NCBI GenBank assembly: GCA_036630325.1 | Contig: CP142727.1 | Span: 620,001-684,000 of the forward strand | Length of the DNA stretch: 64,000 bases | Origin: Vairimorpha necatrix | Taxonomy: Eukaryota | Reading direction: 5' to 3' | In this document: piece by piece, positions 1 to 64,000 of the stretch | Numbering within the stretch: position 1 is the first letter of the stretch | Layout of the letters: every line of letters starts with the position of its first letter | The notes under the pieces: model-generated | Told to the model about the DNA's origin: nothing | Database searches by the model: none | The model's input: only the letters and a program-made list of their open reading frames with translations | Program-made: the position numbers and the translations under genes

Positions 1-1353
1 TACTGTGGTATCTCACAGGTCAAACATATCAGTTTTACATTTCTTGATTTGTTTATTTTTTTTAACAAAAATTAAAATTTTATGTGAAAATTTTTATAAT
101 TATATGTATTTATAATAAACAAAAAAAATCTTAAAAGTATAATTTTATTTAAATGAGTTGTATTTCAATAAGATAATGACAAATATAAATGTTAAAATAG
201 CGTGTACCGGATCTTACATTAAATTTATTTAAAATGTTAAAAATTCGAAAATTAAAAAATAAACATGTCACACGACATCCTTCCTGTGCCCCTTATAGTC
301 AAGTAGCGCTCTTATACTTGATCCCTCGCTGTCATATCTCAATTTACGGCCGGGTCATGGACGCGATAAATGCGTCATCGCCGAAAAAAATGACAGTTCA
401 TATTAAGTCTATTCGGGAAAATACCGCTATAATATGAGAAAAACCATACAAGAGACCAGCTTTTTCTTCAAAAATGATTAGTTTGACCTTTGTTAAAAAT
501 TTACACAAAAAGATGAATTCTAGTCCAACACGTTGTTTTGGACAAGCATTAATAAACACTTTGTGAAAATAGACTATTTAAACAAGCCGTTCGCCCGGAC
601 ACCAGCTCGCATCACAAAACAAATACTAAATCCAATGTTTCATATCAAAATTACATTTCAGAAATTTGAATATTTTTTGCGTTGTTGAATGTTTATGTTG
701 CCGCCATCACTTGCATTAATCTTCGTTTGACTGAAACGTGATGTTTTAAACATTTCATCTCGACCTGAAACATGATTGTTTCAGGCCGAGAATAAAACTA
801 TATAAAGAAATTGTATAAATAAATATTATGTCTTTTAAAATTAATATTCCATCTAATACCAAGCCTCAGACTACTCCATCTTCGCCTTCAGGTAACATTT
901 TATTTTTGTAATTTAAAATTAATATATTTAATTTTGATTTTTTCACATTATTTATAAACAAAAAAAATTATTATTATTATTATTTTTGATATTTTTACAA
1001 TTTTTTTTATTTTTGATATTTTTACAATTTTTTTTTGAATATTTATTTTGTTCTATAGTAGACAAATTTTAACAAATAACATGATAAACTACAAAATATT
1101 TTTGCATTTTTTGTAAAATTTTTTATTGAATGTTTATTTTGCTTTAAAAGAAAAAAAAATATTTTAAATTTTTATTTGATTTTATAGATAGTTTTTTTTA
1201 CAATAATGATATGCAAAAATTTGTATTGAATTTTTGTTTGTTTGTTTTAGAAACGAATTCAATGAATAATTTTTTTTCATAAAATAATTATTTCACAGTA
1301 AATTCTGGAATTTTAAAAAGCTTTTGTCGAGCAAATTTTTAATTTATTTAATA

Positions 1354-2116
1354 TTTTTTTTCATTACAAGTAAAAAATAAAGGAAAACCTTACAAATAGA
1401 ACAGAAAATTTGAATGTAAAAATTATCCAGCTAGTACTGTGAAATTCTTAGTCATAAAATTCCACCAATAAACCTGCCGATACAGAAAACTTCGCCTTAT
1501 CCATTGGAATTTGATTCCTCTAAAATTTTTTAAATTATACCTCATATCGCGTCCAGGATACCTCACAGATGATATATTTGGCGGCTATGGTTTTCTATAA
1601 TCCGAGAAAAGACATCATCGTACTAACTGCGCTCCACAATCATTTGTATTGTAAACACGGCCCCAAATCGGCCGTATCACCAGCAGGCCTAAATATTGGA
1701 CTGCGTTGACCACTAGTCTCCTTCTAGTTTCAGCACAGATTTACAAAATCTTGTAGGGTGCCTCAAGACCTTCTATTGTTCTCTTCGACTAGTTTCTTAG
1801 TTTGCCCTCTGATTCTACACTCGTATCACAGTCAAAGAGCAAACTTACTATATCCGGCAGATACTTTACGCATCGATCAATAATCATATAACTGATAACG
1901 TTTCGACCTACAGATGAGTGTCTACCTCAAAATGCTACATCCTCTTATGTCTTTACGACTATATGATCAATCAACTATATGATTATCGACAGATATTTTT
2001 ATCATCTGGTTTTTCATTTGCATCATAGGAAGTAGAAACAATTCAGGTGCGCGGGGTTTGTATCCCAACCACTGCCAAATAGAAGCATAGCCTTCGACCA
2101 CTGGGCTAAGGGCACC
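1354..2116 (-). mobile_element. tRNA-derived SINE, diverged near-full-length copy (family of 60860-61640)
   Basis: Minus strand begins GGTGCCCTTAGCCCAGTGGTCGAAGG (A-box), is colinear with the 60860 copy and ends TGTAAGGTTTTCC...CTTGTAATG plus A-run. Confidence 0.8.
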
Positions 2117-2130
2117 TTAAAGAAAGAAGG

Positions 2131-2215
2131 AACAATTCAAGTGCGCGGTTTTCGTAGCCAGTCATCGCTCAATGGAAAATGGAAGCATGCCTTCGACCAC
2201 TAAGCTAAGGGCTCC
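2131..2215 (-). repeat. Second, isolated SINE tRNA-like head directly upstream of the SINE
   Basis: Minus strand GGAGCCCTTAGCTTAGTGGTCGAAGG...CCGCGCACTTGAATTGTT duplicates 2037-2116. Confidence 0.7.
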
Positions 2216-3689
2216 TGGTATTATTTCCATGGAATTTCTTCTTCCTCAAGCAATAAGCACAATAGACTACTGCCTACATCTAGATTTACTTTACATCAAT
2301 ATTATAAGATGTAACTTACAACACTAATATCTTTAATTTCTTCAGTGTCCATATAAACTTAAATTCTTACGTATGTGTATTGCATACTATAATATATTTA
2401 GTTTCTTACCATATCGTTAGACAATGAAGCCGTTTCTTTAAACCAGCATGTTAAAATGATACACTCCCACTTGGTAGACCCGATGTGCTTGATCACTCAT
2501 CAATATAGTCTCTTAAACATAAAATTATTAAAAATAAACAGGTTTGTTTGTTGATTTTTCGTTTGGTTTAAATATTTGTATCACAGCTTGTCCCTGTATC
2601 GCTACGGGATTCAACTCTTCACAGACTTCTATGGTTTCTGAAAATTATTTTCGCTTTTCAACTACAAATTTCAGCTTCATTTCCATCTGAAGCACCACTA
2701 ATTTGTCAGTTGACATATTTGCTAGTATGATATAGCTCATGCCACTTTTTTATCCTACATAAGATAAGTTATTATGATAAATAATTATAATTTTTTCTTC
2801 AATTCAATCATTTTTGCAAATTATGTTTTATTTTATTATTAATATTTTTTTTTATAATAATGAATGTTAACGTTCTTATAAAATTTTAAAATTGAGGAAG
2901 TCAGATATAAAGCATACTCATCAGATTTCAGTCTGGGGCGGCAATATTCATCACTCTTCGGGGGTGAAAGAAAAAAATTATATTTATAGGAAAAAAAAAA
3001 TAAAATTGAAAATGAATAAACAGGCCATTTGACTAATTTTAGCATTTTGTTTTTTCTACTTTTTTATTAAAATATTTTATTGTCTTACAATGATACTTAA
3101 AACATTATGAGTTGTAGTATGATAAACTAAATATTTATTAAGTCTGGAAAGAAATTTAAACACAATTAGAAACTGATGCTTTATTAATGAACAAACTCCC
3201 CCAATAAATTTACAAACTGTAGAAATTACGAAAAATTTTACGGTTCTTAAAATCTTAGTTTTAAAAATTTGTCGTTTCTTAAAATCTTAGTTTTAAAAAT
3301 TTGACGTTTTAAAACATAGAAGAGTTATTGTATGATTTTTTACACTTTCTATAAATTACCAAAGAATGTAAAGAAATACTATGGTTAGAAAAGTATGCTT
3401 ATATTAGAATTTATAATTTTTCTAAAATATACACACCAATATAAAACATAGCTAAGAGCGATAGCCAAATTGATGATATGGTTTTCATATTCTTAAAATT
3501 TATAAGAAATTATGGCTCTGAAAATTTGAAACATTACACAGAGACATAAAAGATACTTAATTACATAATGAGTAATTTTGTAGATCAAATCTTCGCAGAA
3601 GATATTAATAAATTAATAAAATTTCCCAATGTAGTTAAAACAATTGGTCAATAGACTAGAGATTCTTAGCATTGAAATAATAAGAATCC

Positions 3690-5752
3690 TGTGGTATTAT
3701 TCACCACATTACTTATTTTTATTTTATTTTCCCTCCAAGTGAATTTTCTAGAAAATATTTTGCTATAAATATTTTCTTTTATTTTGACCCATCGATTTTT
3801 AGATGAGAAGAGAACAGAGAGTCTACAACGATAACGGGAGGGTATCTTACACCCTACCCCCTCACATGAGGAACTATGAAAGCCCACAGGGGCAATTTAA
3901 TAAACATAATTTAAATAAAAATATACTTTACAATATTGCAGGGAGAAGCATTCTTGAATGCTATTTACATTATGGCCATCTCCCTGGTGGAAACACCACA
4001 ATGAATTCATTAAGTGTTAGAGATTCACTTACAATAAAGAAAAAAAACCAAGTACTATTGAGTGAAGTTAATGTTCCAAAGGAAAGTGTAACCTTTGAGA
4101 AAAAAGTAATTGGAACTCCAATTACCATCCAAGAAAAAATCTATAAAATTAAAGACATTAAAAGAGATTGTAATTTAAAACATATGGAGAAATTTGAAGC
4201 ATTGGCTACTGCCAATGAATGGACGGATGAACAGATGGGTATAATTTACCATTCTTTAATTGACGATGATAGAATTGAAGATAGCTTAACAAGAAACAGC
4301 TATAGGAAACTGAGAGAAGAGATAATTGAAGAAATTTATCCTAAAAGCGATGCCAGGTTATTACTGATAAAGTTGGAAACCGTAAAACAGGTTCAATATA
4401 AGTATATAGTCGACTATTATAATGAAGTGGCGAGTATAATTGAAATTTATGGTATTATGAATGCCTTGAGCAAGAAAGAGTCTGAAAACAGATTATATGA
4501 AGCATTTAATAGAGGATTGAGCAGTTTTACTGCAATTGAAATTTATAAACAACGATTAGACAACTGCCCGACAGTTGAATTAGTTAGATATCTGCGAGGG
4601 TTGGAAGAAAATATTATCTTGCAGGGAACACTAGCTAACATGAATATAAGACCCGTTGATCTTACGAGAAATTATAATAATAATCGGGAAGTATCAAATA
4701 CCCCCATGAATAATAATAAATGGTGCTCTATACATCGAGCGAGATCACATAATACACAAGATTGCCGTATGAAAGGACTAGATGTCAAAAATGGAGAAAT
4801 TACAGATAATAGGAAAATTCTCAACAACTATAATAATAAGGGTGAAATATTAAACAAAAACGACAACGAGAGTAATTGCTTTATAATTCAGAAACCAATT
4901 AAAAACATTACTATCGACCAACTACCCCCAATAAAGAAAAATATCATTCGAACGGGGTATGGAATAGAAGGTGTCTCGAATAAAAAAATCGAAGCTGAAC
5001 AAGCAAAAGTTGCTAATATTAAAATTAACTGTGTGAAAAAGACAGGGAATACACTACCATTAGAAGGTGTATATTCAAGAAAATGTCAATTATATAACAA
5101 AGAAAGAAGTAAGCCGCCTGAAAATGTTAAAGATAACCACCTAGAGCCGAAAGCTTTATCATTACCTAAAAATGGTAATTATAAGATTGGAAATAAATTA
5201 AATCGTGGCGCATTTAGAAAACATTGGCGAGGAAATAGGACACAGCAGATGCTATTTGATAGAAGTAGATATGGAGGAAATTGTGTACGTAAGAAGCTGA
5301 AGTATCATGAATTGAATTCTAACCTTGATTTGAGGTCACAAACGTCAAGCCCAACCAATACTAAAAAATTATGGAAAGAATCTTTTGGCGATTACGGAGG
5401 AACGCCTATTCTTTATTGTTGACTCTGTGGAGGAGGTAGTATGTGGTATTATTTACCACATTACTTATTTTTATTTTATTTTCCCTCCAAGTGAATTTTC
5501 TAGAAAATATTTTGCTATAAATATTTTCTTTTATTTTGACCCATCGATTTTTAGATGAGAAGAGAACAGAGAGTCTACAACGATAACGGGAGGGTATCTT
5601 ACACCCTACCCCCTCACATGAGGAACTATGAAAGCCCACAGGGGCAATTTAATAAACATAATTTAAATAAAAATATACTTTACAATATTGCAGGGAGAAG
5701 CATTCTTGAATGCTATTTACATTATGGCCATCTCCCTGGTGGAAACACCACA
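3690..5752 (+). mobile_element. Gag-only non-autonomous LTR retroelement, 311-bp LTRs (3690-4000, 5442-5752)
   Basis: TGTGG...CCACA LTRs, near-identical (one difference seen by eye); 5-bp TSD AATCC (3685-3689, 5753-5757); purine tract GGAGGAGG before the 3' LTR; no RT, RNase H or integrase. Confidence 0.92.
3803..5422 (+). CDS. Gag-like protein (539 aa), starting inside the 5' LTR
   Basis: Retrotransposon-gag-like segment (FEALATANEWTDEQ...LKQ-like, EAFNRGL) and a CX2HX4HX4C knuckle (CSIHRARSHNTQDC); enclosed by the LTRs. Confidence 0.8.
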   Translation: MRREQRVYNDNGRVSYTLPPHMRNYESPQGQFNKHNLNKNILYNIAGRSILECYLHYGHLPGGNTTMNSLSVRDSLTIKKKNQVLLSEVNVPKESVTFEKKVIGTPITIQEKIYKIKDIKRDCNLKHMEKFEALATANEWTDEQMGIIYHSLIDDDRIEDSLTRNSYRKLREEIIEEIYPKSDARLLLIKLETVKQVQYKYIVDYYNEVASIIEIYGIMNALSKKESENRLYEAFNRGLSSFTAIEIYKQRLDNCPTVELVRYLRGLEENIILQGTLANMNIRPVDLTRNYNNNREVSNTPMNNNKWCSIHRARSHNTQDCRMKGLDVKNGEITDNRKILNNYNNKGEILNKNDNESNCFIIQKPIKNITIDQLPPIKKNIIRTGYGIEGVSNKKIEAEQAKVANIKINCVKKTGNTLPLEGVYSRKCQLYNKERSKPPENVKDNHLEPKALSLPKNGNYKIGNKLNRGAFRKHWRGNRTQQMLFDRSRYGGNCVRKKLKYHELNSNLDLRSQTSSPTNTKKLWKESFGDYGGTPILYC

Positions 5753-6163
5753 AATCCCTAAATTAAATTTACTCTATTGATTCAATAAATAGAGTAAATT
5801 TTGATTATGGATTTGTTTTATATTTGCCATTTGTGTTAAATTATATAATTTATACTTATTTATCTTTATTACATTCCCCATATTTACAGCCTTGAAAATT
5901 TATAAAAATATTAAATTTTATAGTTAAAAAGTGATATTTTTATTCTGTCCCTGTAAAGGAAAATGACTTTTGATTAATTTTGCTAGAAAATGTCAAGTCC
6001 AAGGAGCTTATCATTAAAATAATAAACTCATGTCCAACCAGTGATTTACTTATAAATCTCTTTACAATTACTTATTATTGATTACTCATTGTCAAATTAA
6101 TGAAAAAAAGGAGTTTTTAATTCTTCATTTTGATCAAATACATTTTTTTTTTTACCCCATTTT

Positions 6164-7708
6164 ATGTCTTATAAGAATTTTATCATTACTCTTTTATCTT
6201 CTACATTTCTTTTATACACTCTTACAATCTTAGATTTCTTAAGTATTGGTTCAAATTTATATTTACAATCTTCTCATAATATAAAATTAGAAAATTTCAA
6301 TATGATGGTTTTTACTGTAACAACCATCATTTCACAGATTATTTACGGCGGATTAAGCAATTTACAAGCTGGCGTCTGTGGTGGCGCAATATTCGAATCT
6401 GCTTCTATGGTCCGAAATATTCACGAGACATGTGAATTATACACGACAAATACTACTGAATCTTTATCTAATGCCTTTTTCGCAGTGATGATTAGTACAC
6501 TAATATTCGGATTATTTTCATATTTCTTGGGATGTCTTAAAATGGGCTCATTTTTTAGTTATATTCCTAGATCTGCTTTGTTTGGTGTTATGACGTCAAT
6601 AGGTTACAATCTTATGAAAGATGGCTTTTCACAGGTTTATGAAGAGAAAGCACTTTTTACTAGTTATATTAGTATGGCTGTTATAATATTTCTAGTTATA
6701 TTGGCATATTTTTTAGAGAAGAAATTTGAAGGTTATGTCTTTTTTATTCCTTTGTACACTTGTACTGTCTTAATTTTATTTTATAGTATTTTTTTACCAT
6801 TTGGTTTTAATCTTTCTTGGTTAAGATCAAATTTTTTAGTACCAGAAATTTCTACAGGGAATATTTCTGTATCAGAATTTACAAAATATTTATCTTTGTC
6901 AGTTATTAATAAGAAATTACTTTTTAAATTAATTCCTAAAATTTTAGGTCTTTCTTTAGTAAATATGATTCATATAACTGTAAATATTCCTAGTTTTTCT
7001 AGTTGTATGAAAATTAATTCTAATATTAACAGAGAATTCAAAGTTCAAGGAATAGCAAATATTTTTACAGGTCTTTTTGGGTACCCTACTTATTTTATAA
7101 ATTGTACTTCTATTTATTTTAATAAATCTGGAGGTACGACGAAAATGCATTCTTTATTATCAGGCCTATTTCTAATAGGCCTGATTTTCATAGGCCCAAT
7201 GAGTCGTCAAATACTCCCTCGTATTTTATTAGCTTTTATACCTGTTTATATGGGTGGTGCTTTTGTTATTAGTAATTTATTAGAGCATATATTTGTCGCC
7301 AGTTATATTGACATTTCTATCATTTTATTGTCTACTATTATAGGTATTTATAATCCTATATTAGGATTAATATGTGGATCTCTGTATCAATTATTAATTT
7401 TTTATATTTCTCTTAAAATTAGTAATAATGAATATGAAGAGTTAAATGAGTATTATAAAAAGATACAGAAGAATTATAAAATGGTTAAGATTGATTTTCC
7501 GGCTTGTTTTATTAATAAAGAGAAATTGAAAAAAAATTTGAAAATTGAAAGTAATAAAATTTTGATAGATATGAGAAATTGTCAATATATTGATTATGAA
7601 GGGAATGAAATGATATTAGAGATTATTAGGAATATGGAAGGAGAAGTATTGATGATTGGGGATCCCATTAATTTATACAAAGAGAAATTTAGAAGTGTAT
7701 TAATTTAA
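6164..7708 (+). CDS. SulP/SLC26-family sulfate/anion transporter with C-terminal STAS-like domain
   Basis: Many hydrophobic helices; LKMGSFFSYIPRSALFG, NREFKVQGIANIFTGLFG and ILIDMRNCQYIDYEG motifs; CCCC motif before the ATG. Confidence 0.85.
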   Translation: MSYKNFIITLLSSTFLLYTLTILDFLSIGSNLYLQSSHNIKLENFNMMVFTVTTIISQIIYGGLSNLQAGVCGGAIFESASMVRNIHETCELYTTNTTESLSNAFFAVMISTLIFGLFSYFLGCLKMGSFFSYIPRSALFGVMTSIGYNLMKDGFSQVYEEKALFTSYISMAVIIFLVILAYFLEKKFEGYVFFIPLYTCTVLILFYSIFLPFGFNLSWLRSNFLVPEISTGNISVSEFTKYLSLSVINKKLLFKLIPKILGLSLVNMIHITVNIPSFSSCMKINSNINREFKVQGIANIFTGLFGYPTYFINCTSIYFNKSGGTTKMHSLLSGLFLIGLIFIGPMSRQILPRILLAFIPVYMGGAFVISNLLEHIFVASYIDISIILLSTIIGIYNPILGLICGSLYQLLIFYISLKISNNEYEELNEYYKKIQKNYKMVKIDFPACFINKEKLKKNLKIESNKILIDMRNCQYIDYEGNEMILEIIRNMEGEVLMIGDPINLYKEKFRSVLI

Positions 7709-7887
7709 TAAAAAAAAAAATTAAATTTATAAATTTAATATAAAGCTATTATAATTTAAATTGTGTTTTTTTAATAATATTAATAGAATTGTTTTTACCA
7801 ATATAATAATGTTATCTTAATAGAATTGTGCTTTTTTATAAAATTGTTTTTACCAATATAAATGATTATACTAAAATAAATGGTTTA

Positions 7888-8649
7888 TTATAATATATCA
7901 TTTTCTGGACTCATTTTATCTAATAATACTTGTAAAACTTTCTTTACATCTTTATCTACCCCATTATTTTCCACATACTCATCCACACTCTTCTTTATTT
8001 CTTCATTCCCTTTACTTAAACTTTCATAAATCTTTTTATGTTCATTCTCAACATCCAAATCACTTTCTACTCCCTCTAAATAATAACATATCCCTGCACA
8101 CATATTATAAAGACTACTCTTTATTAATAAATAATTCCCTGCTGCTTTCTCATATTCCCCATTTTCAAATAATAAACTCGCCAATATCTTAAGACTGTTT
8201 TGTTTATGATGTTTCCAACTATTAGTGTTATAACATTGTACTATTTTATTCATAAGATTTATTTTCTCATTAATATTTGTACTAATTTCGAATGCCTTCT
8301 CGTACGACTTGGCGGCGAGATTTTCTTTATTACAAGATAAAGCCATGTCACCACTTAAAATGAAATATTTTATAGCTAGTGAATCTGATTCATAAATTTC
8401 TGCTATATTTTGGTAAATTAAAAAAGCATTATATCTGTTATATTCTATAGGATTAAGTAGATATGTATTGACAGATTCTAATAGGTATTTTAGTTTTTCT
8501 TCTTTAGTTTGACAAAGAGAAGAAAGTTCTCTAAATTTGTCGGCAGAAGATTCGTAGTCTGGATTAGAAATGGGAATAAAGAAAAGAAGGTATTTCTTTT
8601 TACGAAGAGATTCTGCTTCTCTGATGAGTTTGTCTTTTAGATTTTCCAT
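7888..8649 (-). CDS. SEC17: alpha-SNAP (Sec17)-like protein
   Basis: N-terminus LIREAESLRKKK..LFF..PDYESSADKF, helical TPR-like repeats, acidic C-terminus ending ENDIL. Confidence 0.65.
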   Translation of the reverse strand: MENLKDKLIREAESLRKKKYLLFFIPISNPDYESSADKFRELSSLCQTKEEKLKYLLESVNTYLLNPIEYNRYNAFLIYQNIAEIYESDSLAIKYFILSGDMALSCNKENLAAKSYEKAFEISTNINEKINLMNKIVQCYNTNSWKHHKQNSLKILASLLFENGEYEKAAGNYLLIKSSLYNMCAGICYYLEGVESDLDVENEHKKIYESLSKGNEEIKKSVDEYVENNGVDKDVKKVLQVLLDKMSPENDIL

Positions 8650-8879
8650 GGCCCCTTAAAAAAAAGAAAAAAAAAAATAACAAGCATGAATAATAAAATA
8701 TTGTCATTGATCATCCCAAAATGGAAACTTACCAAATTCACGAGGCGAGACATATTATAAAATAAAACATTCAAATTCCGTTTTTAAATCGGGAAAGCAT
8801 ACGCTAGTACTCCTTTATATTAAAATTATAAAGCGAGATTATAATAAGACACTCCCTAAAAAAAACTAAAAACTAAAAA

Positions 8880-9150
8880 ACTTCAACGGCCAATAACTTG
8901 TGATACACACCAGCATACCATAAAGGCCTCGCTTGTAGGAGAAAAAGTATCCCTTAGGATTAGAATCACAAACATTCCTTCCTGTGACCCGCGTTCAGCA
9001 GGTTTTAAGAGAATATCACGCCTGACCCACTCGTCAGTTAAGAATCTAACTAGTTCAACGTAAATGCTACGGCATCAGCAGCTTGCCATATCTCCCCCAG
9101 GTAAGATTGTGTTTTTCCTTCTAGATCTGTTCTGGTTTACAGGCCTATCT
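8880..9150 (-). ncRNA. Candidate structured non-coding RNA (~270 nt), family unassigned
   Basis: GC-richer intergenic block with no ORF; several hairpins and 5'/3' complementarity; followed by T-runs on the minus strand. Confidence 0.3.
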
Positions 9151-9344
9151 TTTCTCGTATAACGATATATCTTTGTACAAGAAAACACTCTACAATTTAG
9201 AATCATATGAGATTACCATTATAAGTTTTAATAATTATATGTTTGATCAACAGTTTATAACTATATTTAATATAATAAATAGTAGATCAAACATATAAGT
9301 ACTATAATTATAAATAGTAGAACAAATATCAAAATATAATTTTA

Positions 9345-10901
9345 TTATAATTTACTTCTTGTTTTGGTCCTTGCCCTCTTATAATTATACTTCTCCCTTT
9401 TCTCTTTCACATAGTCATCTTTCATCACCCCAAACACACTACTATATATTTTACTATCTTTCCTATTATAAGGTATATAAAACTGATCTCTAAATTTATT
9501 ATCTTCTTCTATTTTCTTTTCTTTAATTTTCTTCTTATTAAAATGTTTCTGTAATTTATTATTTAATAATTCTTTAGTCTTAAAATCACTATGTATTTCT
9601 ATCTCATTTATCTTATTTTTATATTCTTCAGGTACACACACTTTATTTCTAAATTTCAGACATTTTTCATATCCTTTTGTTGTTTTATTTTTCAAGTATA
9701 AATATTTCTCTACATTATATTTATCTAGTATTTTTGAGGGTAAAGTGCCCAGTTCTACATTTTTAAGATATGTTTCTTGAATATTATAAAAGTGGAATAT
9801 GTCTTGGTATGTGACGAATGAATAAGCAGTGCCTGTTCCTCTGATTCTTCCTACTCTGTGGATGAATGTTCTATCATCTGATAAGTCGTAATTTATTACT
9901 GTGTCTAGAAGTGGAATATCTAAGCCTCTTGCTGCTAAATCTGTGACTATTAGAATGTTAAATTTGTTATTTATAAAATCTTTGTAGTTTTTTAGTCTTG
10001 CTTGTGTGTCCATACTTGAGTAAATCCCTTTTGATTTATAATTGAAGTCTTTTAGTATTTCTAGTAAGTAATCCACAGTGTATTTTGTACCCACGAATAT
10101 AACTATCTTATTATTACTAATTTGATCTAGTTTATCGTGATCTTTATTTGATTTATTTATATCTAAATTAGTTAGATCTGGTTTACTACTATATATAATA
10201 TTACTATCTAAATCTTTAGTACTAGATACATCTTTACTATCTAATTTACTACTAGATACATCTTTACTATTAGATAAATCTAATTTAAATAAATCTGCTT
10301 TACTACTAAATAATATGTTCAGTAGGACACTCTCTTTACTTATACTTGGTATATAATAGAATTTATATTTTATATTCTCATTTATCTTATTATCTACTTC
10401 TACTATCTCCATATCTAAATGTATATCTGGTTTAGTAGCACTAAAGAATATCTTCTGACATTCTAATTTCTCATTTATATTTTCAAATTCTTTTCTTAAA
10501 TCTTTTTCTTCTAAAATTCTATCTATTTCATCTACTACTAGTAGATCAAAAGATCTACTAGTAAATTGATAAGGAGTAATTACTTCTATAGTCCCTGGTA
10601 TATTTATATTTCTACTTAGATATTTTATATTTCTTTTGACTTGTGTTATTAATTCCCTAGTTGGTACTATTATGAGTATATTTTCATTCTCTAGTGCCCT
10701 TTGTAGTGTCGGGATGAGGTAGCAGTAAGTCTTCCCGCTTCCTGTCCTGCCTATTCCCAGGACAGATTTGTGCTTAAGAATCAGAGGGATGATTTTCCTC
10801 TGGATTGGAGTTGGATTTGAGAAGGGGATGTTGTAGAGGAGATTTTTATTAAGATTCAAAGTTTTAAATGATCCTCCTTTTATTTTCTTAATTTCATCCA
10901 T
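9345..10901 (-). CDS. DBP10: DEAD-box RNA helicase, DBP10/DDX54-like
   Basis: GGSF..L, PTPIQRKIIP, RTGSGKT, PTREL, DEID, SAT, TDLAARGLDIP, HRVGR and KFRD.FYIPY motifs; start moved to the ATG at 10901 after a CCCC motif. Confidence 0.85.
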   Translation of the reverse strand: MDEIKKIKGGSFKTLNLNKNLLYNIPFSNPTPIQRKIIPLILKHKSVLGIGRTGSGKTYCYLIPTLQRALENENILIIVPTRELITQVKRNIKYLSRNINIPGTIEVITPYQFTSRSFDLLVVDEIDRILEEKDLRKEFENINEKLECQKIFFSATKPDIHLDMEIVEVDNKINENIKYKFYYIPSISKESVLLNILFSSKADLFKLDLSNSKDVSSSKLDSKDVSSTKDLDSNIIYSSKPDLTNLDINKSNKDHDKLDQISNNKIVIFVGTKYTVDYLLEILKDFNYKSKGIYSSMDTQARLKNYKDFINNKFNILIVTDLAARGLDIPLLDTVINYDLSDDRTFIHRVGRIRGTGTAYSFVTYQDIFHFYNIQETYLKNVELGTLPSKILDKYNVEKYLYLKNKTTKGYEKCLKFRNKVCVPEEYKNKINEIEIHSDFKTKELLNNKLQKHFNKKKIKEKKIEEDNKFRDQFYIPYNRKDSKIYSSVFGVMKDDYVKEKREKYNYKRARTKTRSKL

Positions 10902-11089
10902 ATTTAAAATGGGGTGGAACAAAATCTTATATAATTCTATAATTTATTGTATGGTATAGATTTTATTTAAAATATGATTTATTATAATAGATTTTATTTA
11001 TTATAATAGATCTTATCTACTATAGATCTTATTTATAATAGATTTATTTTAAAATAGATTTTAGTTTAGATCTTATTGTAGTTTATTTA

Positions 11090-13117
11090 TTAATTCCCTC
11101 GGGCTTGTTTATATCTCTTGAGTTCTTCTATTGCTCTCTCATTCTCTTTCTTGATCTTCTCTTCTTCTTCTTTTTTCTCCTCGTAGTATCTTCTTAATTC
11201 TTTATCTTCTACTTTATATTTCTCTGCTTCTTCTAGTCTATTCTCATCTATTAGTCTCTTAAATATGAACATTTTAATATCTTCAATAGATCTATCAAGT
11301 ATCTCTTCATTAGATCTATCTTCATTAGATCTGTCTTTATAATTCTTATCTCCGTCTCTTTTATGGTTAGATATCTTAGAGTATATTCTTATTAGTAAAT
11401 CTATATTCTTGATCTCTTTATATGTCTTATATATCTTCTCTCTTATATATTCCTTATACTCTGTCTTATCATACACTTTATTATATTCTATAAATCCTTT
11501 ATCTATCTCTTTATTTATTAGATATACATTCCCTATATTTATATATACGTCACTGTAGTCTACTACTAGACTGTAGAAGATCTTAAGGGCTTCTTTATAC
11601 TTCCTGGATTTAGTCAAGCATATTGCCACTCCATTCGCCCCGTAGAATGAGCCCAGGCACTCTGAATATTCCTTAATAGTAGACGCCTTTACAAGTGTGT
11701 CATAAATCTTGAGATATTCCAGAGTCCCGTGATTTAAGAAGTTGTAGATTTGTGTACTGAATTTATTAGATTTATCATAATAATTTAGATCACCCGTCAA
11801 CCAGAATATATTATATTTTACATATACTGATGAATTAGTATTATAAATATCTTTAAGTAAATTAATATCATCTTGTTTAATCATAGTAGATCCATTATGA
11901 TTAGAAATATCTTTAGATATATTTGATTTAAAATGATCTATATCTAAATTAGTTAAATCAATATTACTAGATTTACATATATCTTTATATTTGAAATATA
12001 TTATGTTGTTCTGGATTATATTCTTATCTACTAATTTATTATCTAATAATGTCTTATATTTACTTATACATGACTCAGGATTATTCTTTATCCCTCTCAT
12101 TATATTTATAAATCTCTTTATATCTGGATTTATATTATTCACTTCACATTTTATATCTTCATTCTTATACTTCTGGTATATCATAAAATACTTGAAATTA
12201 TTAAACTCTAAACAGTCATATTCTTCATTTATGACGTCAGACCGGAGAATCCTCTGGAGATTGTATTTTGATAAGATATTGTCATTTAAACTTAGAGACA
12301 GTTTATAGAAATGAAGAGCTTTAGAGTAATCCCCTTCTAAGTGGTACTTCTTACCTTTTAAGTAGTAGAATGTGTCATTTTGGAGATCAAAATTAGATAA
12401 TTTTGAGATTTCATTTATATTTCGTCTTAAGATGCTCAACAGAACATCTAAATTTCTCTTATCTAGATTTAGATTTAAATTTGACTTATCTAAATCTAAA
12501 CTAGACTTATTCAAATCTAAACTAGACTTATCTAAATCTAAATTTGACTTATCTAAATTTTCATGAAATATCATGTTATAGAAATCTATAGAGACATTCC
12601 TTTTAAACATCTCCTTCCCTATCTTATAATTACTCATATCTTTATTATTAAATATACTCATACTCCTTAATATCTCATTAGTAAATTGACACTCTTTCTT
12701 CATATAATAATTACACAACTCTATTCCTAATTTATACTGACACTTATTAAAATAAACAAGAGCTCTACTATATTCCTTATCTTTTATATTTCTAAAACCT
12801 AATAAAATATAATAAGAATTATAAGAAATATCTGATTCTTCATAAATATCATTATTATGAATCATATCAAGACTCATTTGGAAAATAGTAGCTTTGGTCT
12901 TAATATCCCGTATGGGACTACTCTTGATATAATCAAGAATCTGCTTACAGTACTTGTACTCGGACTTGTAAGCATAGGCGATTTTGAATTGGGAAGAAGA
13001 TGACAGAGACGAGTCTTTAATGATTTCGAAGAGAGAATCGAAATCTGAATCTTTGGGGAGATCAGTGGTATCAAAAGATAAAGACGAGTCTTCGTCTATC
13101 TTGATCTTTATAATCAT
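11090..13117 (-). CDS. CTR9: TPR protein, CTR9-like (Paf1 complex)
   Basis: N-terminal FDTTDLP; TPR motifs (YYLKGKKYHLEGDYSKALHFY); FYGANGVAICL...DVYINIGNVYL resembles CTR9; ATG at 13117 follows CCC. Confidence 0.65.
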   Translation of the reverse strand: MIIKIKIDEDSSLSFDTTDLPKDSDFDSLFEIIKDSSLSSSSQFKIAYAYKSEYKYCKQILDYIKSSPIRDIKTKATIFQMSLDMIHNNDIYEESDISYNSYYILLGFRNIKDKEYSRALVYFNKCQYKLGIELCNYYMKKECQFTNEILRSMSIFNNKDMSNYKIGKEMFKRNVSIDFYNMIFHENLDKSNLDLDKSSLDLNKSSLDLDKSNLNLNLDKRNLDVLLSILRRNINEISKLSNFDLQNDTFYYLKGKKYHLEGDYSKALHFYKLSLSLNDNILSKYNLQRILRSDVINEEYDCLEFNNFKYFMIYQKYKNEDIKCEVNNINPDIKRFINIMRGIKNNPESCISKYKTLLDNKLVDKNIIQNNIIYFKYKDICKSSNIDLTNLDIDHFKSNISKDISNHNGSTMIKQDDINLLKDIYNTNSSVYVKYNIFWLTGDLNYYDKSNKFSTQIYNFLNHGTLEYLKIYDTLVKASTIKEYSECLGSFYGANGVAICLTKSRKYKEALKIFYSLVVDYSDVYINIGNVYLINKEIDKGFIEYNKVYDKTEYKEYIREKIYKTYKEIKNIDLLIRIYSKISNHKRDGDKNYKDRSNEDRSNEEILDRSIEDIKMFIFKRLIDENRLEEAEKYKVEDKELRRYYEEKKEEEEKIKKENERAIEELKRYKQARGN

Positions 13118-13417
13118 GAGGGCCAAAAAAAATATAAACTAAAATATTATATGTAAATTATATTATGTTATTTTATGTTATTTGAATATTATGTGTATTT
13201 TAGATTTATAAATTTGTGAAATTATTTCAGCATAAATAAGAAAATCCAAAAAAGACGAAAAATAAAAAATAAGAAATACAGTTTGAGATAGGGAGAAACC
13301 TTACATATTTAGAAGAAAGAGAACACAATAATATTACTACTTGAAAGAGATATCATCTTACTAACTTCATTTTATAGATTTAAATTTATACTATGTTTTA
13401 AAAATTAACATTTATAT

Positions 13418-13864
13418 TTAATTAAGCATCTGGTCTATAAATGCATACCCTTCATCTATATACTTCTCACTGTACTCAATTATGTCTTCATTAAGTGTCT
13501 CTTCCTTTAGTGTCTCTTCCTTTAGTGTCTCTTCCTTTAGTGTCTCATTATTAAGTGTCTCATCCTTTAGTGCCTCTTCCTTTAGTGCCTTTTTATTTAG
13601 TGTCTCATTATTTAGTGTCTCATTATTTAGTGCCTTTTTATTTAGTGCCTTTTTATTTAGTGCCTTTTTATTTAGTGTCTCTTCTTGATTGTCCTCCTTT
13701 AGGAAATTATTAATTCTCTCTATACACTTCTTTAATTCTACTTGTAGATCAGTCATAGTCTCCTTGATATTCTCAGACATACTGTCTCTCTGTAAGACAC
13801 CGAGAGAAGTGAAATATAAAAAGACGAGGTGATTTATTTCTACTTGGAGACTTGTAACATCCAT
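13418..13864 (-). CDS. MED21: Mediator subunit MED21/Srb7-like protein with pentapeptide repeat insert
   Basis: N-terminus VTSLQVEINHLVFLYFTSLGVLQ resembles MED21 LTQLQD..N.LA..F..SIG.LQ; CCC-run before the ATG. Confidence 0.6.
   Translation of the reverse strand: MDVTSLQVEINHLVFLYFTSLGVLQRDSMSENIKETMTDLQVELKKCIERINNFLKEDNQEETLNKKALNKKALNKKALNNETLNNETLNKKALKEEALKDETLNNETLKEETLKEETLKEETLNEDIIEYSEKYIDEGYAFIDQMLN
13488..13684 (-). repeat. 15-bp coding minisatellite, ~13 units (EETLN/KKALN/NETLK)
   Basis: TTTAGTG(T/C)CT... recurs with a 15-bp period. Confidence 0.9.
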
Positions 13865-14029
13865 AAGAGGGGGGAGATATAAGATTTATATTAGATATAT
13901 AAGATTTAACAGAATTGTAATATTTGGAGATAATCTTTGAAATTTAAGGAATCGGGGCTATAGTGCTTAAATATGGGACAAGTGATTTCTTATAGAAGAT
14001 TTTAATAGAAAGAAGCGCTTTACAACAAA

Positions 14030-14860
14030 ATTAACATAAAGACAAACAATAAAAAGTAGTTTAAGGCTTGGGTCAGTGATTTATTAAACAAGGGGACTCT
14101 TCACCTGGCTGGTTAAAGGAAACAATCAGGCTAGATCCGAATCAATTTACTGCTTCCTACAGGATAAAAATATTTTCTGTGGATCATTTAGCTACCAAGT
14201 GTGATCGAATGTTGGGTTTTGATTATAAGAAAGACACAACGAGCATAGATGCATTCATCTCTTACTATGTATTAAATATGAGTTTAAGGAGAACAAGAAA
14301 ATACTTACGGCTCAGTACAAGATATCATAAGTAAATAAATGTAGACACTAGAATATCTACTAATATAATGGTGGCCTATAATAATTTTATATTCTTGTGT
14401 TTGATAAGAAGAAGAAAGAAATTTTAATAGTTGAAGTTGGTATGACAAACCAGGAGCAACTTTTTATAGTAGAGAATGAAAAACTGAGAAAATATGACCT
14501 TCTTGTAAAATACATAAATCTCGGACAAGAATAGTTCCTTAAGCAAGGACATGGGATGGAGTGGTGACCAAATATCACTTAAAATACAACGGGGAGCTGA
14601 AAATCCAGGTCTACTTTGAAGCATACATTCAGTCTATTATTTGCCAAACTCTAGAGTTCATCTCTTTATAACTATGACGAGGATACGATCAAGAAATAGG
14701 AATAAATGGCTAGAGCTTTATACGCACTAGCGAATATGGCGACTGTTAAAAAAGTGGTGTCGGCAAAGGGGAATTAAGCTAAAAAACATAAATGATTCCA
14801 TAGAAACCAAAGTTGTGAAGAGGTGAATCCCATGAGCGATACCGGGGCAAGTTGTGCTAG
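14030..14860 (+). pseudogene. Degenerate 3' part of an RLE-type (R2/R4-like) non-LTR retrotransposon
   Basis: Frame-broken remnants VDHLATKCDRMLGFDY..RHN and ILVFDKKKKEILIVEVG...EKLRKYDLL (zinc knuckle plus PD-(D/E)xK endonuclease). Confidence 0.75.
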
Positions 14861-14988
14861 AAGTATTTAAGATTAATGATAAATTAACTTAGTAAATCTT
14901 AAATAAGTATGCAATAGATCTATTCGCGGCATGTTAAATAAATCGATCTTTAAAATTCTAGGGATCTTAGTATAGTGCTTAAATATGG

Positions 14989-16098
14989 GGCGCTCCTTAA
15001 ATTCAAAATCACAGGGGTTAAAAAAATTAAAAAATTTACGAACATGTATTGTAAACATTCTACAAAAAAATTACAAATGCCCTTATGATTTTGAATTTAA
15101 GGAAAGCGATTTTGTGAATTTTAATTTTTTACCCCTAATGCAAGTTAGAAATCTCTACAGCATAATATTTGTTGAAGAAGAAGCAGCTATAGAGTACTTA
15201 AAGGCTTTAAACTTTTACAGAAATACTATAAAGTGTGACTGTGGTTGTTTTATGAACCAAGTAAAATCTAAAAACTACTTGGGAGGAATCTGCTTTTATT
15301 GTACAAATAGCTTCAAAAAGCGAAAAAGCAATAAAAAGGGCACTTTTCTACAAAAGTCCAGGATGATTACGCACATACTTTGAGAATGTTGTATTGCTGG
15401 GTGACGAAAATGACCAACACAATGGTCTCAGTAACATGTGAGGTCTCCGAGTCCACCTACATTTCTTTTAAGGGCTTTATCCTAGAAAAAATAAAAAAAT
15501 GAAATAAATACATTTTTTGTAAGAATAGGTGGGCCGAGAATTACTATTCAAGTCGACGAGACAGCAATATGTGGAGGTCGTATAATAACAAATCCCACGA
15601 CAGAAGAAGAAGACATCCCTGGGACGACTTGGCTAGTCGGAGGTATAGAAAATGAAAGCAACAATTGCTTCTTAAAAATAGTTCCTAATAGGACTGACCC
15701 TATAATGTTAGATCTATTTAGGGAGTATGTAGTAGAAGGAACTACAATAAGAATTGATGGGGTTGCTTAGTATCATTCTGCTGTTCGCGATTTCAAATCT
15801 GTTCATGAAGTCGTTAATCATAGTGTTGGTTTTAATAACGACAATGGACAACATACTAACAAAATAGAGAATCTGTGGAGTCATTTGAAGACCGAATTGA
15901 GAACAAGAAGAGGAATAATGAAGGTAAACATGGAAGGTTTTATATACGAGTTTTAATTTAGATCTAAATATTTAAAAGAGAAGAATTCTGATACTTATGC
16001 AGAAACTGATAACAGAATACTCTTGTTAGAATAAATGTTTCTTGTTTTTACTTTTTTTGATTTTTTTAACCCCTGTGATTTTGAATTTAAGGAGCGCC
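14989..16098 (+). mobile_element. Merlin (IS1016/ISXO2-like DDE) DNA transposon, transposase disrupted
   Basis: TIRs GGCGCTCCTTAAATTCAAAATCACAGGGGTTAAAAAAAT; 8-bp TSD AAATATGG; IQVDET, VVNHS and HTNKIENLW remnants. Confidence 0.93.
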
Positions 16099-16291
16099 AA
16101 ATATGGGACAAGTGATTTTTTAAAGACCAATTTAATTCTGTCTATAAGTAGACATAACTATTTAAAAAAATGTTTCTTACTATTAAATCTTCTACTACAA
16201 TATATTTTTAATGCTAAATCTTCTACTACAATATATTTTTTCTTACTAAATCTTTTCTTTTTATTTTTCTTTTTTTTTTCTTACCCTCACT

Positions 16292-16609
16292 ATGAAATTT
16301 ATAGAACTCGGTAGACTCGTCGCCCCCATAATAAAAAAAGAAAGAAATATCAAAGCTATTATCATTGGCATTATTGACAGTACATTCGTGGTCTTAAAGA
16401 AATCTAATGGCGAGAATGAAGTATGCCCCGTCTCGTCTCTTATACTACTAGATGAAGTATATGATATTAAGAATCTTAGTAGTGAAGAAATAGTCAAGTT
16501 GATTGAGAATAAGAAAGAAGAAGGAGGAGCTAGTAATGATTTTGAGAGGTTTAAAAATAAACTGAGAGAAGAAGTTAAGAAGAATATATTAAGAGAAAAA
16601 GGAATATAA
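16292..16609 (+). CDS. RPL14: 60S ribosomal protein L14 (eL14), shortened
   Basis: KFIELGRLV...AIIIGIID and NDFERFK motifs; CCC before the ATG. Confidence 0.9.
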
Positions 16610-17002
16610 TAAAAAGAAATATATTTAAACTATATAATATTTATTACACCAGTAGAAATCTATTGTGTGTGTGCAAATTTTAAAAAAGCTTTTCTGTAGC
16701 TTTTTACTCTTGTTTGAGTTTAAAATTGACATAGTTTCCCTACGTCATGTGCGTATACTTTGCCTTGACTAAATTCTAGTCTTCAAGGCTTTTACTTATA
16801 ATTGACCATGAGAAAATACAATCTCTACTCTTCTTTAAGAATGTTTTAAAATGTAACAAGATTTTTGTATCTTTTCTAATTTGATTCTTATCTTGAGTTT
16901 TATTCATTTATGCAAGAATATGTTTCAAGTTACTTAAAAATCAAATTTGAATCTTATTTAATTTGATTTTTATAAGATTTCATCTTTGTTTATTCCTCAT
17001 TT

Positions 17003-17407
17003 ATGAATATCAAGTTGTACATGATCTTGGAATTAGAGAAGATCCAGCTGAACCACATAGAAGGCATTTGGGTCAGACCATTCAGGCCTCTAGTCTTTCA
17101 AGTGTATGTTATTAAGAATATGAATGTGTATGAATTATACATAAGTAAGAATACAATCAGAGACAAGTGGTCTCTAAAAAGTTCTTCTTTTCTTTTTTCA
17201 CATTATGAAGTTCTTGATATGCTCAGAGAGATCAATTTGATTTTTTTGGATTTACTAGAGATGTTTAAGATAAACTTCAGACCTGGGAATATAGAAATAT
17301 CTATTAAATCAGAATATAATAATAAGATGAAGATTAATAATTCAATAAAATTACAAGAAGATTATAAAAAGATAAGTAGTAACTTATTAGACAATATAAC
17401 TAAATAA
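17003..17407 (+). CDS. Hypothetical protein (134 aa)
   Basis: Intact ATG ORF inside the gene-dense island; no recognised motif. Confidence 0.55.
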   Translation: MNIKLYMILELEKIQLNHIEGIWVRPFRPLVFQVYVIKNMNVYELYISKNTIRDKWSLKSSSFLFSHYEVLDMLREINLIFLDLLEMFKINFRPGNIEISIKSEYNNKMKINNSIKLQEDYKKISSNLLDNITK

Positions 17408-17507
17408 ATCTAATTATATTTGTAGTCTTGTCTATACATGTTTCATTATTTGTTATGAAACACTGTTTCTAATTCTCAATATTTAACATAGTTTCAATCA
17501 ACACACT

Positions 17508-18929
17508 ATGGAAGAGAAACAGAATGATAAACCTATAGAAATGCCTTCTAGAGGTAGACCAAGGAAAAAAGATCACTTACTAGACCCAGTATTCAATAAT
17601 GAACCATATAATTATGAGACTACAGAAGAGACGAATGGGTACAGTATAGAAGATATGAGGCCTTATAGTAGTAGAGAAGATAATGAGATATTAGAACAAT
17701 TTAACAGTATAGGAGAAGTAATAAGAAGAAGAGATGAAAGAAGAGATGATAAACATAATTTAGTTGATAATAGGTATGGAGATGAAAGATTTCATCATCA
17801 GAGAATGTTTGAGCCAAGATTCAATGACCTAAGACAATATGACCCGAGAATGAATGGACAGAGATTTAATGACCTAAGAGTAGGACCAAGAATAAATGAC
17901 CCGCGACTAAATGCTCTGCGTGTAGGCCCGAGACTAAACGACCCGCGACTAAATAGTCATATACTAAGTGAACAAAGATATCATGAAGAAAGATATCACG
18001 AACAAAGACCAAATCAAATGCCATTTAATGAACAAAGACCAAATCAAATGCCATTTAATGAGCAAAGACCAAATCAAATGCCATTTAATGAGCAAAGACT
18101 AAACGAATCAATTCTAAATGAACAAAGACCAAAGGAATCAATTCTAAATGAACACAGATTTAATGATACAGGATCCTCCGATCAACAAATACCAAGTCGC
18201 CCAAGCCCGAATGATCCCAAATTAGATAGACTCCCTGATCAATATGATCCCAAACTAAATGACTCTAATTTGTACATCGACCACGATTTAAAGAATAATG
18301 ACGACATATTCGCCGATGACTTCTCTCAGATTAATCCAGTCCATGTCCAGAGTAATAATCCCTTCAGTCATGACTCTACCCAGTCTTTCTTCACTAAATC
18401 CAGACCCGTCTTAAACATCTCAAATTTCTATAAGTCCCCTCATAGACCCTCTTATAAACTCCCTGATGACTTTGATTCATCCTGGATGTATAAAAAGAAG
18501 AGAAAGAGTAACCCTGTCCTCTGGCAGTATATAAACCAGTCTCAAGATGATTTTAAGTCTCTAATTCATCCTTCTAAATATTCCAGCCTTGATTATATCC
18601 AAGGCTCTGATGTATTAAATAGAGATTTTAATAATAGCATCTTACCATTATTTCTTAATAGTAGTAAAGAGATGAATGATGAATATAAAATGATTATAAG
18701 TAATTTTAAGAGGAGAGTCAGTGAATTAGACTTTAGTAATGTGACAGTGCATCAGTTGAAATTATTAATGAGGGAGTTTGGGCTTAATCATACGGGGAAG
18801 AAGAATGAGTTGATTGAGAGAGCGAAGCAGACTATAAAAAAGATAGAGAGCACTAGTAAAGAGATGAGTAAAAAGAAAAGTAAAGAAAAAGAAGAAGAAG
18901 ATGAAGTATATAATAATGTATTCTTCTAA
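17508..18929 (+). CDS. SAP-domain protein with N-terminal AT-hook-like motif
   Basis: RGRPRKK; C-terminal SAP motif FSNVTVHQLKLLMREFGLNHTGKKNELIER; internal 30-bp repeats EQRPNQMPFN. Confidence 0.85.
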   Translation: MEEKQNDKPIEMPSRGRPRKKDHLLDPVFNNEPYNYETTEETNGYSIEDMRPYSSREDNEILEQFNSIGEVIRRRDERRDDKHNLVDNRYGDERFHHQRMFEPRFNDLRQYDPRMNGQRFNDLRVGPRINDPRLNALRVGPRLNDPRLNSHILSEQRYHEERYHEQRPNQMPFNEQRPNQMPFNEQRPNQMPFNEQRLNESILNEQRPKESILNEHRFNDTGSSDQQIPSRPSPNDPKLDRLPDQYDPKLNDSNLYIDHDLKNNDDIFADDFSQINPVHVQSNNPFSHDSTQSFFTKSRPVLNISNFYKSPHRPSYKLPDDFDSSWMYKKKRKSNPVLWQYINQSQDDFKSLIHPSKYSSLDYIQGSDVLNRDFNNSILPLFLNSSKEMNDEYKMIISNFKRRVSELDFSNVTVHQLKLLMREFGLNHTGKKNELIERAKQTIKKIESTSKEMSKKKSKEKEEEDEVYNNVFF

Positions 18930-19095
18930 CCCAAAATAAATGATATTTAAACAAATATAATGTAATATAGTTCACTATTTAATGTTTGTTTTATTTAAAT
19001 AATGTTTGTTTTATTTAATAAAGTAGATTTTATTTAAATCTTATTTAATTATAGTTCATTTTATTTAAATATAAATATATGCCCAAATTTCAAGG

Positions 19096-21927
19096 ATGCA
19101 TAATTTGAAGGATTTTATAAAAAAACAATCTGAGAAAAAAAAGGAAGAATTTCTTCTCTCTACGAGTGAGGAGGAAATGTTCAGTTCACTTGACAGTCCC
19201 AAGAAGATACTCAAGTCATCAACAGAGGGCAACATAAATGACACCATAATAACTAATAATAGTACTATTATTAATGATACATATAATAGAAATAATAATG
19301 ATACTAGTACTAATAATAGTAATAATAATAGTACAAATAATAGAAATATGGAATCTGGTGGAAGATATAACTTCCTAAAGGATATCAAAGATAAAAATGG
19401 TAATTCACCCACAAGTCCAAATTACGACAAATCTTCTTTATTCATCTCCCCCTCGGACTTACAAACCCTAAGTCCCTTTGAGAGACAATTCTGGTCTATC
19501 AAAAAGGACTACTTCGACACTGTCGTCTTTTTTAAAAAAGGAAAATTCTACGAATTATACGAAAATGACGCGGACATCGCTTCAAGGCTCTTTAATTTCA
19601 GGATCACTGACAGGGTGAACATGCGTATGGCAGGGTTCCCTGAGAGCAGCCTCGATGACTGGATTTGTAAATTTCTAGAAGCGGGGTATAAAATAGCCAG
19701 AGTCGACCAACTTGATAATATGGTGAGTAAAAAGATGAAAGATGATAAAGAGAAGATATTACAAAGAGAGTTGAAAGAAGTTATAACACAAGGGACAGTA
19801 GCAGATATGAATCATTTAAAAACAAATGACTCTGTGTGTACATTAGTAATACATGAAAATACAACAAATATTTCTGACGATACTTCTTTTAATTTTGATA
19901 TTATGTTATTTGATGCTTCAACTAATAAAATATTTTGTAAAACTTTTACAGATGATGAAAATTTGAACACTCTGAAAACAATATCTACAAAATACACGAT
20001 CAAGGAATATATTTCAAAAAGGAAATATAATTTCTTAAAAAACTTCATAAAAGCAGAAATATCTACTACTACTAGTGATACTAATTGTAATATTAGTAGT
20101 AGTAGTATGTGCTATGGATATTTATATAACTATATGAAATATCTAAAAAGAGAAAAATCTCTAAATTCTTGTCAATTTATAAACTTAGACTCTGACTCAT
20201 CTGGTCTATCTCTAGACTCAAATACTATAAAAAACATGGACTTAATCAGTACAGAACACGATAAAACTTTATTTAAACTTATAAATTATTGTAGTACACC
20301 CTTCGGGCAGAGAAAACTAATGAACTGGATGATGACACCCTTTGGAAATTATAAAGAAATAAAAGAAAGACAAGAACTTATAAAAATTATAGGGGAAAAA
20401 GATATAGAAAATATAGAGAAAAATATGAAAGAACTTGGAGATTTAGAAAGAGGATTTAGTAAAATACGGAGCGGGAATGGGAAATTTAAAGATTTAAAAG
20501 AGATAATAAAAAAAACAGAGATAATAATAAAAATATATGAGATCATTATGGAGATATTTAGTGATAAAATAAATGACAAAGATAAAAATAATGATAATAG
20601 TATAAATATAAAGGATAGAGACGGAGATAGTGGGAAGAAACGAGCAAAAATTTACAATGAAACAAATTTGAAAGAAACAAAACACAACGAATTTATAAAC
20701 AAAATTGTAGAAATCAAAACAGGTGAAAAATATCAATTTATAAATAGGACAAAATTGATAAATTTTATAAAAGATTACAATTTAAACTACAAAATAAAAG
20801 ATGACGAAATTGTACCGGGAAAAAATAATTCAGAAGAAATCTCAAGACTACTGGAAGATAAAAAAAATATAATAAAAAAATTTGACGAAATTTTAGAAAA
20901 GGAAAAAATTAAACTGAAATGTAAAGAAATAAATTATAAAAATGTAGGAAAAGAAATATTCCAACTGGAGGTGCCTAAGAACATAAATAATAAAGTATGT
21001 GATCAAGATAGTGTAATAAGTAAAAATGATACTAATAATTACTTCCTGGTGAGTTCCACAAAATCTTGTAATAGATTTTATACTACAGAAATTAGAAGTC
21101 TAATTTCTGAATTCCAAATTCTAGAAGAAAAAATCTTCCAGGCAAATGGGAAATTATTCAATCACGCAGTTTCATACTTCTTAAAAAGTGAAGATTTATT
21201 CTTTAACATTATAAACGATCTATCAGATTTAGACTGCTTAATTTCAAGTGTAAAATTCAACCTAAAAATTCAAGGATGTGTACCAGTTGAATCAAACATA
21301 TTAAATGTAGAAAATATGGGTAATCCAATATATAAAGAATATATAAGAAATAATTATAAAGAATCCAATAATATCTTAATACTAACAGGATCAAATATGG
21401 CAGGGAAATCTACATTCATGAGATCACTCTGTCTAAATATAATTCTATACCAAATGGGTCTAAACGTACTAGCCAGTAAATTTGAGTGTTCCGTATTTGA
21501 CAAATTATATTCAAGAATGGGCGCCAGTGACAATTTGAGACGAGGCGAGTCGACTTTTATGGTAGAATTAAATGAGACATGTCATATACTAAAAAACGCG
21601 ACAAACAGATCATTAGTCATAATGGATGAATTAGGACGAGGAACTAGTACAAAAGACGGGGAATGTATAGCGAGAGCAGTACTTAAAAAATTAGAAGAGA
21701 TAAAATGTCGTGTACTGTTTAGTACACATTATCATAATTTAATATTGATGAAGTATAGTCATGGATTTATGAATACGATGATAAAAGGAGGAAGAGTGGT
21801 GTTTTTGTATAAACTTAAAGAAGGGAGATGTGAAGACTCGAATGGGGTTTATGTGGCGAAACTTGCAGGTGTGCCTGAGGAAATAATAAAAAGAGCAGAG
21901 GTTTATAAAAATAAGTATGAAATATGA
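19096..21927 (+). CDS. MSH6: DNA mismatch repair protein MSH6
   Basis: FFKKGKFYELYENDA, GFPE, TPFGQR, LTGSNMAGKST, STFMVEL, MDELGRGTST and FSTHY motifs. Confidence 0.93.
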   Translation: MHNLKDFIKKQSEKKKEEFLLSTSEEEMFSSLDSPKKILKSSTEGNINDTIITNNSTIINDTYNRNNNDTSTNNSNNNSTNNRNMESGGRYNFLKDIKDKNGNSPTSPNYDKSSLFISPSDLQTLSPFERQFWSIKKDYFDTVVFFKKGKFYELYENDADIASRLFNFRITDRVNMRMAGFPESSLDDWICKFLEAGYKIARVDQLDNMVSKKMKDDKEKILQRELKEVITQGTVADMNHLKTNDSVCTLVIHENTTNISDDTSFNFDIMLFDASTNKIFCKTFTDDENLNTLKTISTKYTIKEYISKRKYNFLKNFIKAEISTTTSDTNCNISSSSMCYGYLYNYMKYLKREKSLNSCQFINLDSDSSGLSLDSNTIKNMDLISTEHDKTLFKLINYCSTPFGQRKLMNWMMTPFGNYKEIKERQELIKIIGEKDIENIEKNMKELGDLERGFSKIRSGNGKFKDLKEIIKKTEIIIKIYEIIMEIFSDKINDKDKNNDNSINIKDRDGDSGKKRAKIYNETNLKETKHNEFINKIVEIKTGEKYQFINRTKLINFIKDYNLNYKIKDDEIVPGKNNSEEISRLLEDKKNIIKKFDEILEKEKIKLKCKEINYKNVGKEIFQLEVPKNINNKVCDQDSVISKNDTNNYFLVSSTKSCNRFYTTEIRSLISEFQILEEKIFQANGKLFNHAVSYFLKSEDLFFNIINDLSDLDCLISSVKFNLKIQGCVPVESNILNVENMGNPIYKEYIRNNYKESNNILILTGSNMAGKSTFMRSLCLNIILYQMGLNVLASKFECSVFDKLYSRMGASDNLRRGESTFMVELNETCHILKNATNRSLVIMDELGRGTSTKDGECIARAVLKKLEEIKCRVLFSTHYHNLILMKYSHGFMNTMIKGGRVVFLYKLKEGRCEDSNGVYVAKLAGVPEEIIKRAEVYKNKYEI

Positions 21928-22109
21928 ATATAGTAAAAAAAAATAATAAAAAACAATTTAGTATTTATAAATTAGAGTAAAATAAAATATTTATACGATT
22001 TAAATTATTCATGTACATTTTAATCTAACAACCATAAACTTAAATATTATGCAAAATAGCTATTTTCATATCTTTTTAATGTGTTAGTATATATATTAAA
22101 AATTTTTAA

Positions 22110-22181
22110 GCCTCTATAGCTCAGTGGTAGAGCGCTAGTTTAGTAAACTAGAGGTCTCGAGTTCGATCCTCGGTGGAGGCA
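22110..22181 (+). tRNA. tRNA-Thr (AGT)
   Basis: Acceptor stem GCCTCTA/TGGAGGC, D arm GCTC/GAGC, anticodon arm CTAGT-TTAGTAA-ACTAG, T arm with GTTCGAT, downstream T-run. Confidence 0.95.
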
Positions 22182-25100
22182 GTTCTTTTTATTCTCGAAG
22201 TGAAAATCAAAGGTAATTAAGAAATAAAATATAGAAACTAATACATTAAAAAATTTAGAAAGCGTATTTTATATTTAATCTTATTACAAATTATATTTTA
22301 AATTTATTAAAGATATTTAGTAACTACGAAGATAAATTGACTGCGGTTGAAATATTTGCATTTTTATTTCAGGATATGCTTCCCTGTGTTTTTTTAAACG
22401 TTTATTCCAATTTCATTTGTGTTAATCTCTTAGAAATTTCTAATATTTCATTGAGCAATCGTAATAACTAACGGGACACTAAATGGTCATTTTTTAATTC
22501 CAAAAGTTTTCGAATTCAAAATTTTTAGTTGCCGATTTCTGCAACCTACACTATTTCTATTGAATCTAAACAACAAAACTATTATTATTGTTTCCATGAC
22601 AAATAACATTTTTGAAGATGAATAGCGGTTTAAGATAGCAACACCTAAAAATATATGTTATTATAATATAGTCAGTATTTTTTATTTCATTTTTCGACAG
22701 ATATATTAATACCGTTATTAATAGGTATATGGCTTGATAAATTTACATGCCGAAAAATCTCATAAAATATATTCTTTTTTAACTTCTTCAGTATACTAGC
22801 CGTTGTGTTTCTTTCACGCTTATTTTCTCTGTTTAATCAATCATCTTTCAATGTTTTTAGCATCAAGTATTCAATGCTATAACACCTATTACTATTTTAT
22901 AATACAATCAACCACTAATATCATAATACTAATGTAGATCGTTTTTTAAGTGAAAGAATTTTTACGACTGAAAATATTAAAGCTCTAATATCTATTAAGA
23001 AAATAGTTATGATGTAATAATCTAAATTAAAAAATTATATGTATAGTCAATAAATTATTATGTTGGCGGTATTATTAATTCTACAGTTTTATTACTTTTA
23101 ACAAGTTATTAAATTTCTATTATAGTATATAAAGGCTTGTATTTAATTAGGGCATTTAAGAAAGTATTCGGACTAAACATCAAAAGTGGCTGTCTAAGGT
23201 GTTTCAGAAAAACAACTAAATATATGCTAGATGTTACAAGTTAAAGCTCTAAGAATATATAAATAACATGCAAATAAGATCGAACACGGATTTTTTATTG
23301 CAAATTTTTATACCTTATTTATAATTATTAAAAAAATGATTTTTATTTTTTTAAATTATTCCCTAAAAATGACCAAACATACTTAAGATTATTATAATTC
23401 ATCATTATAAAAAATTATGAACATATTTAAATTAGCTATGATAAGGTATCTACTGAAATTAATTTATACATTTATTATGAACTGTGAAATATTTGACATT
23501 TAGTATTAAAAATATAAATAAGAAATTCATATTTTTAGAGATAAGAATGTAGATGAATTTGGAGCCAAGGCAATAAGCAGCAGAGAGTTTTTGAGGATGA
23601 GTTGACAATTATTGAATATTTCAACGAATTTATTAAATTCTAAATATGCCCCAATTTGGTATTCAGTATAAAAAGCAATCAAAATAATGAATAACAAGAA
23701 AGATTACTATACAATAAGAGAAATTTATTTAGGTTCAAATTTAAATCATCATTTGTCAAAGATAAATTATAATTAGATATAGATATTGTATGCATATAAT
23801 TAAACTAGAAATGTTTCTTAGAAATCATCATATCATACGTATAAAAAAATTTAAGTTTTTTAGTATGAACTGTTATAGAAACCTGGTACTTAAACTACTA
23901 ATAAGACCATTATGACCTATAATAATTAGTAAATTTAAACCTTTAATGAAAATATGTCTGACCTTATGATTAACAATGCTTGGATTAAAGTATTAAGAAT
24001 AACATAAATAGCAACATAATTCTTGCATTTAATTATGATAATTTAATGGCAAAGGATGAGATATTCAATCAAACAAACTTAAAAGATAAGATGAAAATAT
24101 TACGAATATTCTGTACTTTTAAGTATATGATAACAATGTTATTATTTTATTTCTGTTATTAATTTATTTTAGAAAAGAATCAGAATAATTTGGTAAAGGC
24201 TCTGACAAGCGTTTAAGCTTCTGAATTTCCTTAGCAGAGACATAAATTTCAGTGTACAGTCACTGCCTACGAAAAAAACAAAAAACATACATTAATGCAA
24301 TTATTAATTCTTCTTAAAAACAAATTGGAACAAGAGATAATGTTTTCTTAGATAACCCGGTCTAAACAATGTCATTTATGGTCTTGACAAATTGTATTCT
24401 TGACATTGCTTAGCTTCTAATTAGATATTTTTATAAAATACTATATTTTAATCTTGTCGTGCATCAGAAGAACTTGTAAATCATACATAGTAAATAAGTT
24501 AAAGCTTATAATATCATAACTAGTACTGCAGATACCACATATGGCCGTATCTAGTTGTAAACTATAATAATGCACCATTGCCGCCTGTAAGACTTTAATA
24601 CTGATTGATACCATCATATGTCTTATTATACAGTTGTCTATGTTAATTTACTGCGGAATTTATACAAAATTAATCTAAAATCAATTATCATCCATCATAT
24701 ATAGGAAACAATTTTAATTCTAAAGATCAAGGAAAACGCACAAATAGCTATTAAATAGAGATAATTCTTTTCATAATTCTTAAATTGTTATTAATATCAG
24801 AGAACTTGCCTTTTTAAAAAAAAATGATTTAATAAATTGATATTTTGAACTTATATTGTTTTTGAAATTATTATCAAAACAACAGCAACATATAATGAGA
24901 CGAATGTCTTATGAACAATAATATGAGCTTTTATTTTCAAATAAATATATTATAATCTGATATAATCTTTTTAAAATACGGAAAGCTATATTGTGTTATT
25001 TCGTTTTTTATTTTATTATTATGATCAATCACAGAAATATTAATGCATATTGACATTCGACATATTATTCTTCTAACCTTTATTCATATTTTGTCATCTT

Positions 25101-26126
25101 ACCTACACAAACAAAAGCTATTCACATCTACTTACAGAAAACAGCGTCTAACAGAAAAATAAATGTCTTCTTTAATTCTAAATAAAATTCTAATAAATTT
25201 TTACTGATCAATATATAACACATTATTCTTCAAGAATGTAATCTTAATGTAATTGTAAAAAGATGTAAGTAAATAACATTTTATTAGTTTTTACTACAAA
25301 AACGTGTTTTTCATATTATTCAGTAAATTTGTTTTGAATTCATTTCTAATTTAACAAAATAACATCACTGTAAACAAACATTTGACAATATTCATATTTA
25401 AAATTACTACATGAATTTCATTCAAATCACATACAACATTAAATTGACACATTTTTGATTCTTTTATAATATTTATATTAATTAATAAAAATGTCAAAAA
25501 TCAAAATATGAGTATTAAATATGTTCCAAAATTAAAATTTTCTACAAAAGTTTGTTATTGTAAAATAACATGTTTTCTTGTTTTTACACTATTGTGTAAG
25601 TTTACATATTTTGAATTATATGTATTGTTTATTAAATTGACGCTATAAAATTTCAAAATTAAAAACATAAAAGTTAAAAGAAATAGAAGATATTTGTATG
25701 CAGAATTAACACTTTAGTGATCATTTTTATTTGTTGATATTTTTAATTTAGAAAAATATAAATAGAAAAAAATTATATATCCCTGCCCTTAATTCCGTAT
25801 TTCGGTGGAATTATTGGCTGTTCACATTCGGGGTTGCAGTTGGCTTGTCGAATGATGGATAAGTACCAATGTTTAAGTTTTGTTTCAATTGAGTTTTTTC
25901 TACTTCTTCATTTATTTTTTCTTGTATCTATTGGCATATAACTTTATAAGATTCTATATGAGAATGTATACACTGGTTTCGTTTTCTCCGTCTTTCTTCT
26001 TTTCTTCGATATCATTTATACACTATATATAAAAGATATATATAGTATATTAATGATATTGATAAGAAAAATAAGAAAGAAATTAGGAATAAAAAAAATA
26101 TTTTTATTAAAATATATTTATTTCTA

Positions 26127-26507
26127 TTAGCTATATATTTCTATGGCCCTGTAGTATAGTTCTAGTATGGTCTGAGAACTTATATCGGCACTTCTGTTTC
26201 TGTCGCTCTTATCACATTTGACCGTTTGTCTCTCATTTTGAAACCAAACATTAATCGACTTTAGGCTTAAATTCAATAGTACGCCTATATCACTCTTCAC
26301 ATCCGTAGTTGGGTATTTAACCCTATTAAAAATTGCTCTGAGTACATAATTTTGTACACGAGTCTTCTTGTTCCTGTTTGGAGGTCTTTTATCCTCTTTC
26401 TTCAATTTCAATAAACCTATTATAGCTTCACTGTATAATTGCTTTCTCATTATTATGGCCATATCCCTAAAGGAGATAAAATATTTATCATATAAATCAT
26501 TTACCAT
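26127..26507 (-). CDS. Homeodomain protein (microsporidian HD type)
   Basis: Q..VLRAIF....YPT...LNLSLKSINVWFQNERQ. Confidence 0.9.
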   Translation of the reverse strand: MVNDLYDKYFISFRDMAIIMRKQLYSEAIIGLLKLKKEDKRPPNRNKKTRVQNYVLRAIFNRVKYPTTDVKSDIGVLLNLSLKSINVWFQNERQTVKCDKSDRNRSADISSQTILELYYRAIEIYS

Positions 26508-27924
26508 AAATGGAAAAAAATAAAAAATGATATAAAAACGTAGAGTAGTAAAAATTATGTTTTTTAAATTTCTAACTGTTTGAATTACATTTATATTTTT
26601 AATATGATATTTATAAATTAATAATATATAAATATTTTTGATATTTAAATGTTTTACATAAACAAAATACCAACATATATGTTAATATTGAGTAGTATTT
26701 AATGAATTAATGATGACTATGAATTATTTTGCATATGTCGTACTAAATTGCTATTTTATTTTATGACAGTATAGAGGCTTATATGTCATTTTTCAATATC
26801 ATCGAGACAAATCATGTGTCATTGTACATTGATATTTATGGATAAAACGATCATAAGTATTTAGTACATTAATTAGTTATTTTCAATGATTTTTCTCCTT
26901 TATAAACGTTGAGAAATTAATTTATCATTTTCATAAATTAGTATTATAACACTAATTAGTGTGTCATATTAAATATTATACCAGTATAATTTAATCTTAA
27001 TTCAAAAGAAGAAGTGTGTGTTGTATGTCACATTATTGTAAAATTTGAATTATACATGTTACAAAATTTATAAACATATATGATGAGGTATAAAACATGT
27101 TTATTTATTTACTTACAAAGTGATTCTAAAATGTAGAAATGTCAAATGTTTCAGAATGTGACGTATCATTGTTACAAAAAAAAAGGAGATTGGTTTTGTG
27201 TGATGATAATTTAAATATAATAGGATAGGAAAAAGAATAACAGTTATCACTATAATGACATATTAACTTCTTTGATGATTTAAAAAAATGTTGTTTACAT
27301 TAAAATAACAACTAAATTTGTAAAATAAGACCTCTTGTTTAGTATAATACCGAAATATCTTATAAATAAATATTAAATCCTTTGAGACAAGTTTTAAACA
27401 TTTTTATGTCGATTGAAATTGTTATAAATTTAATTTTTTTTACGGGGATCAAATACACAAGATCTTTTTTATGCAAATAATACATTTGATATAATAATAC
27501 TTATGTTTGTTTAGTATCTGGCATTGCGAATTTTAACAGATAAAGCAGTTAACTTCTTCTTATTTGTATATGATGTTAAATGTTACACTAAAGATAGCGC
27601 CACATAAAGAACTCCAAACAATTATTTATGATCCTAGACAAAAAAATTAAAACTCAAATATGGTTCTAATAAATAGATTTTTTGTAATAAATACCATTAA
27701 GTGATTTATTATAAGTAAAAAATAGACTATCAATATTTCCATATTCCACATATAATTAAAAACCAACTGTCAAAAATCGAAGAAATACCAAAAATAGTGA
27801 TATATTTTTTCAATAAGGTTTTTTATCTAAAAATATAGTTTTATACTTAGACATTTTTTTCTATTACAGTGTTAAGACTTAACGTTGACATAGTTTAGTT
27901 ATAAAAATCAATAATAATGATGAC

Positions 27925-27981
27925 TAAATATATTTATTCTAAAAATTAAGGGTATAAAATATAATTTTTTAAATCTCAACA
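27925..27981 (-). mobile_element. Solo micro-LTR (57 bp) of the 29867-33200 family
   Basis: Near-identical to 33145-33200; flanks ATGAC/ATTAC (TSD with one mismatch). Confidence 0.85.
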
Positions 27982-28987
27982 ATTACAATCTGTGTTTCTC
28001 TTCTCTATGTTACATTTCCATTAGCTTCCCTTAAGTTGAACATCTTCTGTATATTTTAATTAAGTTTTAATCCTGTTTTTTATTCTACAACGTCCTTTAT
28101 ATGCCAAGAAAAAAAAATATACTGTTTTTTTTATTGATTTGATTTTCGCACATGGTGCAGATGTAAATTCTACGAGACGGAAATTAAATCGGTAAAATAT
28201 GCGTTTGCTTTTGTGGTTGATGCTAAAATAAGCTGTTATGCTAACTTATAGAGCTAGTATTTCATTGTCTAAATATTTTGTAAATTAAAACACAACTAGC
28301 AAGTTCTATATGGCGCGCATGTATTTAACGAAGCAATATATTACTAAGCTTTAATTGCTGAGACTCTTTTTTCGCAAGAATTTCAAAGAAAAATTTCCTT
28401 AAACGTATGCGACTACGTGGTTCCGACTTGGTATATTATTTTTTTAAGCTAGATACTAAGAGACAAACTTATGGTAGTTCTAAGAACTCTCTGGGGACCA
28501 AGAGAAAGCTATTCTATGAGTATTCTCTTACTTTTTTTGGTGTTTTTTGGAGGGAAAATCTCAATATTTTTAAAGGTAAAAATCAATATTTTTGGAGGGA
28601 AAATCAAAATATTTTCCCGCCCATAAATATAAAAAGAAATCATGCCTCGAGGGGTGTGAGAACGAGAAAGATAAATAAACATTTTTCATACAAAAATTCT
28701 TCTCAGACTGTTAGATAACAAACAGTCCACAAAGAATACATTGCCTGTGATTCCTTGTATAATTCTTCTAAATATAGATGTAGGATAAACATGTATATGA
28801 TGTCCTAGGTTTACATTTCACATTTTGTTCAGTACAACTTACCTCTTTTATCTAGTGGGTAAGAAAGGGGAGCGATTTTACAGACGTATGTTTATAAAAA
28901 GGTCTGTGTAAACACTTTTTTGTTGGACGATATAAGATGTATGGATTCAAAAGTCGATTTTGAGGGTTTAAAGTATATATCGTGAAA

Positions 28988-31900
28988 TGATCCCACAAGA
29001 GTCCGCGGTGATCCTCACAGAATTAATTTCAATATGATTCAATAATGTTCAAACGATGAACATTAACGACTATATTTCCGTGAATTTATAGAGGAGTTGA
29101 CGGCATAGCAACTCTTCACTATTTCGAAAAACTTTCGTATAAGTAAAAGCATTTGTAGATCCTATTTGCAGACTCTACTTAGTTAAAAAATTATTTCTCA
29201 AAATCCAAAAATTGCATCATAGCATGCAATTAAAAAATAGCATAACAAGTAATGTTGAACTTTGAATTGGCCATTAGTCTCAATCGTCAATTTAAAGGGT
29301 TGTTTCAAAGGAACAGTGCTACTAGATACGACAGTAATATTTTTATGTGTAAACGTCCATAGATAGTTTTTAAAATACCTCTAACATAAGAAAATTTGTT
29401 TGTAAGTGTGTGTTAATAGCTGTCTATGTGGTAAAAAAAAGTCTATAAACTCGCTTTTTACGATTATTATCATTATAGGTCGATAAAACACTGTTAGAAA
29501 TAATGGCCATGAGTACATCACTGATGTTCAGAAAGTAAAAATTTTTGTGATCCCACAAGAGTCCGCGGTGATCCTCACAGAATTAATTTCAATATGATTC
29601 AATAATGTTCAAACGATGAACATTAACGACTATTTTCCCGTGAATTTATAGAGGAGTTGACGGCATAGCAACTCTTCACTATCTCGAAAAACTTTCGTAT
29701 ATGTAAAAGCATTTGTAGATCCTATTTGCAGACTCTACTTAATTAAAAAATTATTTCTCAAAATCCAAAAATTGCATCATAGCATGCAATCAAAAAATAG
29801 CATAACAAGTAATGTTGAACTTTGAATTGGCCATTAGTCTCAATCGTCAATTTAAAGGGTTGTTCCTAAACATATTGATATTAAAATTAAAGGTATAAAA
29901 TATAATTTTTTAAATCTCAACATCCCCCTCTTAAAAACATTCGTCTATTATCAATTTCAGCTGAGAAGAATGTCGCTTAATAGTTTTGTTTCCTGTCCTC
30001 ACCAGATATGTGTTGTTTTCTAAAACTTTATAAATTAAACCTCTAACCTTAAATTTGGGTTCTCCCTTTTTGACACCTGTTTCCGTTTTTATAATAACGC
30101 TATCTCCCTCTGAAAATTGTGGTTCGGTTTCTCGGTTTTTATTTCTTTCATTAAATTTTAGTATCTCCTCATATTGTTTTTCCTTCACCTTTTGAAAATT
30201 GGTAGGGTTAAAGCTTCATTCGGAGACATACCTAATTTGCTATGATATATATTGTTATATACATCTAAAACCTTTAAAAGTTTAATTTTAAGATTTTCTT
30301 TTCCCTCTTGTTTGTATATTCCTTCTTGTATTGTCCTATTAAATCTTTCCACTCTTCCATTGGACTGGTGGTGAAATGGTGAGGTATAATGTAATTCGAC
30401 ATTATTACTTGCTGCCCAACATCTTACTTCTTTACTTAGGTTTTTTTCGATTGATCTAAAATTAGTTTATGTATCTTAATTTTTTGATTTATCATATCTA
30501 AAAATTTTATAATTTTCTTACTCTCCCTGGAACTTAGTACCTTTCCAAATCCGAATCGACTAAAGTAATCAATCCCAGACACGATATATTGGTTGTTAAT
30601 TGGACCAATAATATCTATTGCTACTTTCTTTCCAATTGCATGTGACTTTACAAATAAAATTCTTTTCCCTCTTTTAGGATCATACATTTTACACCGAATA
30701 CACCTCTTTAACTCGTTTTTAGTCAATTTTTCCATATCTTTCCAATCGTATTTCTTTTTAAGTTCATTTTGAACTGCTTTATGACCTCTATGGACAAGTT
30801 CTAGGTGTTTATCACGGATAATTTTTCTTTTGTCTTCCTCAGTCATTTCTAATTCTAGATTTTTAATCTCTAATATTTCTTGTCTTGGTGATCTGGATAA
30901 GCAATCCACATGTGGAATGTTTGTTACTTTTCTATATACAACACAATAATTATATTCACTAAGTTTGTCTAACCATCGTTGGATCCGCAAAGATTTTATC
31001 TCTCCCCTATTTAGTGCTTCTAGGGCCTTATGATCAGTGACTGCAGTAAATTCATTTCCATAGAGGAAATATCTGAAATGTTCCATCCCCCATAACATCG
31101 CTAAACATTCCTTTTCGCTGATTCCATAGTTTATCTCAGCAGGTAACAATCTTCTTGAAGCATAAGCAATTGGTACTGGACCACTTCCATGATCCTGTAA
31201 GAGGATAGCTCCTATTCCTGACTGGCATGCATCTGTTTCCAAAATATAAGGTTTTTTGTAATCGGGTTGGGATAGAACCACGCGTGATCTCAATATACTT
31301 TTTAATTTCTTAAAAGCTTTTTCTTCTTCATCTTCCCACTTAAATACAACATCCTTTTTAAGTAAATCATACAATGGCCCGGCAATGATTAAACATTGTG
31401 GAATAAATTTACGATAGTAATTAATCAATCCTAAAAATTCCTCACAAGATTTTCTATTATTTGGTCTTTCTATATTTTCAATTCCTTGTTCAGCAGAAAA
31501 TTTCGGCTTTATCTTGTTATATTCAATAACATGGCCTAAAAATTCTATGTTCTCTTTTTTATGTATAGTCTTTGACTCGTTAATTCGTAGCTCATATTTT
31601 TGTAGCTTGTTAATAACCTTTGTATAGCTTGTATCATGTTCTTCTTCATTTCTACCAAAAATAAGGATGTCATCAACATAGACAAAGCAATTTTTCCCTA
31701 TTTCTTCTTCAAGGACGTTGTCCATAAACCTTTGAAAAACGGCTGGTGCATTTTATACCCCCATGGGCATTACGTTCCATTCGTATAATAAATGATTAAA
31801 TCTGAAAGCAGTTTTGTGTTTGTCTTTTTCAGCCAATTTAATTTGAAAAAATCCATCTTTTAAATCAATTTTTGAAAAATATTTCATGTCTCTAAGACTG

Positions 31901-33328
31901 AATATAAGTCTTTCAATATTGGGGAGGGAATAATTATCTAGATCTACCAATCTGTTGAGCGCTATTAAATTTGTAGTAACTCTTATGGATCCATCCGGTC
32001 TGATCACTGGCCTAAGGTTATTTAGCCATGTTGAATTAGATTTCCTTATATGCCCGTTTTTTAATAACTCATTTATAGAGTTTTGTATTCCTTCCTCCAA
32101 TTTCTTTGGTAAACTATAAACGTGTTCTATTACCTTCTCTCCTGGTTTAGTATTGATCTCACAAATTCTATTGCTCGGTTGTCGAAAAACTTTACAAATA
32201 TCATCTTTTCCTATTAACATTTTAAAATTTTTAACTTTAGGTAAAACATACATTCTGCTTTTAAATATTCTATTACCATATTTGTATTCCACAATAACAT
32301 GGTTTTCAACTAGAAATTCTTCTTCAAGACATGTGAAAAATTTCAAAACATTCATATTCTTATTGAGTTTCAATTTTAAATCATAGACAGCTTGAAGAGA
32401 GATAAAGTTGTAGGCCGCACCCGAATCAAAAACCACGGGGACTTTTTTAGTCCCAACATAAATAAAATTATTTTTATTCGTAATAAAGCTTTGATCTACT
32501 TCCTGACTATCCTTTTCAATCTCATTAATATTCCTTCGATCATCATTAGCCTGTTTATTATTTCGATTCACCCTACAATCCTTAGCTAAATGTCCTGGCC
32601 TTCTGCATCTAAAGCATGTATTTGGTTGGTTCTGTTTAATAAGTCTTAAACCAGCCAACTTGATATTCAATAATGCTTCGTTCTCCATCTCATTTAATAT
32701 TTCGTAAAATTCTTTGTTGATCTCATATTGGGTCGTAAGAAAAATTTTAATCATTTTTAACTTTTTATCTACTCCTGATCTAATAATTTTTCTTCTGTCA
32801 AAATTGGAAATTTCATTTTCATTACATTTAGAAACTACATCTTTGATAAAATCAACAACTTTTTGTTCTTCCTTTTGCTTCATATTGTAAATGTCAAAAA
32901 GCAATGTTTTATTCTCAAATTCTTGTTCCACTTCCTTTTTCCAGATTTCAAACGTTAAAGCAGCTTTCCTTTTATCTTTAAATGTCCTACAATGCCAATC
33001 TAAAATATGAGAGTTAAGTCTGCTTATAAAAAAAATCTAACTTCTCCTCATTGGTCATTTTTGCCCAACTACTCAGAGCCTCTGCTCTTCTAATTTCTAC
33101 TATTATATTGTCTTTGTTTATTTCGTTTTTTATATTCTCCACCATAAACATATTTATTCTAAATTTAAGGGTATAAAATATAATTTTTTAAATCTCAACA
33201 GTTCCAAAGGAACAGTGCTACTAGATACGACAGTAATATTTTTATGTGTAAACGTCCATAGATAGTTTATTTTAATACCTCTAACATAAGAAAATTTGTT
33301 TGTAAGTGTGTGTTAATAGCTGTCTATG
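28988..33328. repeat. Tandem duplication of a ~440-bp unit (period 560 bp): copy 1 28988-29428; copy 2 29548-29866 plus 33206-33328, split by a Gypsy insertion
   Basis: High visible identity between the copies; copy 1 retains the empty site GTTTC at 29302-29306. Confidence 0.9.
29867..33200 (-). mobile_element. Ty3/Gypsy LTR retrotransposon with 56-bp LTRs (33145-33200, 29867-29922); gag-PR-RT-RH-IN, frameshifted
   Basis: TSD GTTCC; PBS TGGTGGAGAAT; PPT GAGGGGGA; CFRCRRPGHLAKDC, FDSGA protease, YVDD, ETDAC RNase H, HHCC/DDE integrase. Confidence 0.93.
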
Positions 33329-33400
33329 AAAAATATATAGTCGAAACTTTTTTTTGTTAAAGTTAAATATTATCATAAGGAAATGTAACTGCTGGAAAAT

Positions 33401-34559
33401 CGTATGGGAAAAGGCGCCAACGTATAAAAGAAAATTTGAAAAAAAATAGCCCTAAAAAGAAGAAAGCAAAATGCAAAAATTTATTGTAAAATATCATCAA
33501 TATAGTTATATAAAGACGTAATTTTTTTTAGAACTTCCAAACAGTCATTGTATTTGAAGTCTTATGTTTTAGGTATTGTTTTGTTATTTTTTTGTCTTTG
33601 CTGGAAGCTTGATTTGTCAAGTTGTTAATTTGGTAAAGAAGTTAAGCAAAAGACATAAAAGTATATCATACATAAAAAATACATGAATCTTGAAAAGGAC
33701 TAAAGAAAATAGCAAAATTTCAATAAATTGCAAAGCTTACCTTATTCAGGCTTGTTTATATTTTTATCAGACCAGTATGCTGTTATTCTTTCTTCGGTAA
33801 TAAAATAATTATCATAGTTATAAATTAAAGTCCTGATCTTGAAATTTAAACTCATTTTAAATGTCACGATTATTAGAATAGCTAGAATTTTTAACCTACA
33901 TCGTGTGTATTTCTAGTTCTTCTCTTTGAGTTGTTTTGCTTGGAATAAATTGTCTTTTGAATCATCAAGCATCGGCGTTGTTGCCAATATAATTTTATTT
34001 TGTATTTTTGCTTTTAGGTTTTTTCTTTTTATATATTTATTCACAAATAGTACTTAGTTCGGGAAAGTATTCAATTTTTCATGAATATGTTCTTGATAAG
34101 TAAATATTTCTTTTTATAAAAATAATGCTTGCACTAATTCTGCAATTCTTAAGTAACAAAGGCAGTTTATAATACATCGGGGTTTTTATAAGTAATTTGA
34201 CCCTTTGTATAGCTTTCTGTAATAAAAATTTTTTATGTCTTTTATTTCAACATGTCTTTCTTTCCGATCTTGTAATCTTCTTTCATTTTCCATTTTAAAG
34301 AGGGACCTTAACATTAAGGAAAATTCAAATTTTGATAAAAAATTTATACAGTCTTTTAATGACATAAATTTGAATAAGAAGAAATAAATAAATTTGTTAT
34401 ATTGTATTTGTGAGATTTATTTGTATCATACTATTATTAAATTTAGTTTTTAGTTTATGGAGTTTCTTCCCGATTTTTTTTCTTCAATTCATAATTCATT
34501 TTTTGGGGCAATTTTTTTTCAAATTTTCTTTTAAACGTCGGTTGTCTTTTCCGCCAACC
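33401..34559. mobile_element. Degenerate TIR element (~1.15 kb), superfamily uncertain
   Basis: ~50-bp imperfect inverted repeats (33409-33458 versus 34501-34550); no intact ORF. Confidence 0.5.
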
Positions 34560-35720
34560 GTCTATGTAGGATATATAGTCGAAACTCTTTTTATTTAAGT
34601 TAATATTATCATATGAAAATGTAACTGTCGGGGTATATTATAAGTGATATACGCTGGTGATTGAATGGTAACTAAGTTTTTGGATATCAGATAAGTGGGT
34701 GTTCAATATTTTTCCCATTTATTAAGAAAAGATGTCAAAAAGTCTACACAGCAAATATATCAAAGTTGCCGATTAAGTTGTAAGTGGTTCATATGATGTT
34801 GATAATTTTTTTATATTTATCCTTGGTTATTATATAGCGTATAAATTAGATTAAAAGATTTAATTCGTATTCTTAAAGCATTTACAGATTCTATTTGAAG
34901 CCTCTGACTAAAAAAACCTTGATCCATATAAATGCAACTTAGTATGTTCTTAAGAATGTAGCGTTGCGAAATAACTTTGAAGAGTCGTCGGTTATTGGGC
35001 TCATCGGATAATAAACCTTTTTTCAATAGAACTCTGCTACAAAATACTACAATTATATTTTTGTATGTATATGAAGAAGGAAAATATATAATACATTCAA
35101 CAAGCTGCTCTATTTGTAATGCTGGTATAACAACGTGATGTTTTAATTGTTAAATAATATTTTTAATATTGAGATTAGATAGAGTAGTGTTTTAAAATAA
35201 AACATCTGATGTGAATACGGTTTATGGTTTAGTATTTTATTGTCTTTTGTATTTAAACATAAACACTAACAACTTATAAAATTCCAATTGTTTTATATTT
35301 ATGGGAAGCGAATTCAGCTGCCACACTTTTTTTAAAATTTTCTCTTACAATGACCAAATTTTCGATTAACTTTTTTATTGAAAAATTTCGTCTTACAGCA
35401 AAGATCGTGACTTTTATGGATTTTATAATTTAAAATAAAAAATTTAAACGCATAAAATTACTAAATCTAGTAAAAATAAAAGCCTTTTTAAAATAAGTTT
35501 CGACTAAATTTACTATGTATTATGAACATAGTGTAAAATACTGTTATTTATAAATAGGAAAATACATGATATAACAGTTTATTCTTAATTTAAATTATAA
35601 ATAATTACTTCATTAAAATCGAGGGGAAAGGGTGTTTACTTCTTTTCGGTGGACTTATGACATTTAAATTTATATATAGTAATTTTAATTGTGATATACA
35701 AGATTTGCATTCGGTTAAAG

Positions 35721-36670
35721 GGGCCACTTTGGTCAAAAAAGGGTATAAATATTTTTTTATAAAAAAATACCCTTTTTTGGAAAAGTCAAAACGGCTAAAA
35801 AAAGAAATTTAATTTAATACTATTCGTAAATAAATCATCTTCAAAGTTCCTTCTTAACATATATCTTATCAACGAACCAGTAATCAATGTTCTGGTTCTG
35901 TTTCTTGTTGAAGTCTCATTTTTTATCCACTCTGATTTATTTCAATTGTGTTAGTATGACATCTATTGGAATTATTTACGAACTCTAATGAATGATTTAC
36001 AATTTTGTGTTCCGAAAAATATTCTTTTAACTTTAAATGAGACTCAGAGCAGTCACTGTGTATAATTGATTCGGAGTAAACATAATTTTTAATTATTTCT
36101 TTTAGAGTTTTGGATTTACTATCGTCGACTAGAATCATAATTATCATTCTTTAGATGGTTCTTTCAACCATCCCTAACCCAGACACCTTCAACCCGATGT
36201 CCTCTATGGTTTTTAACTTTCCTAAATTTGCTTTCATCTATTTCTACTATTATTCCTGGTCCACTGATTTTACCAGTTCGTTTGTATACTTTATTAATTG
36301 TAAAAATTGTTTTTTATGTTATGTAGAATACATCTTTTGCCAATATCAAGAAATTTCCCTATGGCCGTCTGTTTAACTTTACAAGATAAAATTTTATTAT
36401 CAATAAAACATCTAAAACATTTGTTTTTTGTAATAAAATGGAGTGTATTTTTAATAACCACACTTTCCTCCGACATACTTTCTAAACACATTTAGCCATA
36501 AAATTATTTTTATCACTTACTTTACAGTTAGCATCATATTTTGGACACTTCATAGTCTTATTTTCAATTACTGCTTTAAAGATGTTTAAGAGCTCTTCCT
36601 CTCGACTTTTTATTGTTGGGGTAAAAAAAAGACAAATTCGCTTAAATATTTTTTTTAAACCAAAGTGCCC
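35721..36670 (-). mobile_element. Degenerate Merlin DNA transposon
   Basis: Termini GGGCCACTTTGGT / ACCAAAGTGCCC; IVEIDESKF-like, IHSDC, VNHS and HTNTIE remnants; no TSD seen. Confidence 0.8.
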
Positions 36671-37284
36671 CTGCTCCTTTGCATTCATATAAATGATCTT
36701 GAAAATAAGAGGTTGAACACTTTGAAAATGCTGTTTGAGTATTTTACATCATACAATATTACTGAGCAGAATCGTTTGTATCATAAGTATTTGTAGTTGT
36801 TCCAGAATGTTTTTTTAAAAAAAGTAAAATTTAAGAAAAAATTAGGAAATGCAGGATTTCCGAACAAGTAGAGAATCGAAGAATTAAAACAAAAAGATTT
36901 AAATTTTTAATCTAATTTATAAAGCAGAAACAACATACAGACTAAAATATTATTTCAGTAAATAGTGATAAAAAAAATTACAAACGAAAAATGCCGAAGA
37001 GGTGACATTTTTGTTTTTTATGGCGGTAAAAGAGGTGATATAGATTGCCAAATAAAAACGTAAAAAGCTTCGAAAATGTAAGAATTTTTTTTCTACATAA
37101 TTCGATACGACCGAAGATAATAAAGGGAATCAGATAACGATATAGAAAACTTAGCACGAACAAAAACTATAAAGTTTTTGCTTGATGTTGGACGGGACAA
37201 ATCTTCTGTACTGTAGCGCAACAAATAAGTCTTCTGTAGGAGAAAAATATCTTGAACCATATTTTGACAAAAAGTAATAGCTAT

Positions 37285-38027
37285 TGTTGAGAATATAGAT
37301 TTAATAAATTTAACCCTTAACTTACAATTGTCTTTAATATGGCGGAGAATAAAATTATTTAACCCAAGCAAAAACAAAAGAAGAGGTCGTAAGTTCCGCC
37401 GAGGCATGAGACGTAAAAAAATGCAGTCTAGGTTAGAATGGGGATGGTTGTTTGTCTAACAGAAGAGAAGGTGTGGCTTGCATCAGTCGAGGGACCCGGA
37501 TAGGTGAAGACGTAAAGTAGCTATGAAGAGCTATGGAGAAACAGTATTGACTGTAATAAGATCTGGCATAAGAGTTGTCGAGATTGAGTGTAGTGGTAAA
37601 CCCACTATTCACATTTAAGCTATCGTGGCAAGATATTTGAACCAATAGTGTTCAAAAATCCAGAGAGATTTAAAAAGAGAAGAAAATTAAAAAGAAACTG
37701 TGTTTTAGTCGAAGAATAAGATAGATGGAAACATTCGATTTCATTGATGGGAAGACATGTGTAAAGAATAATCACATGCCCATAGACTTTATGTATTAAA
37801 ACAGGGAAAGAAAGTACCCCGAAGACCAGTCTTAAATGGATTGTAAAACGCGGTAGAGTAAAGCGCAGCCCATGGCCAGTTAACATAAAAATGCACTTTT
37901 ATTTTGAGAGCCAAGTAGTAGGCGTAAGAAGTAGTAGATAATTTCATCGCCCAACTCTAAATTTAGCGCGGGGATGTTGAGAAACAGATTTAATAAATTT
38001 GACCTTAACTTTCATTTGTCTTTAACA
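37285..38027 (+). mobile_element. TRIM-like non-autonomous LTR element, ~55-bp LTRs (37285-37339, 37975-38027)
   Basis: TGTTGAG... LTRs, TSD GCTAT, PBS TGGCGGAGAATAA, G-rich tract before the 3' LTR, no retroelement ORF. Confidence 0.85.
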
Positions 38028-38299
38028 GCTATAATTAAATTATCGAAAAGTTATTATTTAAAAAAGAATCATAATTAATGTGTGTGTGATATTATAAGAA
38101 TGGTTAAAATCCTTTTAAGCCTAGCATAGAAGTCATTTGATTTAATGGTAAAGTGCATAAAATAGCTCATATGTGGTTTGCATTACTCTTTATAATTACA
38201 TAAAGACCAATGAAATGTTTTAAGTACAGAAGTCTGAATATTAGAATGACGTATTTTCATACTAAAAATCTAAAAATGTTATAGAATCCTCGGAGCTAT

Positions 38300-39257
38300 G
38301 GCAGTCTGGTGGCCAAAAATCCCTTAAAAGGAATTTTTAAAAAAAATCACCCCCAAAAATGAAAAGTCAAGAGGAAAAACTTTTTGAAATTTTTTTTAAA
38401 AAATATTTAAAAAACAAGCAAATCATGTAAAAAATGTGGTTCTATAAGTAAAAAATATAATGAAAATTTTATTTTTCGATGTACTTGGTCTAAATGTAGA
38501 AGTAAATGGTCTTTATTAAAAAACACTCCATTCTACAATAACAAGCTTGGAATTAATACTATGCTATTAAATATTAAATTATGGTCTGTTAATGTAAAGT
38601 ATAAAGCTATTGCGGAATTTTTTGGAATTAGCATTAAAAGTGTAAGAAAAATCATTTCTTTAACACTAAATTCCATCGAAAATTCTGTTTACGTTGAAAC
38701 AGGTATAATAGGAGGACCCGGGATTGTTGTGGAAATAGATGAAAGTAAGTTTGGTAAATTAAAATACCATAGAGGCCATGGGTAGAAGGAGTTTGGATTT
38801 TCGGAATGGTAGAAAGAACACCTCAAAGGAAAATTGTGTTTGTTCCTGTTGATAATAGAAGAGCAACTACACTAGAAGAACTTTTAATTAAATATGTTCA
38901 CCCAGAATCTATCATACATAGTGATTGCTTCTCTTCATATTCTAGGTTGTTTTTCAACAACATAAGACGGTTAATCATTCAAAAGAATTTGTTAATAAAA
39001 ATAATTCATGCCATATTAATACTATCGAAGGTAATTGGAGCGCTGTTAAAAGTGAAACTTCCATAAAACATAGAACAAAAAAATTAATAAAGAGTTCTTT
39101 GTTAAGATTTATGCTTAGAAGAAATTTTGAAGGGGATTTGTTTGATAAAATTATTAAAATGATTTTTAAGTTTTTATTTTTTTCCTCTTGACTTTTCATT
39201 TTTGGGGGGGATTTTTTTAAAAATTCCTTTTAGGGGATTTTTGGTCACCAGACTGCC
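38300..39257 (+). mobile_element. Merlin DNA transposon, transposase disrupted
   Basis: ~78-bp TIRs GGCAGTCTGGTG...GAGGAAAAA; IGGPGIVVEIDESKFGK, GMVER, IHSDC and NTIEGNW motifs; no TSD seen. Confidence 0.88.
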
Positions 39258-40209
39258 CTTTAACCAGAATCTTCAAGTATTAAGGGGAGGAGAATAACAT
39301 TTGAGGTTAAATTTTTAAACTGCAGGTGCTTAACCTTAAATGACGTTAAGTAGTTACTTTAAAAAGGAAAGTTTAGGTCTCTTTTGGGCGAATAAAAATT
39401 AAGCATTATAATATTTATCACTAAAAGAAGAAAAATACCAACAAAATAATTAAAAACCATAGTAATTGAGAGTTTCCACAAAGGGCGTTAACATAATCGC
39501 AATTAAAAAGAGATGTTTATTTTATTTTTTAGTATATAAAGATGAATTCAAAAAAAAAACAATGATATTGAAGAGAACAAAAAATCTATTTACAAATAAT
39601 ATGAATGTTAAAATTTTTTTAAATTCTCAAAGAAAGCAAACAAAAATTTCACTTAAGTTATTTGTTTTTGATAATTTTCATTTCAAATTGTTAATGTTTT
39701 CGAAATTTCAAATTTGGATCTAGTCCCTATAAATTCTAATAAGCCATAACTAAACAAAAGACGCAATTCAACAAATGTAAAAATTGATAAAATGTTTTTT
39801 TAAATGTGGAATGAGGCCATAATAATTCCAAAATTCTGCTAAAATGAAATTTGAATTAAAAAATAGTTTGGATATACAAAACTACGAAAAAGAGGGACAA
39901 AAAATTAAATACAAACTCATTATAATAAGGGAGTATTAAAATAGTAACAAGAGTCGAAATAATCTTGGAAGTCAGATAGCTTTACTTGAAAAAACTAAAG
40001 AAAAAATTCTTATTCTTTTTATATAATAATTCAAAACTTTTAAAGTTAAAAATGCGGAAAAAATTATAACTCATAAAATCTTTTATGTACAAAGTAATAG
40101 TAAGTCGTTAAATCGTTTGTTTTGTATTATTTGTTTAACCAAGAAATTGGGGGATATTAGTAATAGTTTTGAATTATATGGTACACATCGAAAAACTATC
40201 TTACTTTAA

Positions 40210-40965
40210 TTTTTTTTCTTTGCAAATGAAAAGTTTGTAAAAACTTGCATAAGGACTACAAGGGTAGGGCGAGATCTTATTCAGCTGGTTCTGCGTAATC
40301 TTTACTTACTGTAACTCTCTCCATAAAAGTTGTTGGTGTCGCAATCGCCGCCGTATTTATGGATTTCGACTCCGAGATTTTTCGTATCACACCTTAACTC
40401 TGTGTCTAGAGGAATTCATGGCGGGTATACTATTGGACATAATTTAATAGCTCGATTAAAGACATCGTCATAATAATTCAAAGGACCACAATCGTTTGTC
40501 TTACTTTGCGCTACTATGCCCACCCATCCCAGCGCAACATTAAATTGATTGCGTTGACCACCAGTCTCCCGAAATGATTCGTCTACCGTGTTACAGTATT
40601 TTGTAGAATGGAGTCCCCGATACACTCTTTTGCTTTATTTCGTCTAGTTCTCATGGTTTTTTTCTTAGAAATCAATAAAAGTGCACCAGCCATGGCTCCA
40701 ACTAGACATATCTATCAAATACTTCTATGTATTTTTTTCTCGCCACGGAAGGACTGTTTTTTTGTGCTTAAGGTTCTTTTCAACATTAGATGCTACACGC
40801 CTATGGTTGACCGCACACAATTTTCATTAATCTAACTGATTAATCATCAGGGACATTTTCATAATCCAAATGTACAACTGCATCATAGAAGTAGAGACAA
40901 TTTTGGTGACTCTGTTGCTAAGCCATTCCCAATCGTAAACTCGGTCTCGGCCTCTGGGCATGGGA
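40210..40965 (-). mobile_element. Highly diverged copy of the tRNA-derived SINE
   Basis: Colinear blocks with 60860-61640 (CTATGATGCAGTTG, CTAGTTGGAGCCATGG, GGAGACTGGTGGTCAACGC, ACCAGCTG). Confidence 0.7.
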
Positions 40966-41259
40966 ATTTTTAGGTTGTACATGTACCGTTTTTTGTTTAA
41001 AATACTGCTTGCTATTTTTATATAATATTTATAAACGTATTAGCTCTCTTATCTTTAACATAAAACTAATATTTCTTTGAAATTTTTTGTGCATCTTTTT
41101 ATGTAAAACCAGTGGTTGTTTAACTTTCTAATCATTTTTTTGAATGTATAAAATTTAATATTTTTGGGCCTGCCAAGTAAATAAATTAAATTAAAGTATG
41201 CTTTTATAGTTTATACTACTAGTTTGACAAAGATAAGTTCCGCGTTAGCGTCTCCTAAT

Positions 41260-41610
41260 TGTAAATAGCTCCCGGCTCCATAGTCCTTTTAACTTCGGCG
41301 TTATCTCCTCTCCTTCGGTATTCCAAAGATATGCTTTCTAGCGTCTTCTTTGGCATGATCATTGGATGTACGCTTCTACCTTCTTAAAGATTTCAAGTCT
41401 TGTGATATTAGGTTTGTAAAACTTAGTCACTATACCGCCCAAATGATTACGTAGAAGATATTTTATGTTTTAAAACCATATTTAAGCCCAGTTTGGTTGC
41501 AAGAACATCATGCTTTCTTAACTTTTCATTATTTACTTGCTGTAGATTCTCTTGTTATGAGACACCCATTTCGATTATTATGAACAATTTGTTCTTTTTA
41601 TCTAATACGA
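41260..41610 (-). pseudogene. RLE non-LTR retrotransposon 3' remnant
   Basis: IVLDKR...IIIEMGVS...EKLRKHDVLA...KKTLESISLEYRRR remnants. Confidence 0.7.
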
Positions 41611-41640
41611 TGGCCTGCCAAGAAATAAAATTTGTTTTAT

Positions 41641-42270
41641 TTTTTTCTTTTTCTTGCAAGTAAGAGGTAGGGAGAAACCTTACATAGGGACCAGGGGGGT
41701 TTGGGTGTGATCCTCATCGAACTGGTACTGTGAGATTCTTACTCACTAAAACTTCCTCCATACAATTTGCCGGTGCAGCAAGCTTCGCAGTATCCGGACT
41801 TTGGCTCCAGGAGATCATTTTTGATTTATACCTCAAACCGCGCCCAGAGTGACCTCACAGCGGATATACTTAACGAGCATGGTTATCTATAACCCGAGAA
41901 GAGACATCGTCGCACTGACTCAAAGCTCCCTACAATCATCTGTATTGCGCACACGGCTCTTACACGACCACATCACTAGCCCGGCGTTTTTGTTTGGCCG
42001 CGTTGACCACCAGTCTCCCACTAGTTTCGGCCACCGTTTTACAGAATCTTGTAGGATAGGGCCCACGAGACCTTCTATTGCCCTACTTCGTCTAGTCTCT
42101 TAGTTAGCTCTTGGATCCCACTCTAGAGTGCACCAGCCATGGGCTTCAACTAGGCCGTACCCATTAGATACTTTTATGTATCACTAAGTCAACGAAGGGT
42201 TATACTGCTTTTTGGCTTTGAGGTGCGTTTCTATATTAGATGCTAGCCCTTGTGGCTAGAGCACACAAGT
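41641..42270 (-). mobile_element. SINE copy, 5'-truncated at a Merlin terminus
   Basis: Highly similar to ~61020-61640, including the tail TGTAAGGTTTCTCCCTACCTCTTACTTGCAAG and A-rich end. Confidence 0.88.
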
Positions 42271-42273
42271 TTG

Positions 42274-43502
42274 GGTGTAGGATACATTGAACCCCCCTTG
42301 AAGCGCTTCGATTTTTTTTCGAACCTCAAAATTGAAGTGCAAAAAAAAAGAGGAGCAAGCAAGGGACAAAAATTTCTTTCCACTGTAAACATTAAAAATA
42401 CAAAATAATAAGGCAAAATGGCTTAAAATTAAATTTCAAATCAAGATATATAAAAAACACTTTTTATATATTTCTGGAGGGTTTGTAAGGATTATTTCTT
42501 TTAAAAGTAAACAAATTAAGAAATCAATTTACATCTTTTCCAGTCCGATATCATGCAGGAATCACTCTTTTACACCAGCCCATGTTCCTTCAATTGTGTT
42601 AGTATAAAACATTCTATGGATTCATAAACCAAGGGAATGGTTAAAGGTATGGTTTTTGTATATGCCTAAGTGATTTGAATTTATACACCCTCTCCAACAT
42701 TCAGTATATGTAATACTTCCGGGATGTACATGTTCTTTTATGAATCTTTCGAGAGTCACGGCTTTTCTATTTTTAACTTTAAGTAAGACTAAGCCTCGTT
42801 CTGTCGTTCTTTCCACCATCCCAAGTACCCATACGCCGTCAACTTTGTGGCCTCTGTTGTATTTTCTCTTTCCGAATTTAAATTCATCAATCTCTACAAT
42901 ATTACCTGGACCTCTTATTTTTTATTACCATTTATATGCTTACTAAAGTTTTTGATAATTCTATAAATTGTTTTCGATTAAAACTATTAATTTTTTAATT
43001 GTTTTTATGGCCGTATTTTAACAAAAAGAAATATGACCTGGCATTTTATCAGCCATGGCAATTTAGATCCATAGAAGGATTCTTTTTTGTTATCGTAAAT
43101 TCTTTTCTGCAACTTTTTGTGGTACATCTCATTAGATTTTGTATTTCTATACGTCTGTGTACATTCCCACTACAATGTGAACAAAACCTTAAATTTAAAG
43201 TAGATTTCAATATTTTCTCAACGTCCTTGTAGAATTCTGTGATTTTTAAGAGGAAAACAAGAAAATTATTATAAAATAAATGAATTTGAATGTAGGTAAA
43301 AATTTTAAGTAGGCACTTTTTATTTTTAGAGCTTGGTTAAAAATTTAATTTTAAGCCGTTTTATATTATTATTTTGTATTTTTAATGTTTAAAATGGAAC
43401 AAAATTTTTGTCCCTTTCTTGCTCCTTTTTTTTGCACTTCAATTTTGGGGTTCGAAAAAAAATCGAAGCGCTTCAAAAGATGGGGGTCTAATGTACCCCA
43501 CC
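42274..43502 (-). mobile_element. Merlin DNA transposon with ~165-bp imperfect TIRs, degenerate
   Basis: Long inverted repeats (CTTGAAGCGCTTCGATTTT...); IVEIDE.KFGKRKYNRG, GMVER and NTIEGTW remnants; no TSD seen. Confidence 0.82.
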
Positions 43503-43945
43503 TTCTAAAAATTATGTTAGAATGCATCGTCGACAGGAAGATTCCCGGATAACACGAAAACTTAAAGAACTACATGCTTTATAATGACCATTTATATTAA
43601 TTCCTATCCTATTTATTTAATTTTGACGAACAGGACGATGTTGATTCTTAATTAATGGCTTAAAAAAAATTAGAAGAAAAATAGTGTCATGGCGGGCCGA
43701 ATTTTCTTGTATCTTTTCTTTTATCGAGGTGCCACTACATTCTAAATTGAAAACAAATGTATTTCTTGTATATATCATCATTTCCTACTATTTGTTTTAA
43801 ATTTTGGAGCTGGGATCCGAAAGACCGTCTCTGGGGTGCTTACTTTATTTTTTCGAACCCCCAAATCGAAGTTCAAAAAATGAGGAGCAAAACATAGACA
43901 AAAATTACTAAGCACTTATGATCTTACAAGAAGAAATAAATATAT

Positions 43946-46900
43946 TGTATTTATTTTCCATAATGGGGTTCAAAAATATAAGAATATATAACATCCCCCT
44001 CCAAGACGGTTAGTCTCCTACGTCATCATCAACCCTAAGCAGATCTTTTAAGTCATAGTGCCTCTTCTTAACTATCGTCCATTCACTAATTTTACTACAT
44101 AAGAATCCCCTGGACACACAATCCTAATCGTCCCAATATCCAAAAACCTACCTTTTTCATATTTATTAGACCCCTTTAAATTTTCACTCTTCGCAACTCG
44201 CACTCTCTGTCCTTCGACGAACTTGTCACTATATCTCTTTTTAAATCGACTACTATAATCTCCTTCTGGTCCATTTCTTAGCATTACATTGCCCGTATTA
44301 TCTTTAACTGCCTCAAATGGTGTGCATCCTAGACCTTCATGGTAACTATTATTATAAATCTCAAAGGCCTTCATAACTCTTTCTTCAAAGCTATTTTTGG
44401 GATTCATTTTTAAAACAGATTCTCTCAACGTACCAATAACTCTTGCAACTCTCCCATTGCTTTTATGTGATTCAATACTGGTCTTTCTGTGAGTTATATC
44501 CAACTTTCTGCATAACTCTCTAAATTCCTCATTTGCAAATTCTCTTCCATTGTCCGATATGATTTCTTCTGGTCTTTTACCATTTCTACACAAATTTCTA
44601 TAAATCCAGTTATCGAGCTAGCACGCTTATCTTTCAACACGCAACCCCATGCGACTCTCGTATAGTAATCAATGACGACCAAGACAAATTTACCCAAATC
44701 TCTATAATCGATTAAATCTATTGCCACCTTTTCTAGGTATCTACTTGTCGCAATAAAATCGCATCCTCCTGATTTTTTCCTATTGTATTTTTGGCATTTT
44801 TCACATTTTTTATCATCATTTTTATATCTTCCTTAATTCCTGGCCAATAATAGTCAAACTTCATAGCATAATAGACACTTCCTAGTCCTCTGTGGGCCTG
44901 TTCTTCGTGGTACCTCTTCATTAACTCTAACCTATCACCTACTGCAGGTATTTCCGCTCTACGACCAGAATTGAAAATTCCAGTGCTCCTTGTCCCCGAC
45001 TTTCTCAACGTGCTTTTACCATTTTCCCCGCTATCTGTTTCACTGTTCTATGTCCAATTTATCTCTCTTAGGTTCATTTTCCTCATGGATTCTGCTCAAT
45101 GCATCAGAAACAACCATCTGATCGGGTTGCCTGTACTCGATTTCAAAATCAAACTCTTGGATCATCTCTATCCACCTGTTAATCCTATTATTATTAAAAC
45201 ATGGCTTTCTTCTTATTTCTGCTAAAGCCTTATGATCAGTTTCAACCTTAAACTTTCTTCCTCTCAATTCATACTCAAACTTCTTTATGCCAATATACGG
45301 CATACATCTCTTTTCGCTAATTCCGTATCTAGTTTCAGTCGGAGTAAATTTCTTTGATGCCCATTGTACCGGCACCCATTCCTCTTTTTCATTTTTCTGC
45401 ATAAGTACAGCTCCCATACCAATATTACTCGCATCCATTCTTAATAAAAATTCGTTCTCGTAGTTAACAATCCTCAATTTCCCTAAATTCTTAAGCACTT
45501 TTTTCATATTCTCAAATTCAATATCCAACTCCTCAGTCGAATTCCAACTTTTGTTTTTCACTCTGGCTAAAGTTCACTTAGACACGCAAAAATCGATATA
45601 GGCTTTTTTTGTTTTTTTTTGCCCCTTTTTTTCAAAAATGGAGGAGAGAAAATGTTAAGGAAGGAACAAAAAAAACAAGTAGAATAAAAATTTTAATAAT
45701 TCATCAAAGACGGAACCCGATGAATTTCAAAGGAGCATATACCTAAACAAATAAATTTTTGCGCTATTTTGAGACCTATTTCTATTGGGTATGGAATTTT
45801 TGAGGGAACGCCAATTACCTTCTATAGTATTCGTATGAACTCCCGTATTTGGGTCCCTGAAATGCAATGAGTGATTAACCATGTGGTGTTCATTGAATAT
45901 TGTATTCAAAGAATGGTAAGCCCTCCGCATATCGCTATATATAGTACTTTTCGTACTTACATATTTCACTAAAAGATTAGTAAGCGTTTCTTTATTTCGT
46001 TTTTTAATATATAGTATTATGATTTTTCGTTCGATGGTACGTTCGACCATGCCAAAACACCAGAAGCCCTTCACTAATTATCTCTATGGTTTTTATTCTT
46101 TCCAACTTTTGTCTCATCAATTTCAACTATTATACCTTCTCCGCCCATAATACTTAGAGAAGATAAATACTTGTCGTTAATATTCATTTCTTTTAATTTT
46201 TTTAATAATAATGTCATGTGTTTTTTTGGACAACCTAAAATTTGAGAGATATGCTTTCGAGAATAATCAAGAACCCACATATTAAGTATCTGCATACATA
46301 ATATATGGTTGAGTTTACAATTATCGAAGAACGTATCATGCCAGATGGAAATCGATTTTTTACAACCTTTCCAAGTACATTTTAAGTTATAACTGCCTTT
46401 TCTTTCTTTCCTCATTCTATTAAAACATATAACACAAGATTGATCTTGTAATTTGATTATTAAATTATTATATTTGATTTCAATTTCTTCTCTTGTATGA
46501 ATTCTCTCCTCCATTTTTGAAAAAAAGGGGCAAAAAAAAACAAAAAAAGCCTATATCGATTTATGCGTGTCTAAGTAAACTTTAGCCTTCACTCTTAAGC
46601 AATCTGTCATGTGTTTCGTTTCCTCTACGAGTTCTTTATAAATCCTCTGAACCAACCACTTAATCCTAAAAATCTTCTTACGTCGGTTACATTTTGCGGC
46701 TTCGAAAATTCTAATGCTTCATTCTTTTTTATCTCGGATGGCATCATATCCTGCCCATTCAATGTTACTCCTAATAATATTCAGATTGACGATACTGTAT
46801 CTTCTTTGAGTTTAATCTCATGTTATTCTCTTCTAACAGTCTCATTGCCTCTAAAAACAATTTGTCGTGTTCTGCTCTAGTCTTGGCATGTATCACAATA

Positions 46901-48113
46901 TCATCCATTCAAATTTCTATTTCTCTTCTCAAATACTTCTCATAAATCTTATTCATAATCCTTTGCATGATCTGTGGCGAATTTTTAAACCCCATGACCA
47001 TGCTGTTCCACTCGTATACTTTCTTATCAAACTCAAACGCGGTCTTATGCTTATCCGCTTCTTCTATCTCAACCCCATAAAAGGCTTCTTTAAGGTCAAT
47101 AACACTCATAATCTTCGAGCCTTGGTAAACCTAATAATATCCCTGATGTTACACAACTCGTATGGATCCTTCTCTACTAAATCGTTCAGGTCCATAAGAT
47201 TACTGACCAAACGTATGCTCCCATCCGGCTTAACTATAGCCTTTATCTGATTCTGCCATTCAGAGGTTGATCTTTTAATTACATTTCTTTTCTCCAAATC
47301 CTCTAAGTGCTTCATTAATTTGTTTTTATGCGCTTGAGGAATCATCTGTCCCTTCCTAACGACTTTTTTCCCTGCTTCTGTCTTGATTTTACATTACTTA
47401 ATTTCCCCCTTATTTTCATCAATAACGTTTTTAAATTTTTTCTTAACATCTTCTAAAGTCAGCCCCTTGAATGTTGTCGTTTTTTAATTTCTCTTCTTAA
47501 TGTCTTTAACTTCTCCAGCTCGTTTCCATTGTGAACCTGGCCTAACTTCTGTCTGTTCTTTTGTCTTTTACCAGCCCACGTATTCCTGTAATATTTCCGT
47601 CGCTGCTGCTACTGTCCTCTTGAAATATTTTCTCACATTATTGTTTATTTCTCTCCTCTCTGTATCTATTATAACATATTTACTTTTATATCCTAACCTT
47701 TCACAATAAAAACATCTCATTGTCCTCAAATACCGTTTCCTACGCTCTATATCCTCTGTATATATTTCTTTTGACAAATTCAGAGTGACCCCTTCAATCA
47801 TTCTAAATCTCTCTTCTCCATCTTCATAATCCTTTACAATCTCTTTTAGCCGTATTCCTATCATGTCATGGTAATCCTCTAAACCTATATTCATAACCAT
47901 AAAATTTTTAAGCTCCAAACTTCCCCTTTCAAAAATAATTTTCTTCATCGCTTCTACACTGTATAACTTTGATCTCATGCATAATAATCTTATATTCTTG
48001 CAATAGTTTTCTGGCCTCTTGACCACAGCCAACACTTGTTAACTCACGATTTGTTATCGCCCCCATGTATTTATTTTCCATAATGGGGTACAAAAATATA
48101 AGAATATATAACA
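43946..48113 (-). mobile_element. Degenerate Ty3/Gypsy element with 48-bp LTRs (48066-48113, 43946-43993), interrupted by a Merlin
   Basis: LTRs differ at one position; PBS TGGGGGC; PPT GGAGGGGGA; RT (IDLKEAFY, MGFKNSP), RNase H (DASNIG) and integrase (SDNGREF) fragments; flanks TATAT/TTTAA are not a clean TSD. Confidence 0.9.
45565..46587 (-). mobile_element. Merlin DNA transposon (1023 bp) nested in the Gypsy pol
   Basis: ~85-bp TIRs GGCTAAAGTT...; 8-bp TSD TTCACTCT; transposase 46514-45727 with one frameshift near 46077 (EIDETK, YSD, HTNTIEGNW). Confidence 0.95.
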
Positions 48114-48156
48114 TTTAATACTTAATATTATGTAATAATAATGATCGAGTTGTAAG

Positions 48157-48883
48157 TGTTGAGAATATATGAAAAAAATTTAACCTTATTAACAATTCTC
48201 TCTAACATCGTGGAGAATAACAAAATCAAACCCAAACAAAAAACAAAATAAGAGCTTGTAAGTTTTAGCGATGCATAAGACTAAAAAATGCAGTATAGGT
48301 TAGAATGGGGATTGTTAGATGTCTACAGAAGCAAGTTGAAGATTCGCATCAGCGGGGACACGGATTTCGAGACGTAGAGGAGCTATGAAGAGCAATAAAT
48401 AAATAAACAACATTGACTGTTTAAATTTAGATCAAAGGATGCTTAGATTGAGTGCAGGTGTGAGCACCACTATTTACATTTGAATCTATTGTGGCAAGGT
48501 AGCCGACTACCTAGTGTATTAAATTCCAGAGAGATTGTAAAATCGAAGAAAATTGTATTTTAGTTGAAGGATTTATTCGACGAATTAATCCAGTTTTATT
48601 GTTAAGAAGACGAATCTAAAGAAAAATCTTATTTTTAGACTTACTGTATTATAACAGGGAAGAAAGTGCCGTAAATGCTAATACAAGGAGCGTTGGTAAG
48701 ATGCAAAGAGTGGAACGCACCACTGGCCAGTTGACCTGCGACTTCACTTTTATTTTACAAGCCTAGTTGTGGTCGTACAAGGTTGTAAAGTTTATTAAAT
48801 CGCTCAGTTCCAAATTTAGACCAAAGATGTTGAGCATATATTTTTAATAAAAATTTACCCTTATTTTATAATTATCTCTAACA
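48157..48883 (+). mobile_element. TRIM-like non-autonomous LTR element (relative of 37285-38027)
   Basis: LTRs 48157-48207 and 48828-48883 (TGTTGAG...CTAACA), TSD GTAAG, degenerate PBS TCGTGGAGAATAA, homologous interior. Confidence 0.85.
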
Positions 48884-48971
48884 GTAAGAAAGAGTGATCT
48901 GGCAGAAAAACAGACTTGGGATTTGACCCTTCCCCTTTTAGTATGCTTACTAAAGTATTTACACACTATAT

Positions 48972-49258
48972 TGTGATATTAATTGCCACCTTTTTGATTT
49001 ATTTTTATTTTCCCTCCAAGTGAATTTTCTAGAAAAATATTTTCGATTTTATTTTACCCACATAAAAGGATGAAATATCAAAAGAACAACATAAAGAACT
49101 ACGGGAGGTCTTAAAGAGACTTACCCCTCACAAGAGGACGGAGTATCTCCCACACGGGATACTAATAAAATTTACGTAATTAAAACTAATTTGAATGCAG
49201 AAAGAAGCATTTTGGATGCTATTTACAGCAAGACCATCTCTTCGGTTGTAAGACCACA
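48972..49258 (+). mobile_element. Diverged solo LTR of the 311-bp LTR family
   Basis: TGTGA...ACCACA termini, shared core TTTTCCCTCCAAGTGAATTTTCTAGAAAA, TSD TATAT. Confidence 0.8.
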
Positions 49259-49405
49259 TATATAATTATATAATTCTAATCTATTCTTTTATTTATATTT
49301 TCTTTATCGAGTAACTTGAAGGAGTTTTGATAATTAGAGATGATATAGTTAATAAAGAAAACGGAACAACTTACCTCAATACAAAAATAATCACAAAAGT
49401 AAATT

Positions 49406-49759
49406 CTACGAAAAATTTATTTTTTTTTCAGAATTCAATACATTTGCCCACTTATATAAATACAACAAATATTTGCGATCTACATCGTCGCAGTTTTTAT
49501 TTTTTCTAGCTTCTGGTGTCATGTTTCTTCTTTTCTTTTGAAACCACCATTTAATTGAATTTATATTCAAATCGAGAAGCACGCTCAAGTCTTCTACTAA
49601 ATTCAATGATGGCCATTGAACTCTTTCATAGGTGTGAAAGAGCACATACTCTTTAACCTGCGTATAGCTTCTTGGTTTGTATCTTTTGTTTTCTTTTTTT
49701 AGTTTTATCAATCCAAATAGAGCCTCCGCCAAAGTATTATCGTCTAAGAAGTTGTTCAT
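49406..49759 (-). CDS. Divergent homeodomain protein
   Basis: YVLFHTYERVQWPS...LDLNINSIKWWFQKKRR; paralogous to 26127-26507. Confidence 0.8.
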   Translation of the reverse strand: MNNFLDDNTLAEALFGLIKLKKENKRYKPRSYTQVKEYVLFHTYERVQWPSLNLVEDLSVLLDLNINSIKWWFQKKRRNMTPEARKNKNCDDVDRKYLLYLYKWANVLNSEKKINFS

Positions 49760-49897
49760 ACCCCGTGGAGAAATAAATAATTAAGTACTTAAATATTAAT
49801 ATAAAATTATATTTAATATATTATGTTACTAATTAAGACTGTTTTTTCGAAAAAAGCAGGGAAGCTAATTAATGCAACTTTAACAATAATAATATAT

Positions 49898-52800
49898 TGT
49901 AGGGTTTAGAACCCTTAATAAATAAATGGTTAACATGGCGAACACAAGGATGAACAGGGAAACAAGAGAGTCCCGTAGTCAAGAGGCTAGAACATTAGAG
50001 AAAGAGGCAATTAGGATAGATAAGAGACTAAAGTTAATATTGAAAGTTGAGAAAGTTGAGTGGAAAGATGTTATGGATTTGGCATCTGCGAACTTGCAGG
50101 ATTATATTTTTGAAAATTTTTGTGACGGAAGGAGCAGTTGGGAGGAAATTTATAAAGGCTTACAAAAAGGAGCAGAATTTGAGAGAGAGTCAGAAGAAAG
50201 ACAAGAAATGATTAAAGAGATTATGGATAAAGTGTTGAAAGAGTTTAGGGAAGAAAGAAAAGAAAATCTTAGGATGTATAGGAAAAGAAGAGAAATCAGA
50301 GAAACTACAAAATGTTTTATATGTAAGAAAGAAGGGCATTACGCTAGAGAATGTTATGAAAGTGTAGCTGGTAGGGAAAAATATAAAATTAAAAAGGAAC
50401 AAGTTTTACAGAAAGAACCAATTATCAACAATGAAGGGAAAAGATGTAAAACAGTAAATAAGTTAGAAAATTTAATTGAAAAGTATCCGGAAGTTTTTAA
50501 AGAATCAGAAGAAAAGATAAAATATCTCACAGGAGAGAAGTGTCCAATAAATACTAAGCAAGGTGAAAAGGTTGTGAAAAGAGGGCAGAATGTGCCATAC
50601 TACCTTAGGGTGAAATTTGAGGAGTACTTGAATAAGTTGGAAAATAGAGGGGTTATAAGACGTTCCAAAAGTGAGTGGAGGAGTCCAATAAGAGCACTTG
50701 AAAAACCAAATGGGGACGTAAGATTGGTAAGCAATTTGATGGCGTTAAACGATTTGGTTGACAAGGACCCGTACTCACTACCGTTAATTAAGGATATTAT
50801 GAGAGCCACACAGGGGTCAAAAGTATTTACGGTTATCGACTTAAAAGAAGGGTTTTATCATATTGAGATTGAGGAGCACCATAAGCACAAAACAGCATTT
50901 GAAGTGAATGGTCGAGTATACGAATGGAATAGTATGGTTATGGGGTTTAAGAATTCGCCTCATATAATGCAGAGAGTAATGGACAGAGTTTTAGATGAAT
51001 TCAGAGGTAAAGGCGTGGAAGTATATATGGATGATATAGTTATTCATGGTAAAGACGTAAGAGTGCATGACGAGTTACTAGAGAGGGTAATTAAAAAGTT
51101 TAAAGAGTGTGGGTTGAGAATAAACCAAACAAAGATACAATACAAAAAAGATGAGGTGATGTTGCTGGGAGTAACAATTAATGGGGAGGTCATGGGACCG
51201 AATGAGATTAAAAAGCAGGAGACATTGGAATATAGAAAACCTGAGAATGTTAGAGAGTTAAGAAGATTTTTAGGACTAACTGGTTGGTTTAGAGACTTTA
51301 TTCCCAACTATGCGTATAGAACAGTAAGGCTTACTGAGGCTTTAAAGAAAGATGTTAAGTGGAATTGGACGGAGGATATGGATAGAGCTTTTGAGGATAT
51401 GAAGCAAGGCTTGAGAGATATGAAAAAGTTGAAGATTCCGGACGGAAAAAAAGCTATTTAGAGTAAGAACTGATGCGTGTGATACGGGGATCGGAGCAAT
51501 TCTATTACAAGAAAATAAAGAGGGTGAGTGGATTCCGATACAATGGGCATCGAAAATGTTGACTCCTATCGAGCGAAGATATACGATAAGTGAGAAGGAG
51601 ATGTTGGCGGTGTTTTTTGGAATAAAGAAGTTTGAAAGTGATTTGAGAGGAAGGAAATTTCATTTGATGACGGATCATAAAGCATTAGCAGAGATCAGAA
51701 ATAAGCCATACTTCAATAATAACAGAATAAACAGATGGGTAGAACAGATACAAGAGTTTGACTTTACAATAGAGTATGTGAAAGGGGAGTTGATGACAGA
51801 TGCAGATGCGTTAAGTAGGCAGTATGATCAGGTAGAAGTTTCGGATGAACAAAAAGAAAAGGACAACAAGAGAAAAGAAGTGATCGAAAAACAAATTTTG
51901 GGAAAAAAGCAGAAACATATTAAATAAAAGGACGGTAAACAGTATTGGGAATTTTCCACAGGTGAGGTGAAAGAGATATTGAGCCTAGATAGTAGAGAAC
52001 ATGAAATAACAAGAGTACATGAGGAGTTAAACCATAGAGGTGTCAAAGGCACTTATTATAACATTAAACAAAGATGGTATTGGCCTGGTATGAAAGATCA
52101 TATTAATAAGGTAATTAAGAATTGTGAAATATGTGGGATTAACAATAGGAAAAACACAGGAGGATGTGATTTCGTAGTAACTAGAAAGAAATTGGAGAAA
52201 GTGGCGTTGGATTTAATGGACATAGGTGGAGAGAATAGGTATGTGTTACTGGGTATTGATTACTTTACTAGAAGGTTGTGGGGTTCGAATTTGAGATGTA
52301 AAGAGAGTAGTGAAGTTATAGAGGTATTACAAAAGTGGATAAAGGAAGATGGATTTCCAGAGGAATATGTGACAGACAACGGAAAAGAGTTTGTAAGTAA
52401 TAGATTTAAAGAATGGTGTAGTATTAATGATATTAAACATAGGAAAGTGGGCTTAGAAGCTCATAGGAGTAATGGTAGAATCGAGAGATGCATCAGAACT
52501 ATAAGAGAGACATTGATAAAGCAAAATGATGGGAATATTTCTGAAAAGATAGAAAGAGCAATCAAAGGATATAATAATACACTACATACAGCAATAAAAT
52601 GTACGCCGATGGAAGCGTGGAGAGATCAAACTGCTGAAGTTATAATTGAAAATGATGAAAATGGAAAATATGCTGGTCGGTTCAAGAGAAGACACAGAGA
52701 GACATTTACAGTAGGCCAAGAGGTAAGAATCGCTAGGAGAGAAAATTTAGGTACACGTGCGAAAACAGACAAGGGAAGATTCACGGGTCGCGGAAGGATC

Positions 52801-52973
52801 GTAGCTATAAGTGAAAATGATTCATATATTGTGAGACTACTGGATGGTAAAATTGTTAAAAAGAGGCATTATGATTTGAAAGAGATAAGGAAGAGTTGTT
52901 TAGAAGATGGAGAGACTACCCGTCTGGAGGGGGGATGTAGGGTTTAGAACCCTTAATAAATAAATGGTTAACA
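49898..52973 (+). mobile_element. Ty3/Gypsy LTR retrotransposon, 3076 bp, identical 38-bp LTRs (49898-49935, 52936-52973)
   Basis: TG...CA LTRs, TSD TATAT, PBS TGGCG, PPT GGAGGGGGGA; CFICKKEGHYAREC, YMDD RT, TDACDTG RNase H, HHCC and DDE integrase; only two lesions (A7 run 51446-51452, TAA 51925-51927). Confidence 0.96.
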
Positions 52974-53990
52974 TATATTATAATGTAGAAATTTACAAAT
53001 TGGTGTAATATGATTTGTATATGCAATAAAATGGTTTTCATGATTATTGTTCATTGATTTATCATTATTAATATATATATATATATTGATCGATTACATT
53101 TGTTTACTATTATATCAAATATAAGCTAAAGCATTTTATATAATTAATTAATACAACTTTTAAAAGCATTATTTTATATAAACATTCTAATAATTGTCAT
53201 TTCAAATATTTATGAATATTTTATTGGTGAATTTAATCAGACAACATCCATGACACAAAAAATTACATAAAAAAATATATTATTGATGTATTTTCATAAA
53301 ATTCATTTGTTTTGGTAAATAATCAAAACGTGTCAAATATTTTGATGTTTTATTAATTATGCGTCATAAAATATAAAAATGTGTAATATTTATACAAAGA
53401 ATTCGCATTTATATGGTAATTTATGATTCATGTTGCTTTAAAAATATTCCAGAGTTTTGAAAGAAATATGGAATATAACTGCTAACTTTACGTTCTTTCT
53501 AAAAAAAACTAAAAAATAAATATAAATAAAATGTTTGGCTGTATTGGAATACATAATCCTTAGTATTAACTCAACAAGAAATGGATTTTTATTAAAAAAG
53601 TAAACTAATAAATTAATAATTAATATGTACATTCTTACTGTATAATTTACAAAAAAATCAAACTTGCTCAATAAATTTTATCAATAACAACTTTAACTTG
53701 TACAGTATTTATTTTACAATTGAGGTCATATTAGTAACCACTATAAATACCATTTTTTAGATTTTCCCTCCTTCAAATCGAAATAAATTAAAGCAGTGTG
53801 ATAAAATTAGTAAAAAATTAATTTTATTATTCTTAAAATTTCTTGACAATGCAATTAATGCTATTAATTTTTCTTCTATTTGCGACATTTTTTAGTTTAC
53901 ACAAATCAAGTCTTTTATAACTATAAGATCTTGGATAAATCCTAAATTAGTTCTAAATAATATTTTTGGCTGATAAGTATAGATTTTTTG

Positions 53991-54120
53991 GGCATAAGTA
54001 AACATTAGCTACAAAAAAATCGATATAGGTTTTTTTTTGTCTTTTTTGCCCCTTTTTTTTCAAAAACAGAAGAAAGAAAATGTTAGGAAAAAAACAAAAA
54101 TAGAAAAAATTAAATAAATA
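53991..54120. mobile_element. Orphan TIR of the 45565/61898 Merlin family
   Basis: GGCATAAGTAAACATTAGCTACAAAAAAATCGATATAGG...GCCCCTTTT matches those TIRs. Confidence 0.75.
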
Positions 54121-54349
54121 ATTATGACAACATACGGTAAAAAAATATATAAAAGCTTCATATACTATATCAACGTTCTGGGCAAAAATCAGCATTTTTG
54201 TAAAAAAAAACTAGGGGTCAAAATTTTTAAAAAGTAGCCCCCTTTTTAAAAAAGGAACGTAATGATGATTAATAAAGAGAATGAAGATTTTTACGAACGT
54301 CTGCTAAACAAGAAATATAAGCAGAAAAGTAAAATATGTCCTTGGTATA

Positions 54350-54667
54350 TGTGGTATTATTTACCACATTATTTTATTTTTATTTATTTCCCTCCAAATG
54401 AATTTTCTAGAAAATATTTTGCTATAAATATTTTCTTTTTACTTTACCAAAAATTTTTGGAAGATGAGAAGAACTGGAAACAAAGACAGATACAGTGACA
54501 TCGGAAAGGCCTCTCATACCTTACCCCCTCACATGAGAAACCAATCTAGCCCACAATGGAAATACAATAAACACAATTTAAATAAAAATATACTTAATAG
54601 TATTGCAGGGAGGAGCATCATCGAATGCTACTTACAAACAGGACACCTCCCTGGTGGTAACACCACA
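54350..54667 (+). mobile_element. Solo LTR of the 311-bp LTR family
   Basis: TGTGG...CCACA termini, colinear with 3690-4000, TSD GTATA. Confidence 0.92.
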
Positions 54668-54929
54668 GTATACAAATATAGTTTTTAACGAAACTAGTTA
54701 CTTGAGGTGTAAAGCAGAAAAGTACAGACATAAATTTCAGTTTGGAATAATTCATTATATGAAAACACTAGACTAGATCATTATCTGATTTAAAAATAAT
54801 AAATTGTGGATAATGGGAATTAAAGTGTTACATAAATCAAGAATTTTGGGATGTAATGTACAAAATGTAAGTTACACTTGCAAAAATTATGCAATTTAAA
54901 TATTTATAAGAGGTATTTAAATAATAGAA

Positions 54930-55390
54930 GCAGATAGGAGGCTAAGATGTCGTAGTATAGAATGTTGAGAGTAAAATTTGAAAAAATAGATATAATTGGG
55001 GAAAACTTGTTAAGAAAGGGGTTGGTGTTTTTTATAGGGATGGTAGAAAGAATCGAATTAAAGAATATAGTTTTTATAATCAGCTTAAAACACAAGGGCA
55101 TATTGCTTCCAATCATTCTTAAGTAATTGGTTTTAATCCGTCATCCTTTCGAATATTCGGAAGGTATATAACATTAAAACATCATTATGTGGTGTATAGA
55201 ACTGTGGATCCTAGTCAAGCATTTACAGACTCAAATACAGGTGTCCATACAAATACCATCAAGGGATTTGAAGGTCTTTTTAATCCTCTGTACACAATTG
55301 AGTTTTCACGAATGAAATTGCTAAAATTTAATTAACTCTTTATATGATAAAATTATAAGAGTCAATACACCTTCAAAGCATTATTAAAAT
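54930..55390 (+). pseudogene. Merlin transposase remnant
   Basis: FFIGMVER and TGVHTNTI remnants. Confidence 0.6.
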
Positions 55391-55959
55391 TTGTTTTTGA
55401 TATTTTTTAGTTATCAATGTCTGACGACGAAACAACGCTGACAATAAGAATCACTAAATGTGAGTGATTTCTATTCAATATATATGTGAAGATTGATGAG
55501 ATTGACAAGGATTGATTAATATTGAACATAAGCATATAGAGAATTACTTCTACTTCTGCAATTTACTCTTTTCAGGGAATACGTCGAAATGGTATTCCAA
55601 ATATTTCTTATTTATTTATTTTCCAGCCCTACTCTTCATCATAAGTCTAAAACACAATTCAAATAAATCTATGAATGATACTCCGTCTTCTATTTCAGAA
55701 CCCCGTGCCAAGCACACTTAATGTATATCTACACAATTTACATATTTATTACATTATAGACGTTTCTGAAGTCTTTTTTAATTTTTTTTAAATTGGCAAT
55801 TTGTACAATTTTGATCCTTTTTTTTTCTACACCAATGCTGATATAGCCTTTTGGCCTAATATTTATTTATGTGAAATTGATAATTTTTATTTTTAGACAA
55901 AAAGCTAAAATTTAACAATTCTTCTTAGTAAATACGCGATTATGTAGTTATATTAAATG

Positions 55960-56560
55960 AATAGTAAAAAGCTTATACATTTTGATAATGGTCGTGTGGA
56001 AATAAAAGTATGGCAAGGATATACTAATCTTAAGGAGATTCATAATAAGCCTGACATTCTTGTGTTTGACAAGAAGAAAGAAATTTTGATAGTTGATGTT
56101 GGTATAAGGATCAGGGAACAACTTACTTACTATAGTCGAGAATAAAAAACTATAAAAATATGCCCTTCTTACAGATGAAACGGGACTAATACATAAACCC
56201 CCACAAAAATAGTTCCGTTTTTAATGACATAGGATGTAGCGGCGACCAAATACCACAGAAAGTACATCGGAGAGTTATAATTCCAACCTTACCTTGAAGC
56301 ATAAATCCATTTTATTGTGCTGAAGAAGACTCTAGAGACCATATCCTTAGATCGGCGTTATGAAACGTTAAGGAGGATGCAGGAGAGGAAGAAGTCCCCG
56401 ACATGTCGGCGCAAGAAAATATGGCGACTGTTAAAGAAGTGATGTTGTTGAAAGATCGTGGAACTGAAAAATCTGGATAGAAAAATGAAAATAATGTCAC
56501 AGAGACTATAGTCTGTAAAGAGATGAATCTAATGAGTGATACCAGGGCAAGAAGATGTGT
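55960..56560 (+). pseudogene. RLE non-LTR retrotransposon 3' remnant
   Basis: HNKPDILVFDKKKEILIVDVG...LKKTLET; 3' end similar to 14700-14860. Confidence 0.75.
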
Positions 56561-57077
56561 TGTAAACGTTAAAAATATATGAAAATAAACTCATTAAATT
56601 AATTCTGTTTTTTAATATTCGCTGAGATAATATACAGACAAGAATCATCGTAATGACTTGGAAAGACTGACGATAGTCAGTTGGCAAATTAGTAAGCTTT
56701 TTCTGGATCGCAAGAAGAAAGAAGATTGCAGAATTCGATTCTAGAGGTAGAAGAACAGTTACAAGGAAAATCTAAAGATATTGTTTTTTTTGCATTTTTA
56801 AATTACATATTATGGCTAAATAATTTAAACAAACTATCTTTTTAATTTTATTAAACATTTGTTTAAAGCAGTCTGCTTTGTTTGATGGCGCGTTGATGTG
56901 TCATCAATGAAACGTTTGACAGTAGATGGTTCTGACATTTGGCGGCGTGGTGTAGGAATTTATCATATCCATAATTACAAAAAAGATGACAACACATCGG
57001 TCTGACGTTAAAAGTCCAATATATGTTGTTACATTTATAAATTTAAAAATTAAATTAATTGTACCCTTTTATTAACT

Positions 57078-57899
57078 ATGACGATAGAGAATACCAAAGA
57101 AAACAAGAAACAGCTTAAAGAGCTGTTTTTATGTTATTACCCCAGCTTGGATAATCATAAGATAATGCAGTTATCTTATGATATCCTAAGTAAGGAATGT
57201 AACGTGTCGCAAACAAATCTGCACAATTTCTTGGAAGCGGCCATAAGTGAATATAATGATATTCCTTATCATAATGCTACCCATGGGTTCAATGCATTAT
57301 ATAATGGGAATATCTTATTGAAACTTATGAATAAACCAAATAATGAACGACAGGTCAAGTTTATTTTCTTAGCCTGTTGCTTATTGCACGATATAGGCCA
57401 TCCGGGTGTTATTTGTTGTGGACACGAAAAAATTGATTTAGAGAATCATCATGCAGAACTCATAAAAAAGCTGTTATCGAAATTTTTGCCAGAGTACGTG
57501 ACAGAAGTTAATATAAAGTTAATTACGGAGTTGATTTAATCTACGAATTTGAATTTGCATAGTGAGCTGTTAAATACATTTAAATACAAATATTTAGACC
57601 CCAAATTTAAAAATAACATAGAACAAAATTCAATCGATTTAACAATGCTAATTAAAATTTCAGATATTGGAGCATCGTACAAAAAATTTGATGATTTCAT
57701 GTGTGGAAGTAAAAAGCTTGAGGAAGAAATGTTTGGTAAAAATACTAAATATACCAGTAAAAGACTTGAAAAGGATGAATGCTTTTTGATAAATTATTCC
57801 TTGCCACTAGCAGAAGTGTTTTCTACAGTTTTTACAGATTTTAAATTTTTACATGAAAAAGCCATTGAAAATCTAAGAAAAATAAAAAAAATACAATAA
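57078..57899 (+). pseudogene. Class I 3',5'-cyclic nucleotide phosphodiesterase catalytic domain with in-frame TAA (57537-57539)
   Basis: PYHNATHG, LLHDIGHPG, LENHH and LIKISDI motifs; the two ORFs are in the same frame. Confidence 0.85.
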
Positions 57900-58139
57900 A
57901 AAATATTATTTAAAAAAATAAAGTTCTTTGTTCCTATTAATACATTTTTTGAATCATTTTTCTGGTGTTTTCCGTTGTAGGGATGTAAAAGCTGCTTAAA
58001 ACTTTAGAAAAAAAAATCATAAAGAGACTGCTTATAAATAATCACTGATTGTTTATTATAATCTATGGATTATACGAAATATCACGCAAATAAATAGTTT
58101 TCTGAATAAATTCCCTAGCTTCAATTTAGATATTTATAG

Positions 58140-59130
58140 CAGAACTTGTCTTGGTACTGCTCGGGATTTTCAGTTTTTTAAAGATAATGGTTTTTCAAAA
58201 TTATTTTTTTTTCAACTCAGATTTTTCAGCAAAATTCTTCTTAAACGACATTATGTCTTTAACAGTCGCCTATTTGTTAGTACGCTTTCAGCTCTAGCCA
58301 TTTATTCCCATCCTGTATATTCTTAAAGTATCCTTGTTGCGCTCGAAAGAGTTGGACTTTAAAGTTTTCTCTAGTACAACAGAGTTTTTTATTTATGTAA
58401 TTCTTGTCCTCCATTTCCTTACATCTCTTAAAAATTGGGATAATAAAAATATCAACAGAGTGGATGTACGCTTTAAGGCAGGGTTGTATTTTAAGCTCCC
58501 CGATGTACATTCTGTGATATTCGTCTCCACTCAATCTCGCGTCATTACTAAATATTAATCTTGTGAATGATTTATCTATTCGTCCCGAATAATTTGCAAG
58601 AAGGTCAATTCCTTAGTTTTAATTCGCGGCTATGTTATTCGCCCCTGTTGGTATTAAATTTTTATATGAGGATAATGTCTTCTTTTTGTCAAATACAAGA
58701 ATGTCAGGCGTATTATGGGCCGCTTTTGTATAATTGGATATCTTCCATCCACTCTTATTTACGCACGATTATTTTCCATGATCTCTTTACTTAGTGTCAA
58801 CGTATTGTATTATTCTTTTTAACCCGAAGTAATTTCATATAAGAGTTCGATGCATCTAGCCGCCTCGTTTTGTCTTTTCATGTAATCAACCCCAACATTC
58901 GATCACACTTGGTAGCTAATGAACAAGGTCTTTCTGTGAGATTTGAATGAAGACATTGTTTCTCTTGTCAAAAAAAATTTCTATTTTGGGGGAAGCAGTA
59001 AATTGCTTCGAACCCAGTCTGATTGTTTGGTTTGTTCAGAAAATAGGCGAACCTGATGCTTACTAATTATTTTGCCTGCTTTAAACTACATTTCATGGTT
59101 TGTCATATTGTTAATTTCGTTTTAAATTGT
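58140..59130 (-). pseudogene. RLE non-LTR retrotransposon 3' remnant
   Basis: LATKCDRMLG..YMKR and NTPDILVFDK remnants; homologous to 14030-14860. Confidence 0.75.
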
Positions 59131-60244
59131 CTCTTAAAAAAATTGGTATTTTTTAAACTTATATAATGATTTATCTTAGAAATTTGTTTTTATGGGCATT
59201 TTGATTTGGGTTCTGTAATATTATATACCACATTTTTCGCGTCCTTCAAGTATAATATTTCCCCCAAATATATTATCTTTTTTCTATTTACTTTTCAAAA
59301 GATAAACTCAATCTCTTCTTGCAGTTCATAAAGTTCCTCTTATAATTCACATGTTACACTCTCAAATACCTCTCGCCGACCAGTACCAAGACCATCTCAA
59401 ACTGAAATACTTGGCTTTTATAAAGTAAATTTAAGACCTAGTGTCTGTAAATATGTTTCCGTAAAATTTTAAGGGAAAAGAAGATATTTTAAATGTGTAT
59501 CTAACTTTTTTTTAACCTACAATGTTCAAAATAGTTGTCTGAATTTAGACAAATTCTGGAATGTCAGAGAAAGTAGACACATATACTTTATGTCAACACA
59601 CATAAATATTCACTACGCAAGGTATTTGACAAAGGAAAAATAAAACCTAAAATTGAGCATTATTACTACTTCTTAAAGCCCGTAGGGCAGTTTAATAATA
59701 CCAATGACGATTTATGAGGAGGCATTCGAATTTTTTGAGTAAAAGCTTTATATCCCACTTTACATTAAAATTGTCCTGTACCAAGGAGATACAAAAATCT
59801 CGACGTATTAGTAAGTAAATTATAATAACATCATTGAATGCAACGCCTGTATATTATCAATCGTAAATGGTAACAGTTCGTTGAAAGCGTCATTTTCTTC
59901 GAAAACAGTCGTTATATGTTTTTATAACGTCATTTAACATTTGAATGCTCCAAAACCACCCCAAAGAGGTATTGGTCGAAACGCATTTTGTATAAACGTC
60001 ATAAGAAAAAAGTCACTAAAAAATACCCCGGATTCAGACTATACATAAATGGAAGGTCTACGGAAAGCTCCAAAAAATAGAAAAAAATGTAGAAGATAAG
60101 GTAACAGGACATTTACACCTAGGACGAGGACACAAAATACTTTTAAAAGAAGGTTATAGCTTGTAAACAATGTACGCTCGGTTTTAATGATCGAAGGAAT
60201 AATCTTGTGATTATGCACGGGCTTGTTCAATTTATATTCATTCC

Positions 60245-60430
60245 TAATGTTTTTGCTTTTTATGATGCAGTTGGATCAACTCAGACGATTAAATAAATTG
60301 TGTGCGTCCAGCCATGAGGGATTTGTCACCATGTGAAAACCACAATTTGGGACCGCAAAAATTTTCTGTTGTGTTGACTTAGCGATATATACAGAATATG
60401 GTGGTACGCTCTAGACGGATCTGTTACTAA
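60245..60430 (+). repeat. SINE 5'-body fragment
   Basis: TATGATGCAGTTGGATCAACTCAGA and TTGTGTGCGTCCAGCCA match 60949-61033. Confidence 0.6.
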
Positions 60431-60859
60431 TGCAGACCGTAGTTAATTTAAAAAAAAGACGAAGTAAAAACTTAGAATAACTCGCAAAAGATTCATATTT
60501 ATTCTAGAATATTTTTTTTAAAACTGAAACAAACCTGTGGTCAACACCTCTAAGAAAGGTCTGGCTGAATCTCACGTGTAATAAGCTGTGTATAGGTTTA
60601 AGACGATTAGTAAGACATTTGGAGCTGAAACACTTTCTTTATTAAAGCGAAACTCCTAATCTCCGTTATTATAGTTGCTGTTAAATCATCCTTGGCCCAG
60701 ATTATGAATAAATAAGAAAATGCATCTTGGAACAAAGTCAAACTGATACGACATATATGGTCACTCAAATTAAAGTAGAAACACTTATGTAGAATAGAAC
60801 TATGCAATGTTGGAAGTGAGATCCATCAGATGATTTTGTATAGTTTAACTACCTCTAAC

Positions 60860-61640
60860 GGAGCCCTTAGCCCAGTGGTAGAAGGCGATTCTTCTATTGA
60901 GCAACAGCTAAATTCGATTCTCAAGGGCACCAAATTGTTTCTACTTTCTATGATGCAGTTGGAACAACTCAGATGATGAAAATGTCTACGATAATCATTA
61001 AGTTGATTCAATAAAACTTTTGTGTGTCCAGCCACAAGGGAATTATCATCTAGTGTAGAAACGCACCTCAAGGCCAAAGCAGTATTACCCTTGCGACTTA
61101 ATGATTTATAAAAGTATCTAATGGGTACGGTCTAGTTGGAGCCCATGGATGGTGCACTCTAAAGTCCGTTCCTAGAGCTAACTAAGAGACTAGAGTAAGT
61201 AGGGCAATAGAAGATCTCGTGAACACTATCCTACAAGATTCGTATCAAGATGGCCACACTAGTTGGAGACTGGTGGTCAACGCAGCCCAATAAAATGCCG
61301 GGCTGGGGATGTGGTCGTGTAAGGAGCCGTGTGTGCAATACAAATGATTGTAGGGACCTTTGAGTCAGTACGATGATTTCTCTTTTCGAGTTATAGATAA
61401 CCATGCTCGTTAAGTATATCCGCTGTGAGGTCACTCTGGGCGTGATTTTAGGTATAAATGATAAATGTTCTCCTGAAGCCAAAGTCCAATGGATACGGCG
61501 GAACTTGCTGCCCGGCAAGCTGTATAGAGGGAGTTTTAGTGAGTAAAAATTTAAAAGTACCAGCTGGATGAGGATCACACCCAAAACCCCCTGGTCCCTA
61601 TGTAAGGTTTCTCCCTACCTCTTACTTGCAAGAAAAAAAA
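60860..61640 (+). mobile_element. Full-length tRNA-derived SINE (~780 bp)
   Basis: tRNA-like head 60860-60932 (A-box TAGCCCAGTGG, degenerate B-box ATTCGATTC, acceptor-like GGAGCCC/GGGCACC), A-tail, 13-bp TSD AACTACCT(C/T)TAAC. Confidence 0.9.
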
Positions 61641-61897
61641 AACTACCTTTAACTTGCCACGGTCAAAATAAAAATAGTCTTTTGTTGACTGATATTTGAA
61701 CGAATAACAAAAAAGTATAGATTTCATATAAGTCACTGTGGTATTCCCCTCTTGTCTAGCTTCTTCGTCTAATCCAACGCGGACAACTTTTGACTCTTAT
61801 AGTACAATTTTTCATTTTCAAGGTTGTAGATCACAAAAAGATTTTCGTTTACATTATATCAGCGTTGTAAAATTATAGTCATATCATTAGTTGACTG

Positions 61898-62920
61898 GGC
61901 TGAAGTAAGCATTAGCTACAAAAAATCGATATAGGGTTTTTTTGTTTTTTTTTGCCCCTTTTTTTAAAAAATGGAGGAAAGAATTCGGACAAGAAAAGAA
62001 TTGGAGATCATATATAATGATCTAATAATTAAGAAAGAAAATAAAAAATGTAGCGTCTGTAATCAAAAAATGTAGCAAAGAGGGGAGCAAAGAAGTCTCA
62101 TAAGGTGTCCATGGAGCTCATGTAAAAACACAATTTCAATTTGGAATGGAACTTTCTTTCAGGATTCTAGGCTAAATCACATCAAAATATCACAAATAAT
62201 AAATTTATGGATTCTAGGTTATACACGTAAGTCCATTTCTCAAGTTTTAGGTTGTACTAAACCTTCTATATCTTCCGTGCTAAAAAAGTTAAAAGAAATG
62301 AGTCTTTATGATAAGTATTTATCTAGTATAGGGACTATTGGAGGCGATAATCTTATAGTGGAAATTGATGAGACTAAGATTGGGAAGAATAAATACAATA
62401 GGGGGAAGTTAGTAAAAGGATTTTGGTGTTTTGGAATGGTTGAACGTACCATCCAACGTAGAATCATAGTAGTATATATCAAGAAAAGAGACGAAAGAAC
62501 ACTTACTGAACTTCTTTTAAAATATGTAAGTAGAAGCAGTATTATATATAGCGATATGTGGAGAGCGTATCATTCTTTATATACAATATTTAACCAACAT
62601 AATATGGTTGATAATACATTACATTTAGAGATCCGAATACAGGAGTACATACCAATACCATATAAGGTAATTGGAGATCTCTAAAACATTCTATACCAAA
62701 TAGAAACTGATCATCTAATAGCGCTAAACTTTATTTATTTAGATATTTGATCCAAATAAACTTTAAAACACCAGTTTTTGAAGCTTTATTGAAATATTTA
62801 TTCTAGTTTTTATTTTTGTTCCTTCCTCATCATTTTCTTTCCTCCATTTTTTAAAAAAAGGGGCAAAAAAAAAACAAAAAACCCTATATCGATTTTTTGT
62901 AGCTAATGCTTACTTCAGCC
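61898..62920 (+). mobile_element. Merlin DNA transposon (1023 bp), transposase disrupted
   Basis: ~85-bp TIRs GGCTGAAGTAAGC...; 8-bp TSD GTTGACTG; EIDETKIGKNKYNRG and YSDMW motifs. Confidence 0.95.
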
Positions 62921-63554
62921 GTTGACTGTTTTCGTTCTTGCATAAATAGATAGTTTTAATATCAACGTTTGAATTTTATATTTGAATCTGGTATTTGTTT
63001 AAATGACTGAACAGTTTAATTTATAGTTTTCATTGTATTGAAATTGTTTTATTAAAAAACTTCGAAATGATTAAAACTTAATGTTATTTTATCTTACCAA
63101 GAGATCAATCTTTAATTTATATTTTTACCAAGAAAAACAAAAGAATATTAAAGTCTTAGTTATTTTAGTTCGATTTTACACTTTAACATCGACAATAAAA
63201 TATATTCGTTTCGTTCTATTAGAAAAAATTTACTTATTTATATAATTATAAACTTTTAATTGGATTTTATTGTTCACCTGTCAAAGTCAAAAATTTCTCC
63301 CGCTTATGTAATTGATGTTTTTTAATATAAATATCAATATAAACTGCTAGAAATACTAAAATTTCAAATCAAATCTTGATTTTTACTTCTAACAAATCTT
63401 TTAACATAATGATTAAAACAAACGATTTACTACTTTTTATTAAATGTTCTAACATTCACATATTTTTTAATAACATGATTTCCTAATATTTCACTTAAAA
63501 TATTAGATCTGCGATGTTTAGAGCATAGACAAATATTAATATAATCTATATTAA

Positions 63555-63880
63555 AACAAGTATGATGTCTTTGCAATCGACTGGGCAGAAGATATGGGGT
63601 TTAAACTGAATAATTCCAGACTTAATTACTTGTGACGGGAAAGTGACTAAGTTTCACAAATCATACACCACAAGACCTGACATCCCTATGAAACTAGAAG
63701 TGTACGTGAAGATGTTCACGATGAAGAAGACGCTAGAAAGCATTCTTCTGGACCATCGAAGGAGAAGAGACAAAGCCGACGTGGGAAGGACTATGGAGTC
63801 TAAAAGCTACATAAAAGCAGAAGACGCCAACGCGGCACCTATCAAAAGCAAACTAGAAATATTTACTACATTAAGCAAAC
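63555..63880 (+). pseudogene. RLE non-LTR retrotransposon 3' remnant
   Basis: KYDV...VTKFHK...KKTLESILLDHRRR; homologous to 41260-41610. Confidence 0.65.
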
Positions 63881-64000
63881 CCAAATTATATTCATTTATT
63901 TATAATCTACACTAGATTTTAATCTAGCATTGTTATTGTTTTGAAGTTAATCAATACAGTAATTGCTTTTCTTATTATCAATACATAAATTTGGCCCAAC

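Follow-up and report, generated by a model that had tools for sequence, protein, structure and literature searches.

A recently transposed, multi-copy Ty3/gypsy-type retrotransposon with 38-bp LTRs in the microsporidian Vairimorpha necatrix

The LTRs described in textbooks are at least 100 bp long, and a locus of Vairimorpha necatrix raises the question of whether a pair of 38-bp terminal repeats can be the natural LTRs of a mobile retrotransposon. The element concerned, E1, is a 3.1-kb (3076 bp) LTR retrotransposon of the Ty3/gypsy type, located at positions 49898–52973 on the plus strand of the window, which is the whole 64,000-nucleotide stretch of DNA that was analysed. Our analysis leads us to conclude that E1 is very probably a genuine, recently transposed member of a multi-copy Ty3/gypsy family with natural 38-bp LTRs, belonging to a microsporidia-wide lineage that lacks a protease and in which the LTR is proposed to function in the manner of a host gene boundary.

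Both direct reading of the sequence and a repeat count confirmed the original prediction that the element is bounded by identical 38-bp LTRs and a TATAT target-site duplication (TSD), with a putative TGG-type PBS and a candidate PPT in place. The 5' LTR (49898–49935) and the 3' LTR (52936–52973) form an exact repeat with TG...CA ends, and this 38-mer occurs exactly twice in the window with 0 mismatches, against a chance expectation of 0.00, while two matches were obtained in 0 of 100 dinucleotide shuffles. The repeat search reported 39 nt, since the next base (T) agrees too, and no terminal homology was detected beyond these 38 (39) nt on either side, which answers the concern, raised together with the prediction, that homology might extend into the flanks. 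The left (49893–49897) and right (52974–52978) copies of the TATAT duplication were identified by direct reading and by an empty-site contig described below, and E1 thus carries both the 4–6-bp target duplication and the TG...CA ends that are expected of Ty3/gypsy elements. The 5' LTR is directly abutted by TGG at 49936, the beginning of the putative PBS TGGCGAACACAAG (49936–49948), which lies within the coding sequence (codons M-A-N-T-R) and is overlapped by an M-A-[NS] N-terminus that is conserved among homologues. The PPT, GGAGGGGGGA (52926–52935), is also coding, adjoins the 3' LTR, and is preceded by the block ACTACCCGTCT, which is conserved with the related elements E2, L003 and L004. 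The sole tRNA in the window (Thr-AGT) did not match the putative PBS. Self-priming of the Tf1 type was considered as well and rejected, as the complement of the PBS was found by eye to be absent from the LTR.

The reading frame had been predicted to start inside the 5' LTR and to end inside the 3' LTR, and direct reading agreed: in-frame ATGs are present at 49926 (LTR position 29) and 49935, and the TAG stop codon (52945–52947) occupies positions 10–12 of the 3' LTR. The encoded gag(CCHC)-RT-RNaseH-integrase domains are collinear on the plus strand, and this domain order corroborated the assignment of the element to Ty3/gypsy. The first part of the frame (49926–51461) holds a Gag-like N-terminus, with profile matches to a CCHC knuckle (50310–50354) and RVT_1 (approximately 50700–51179, aa 259–418 of this part, 2.1e-31). 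These are followed by the RNase H domain (RT_RNaseH, 51451–51759, E 7.8e-31) and by the integrase (51928–52947), with Integrase_H2C2 at approximately 51994–52149 (8.8e-15), the rve core at approximately 52219–52443 (9.2e-11) and a C-terminal part. The zf-CCHC profile scored 22.6 bits on a fragment and 20.3 bits over the entire ORF versus a cut-off of 20.8, and C130, C133 and C143 of the knuckle were invariant, and H138 nearly so, in an alignment of 12 sequences. The N-terminal 128 aa of Gag were helical in a structure model (pLDDT 76.9), for which none of the 68 Foldseek matches listed from the PDB reached E<=0.001; no capsid was matched, and the entries were no more than weak matches to nucleocapsid knuckles. 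No protease family was detected at E<=1 in E1 or in the homologues P0001, P0008 and P0011, and the D[ST]G motif is absent between the knuckle and RT, a stretch that is not conserved among homologues. The positive control for this search, a third gypsy element in the window (E3), gave RVP_2 at 20.9 bits.

In the E1 copy itself, the frame is broken by a run of seven A (51446–51452), at which it changes from 0 to +1, and by an in-frame TAA (51925–51927) between RNase H and integrase. These lesions were compared with assembled contigs (Logan) from four public runs, X1–X4, all of which cover the element. The 15 public runs listed as containing the element included no RNA run. One letter of the A run was missing at 51446 in all of the covering depth in X1 (65.3/65.3), X2 (61/61) and X3 (5.52/5.52), and 51925 was G, not T, in all of the covering depth in X1 (65.3/65.3), X2 (143.4/143.4) and X3 (4.9/4.9). 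The dominant copies in X1–X3 have a continuous frame with neither lesion, and in this sense the description of the element as near-intact was justified. E1 differed from the dominant copies by only seven substitutions and one indel, shared by three runs; six of these eight differences were found in all of X1–X3, and the substitutions at 50355 and 51569 also in X4. The TAA at 51925 is private to the E1 copy, and the A-run lesion is either private to this copy or an assembly error. The A run was rejected as a site of programmed +1 frameshifting because it lies within RT/RNase H and the other copies are one A shorter, and ciliate-type read-through of the TAA was rejected because the homologues are microsporidian and G stands at this position in the other copies.

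Recent activity, which had also been predicted, found support in an empty-site contig and in depth indicating multiple copies. In the empty-site contig from X1 (record 6), 156 nt long (107 + 49), position 49891 is followed directly by 52973, with 3081 nt absent, equal to 3076 + 5; no letters intervene, and the seven ambiguous letters at the joint correspond to the TSD and its neighbouring letter on either side. The presence of such a contig in a public run indicates that the E1 insertion is polymorphic. X1 is possibly the sample behind the window assembly, in which case it does not constitute independent proof of the sequence but can still attest the empty allele. A repeat of this length is too short for the 38/38 identity of the LTRs to date anything, and it is the empty-site contig that speaks for a recent insertion. 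Membership of E1 in a multi-copy family was supported by the depth of the element contigs in X1, 60.6–65.3 versus 3.1–3.5 for the flank contigs (approximately 18-fold, Logan depth not being copy number), and by loose ends of other copies that start exactly at 49898 in X1 (three contigs) and X2. A contig in X1 (record 1) and a loose end in X2 match only 49898–49948 and then diverge, and the termini in X2 had depths of 1228–1393 and 465 versus 61–143 for the interior, where contig depth again is not copy number.

The LTRs of relatives bear on whether those of E1 were shortened by deletion. E2 (43946–48113, minus strand) is a degraded relative of the E1 lineage, with 45–60% amino acid identity in RT and 72% nucleotide identity in blocks. 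It has 48-nt LTRs (43946–43993 and 48066–48113) with one mismatch, a PBS-like TGGGGGCGATAAC and the PPT GGAGGGGGA, is split by a Merlin/IS1595 element of 1023 bp (45565–46587), and did not yield a clean TSD. E3 (29867–33200, minus strand, 3334 bp), in which the protease is present, has 56-nt LTRs (29867–29922 and 33145–33200) that are 91% identical, the TSD GGAAC (29862–29866 and 33201–33205), the PBS-like TGGTGGAGAA and the PPT AGAGGGGGA. Outside the window, the locus L004, from another organism and 65% identical to E1 in amino acid sequence, has a 38-nt 3' LTR that is identical to that of E1 at 29 of 38 positions and likewise follows the PPT; this LTR occurs once in its bin, with no second copy, and the contig begins inside gag. 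L008, a 3364-bp element, has identical 58-nt LTRs, one ORF of 1088 aa that begins at the final base of the 5' LTR and extends into the 3' LTR, and the same PBS-like sequence as E3. A matching TSD was not found for L008 (flanks AATAC and GTTTG), possibly because its metagenome contig is chimaeric. Terminal repeats were not found in L001, L002, L003 and L005, loci from metagenome and genome collections; among L001–L005 the lack of paired repeats is attributed to truncation or degradation of the loci, and comparison was possible only at the 3' ends of L004 and L003. L008 alone among the 12 loci of a further set yielded terminal repeats. The named homologues were microsporidian and annotated as gypsy/17.6/Tf2 polyproteins, and 14 of the 58 long homologues were 976–1031 aa in length on contigs of just 3035–3192 nt. 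Searches of viral contigs matched 7 pattern stretches with the protein query, 0 of which were confirmed by tblastn, and 110 with the alignment A3 query, 0 of which were confirmed.

Table S1 of Parisot et al. (2014) lists an Anncaliia algerae element, Aalg retro L, with an LTR of 50 bp, an ORF at 32–3049 and a length of 3127 bp, and a second A. algerae element, retro S, with an LTR of 45 bp. The main text of that study is silent on LTR length and on the missing protease ('LTRs' appears once and 'protease' 0 times), and part of it places microsporidian elements in Ty3/gypsy-specific groups. Retro L is complete and, like E1 (ORF 29–3050, 3076 bp), encodes one polyprotein in a frame that opens within the LTR. 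Visual comparison of the first 60 nt of its consensus showed the same LTR/PBS junction as E1 (GTTAACA followed by TGGCG), the MA-S/N start, CCC just before the ATG and a start resembling the E2 LTR. Unlike E1, it comes from another genus, has an LTR that is 12 nt longer and represents a consensus rather than an insertion that can be dated. E1 combines the traits of such mini-gypsy elements, namely a length of approximately 3.1 kb, an LTR of no more than 50 bp and a single LTR-to-LTR frame, which is broken twice in the E1 copy. Comparable LTR lengths were already tabulated in 2014, and E1 adds to a type of element that is known but has received little description; our literature search found no text discussing LTR length in microsporidia.

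The prediction would have been undermined if other copies had turned out to have long LTRs, and instead the LTRs of E2, E3, L004 and L008 and of the A. algerae elements measure 48, 56, 38, 58 and 45–50 nt, respectively. Because these relatives all carry LTRs of 38–58 nt, sequence comparison indicates that short LTRs are a family trait and not a deletion product. The original prediction of an extremely minimised element was correct with regard to the 38-bp LTRs, which are real, but E1 is not a one-off and represents a widespread microsporidian lineage. This lineage would comprise elements of approximately 3.05–3.15 kb encoding one Gag(CCHC)-RT-RNaseH-IN polyprotein of approximately 1000 aa without a protease, the host of E1 belonging to the Nosema/Vairimorpha clade.

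How so short an LTR could operate is suggested by the genes around it. Among the nine non-transposon ORFs of the window, the 20 nt preceding the ATG contained CCC in six, GGG in two and neither in one, with CCC occurring in only 8.1% of all 20-mers, and AATAAA overlaps the stop codon in four of the nine. The E1 LTR contains a GGGTT-TAG-AACCC hairpin/CCC box at positions 5–17 and overlapping AATAAA signals at positions 20–29, and inspection by eye located CCC 3–21 nt before the ATG within the LTRs of E1, E2, E3, L008 and retro L. We infer a division of the E1 LTR into U3, R and U5 in which the LTR would consist of little beyond integrase ends (TG...CA) around one host-type gene boundary. The U3 promoter would be the CCC box, which microsporidia place within approximately 20 nt upstream of start codons, and transcription would begin a few nucleotides before the ATG at LTR position 29, leaving approximately the last 10–17 nt for R and U5. 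In the 3' LTR, AATAAA would come after the stop codon, as in host genes; since this signal lies at or before the transcription start, it is proposed to be used in the 3' LTR only. Cleavage 10–20 nt past AATAAA would coincide with the end of the LTR or lie slightly outside it, so that R may be set only by the start site. Minus-strand synthesis would begin from a tRNA annealed to TGGCGAACACAAG and plus-strand synthesis from GGAGGGGGGA, both sites lying within the coding sequence, and integration would create the 5-bp duplications. Apparently, a 38-nt LTR suffices because a host-style mini-promoter and poly(A) signal are all that is needed in compacted genomes.

Other explanations of the locus were weighed against this reading. 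That the 38-bp repeats are stumps of longer LTRs in a deletion derivative, or a product of chance or mis-assembly, seems scarcely credible: the textbook size of LTRs and the AT-rich, repeat-rich character of the window would favour it, but the pair did not arise in the shuffles, five further related elements, published ones included, have LTRs of 38–58 nt, homologues likewise keep the ORF start and stop within the LTR (N-terminal M..MA[NS]), what is missing at the empty site is precisely the element and one TSD, and contigs from all four runs cover the element. It is also improbable that E1 is an old, dead relic of a family that is immobile now. The empty-site allele in public data, the perfect 5-bp TSD and the mere eight differences from dominant copies with an open frame are difficult to reconcile with such a history, although the E1 copy does have a frameshift and a stop codon, its neighbours E2 and E3 are degraded, and the identity of the LTRs is uninformative because 38 nt are too short to record small divergence.

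The missing protease concerns the means by which a recently transposed family with natural 38-bp LTRs moves, since the family may rely on elements that bear a protease or may leave its polyprotein unprocessed. We consider it rather unlikely that the family is non-autonomous after losing the protease and perhaps a true capsid domain, and is mobilised in trans by elements of the E3/L008 type, with the mini-LTR serving only as a recognition and strand-transfer module. The absence of a protease from E1 and from all three close homologues tested, its presence as RVP_2 in E3, the co-residence of an E3-type element in the window and the lack of a PDB match at E<=0.001 for the Gag N-terminal model among the 68 listed are in agreement with mobilisation in trans, and the greater depth of the termini in X2, together with the contigs holding only the LTR and PBS, suggests derivatives riding on the same ends. 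On the other hand, the dominant copies keep RT, RNase H and IN intact, and open frames of approximately 1000 aa are retained across many organisms, pointing to selection acting on the proteins that the element itself encodes. Moreover, the LTR ends and the PBS differ between E1 and E3, which makes cross-recognition by IN and RT unlikely, so that the protease alone would be borrowed. A further possibility, put forward tentatively and with the balance tilting somewhat against it, is that the E1 lineage represents the smallest self-sufficient LTR retrotransposon known, with 3.08 kb, 38-bp LTRs, an R of approximately 10–17 nt, no protease or recognisable capsid fold and an unprocessed polyprotein, mobile today in Nosema-clade microsporidia and missed by LTR finders. 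If so, standard finders with a minimum LTR of approximately 100 bp would systematically miss the lineage, and the LTR-element loads of microsporidia would be under-counted.

E1 gives a practical lower bound of approximately 38 bp for a working LTR, a length that can hold integrase ends, a promoter, start and stop codons and a poly(A) signal if host gene signals are equally compact. It also provides a natural system for studying the minimal R homology for first-strand transfer, whether an LTR element can dispense with its own protease, and how genome compaction shapes the genome's own parasites. Microsporidia include parasites of bees, silkworms and crustaceans. Because annotation pipelines drop LTRs of less than 100 bp, an example being the filter given in one part of the EDTA description (PMC6913007), families of this kind will be missed, and the repeat content and transposon activity of microsporidia would be under-annotated.

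E1 shares the RT-RNaseH-IN order, TG...CA ends and a 5-bp TSD, and with its predicted CCHC knuckle in Gag and putative TGG PBS beside the LTR would also resemble, Ty3 of Saccharomyces and Tf1/Tf2 of Schizosaccharomyces. Those elements are approximately 5 kb long, with LTRs several hundred bp in length, a protease and gag and pol that are separate or frameshifted, whereas E1 has 38-bp LTRs, no protease and one frame within 3.08 kb. The TRIM/SMART elements of plants are likewise miniature and end in short direct repeats, which still measure approximately 100 bp or more, but they are non-coding and non-autonomous, whereas E1 encodes RT, RNase H and IN. Nbr1–Nbr8 of Nosema bombycis are also LTR retrotransposons of the Ty3/gypsy type and belong to the microsporidian clade of E1; two later papers cite them as nested among compact genes (PMC2387174, PMC3614468), and for them Xu et al. 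(2006, Int J Parasitol, PMID 16797019) may already report short LTRs.

The 38-nt sequence TGTAGGGTTTAGAACCCTTAATAAATAAATGGTTAACA is present in precisely two copies across the 64-kb window, with 0 mismatches by exact string match, as the 5' LTR (49898-49935, +) and the 3' LTR (52936-52973, +) of the Ty3/gypsy-type element E1 (49898-52973, +); two matches were recovered in 0 of 100 dinucleotide shuffles. The repeat search returned 39 nt, through one coincident T past which there was no homology. TATAT flanks the element on both sides (49893-49897 and 52974-52978), TGG begins at the first base past the 5' LTR, and the polypurine tract (PPT) GGAGGGGGGA abuts the 3' LTR, its last base being the last base before the repeat. 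In-frame ATGs were read at 49926 and 49935 (+), and the frame closes with TAG at 52945-52947 (+), which occupies positions 10-12 of the 3' LTR. The original prediction of identical 38-bp LTRs, a TATAT target-site duplication (TSD), a TGG-type primer-binding site (PBS; putative), an adjoining PPT, and a frame that opens in one LTR and closes in the other was therefore confirmed.

A profile search of the interior identified a CCHC knuckle, RVT_1, RT_RNaseH, Integrase_H2C2 and rve, which is, as judged from these matches, the Ty3/gypsy order; by sequence, E1 resembles a Ty3/gypsy element in its pol order, terminal repeats and target-site duplication, with a putative PBS and a candidate capsid region but no protease. 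The frame is disrupted at two places, by a +1 shift in the seven-A run at 51446-51452 and by TAA at 51925. The G+C content of the window is about 30%, and the closest protein relatives of E1, by annotated source, are from Nosema granulosis (70% identity), Vairimorpha necatrix, V. apis, Pseudoloma, Pancytospora and Enteropsectra; the host belongs to the Nosema/Vairimorpha clade of microsporidia.

Contigs of four public sequencing runs (X1-X4) were aligned to window positions 49700-53200. A 156-nt contig in X1 joins 49891 to 52973, skipping 3081 nt, which equals the element (3076 nt) and one copy of TATAT; seven letters of the junction are ambiguous (the TSD and one matching letter on each side), with zero letters between. 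This contig is the unoccupied target site of E1, and the insertion is therefore polymorphic. Two long element contigs in X1 had depths of 60.6 and 65.3, compared with 3.1-3.5 for the flank and empty-site contigs, which indicates that the E1 family is multi-copy, contig depth not being equivalent to copy number. Differing upstream sequences were joined precisely at 49898 in three contigs of X1 and one of X2. The empty site and the multi-copy depth bear out the claim of recent activity.

At 51446 one letter is missing, and at 51925 G replaces T, in all covering depth of X1, X2 and X3. Both frame defects, which had been flagged as possible sequencing errors, are thus private to the E1 copy or are assembly errors, and the dominant copies have one unbroken frame of about 1006 codons, so that "near-intact" is a fitting description. 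Five more substitutions are common to X1, X2 and X3 (50355, 50982, 51383, 51569 and 52343), three of which (50355, 50982 and 51569) were found in X4 too. One X1 contig and one X2 loose end match only 49898-49948, a shared module of the LTR plus 13 nt, which probably marks how far the PBS extends. Depth in X2 over the first ~470 nt and last ~570 nt of E1 is 4-20 times that of the middle, and several X1 and X2 contigs skip internal parts (for example 51616 to 52442 and 50532 to 50868); these may represent internally deleted, non-autonomous derivatives with the same mini-LTR ends.

The possibility that the E1 LTRs are deletion stumps of longer LTRs was rejected, because relatives in the window, in other organisms and in a published table also have short LTRs. 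Whether other copies have long LTRs had been raised with the original prediction; the repeats of the relatives measure 48 nt (E2), 56 nt (E3), 38 nt (L004) and 58 nt (L008). E2 and E3, both on the minus strand, were found in the window by tblastn with the E1 proteins. E2 (43946-48113, -), which belongs to the E1 lineage, has TG...CA repeats that differ at one position, with TGG following the 5' copy and GGAGGGGGA preceding the 3' copy; it contains many stops and is interrupted by a 1023-bp Merlin/IS1595 transposon, without which it measures 3145 bp. E3 (29867-33200, -; 3334 bp) is more distant (39% in RT), and has repeats 91% identical, a GGAAC duplication at both flanks and a protease. L004, a locus on a contig binned in a bacterial metagenome-assembled genome (MAG), encodes a polyprotein 65% identical to that of E1, and its 3' end carries the conserved block shared with E1, followed by a purine tract and, past this, a TG...CA segment identical to the E1 LTR at 29 of 38 positions, directly after which similarity ceases; this 38-mer occurs once in its bin, the contig not reaching the 5' LTR. 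That bin also contains L008, complete at 3364 bp, with identical LTRs and a single 1088-aa frame that opens at the final base of the 5' LTR and closes inside the 3' LTR; comparison of its flanks gave no TSD match. Homologues of 976-1031 aa on contigs of just 3035-3192 nt made up 14 of the 58 long homologues, so that the frame takes up all but a few tens of bases of each contig, which would be expected were whole elements of ~3.1 kb common.

The table of Anncaliia algerae elements (Parisot et al. 2014, Table S1, PMC4202319) lists a complete "retro L" of 3127 bp with an LTR of 50 bp and an ORF at 32-3049, and a "retro S" with an LTR of 45 bp, the LTRs of the remaining complete elements being 73-272 bp; in the main text "LTRs" occurs once and "protease" not at all. 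By eye, the first line of the retro L consensus resembles the start of the E2 LTR, and retro L and E1 share an identical GTTAACA|TGGCG junction. Retro L is the closest described relative of E1.

An 11-nt block, ACTACCCGTCT, lies just 5' of the PPT at 52915-52925, 44003-44013 (-; E2, one change), 2703-2713 of L004 and 3201-3211 of L003, another locus with a related polyprotein. It is kept at the nucleotide level although the element proteins are only 45-65% identical, and, instead of reflecting a coding constraint, may serve as an extended signal for plus-strand priming or for packaging.

LTRharvest and LTR_FINDER have a default minimum LTR length of 100 bp. EDTA discards LTR candidates below 100 bp (PMC6913007). 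The claim that default settings miss such elements is reasonable.

Passages of Peyretaillade et al. (2009, PMC2803860) describe in microsporidia, including N. ceranae, a CCC-like (rarely GGG-like) motif directly 5' of the ATG, often with an AAATTT-like signal 5' of it, as well as 5'UTRs of less than 7 nt in E. cuniculi and AAUAAA close to the stop codon. Nine host genes of the window were compared, comprising a homeobox ORF and, of 13 ORFs reaching 150 aa or more, the 8 that remain once 5 transposon ORFs are set aside. Within 20 nt 5' of the ATG, six of the nine had CCC, two GGG and one neither; CCC is present in just 8.1% of random 20-mers. AATAAA overlapped the stop codon in 4/9. Judged by these motifs, the host genes of the window behave the same way as those published. 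The homeobox ORF (49406-49759, -; 117 aa; weak homeodomain match, 21.3 bits against a cut-off of 22.9) has a GGG box 5' of its ATG, and E1 lies upstream of this ORF, divergently oriented, with 138 bp between the insertion and the start codon.

The E1 LTR is laid out as TG-TA-(GGGTT TAG AACCC)-TT-AATAAATAA-ATG-GTTAACA, with a candidate CCC box 11 nt 5' of the ATG and two overlapping AATAAA between them. The stop codon would lie in the loop formed by a short GGGTT/AACCC hairpin, which is retained in L004 with a T-A to T-G change. In E2, E3, L008 and retro L, CCC lies 3-21 nt before an ATG within, or straddling the end of, the LTR; by eye, CCC is directly 5' of the ATG in the retro L consensus. 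These positions, together with the host CCC and AATAAA signals, suggest a model in which U3 would comprise approximately positions 1-20 (integrase end and CCC box), transcription would start a few nucleotides 5' of position 29, and R and U5 would share the remaining 10-17 nt. Since AATAAA would then lie at or before the start site, it would act solely in the 3' LTR, directly past the stop codon. The putative PBS and the PPT would each be translated (as M-A-N-T-R and E-G-G, respectively), and an N-terminal M..M-A-(N/S) is kept in E1 homologues, as would be expected under constraint on the CA|TGGC junction.

The stretch of about 60 residues that separates the knuckle (aa 129-143) from RT in E1 is unconserved and lacks a D-S/T-G motif. 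A search of E1 and of the three close homologues tested gave no protease family at E ≤ 1 for any of the four; the positive control, E3, gave RVP_2 in the same search. E1-type polyproteins are ~1000 aa and those of the E3/L008 type ~1090 aa, and the shortfall of ~90 aa is consistent with loss of a protease domain. The modeled Gag N-terminus (pLDDT 76.9) has a few helices, one of 56 residues, and gave no significant match in a PDB search, which says little for or against a capsid. The polyprotein may function without processing, be cleaved by a host enzyme or rely on a borrowed protease. Chiefly because a protease is absent and any of these routes may apply, E1 is only putatively "autonomous".

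To our knowledge, 38 bp is the shortest LTR documented for a coding LTR element, versus 45-50 bp in the A. algerae table. The short-LTR kind is on record solely as table entries and is not known to have been analysed; our non-exhaustive literature search found no discussion of such short LTRs. N. bombycis Nbr1-8, reportedly described by Xu et al. in 2006, may affect priority. New here are the direct evidence that the insertion is polymorphic, the proposed host-promoter explanation of the LTR, and the apparent absence of a protease across the E1 lineage (E1 and 3/3 homologues tested).

The Merlin-type transposon (1023 bp) has 86-nt terminal inverted repeats, 98% complementary, and encodes a DDE_Tnp_IS1595 transposase fragment (E 3.5e-14). 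At least two full copies are present in the window (45565-46587, nested in E2, and 61898-62920), with a fragment at 54005-54119. Segments 41276-42457 and 61044-63798, ~19 kb apart, show long inverted similarity (78-91%, blocks of 35-218 nt), and are either a further repeat family or an inverted segmental duplication with the Merlin-like element in it. The 128 nt directly 5' of the E3 5' LTR recur ~440 nt past its 3' LTR at 95-99% identity (29302-29428 and 33201-33328), and a neighboring 300-nt segment is duplicated at 98% with 560-nt spacing (28988-29287 and 29548-29847); these repeats place E3 in a patch that is locally duplicated or rich in repeats. L004-L018 stem from MAGs labelled Clostridium sp. 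and Turicibacter sp. (G001 and G002), with 22 and 10 matches, respectively, to eukaryotic retrotransposon polyprotein, some in open frames of ~900-1900 aa, which indicates from sequence similarity that these bins include contigs of eukaryotic, partly microsporidian-like, origin.

Follow-up and report, generated by a model that had tools for sequence, protein, structure and literature searches.

LTR retroelements are considered to require both an aspartic protease and a two-lobe capsid, and a Ty3/gypsy-type element of the microsporidian Vairimorpha necatrix raises the question of whether an element can spread with neither. It lies in a 64,000-nucleotide stretch of contig CP142727.1 (positions 620,001 to 684,000; assembly GCA_036630325.1, 15.0 Mb in 12 contigs), called here the window, which is AT-rich and in which transposons are interspersed with intronless eukaryotic genes. 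A first-pass annotation had proposed that two separate diverged families, one represented by the element that begins at 49898 (E1) and the other by the element at 43946-48113 (E2), lack the protease and carry only a tiny Gag, and that this reflects a lineage-level loss; a third family, with 56-bp LTRs, was said to keep a protease.

E1 spans positions 49898-52973 on the forward strand (3,076 bp) and is bounded by two identical 38-bp LTRs of the form TG...CA (49898-49935 and 52936-52973), outside which lies a 5-bp target-site duplication, TATAT (49893-49897 and again 52974-52978). The start codon is formed by the last base of the 5' LTR together with the primer-binding site (49935-49948); the latter, 13 nt at 49936-49948 that are themselves translated, is complementary to the 3' end of host tRNA-Arg(TCG), the best match among the 63 tRNAs called in the genome. 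The corresponding sites of E2 and of a protease-bearing element, E3, point to tRNA-Pro(AGG) and tRNA-Ala(AGC), respectively, and E2-like families match tRNA-Pro(AGG) over 11-14 nt. A degenerate primer site was ruled out, tRNA matches of 11-14 nt being present in all six elements compared (6/6).

In open copies of E1, a single 1,003-aa frame opens on the final base of the 5' LTR, terminates within the 3' LTR, and encodes a mini-Gag, a zinc knuckle, a linker, reverse transcriptase (RT), RNase H, and integrase; the order of the three enzymes was confirmed with Pfam on a natural open copy, the integrase being of the rve type. In the window, the frame begins with a single helical domain (aa 14-81, 49974-50177) that profile-profile comparison and a structure model relate to the first capsid lobe of protease-bearing sister elements and whose language-model features are Gag-like. 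A long charged helix occupies the position of the second lobe of those elements (50178-50312; predicted in the model at aa 69-124), followed by a single CCHC knuckle (aa 127-140, 50313-50354), invariant in a 28-row clade alignment, a charged linker of 39 aa without a protease (50355-50471), RT (50472-51447, with its Pfam core at 50700-51179 and a YMDD motif), RNase H (51448-51759), and an integrase with HHCC and a DDE core (51928-52947). The frame of the window copy itself stays open no further than aa 508, being broken by a frameshift near 51450 and by a stop at 51925, ahead of the integrase; the uninterrupted frame previously ascribed to this copy thus holds from the knuckle through the start of RT and fails downstream. 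We hold this anatomy, a polyprotein with a small Gag and no protease, with very high confidence.

Three tiny LTRs in the window (49898-49935, 48066-48113, and 33145-33200) carry a CCC motif and AATAAA near the 3' end. Since AATAAA sits there, U5 must be minimal or missing altogether, and 3' cleavage may occur past the LTR. Passages of PMC2803860 describe microsporidian 5' UTRs of <7 nt, with CCC motifs ahead of the start. At the other end of E1, a conserved AGAC-n-GTCT inverted repeat (52912-52925) is followed by the polypurine tract, the two together occupying 52912-52935. AGAC-n4/5-GTCT was found just 5' of the polypurine tract in eight protease-less families (E1, L112, L116, L118, L178, L179, L181, and L198) and was not seen in the protease-bearing sisters L168 and L169; a published Anncaliia algerae consensus in the supplement of PMC4202319 also carries an AGAC-GTCT inverted repeat. 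It is possibly a packaging or strand-transfer signal. Small homeodomain-like frames with WFQN and WFQK motifs were noted by eye at 26127-26681 and 49406-49780 (-), the second directly upstream of E1.

The E1 family has at least 40 copies in the genome: of the 92 candidates in a DNA search, the 40 that were scored were all identical at 97-100% over the 5' 523 bases. Twenty copies (L061-L080) were fetched from the best of the genome matches, a choice that favours intact copies, and were analyzed with the window copy. All 21 measured 3,066-3,076 bp; LTR pairs were identical in 17, perfect 5-bp target duplications flanked 19, and 15 had a frame of >990 aa. An A preceded and a T followed the duplication at all 19 sites; its first base was T in 15 of them and its fifth base A in 16 (A-TnnnA-T, the duplication standing between the hyphens). 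Among 11 copies, variable codons comprised 36 non-synonymous and 19 synonymous changes, most of them seen in one copy each, and the copies are too young for such changes to show selection. The family has spread recently.

The compact layout reported for E1 was borne out, with 39 aa (given earlier as ∼45) between the knuckle and LIEKYPEVF at aa 180, and 126 aa of Gag (∼130) before the knuckle. The linker was 39 aa in 20 of the 21 copies, the remaining one having no match to the landmark. D[ST][GC] is absent before RT in every E1 frame, the element's two matches falling in RNase H or off-frame, and none of the 21 copies has D[ST]G in its first 250 aa. Pfam searches at E<=1 returned RT and zf-CCHC in E1 but no protease. 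Among 107 genome matches, 34 span aa 1-222 at 98-100% identity within 657-666 nt; so many near-identical matches of this length leave no room for a protease and argue against chance or decay. A custom protease profile built from 42 protease-bearing sequences (leave-one-out scores, 26-88 bits) recovered four protease-bearing sequences that the motif had missed (29-65 bits). On the pre-RT parts of 51 clade sequences, its highest score was 4.9 bits, with reversed controls reaching 3.3, and whole-protein scans, with a maximum of 3.9 bits, dismissed relocation of the protease elsewhere in the polyprotein.

A structure model of aa 1-222, from the N-terminus to the start of RT (37-row alignment, mean pLDDT 80), predicted helices at aa 11-36, 43-49, 52-62, and 69-124, followed by the knuckle, a helix, and disorder, with low confidence in the linker at aa 160-174; no strand of three or more residues, and so no cryptic protease fold, was predicted. 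Across the clade, the linker ranges from 49 to 193 aa, and D, E, K, and R make up 38-48% of the four linkers scored for charge; the stretch from the knuckle to a landmark near RT is 84 aa in L116, an intact relative of E2, versus 60 in E1. The reading in which a cryptic protease lies in the linker or elsewhere, or in which the layout is that of a decayed or misassembled copy, could draw on the broken window copy and on three clade members whose 132-193 aa between knuckle and RT match protease-bearing lengths, but it is largely refuted and very improbable: those long linkers score at background, whole-protein scans stay low, the E1 linker is just 39 aa, a protease was found in 0 of the 21 copies, and the layout is constant in all of these and in named records of other microsporidia. 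The nearest protease-bearing sister, P0147, has D-P-G in place of D-T/S-G (29 bits with the custom profile, Pfam E 2e-4) and perhaps represents a decaying protease beside the protease-less clade. In a further family of the genome (L189 and L196), D-Y-G stands at the active-site position of the protease.

E2 (43946-48113, reverse strand) has the layout that had been claimed for it, a knuckle and then RT with no protease, in a decayed copy. Its frame is interrupted by several stops and frameshifts, its knuckle, from 47714, is degenerate, its 48-bp LTRs differ at 1 base, and a perfect target duplication is absent; its DNA is 71-74% identical to the intact family L116. Inserted in it is a DNA transposon (45565-46587, reverse strand) with 86-bp inverted ends and an 8-bp duplication, which from these features we take to be of the Merlin/IS1595 type. 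Four 1-kb elements with inverted ends lie at 61898-62920, 38300-39257, 42298-43476, and 33417-34541, the first being a relative of this insertion. At 3690-5755, a 539-codon frame that has no Pfam hit and by eye resembles the Gag of family L170 is flanked by direct repeats that are 300 bases or longer and 1,752 apart; related repeats occur near 48970-49260 and 54350-54670, and 3690-5755 is possibly a Gag-only LTR derivative.

E3 (29867-33200, reverse strand), an element of the protease-bearing sister type, served as an internal control. As had been noted, its family, with 56-bp LTRs, keeps FDSGA, and the protease was detected as RVP_2 (E 4e-4); in E3, moreover, Gag has two lobes, and a Tyr codon shortly before the protease is preceded by AATAAA at a distance of 18 nt. 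At least six more protease-less families occur in the genome (L112, L116, L118, L178, L179, and L181), several with many frames of >1,000 codons, and intact protease-bearing families with long open frames reside there as well. The closest named relatives of E1 are microsporidian (Nosema granulosis, Vairimorpha necatrix, V. ceranae, and Enteropsectra breve), and no relatives were found among viral contigs. Metagenome and prokaryote collections yielded 7 and 3 loci, respectively, three of them usable (L171, L172, and L198). L198-L200 are clade members on short contigs within bacterial metagenome-assembled genomes, a placement that is most likely binning contamination.

After 13 short or redundant rows had been dropped, 94 RT-RNase H cores went into a quick tree and 52 of these into a careful one; the two trees agreed. 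All 28 protease-less rows formed one clade (28/28; support, 98/87), so that loss of the protease is one change on the tree. This clade is sister to three protease-bearing rows (100/99) and lies within a larger protease-bearing group. Nested among the 28 rows is a clade of the 24 mini-Gag rows (98/88), and two basal pairs are protease-less with longer Gags. RT is thus nested in protease-bearing rows with the gypsy domain order, in a tree made without a curated reference set, whose outgroup rows did not fall on one side of a branch. Because both families of the window fall inside one clade, the loss was one, not two; what had been described as two separate families are members of the same protease-less lineage, and two independent losses were rejected, since the tree requires a single change. 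The proposal of a lineage-level loss was upheld by the 28-row clade, by the missing cryptic protease, and by the 21 copies. Sequence comparison supports the conclusion that the aspartic protease was lost once, long ago, inside microsporidian Ty3/gypsy elements.

In profile-profile comparisons, the mini-Gag matched the first capsid lobe at a probability of 97% with a mixed profile and at 70% (60 columns) with protease-bearing rows only, and the second lobe at 2.3% (reversed controls, 0.2-0.3%). For the basal rows, the match was 91% to lobe 1 and 46% to lobe 2, although taken singly they scored just 0.9-6 bits on lobe 2. The distance from Met to knuckle was 93-158 aa in 35 rows versus 188-244 aa in 10 complete sister rows, and the language-model neighbours of the mini-Gag were Gag clusters (∼0.90). 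A fold search gave the Arc C-lobe at Z 5.2-5.6 (rmsd 3.1-3.2 over 63 residues), tied with unrelated helical proteins; the model had no Foldseek match at E<=0.001 and no VIA match at Z>=8, which does not demonstrate a new fold. On these comparisons, the mini-Gag probably matches the first lobe alone, the second having been lost specifically, and the four basal rows probably keep both. An order in which the protease went first and the second lobe later is plausible but less firm, and it does not explain why the knuckle of mini-Gag rows is absent from the basal rows.

A lead on how free Gag might arise came from a short peptide, N-K-x4-Y, present after the knuckle of 20 mini-Gag proteins among 44, against an expectation of 1.1. 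At the DNA level, where each family was represented by one sequence, an AATAAA placed 18-19 nt ahead of an in-frame TA occurs in the segment at the Gag end in 5/10 protease-less and 10/22 protease-bearing families versus 12/568 other segments, a spacing picked after seeing the data and a comparison among related families. AATAAA encodes N-K in every one of the motifs (12/12) versus 133/240 instances elsewhere (chance about 8e-4), and in three families the hexamer is retained in another codon phase. A short second mRNA would be cut and polyadenylated within the Tyr codon, 12-13 nt behind the internal AATAAA, and its tail would complete a UAA stop, yielding surplus free Gag without a protease. 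Passages of PMC2803860 describe stochastic use of AAUAAA in microsporidia, with read-through.

The exact internal AATAAA-Tyr motif does not occur in E1, L112, L116, L119, or L198; the sole candidate internal poly(A) signal in E1 is ATTAAA in the linker (50388-50393), and no Tyr codon follows it. The protease-bearing L041, L045, and L056 have a similar peptide without AATAAA, and depletion of AATAAA elsewhere was seen in only 1 of 9 frames. In sister elements, N-K-x4-Y sits at the N-terminus of the protease, and it is possible that the peptide is a remnant or a cleavage site. Exact look-ups for Gag-only proteins ending at the predicted Tyr returned 0 of 10, P0007 had no short relative, and 10 short cluster members included no such protein; these negatives are weak, since clustering conceals short members and contigs lose their tails. 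We rate a Gag-only mRNA with a poly(A)-completed stop as an even chance for families with the motif and as quite doubtful for E1. Loss of the protease may have been made possible by Gag freed in this way.

The catalytic and zinc residues of RT, RNase H, and integrase are invariant over the 28 rows, at 42-68% identity, from which we infer that these elements use their own enzymes. How the polyprotein would reach a working form is less clear-cut. In one proposal, a host protease or the proteasome trims the disordered linker and frees Gag and Pol; the charge of the linkers, the low model confidence at aa 160-174, and basic pairs ahead of RT in many rows would suit it, but no conserved site exists apart from N-K-x4-Y, and we consider it improbable. 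In a second proposal, the main competitor of an uncut polyprotein but one that we judge somewhat unlikely, the protease of a co-resident Ty3/gypsy family cuts the polyprotein in trans, making the element a partial parasite with its own RT and integrase and N-K-x4-Y an inherited Gag/protease cleavage site. Because intact protease-bearing families with long open frames share the genome, such a protease is available; the position of N-K-x4-Y in sister elements and the similar peptide without AATAAA in three families speak for a peptide site, and the published library of another microsporidian, in the supplement of PMC4202319, contains both kinds of element. However, E1 and its nearest relatives lack N-K-x4-Y, and the uniform AATAAA spelling and phase-shifted hexamers are unexpected for a peptide site. 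Moreover, co-assembly usually precedes cleavage by retroelement proteases, and a one-lobe Gag may not permit it.

In the reading that we prefer, the element's own RT and integrase would copy it while joined in one polyprotein. The linker, charged and variable in length, behaves like a tether and would connect Gag flexibly to RT, and Gag, made up of one lobe, the long helix, and the knuckle, would bind RNA and oligomerize into a reduced particle or a ribonucleoprotein, not a Ty3-type capsid. Protease loss blocks replication in Ty1, Ty3, and retroviruses, which counts against this reading, and we see the case for the uncut 1,003-aa polyprotein as the working form as evenly balanced. The full proposal, a self-sufficient lineage without protease or closed capsid that relies on an uncut protein, a one-lobe coiled-coil Gag scaffold, and a poly(A)-stop Gag mRNA inherited from protease-bearing microsporidian ancestors, is tentative and unlikely to hold in all its parts.

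The E1 clade descends from and works like Ty3/gypsy elements, yet it fails their canonical domain definition. It resembles Ty3 of S. cerevisiae and Tf1 of fission yeast in its LTRs, polypurine tract, RT-RNase H-integrase order, 5-bp duplication, and CCHC knuckle, and its tRNA-type primer site is a likeness to Ty3. Ty3 and Tf1 depend on both an aspartic protease and a two-lobe capsid; they exceed 4.5 kb, with LTRs of several hundred bases, whereas E1, at 3.08 kb, has LTRs of 38 bp and an interior free of non-coding sequence. Some canonical genes are also missing from TRIM, LARD, TR-GAG, BARE-2, and DIRS/YR elements, and DIRS elements replicate without an aspartic protease. The E1 clade differs from non-autonomous LTR elements and DIRS in its intact RT, RNase H, and DDE integrase and in its direct LTRs and target duplications. 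Classification as a non-autonomous element of the TRIM, LARD, or TR-GAG kind was rejected on the long frames (15/21 copies) and invariant catalytic residues, and classification as a DIRS or tyrosine-recombinase element on the rve-type integrase and the 5-bp duplications.

Parisot et al. (2014; PMC4202319) described three microsporidian Ty3/gypsy groups with one polyprotein each, a point repeated in passages of PMC13174016; these groups resemble the E1 clade in having a single polyprotein and in being microsporidia-specific. Consensus_retroL of A. algerae, in the supplement of PMC4202319, is by eye E1-like, with a short LTR, an ATG at the LTR end, a knuckle, AATAAA 18 nt before TAT, and RT. The word "protease" is absent (0 occurrences) from both the main text and the supplement archive of PMC4202319, and the portions covered make no mention of loss of a protease or capsid lobe. 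A passage of PMC2474625 states that "nearly all" Nosema bombycis elements have five domains, and an exception may be in print. No description of a protease-less LTR clade was found in the literature searched, Repbase and the original N. bombycis element description lying outside its scope, and the clade is probably undescribed as such.

Parts of the proposed route to free Gag have precedents. EVD and other plant Ty1/copia elements have a single frame and make a short, prematurely ended Gag-only mRNA, according to passages of PMC5580714; these plant elements retain a protease and gain the stop through splicing, whereas the route proposed for the E1 clade involves no intron, the poly(A) tail completing the stop. 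In nuclear genes of Blastocystis, as PMC4159000 reports, polyadenylation completes stop codons; these are host genes directed by a downstream GU-rich element, unlike the E1 clade, which consists of retroelements.

A deep clade that was probably reduced stepwise and is still spreading in a 15-Mb genome bears on how little such an element must keep to copy itself. Two questions become testable: can RT and integrase, still fused to Gag, carry the cycle to completion, and is a closed capsid required? If true, the poly(A)-made stop would be a further way for single-frame elements to make more Gag than Pol. Annotation that demands a protease domain, or LTRs of >100 bp, would miss or misclassify such elements.
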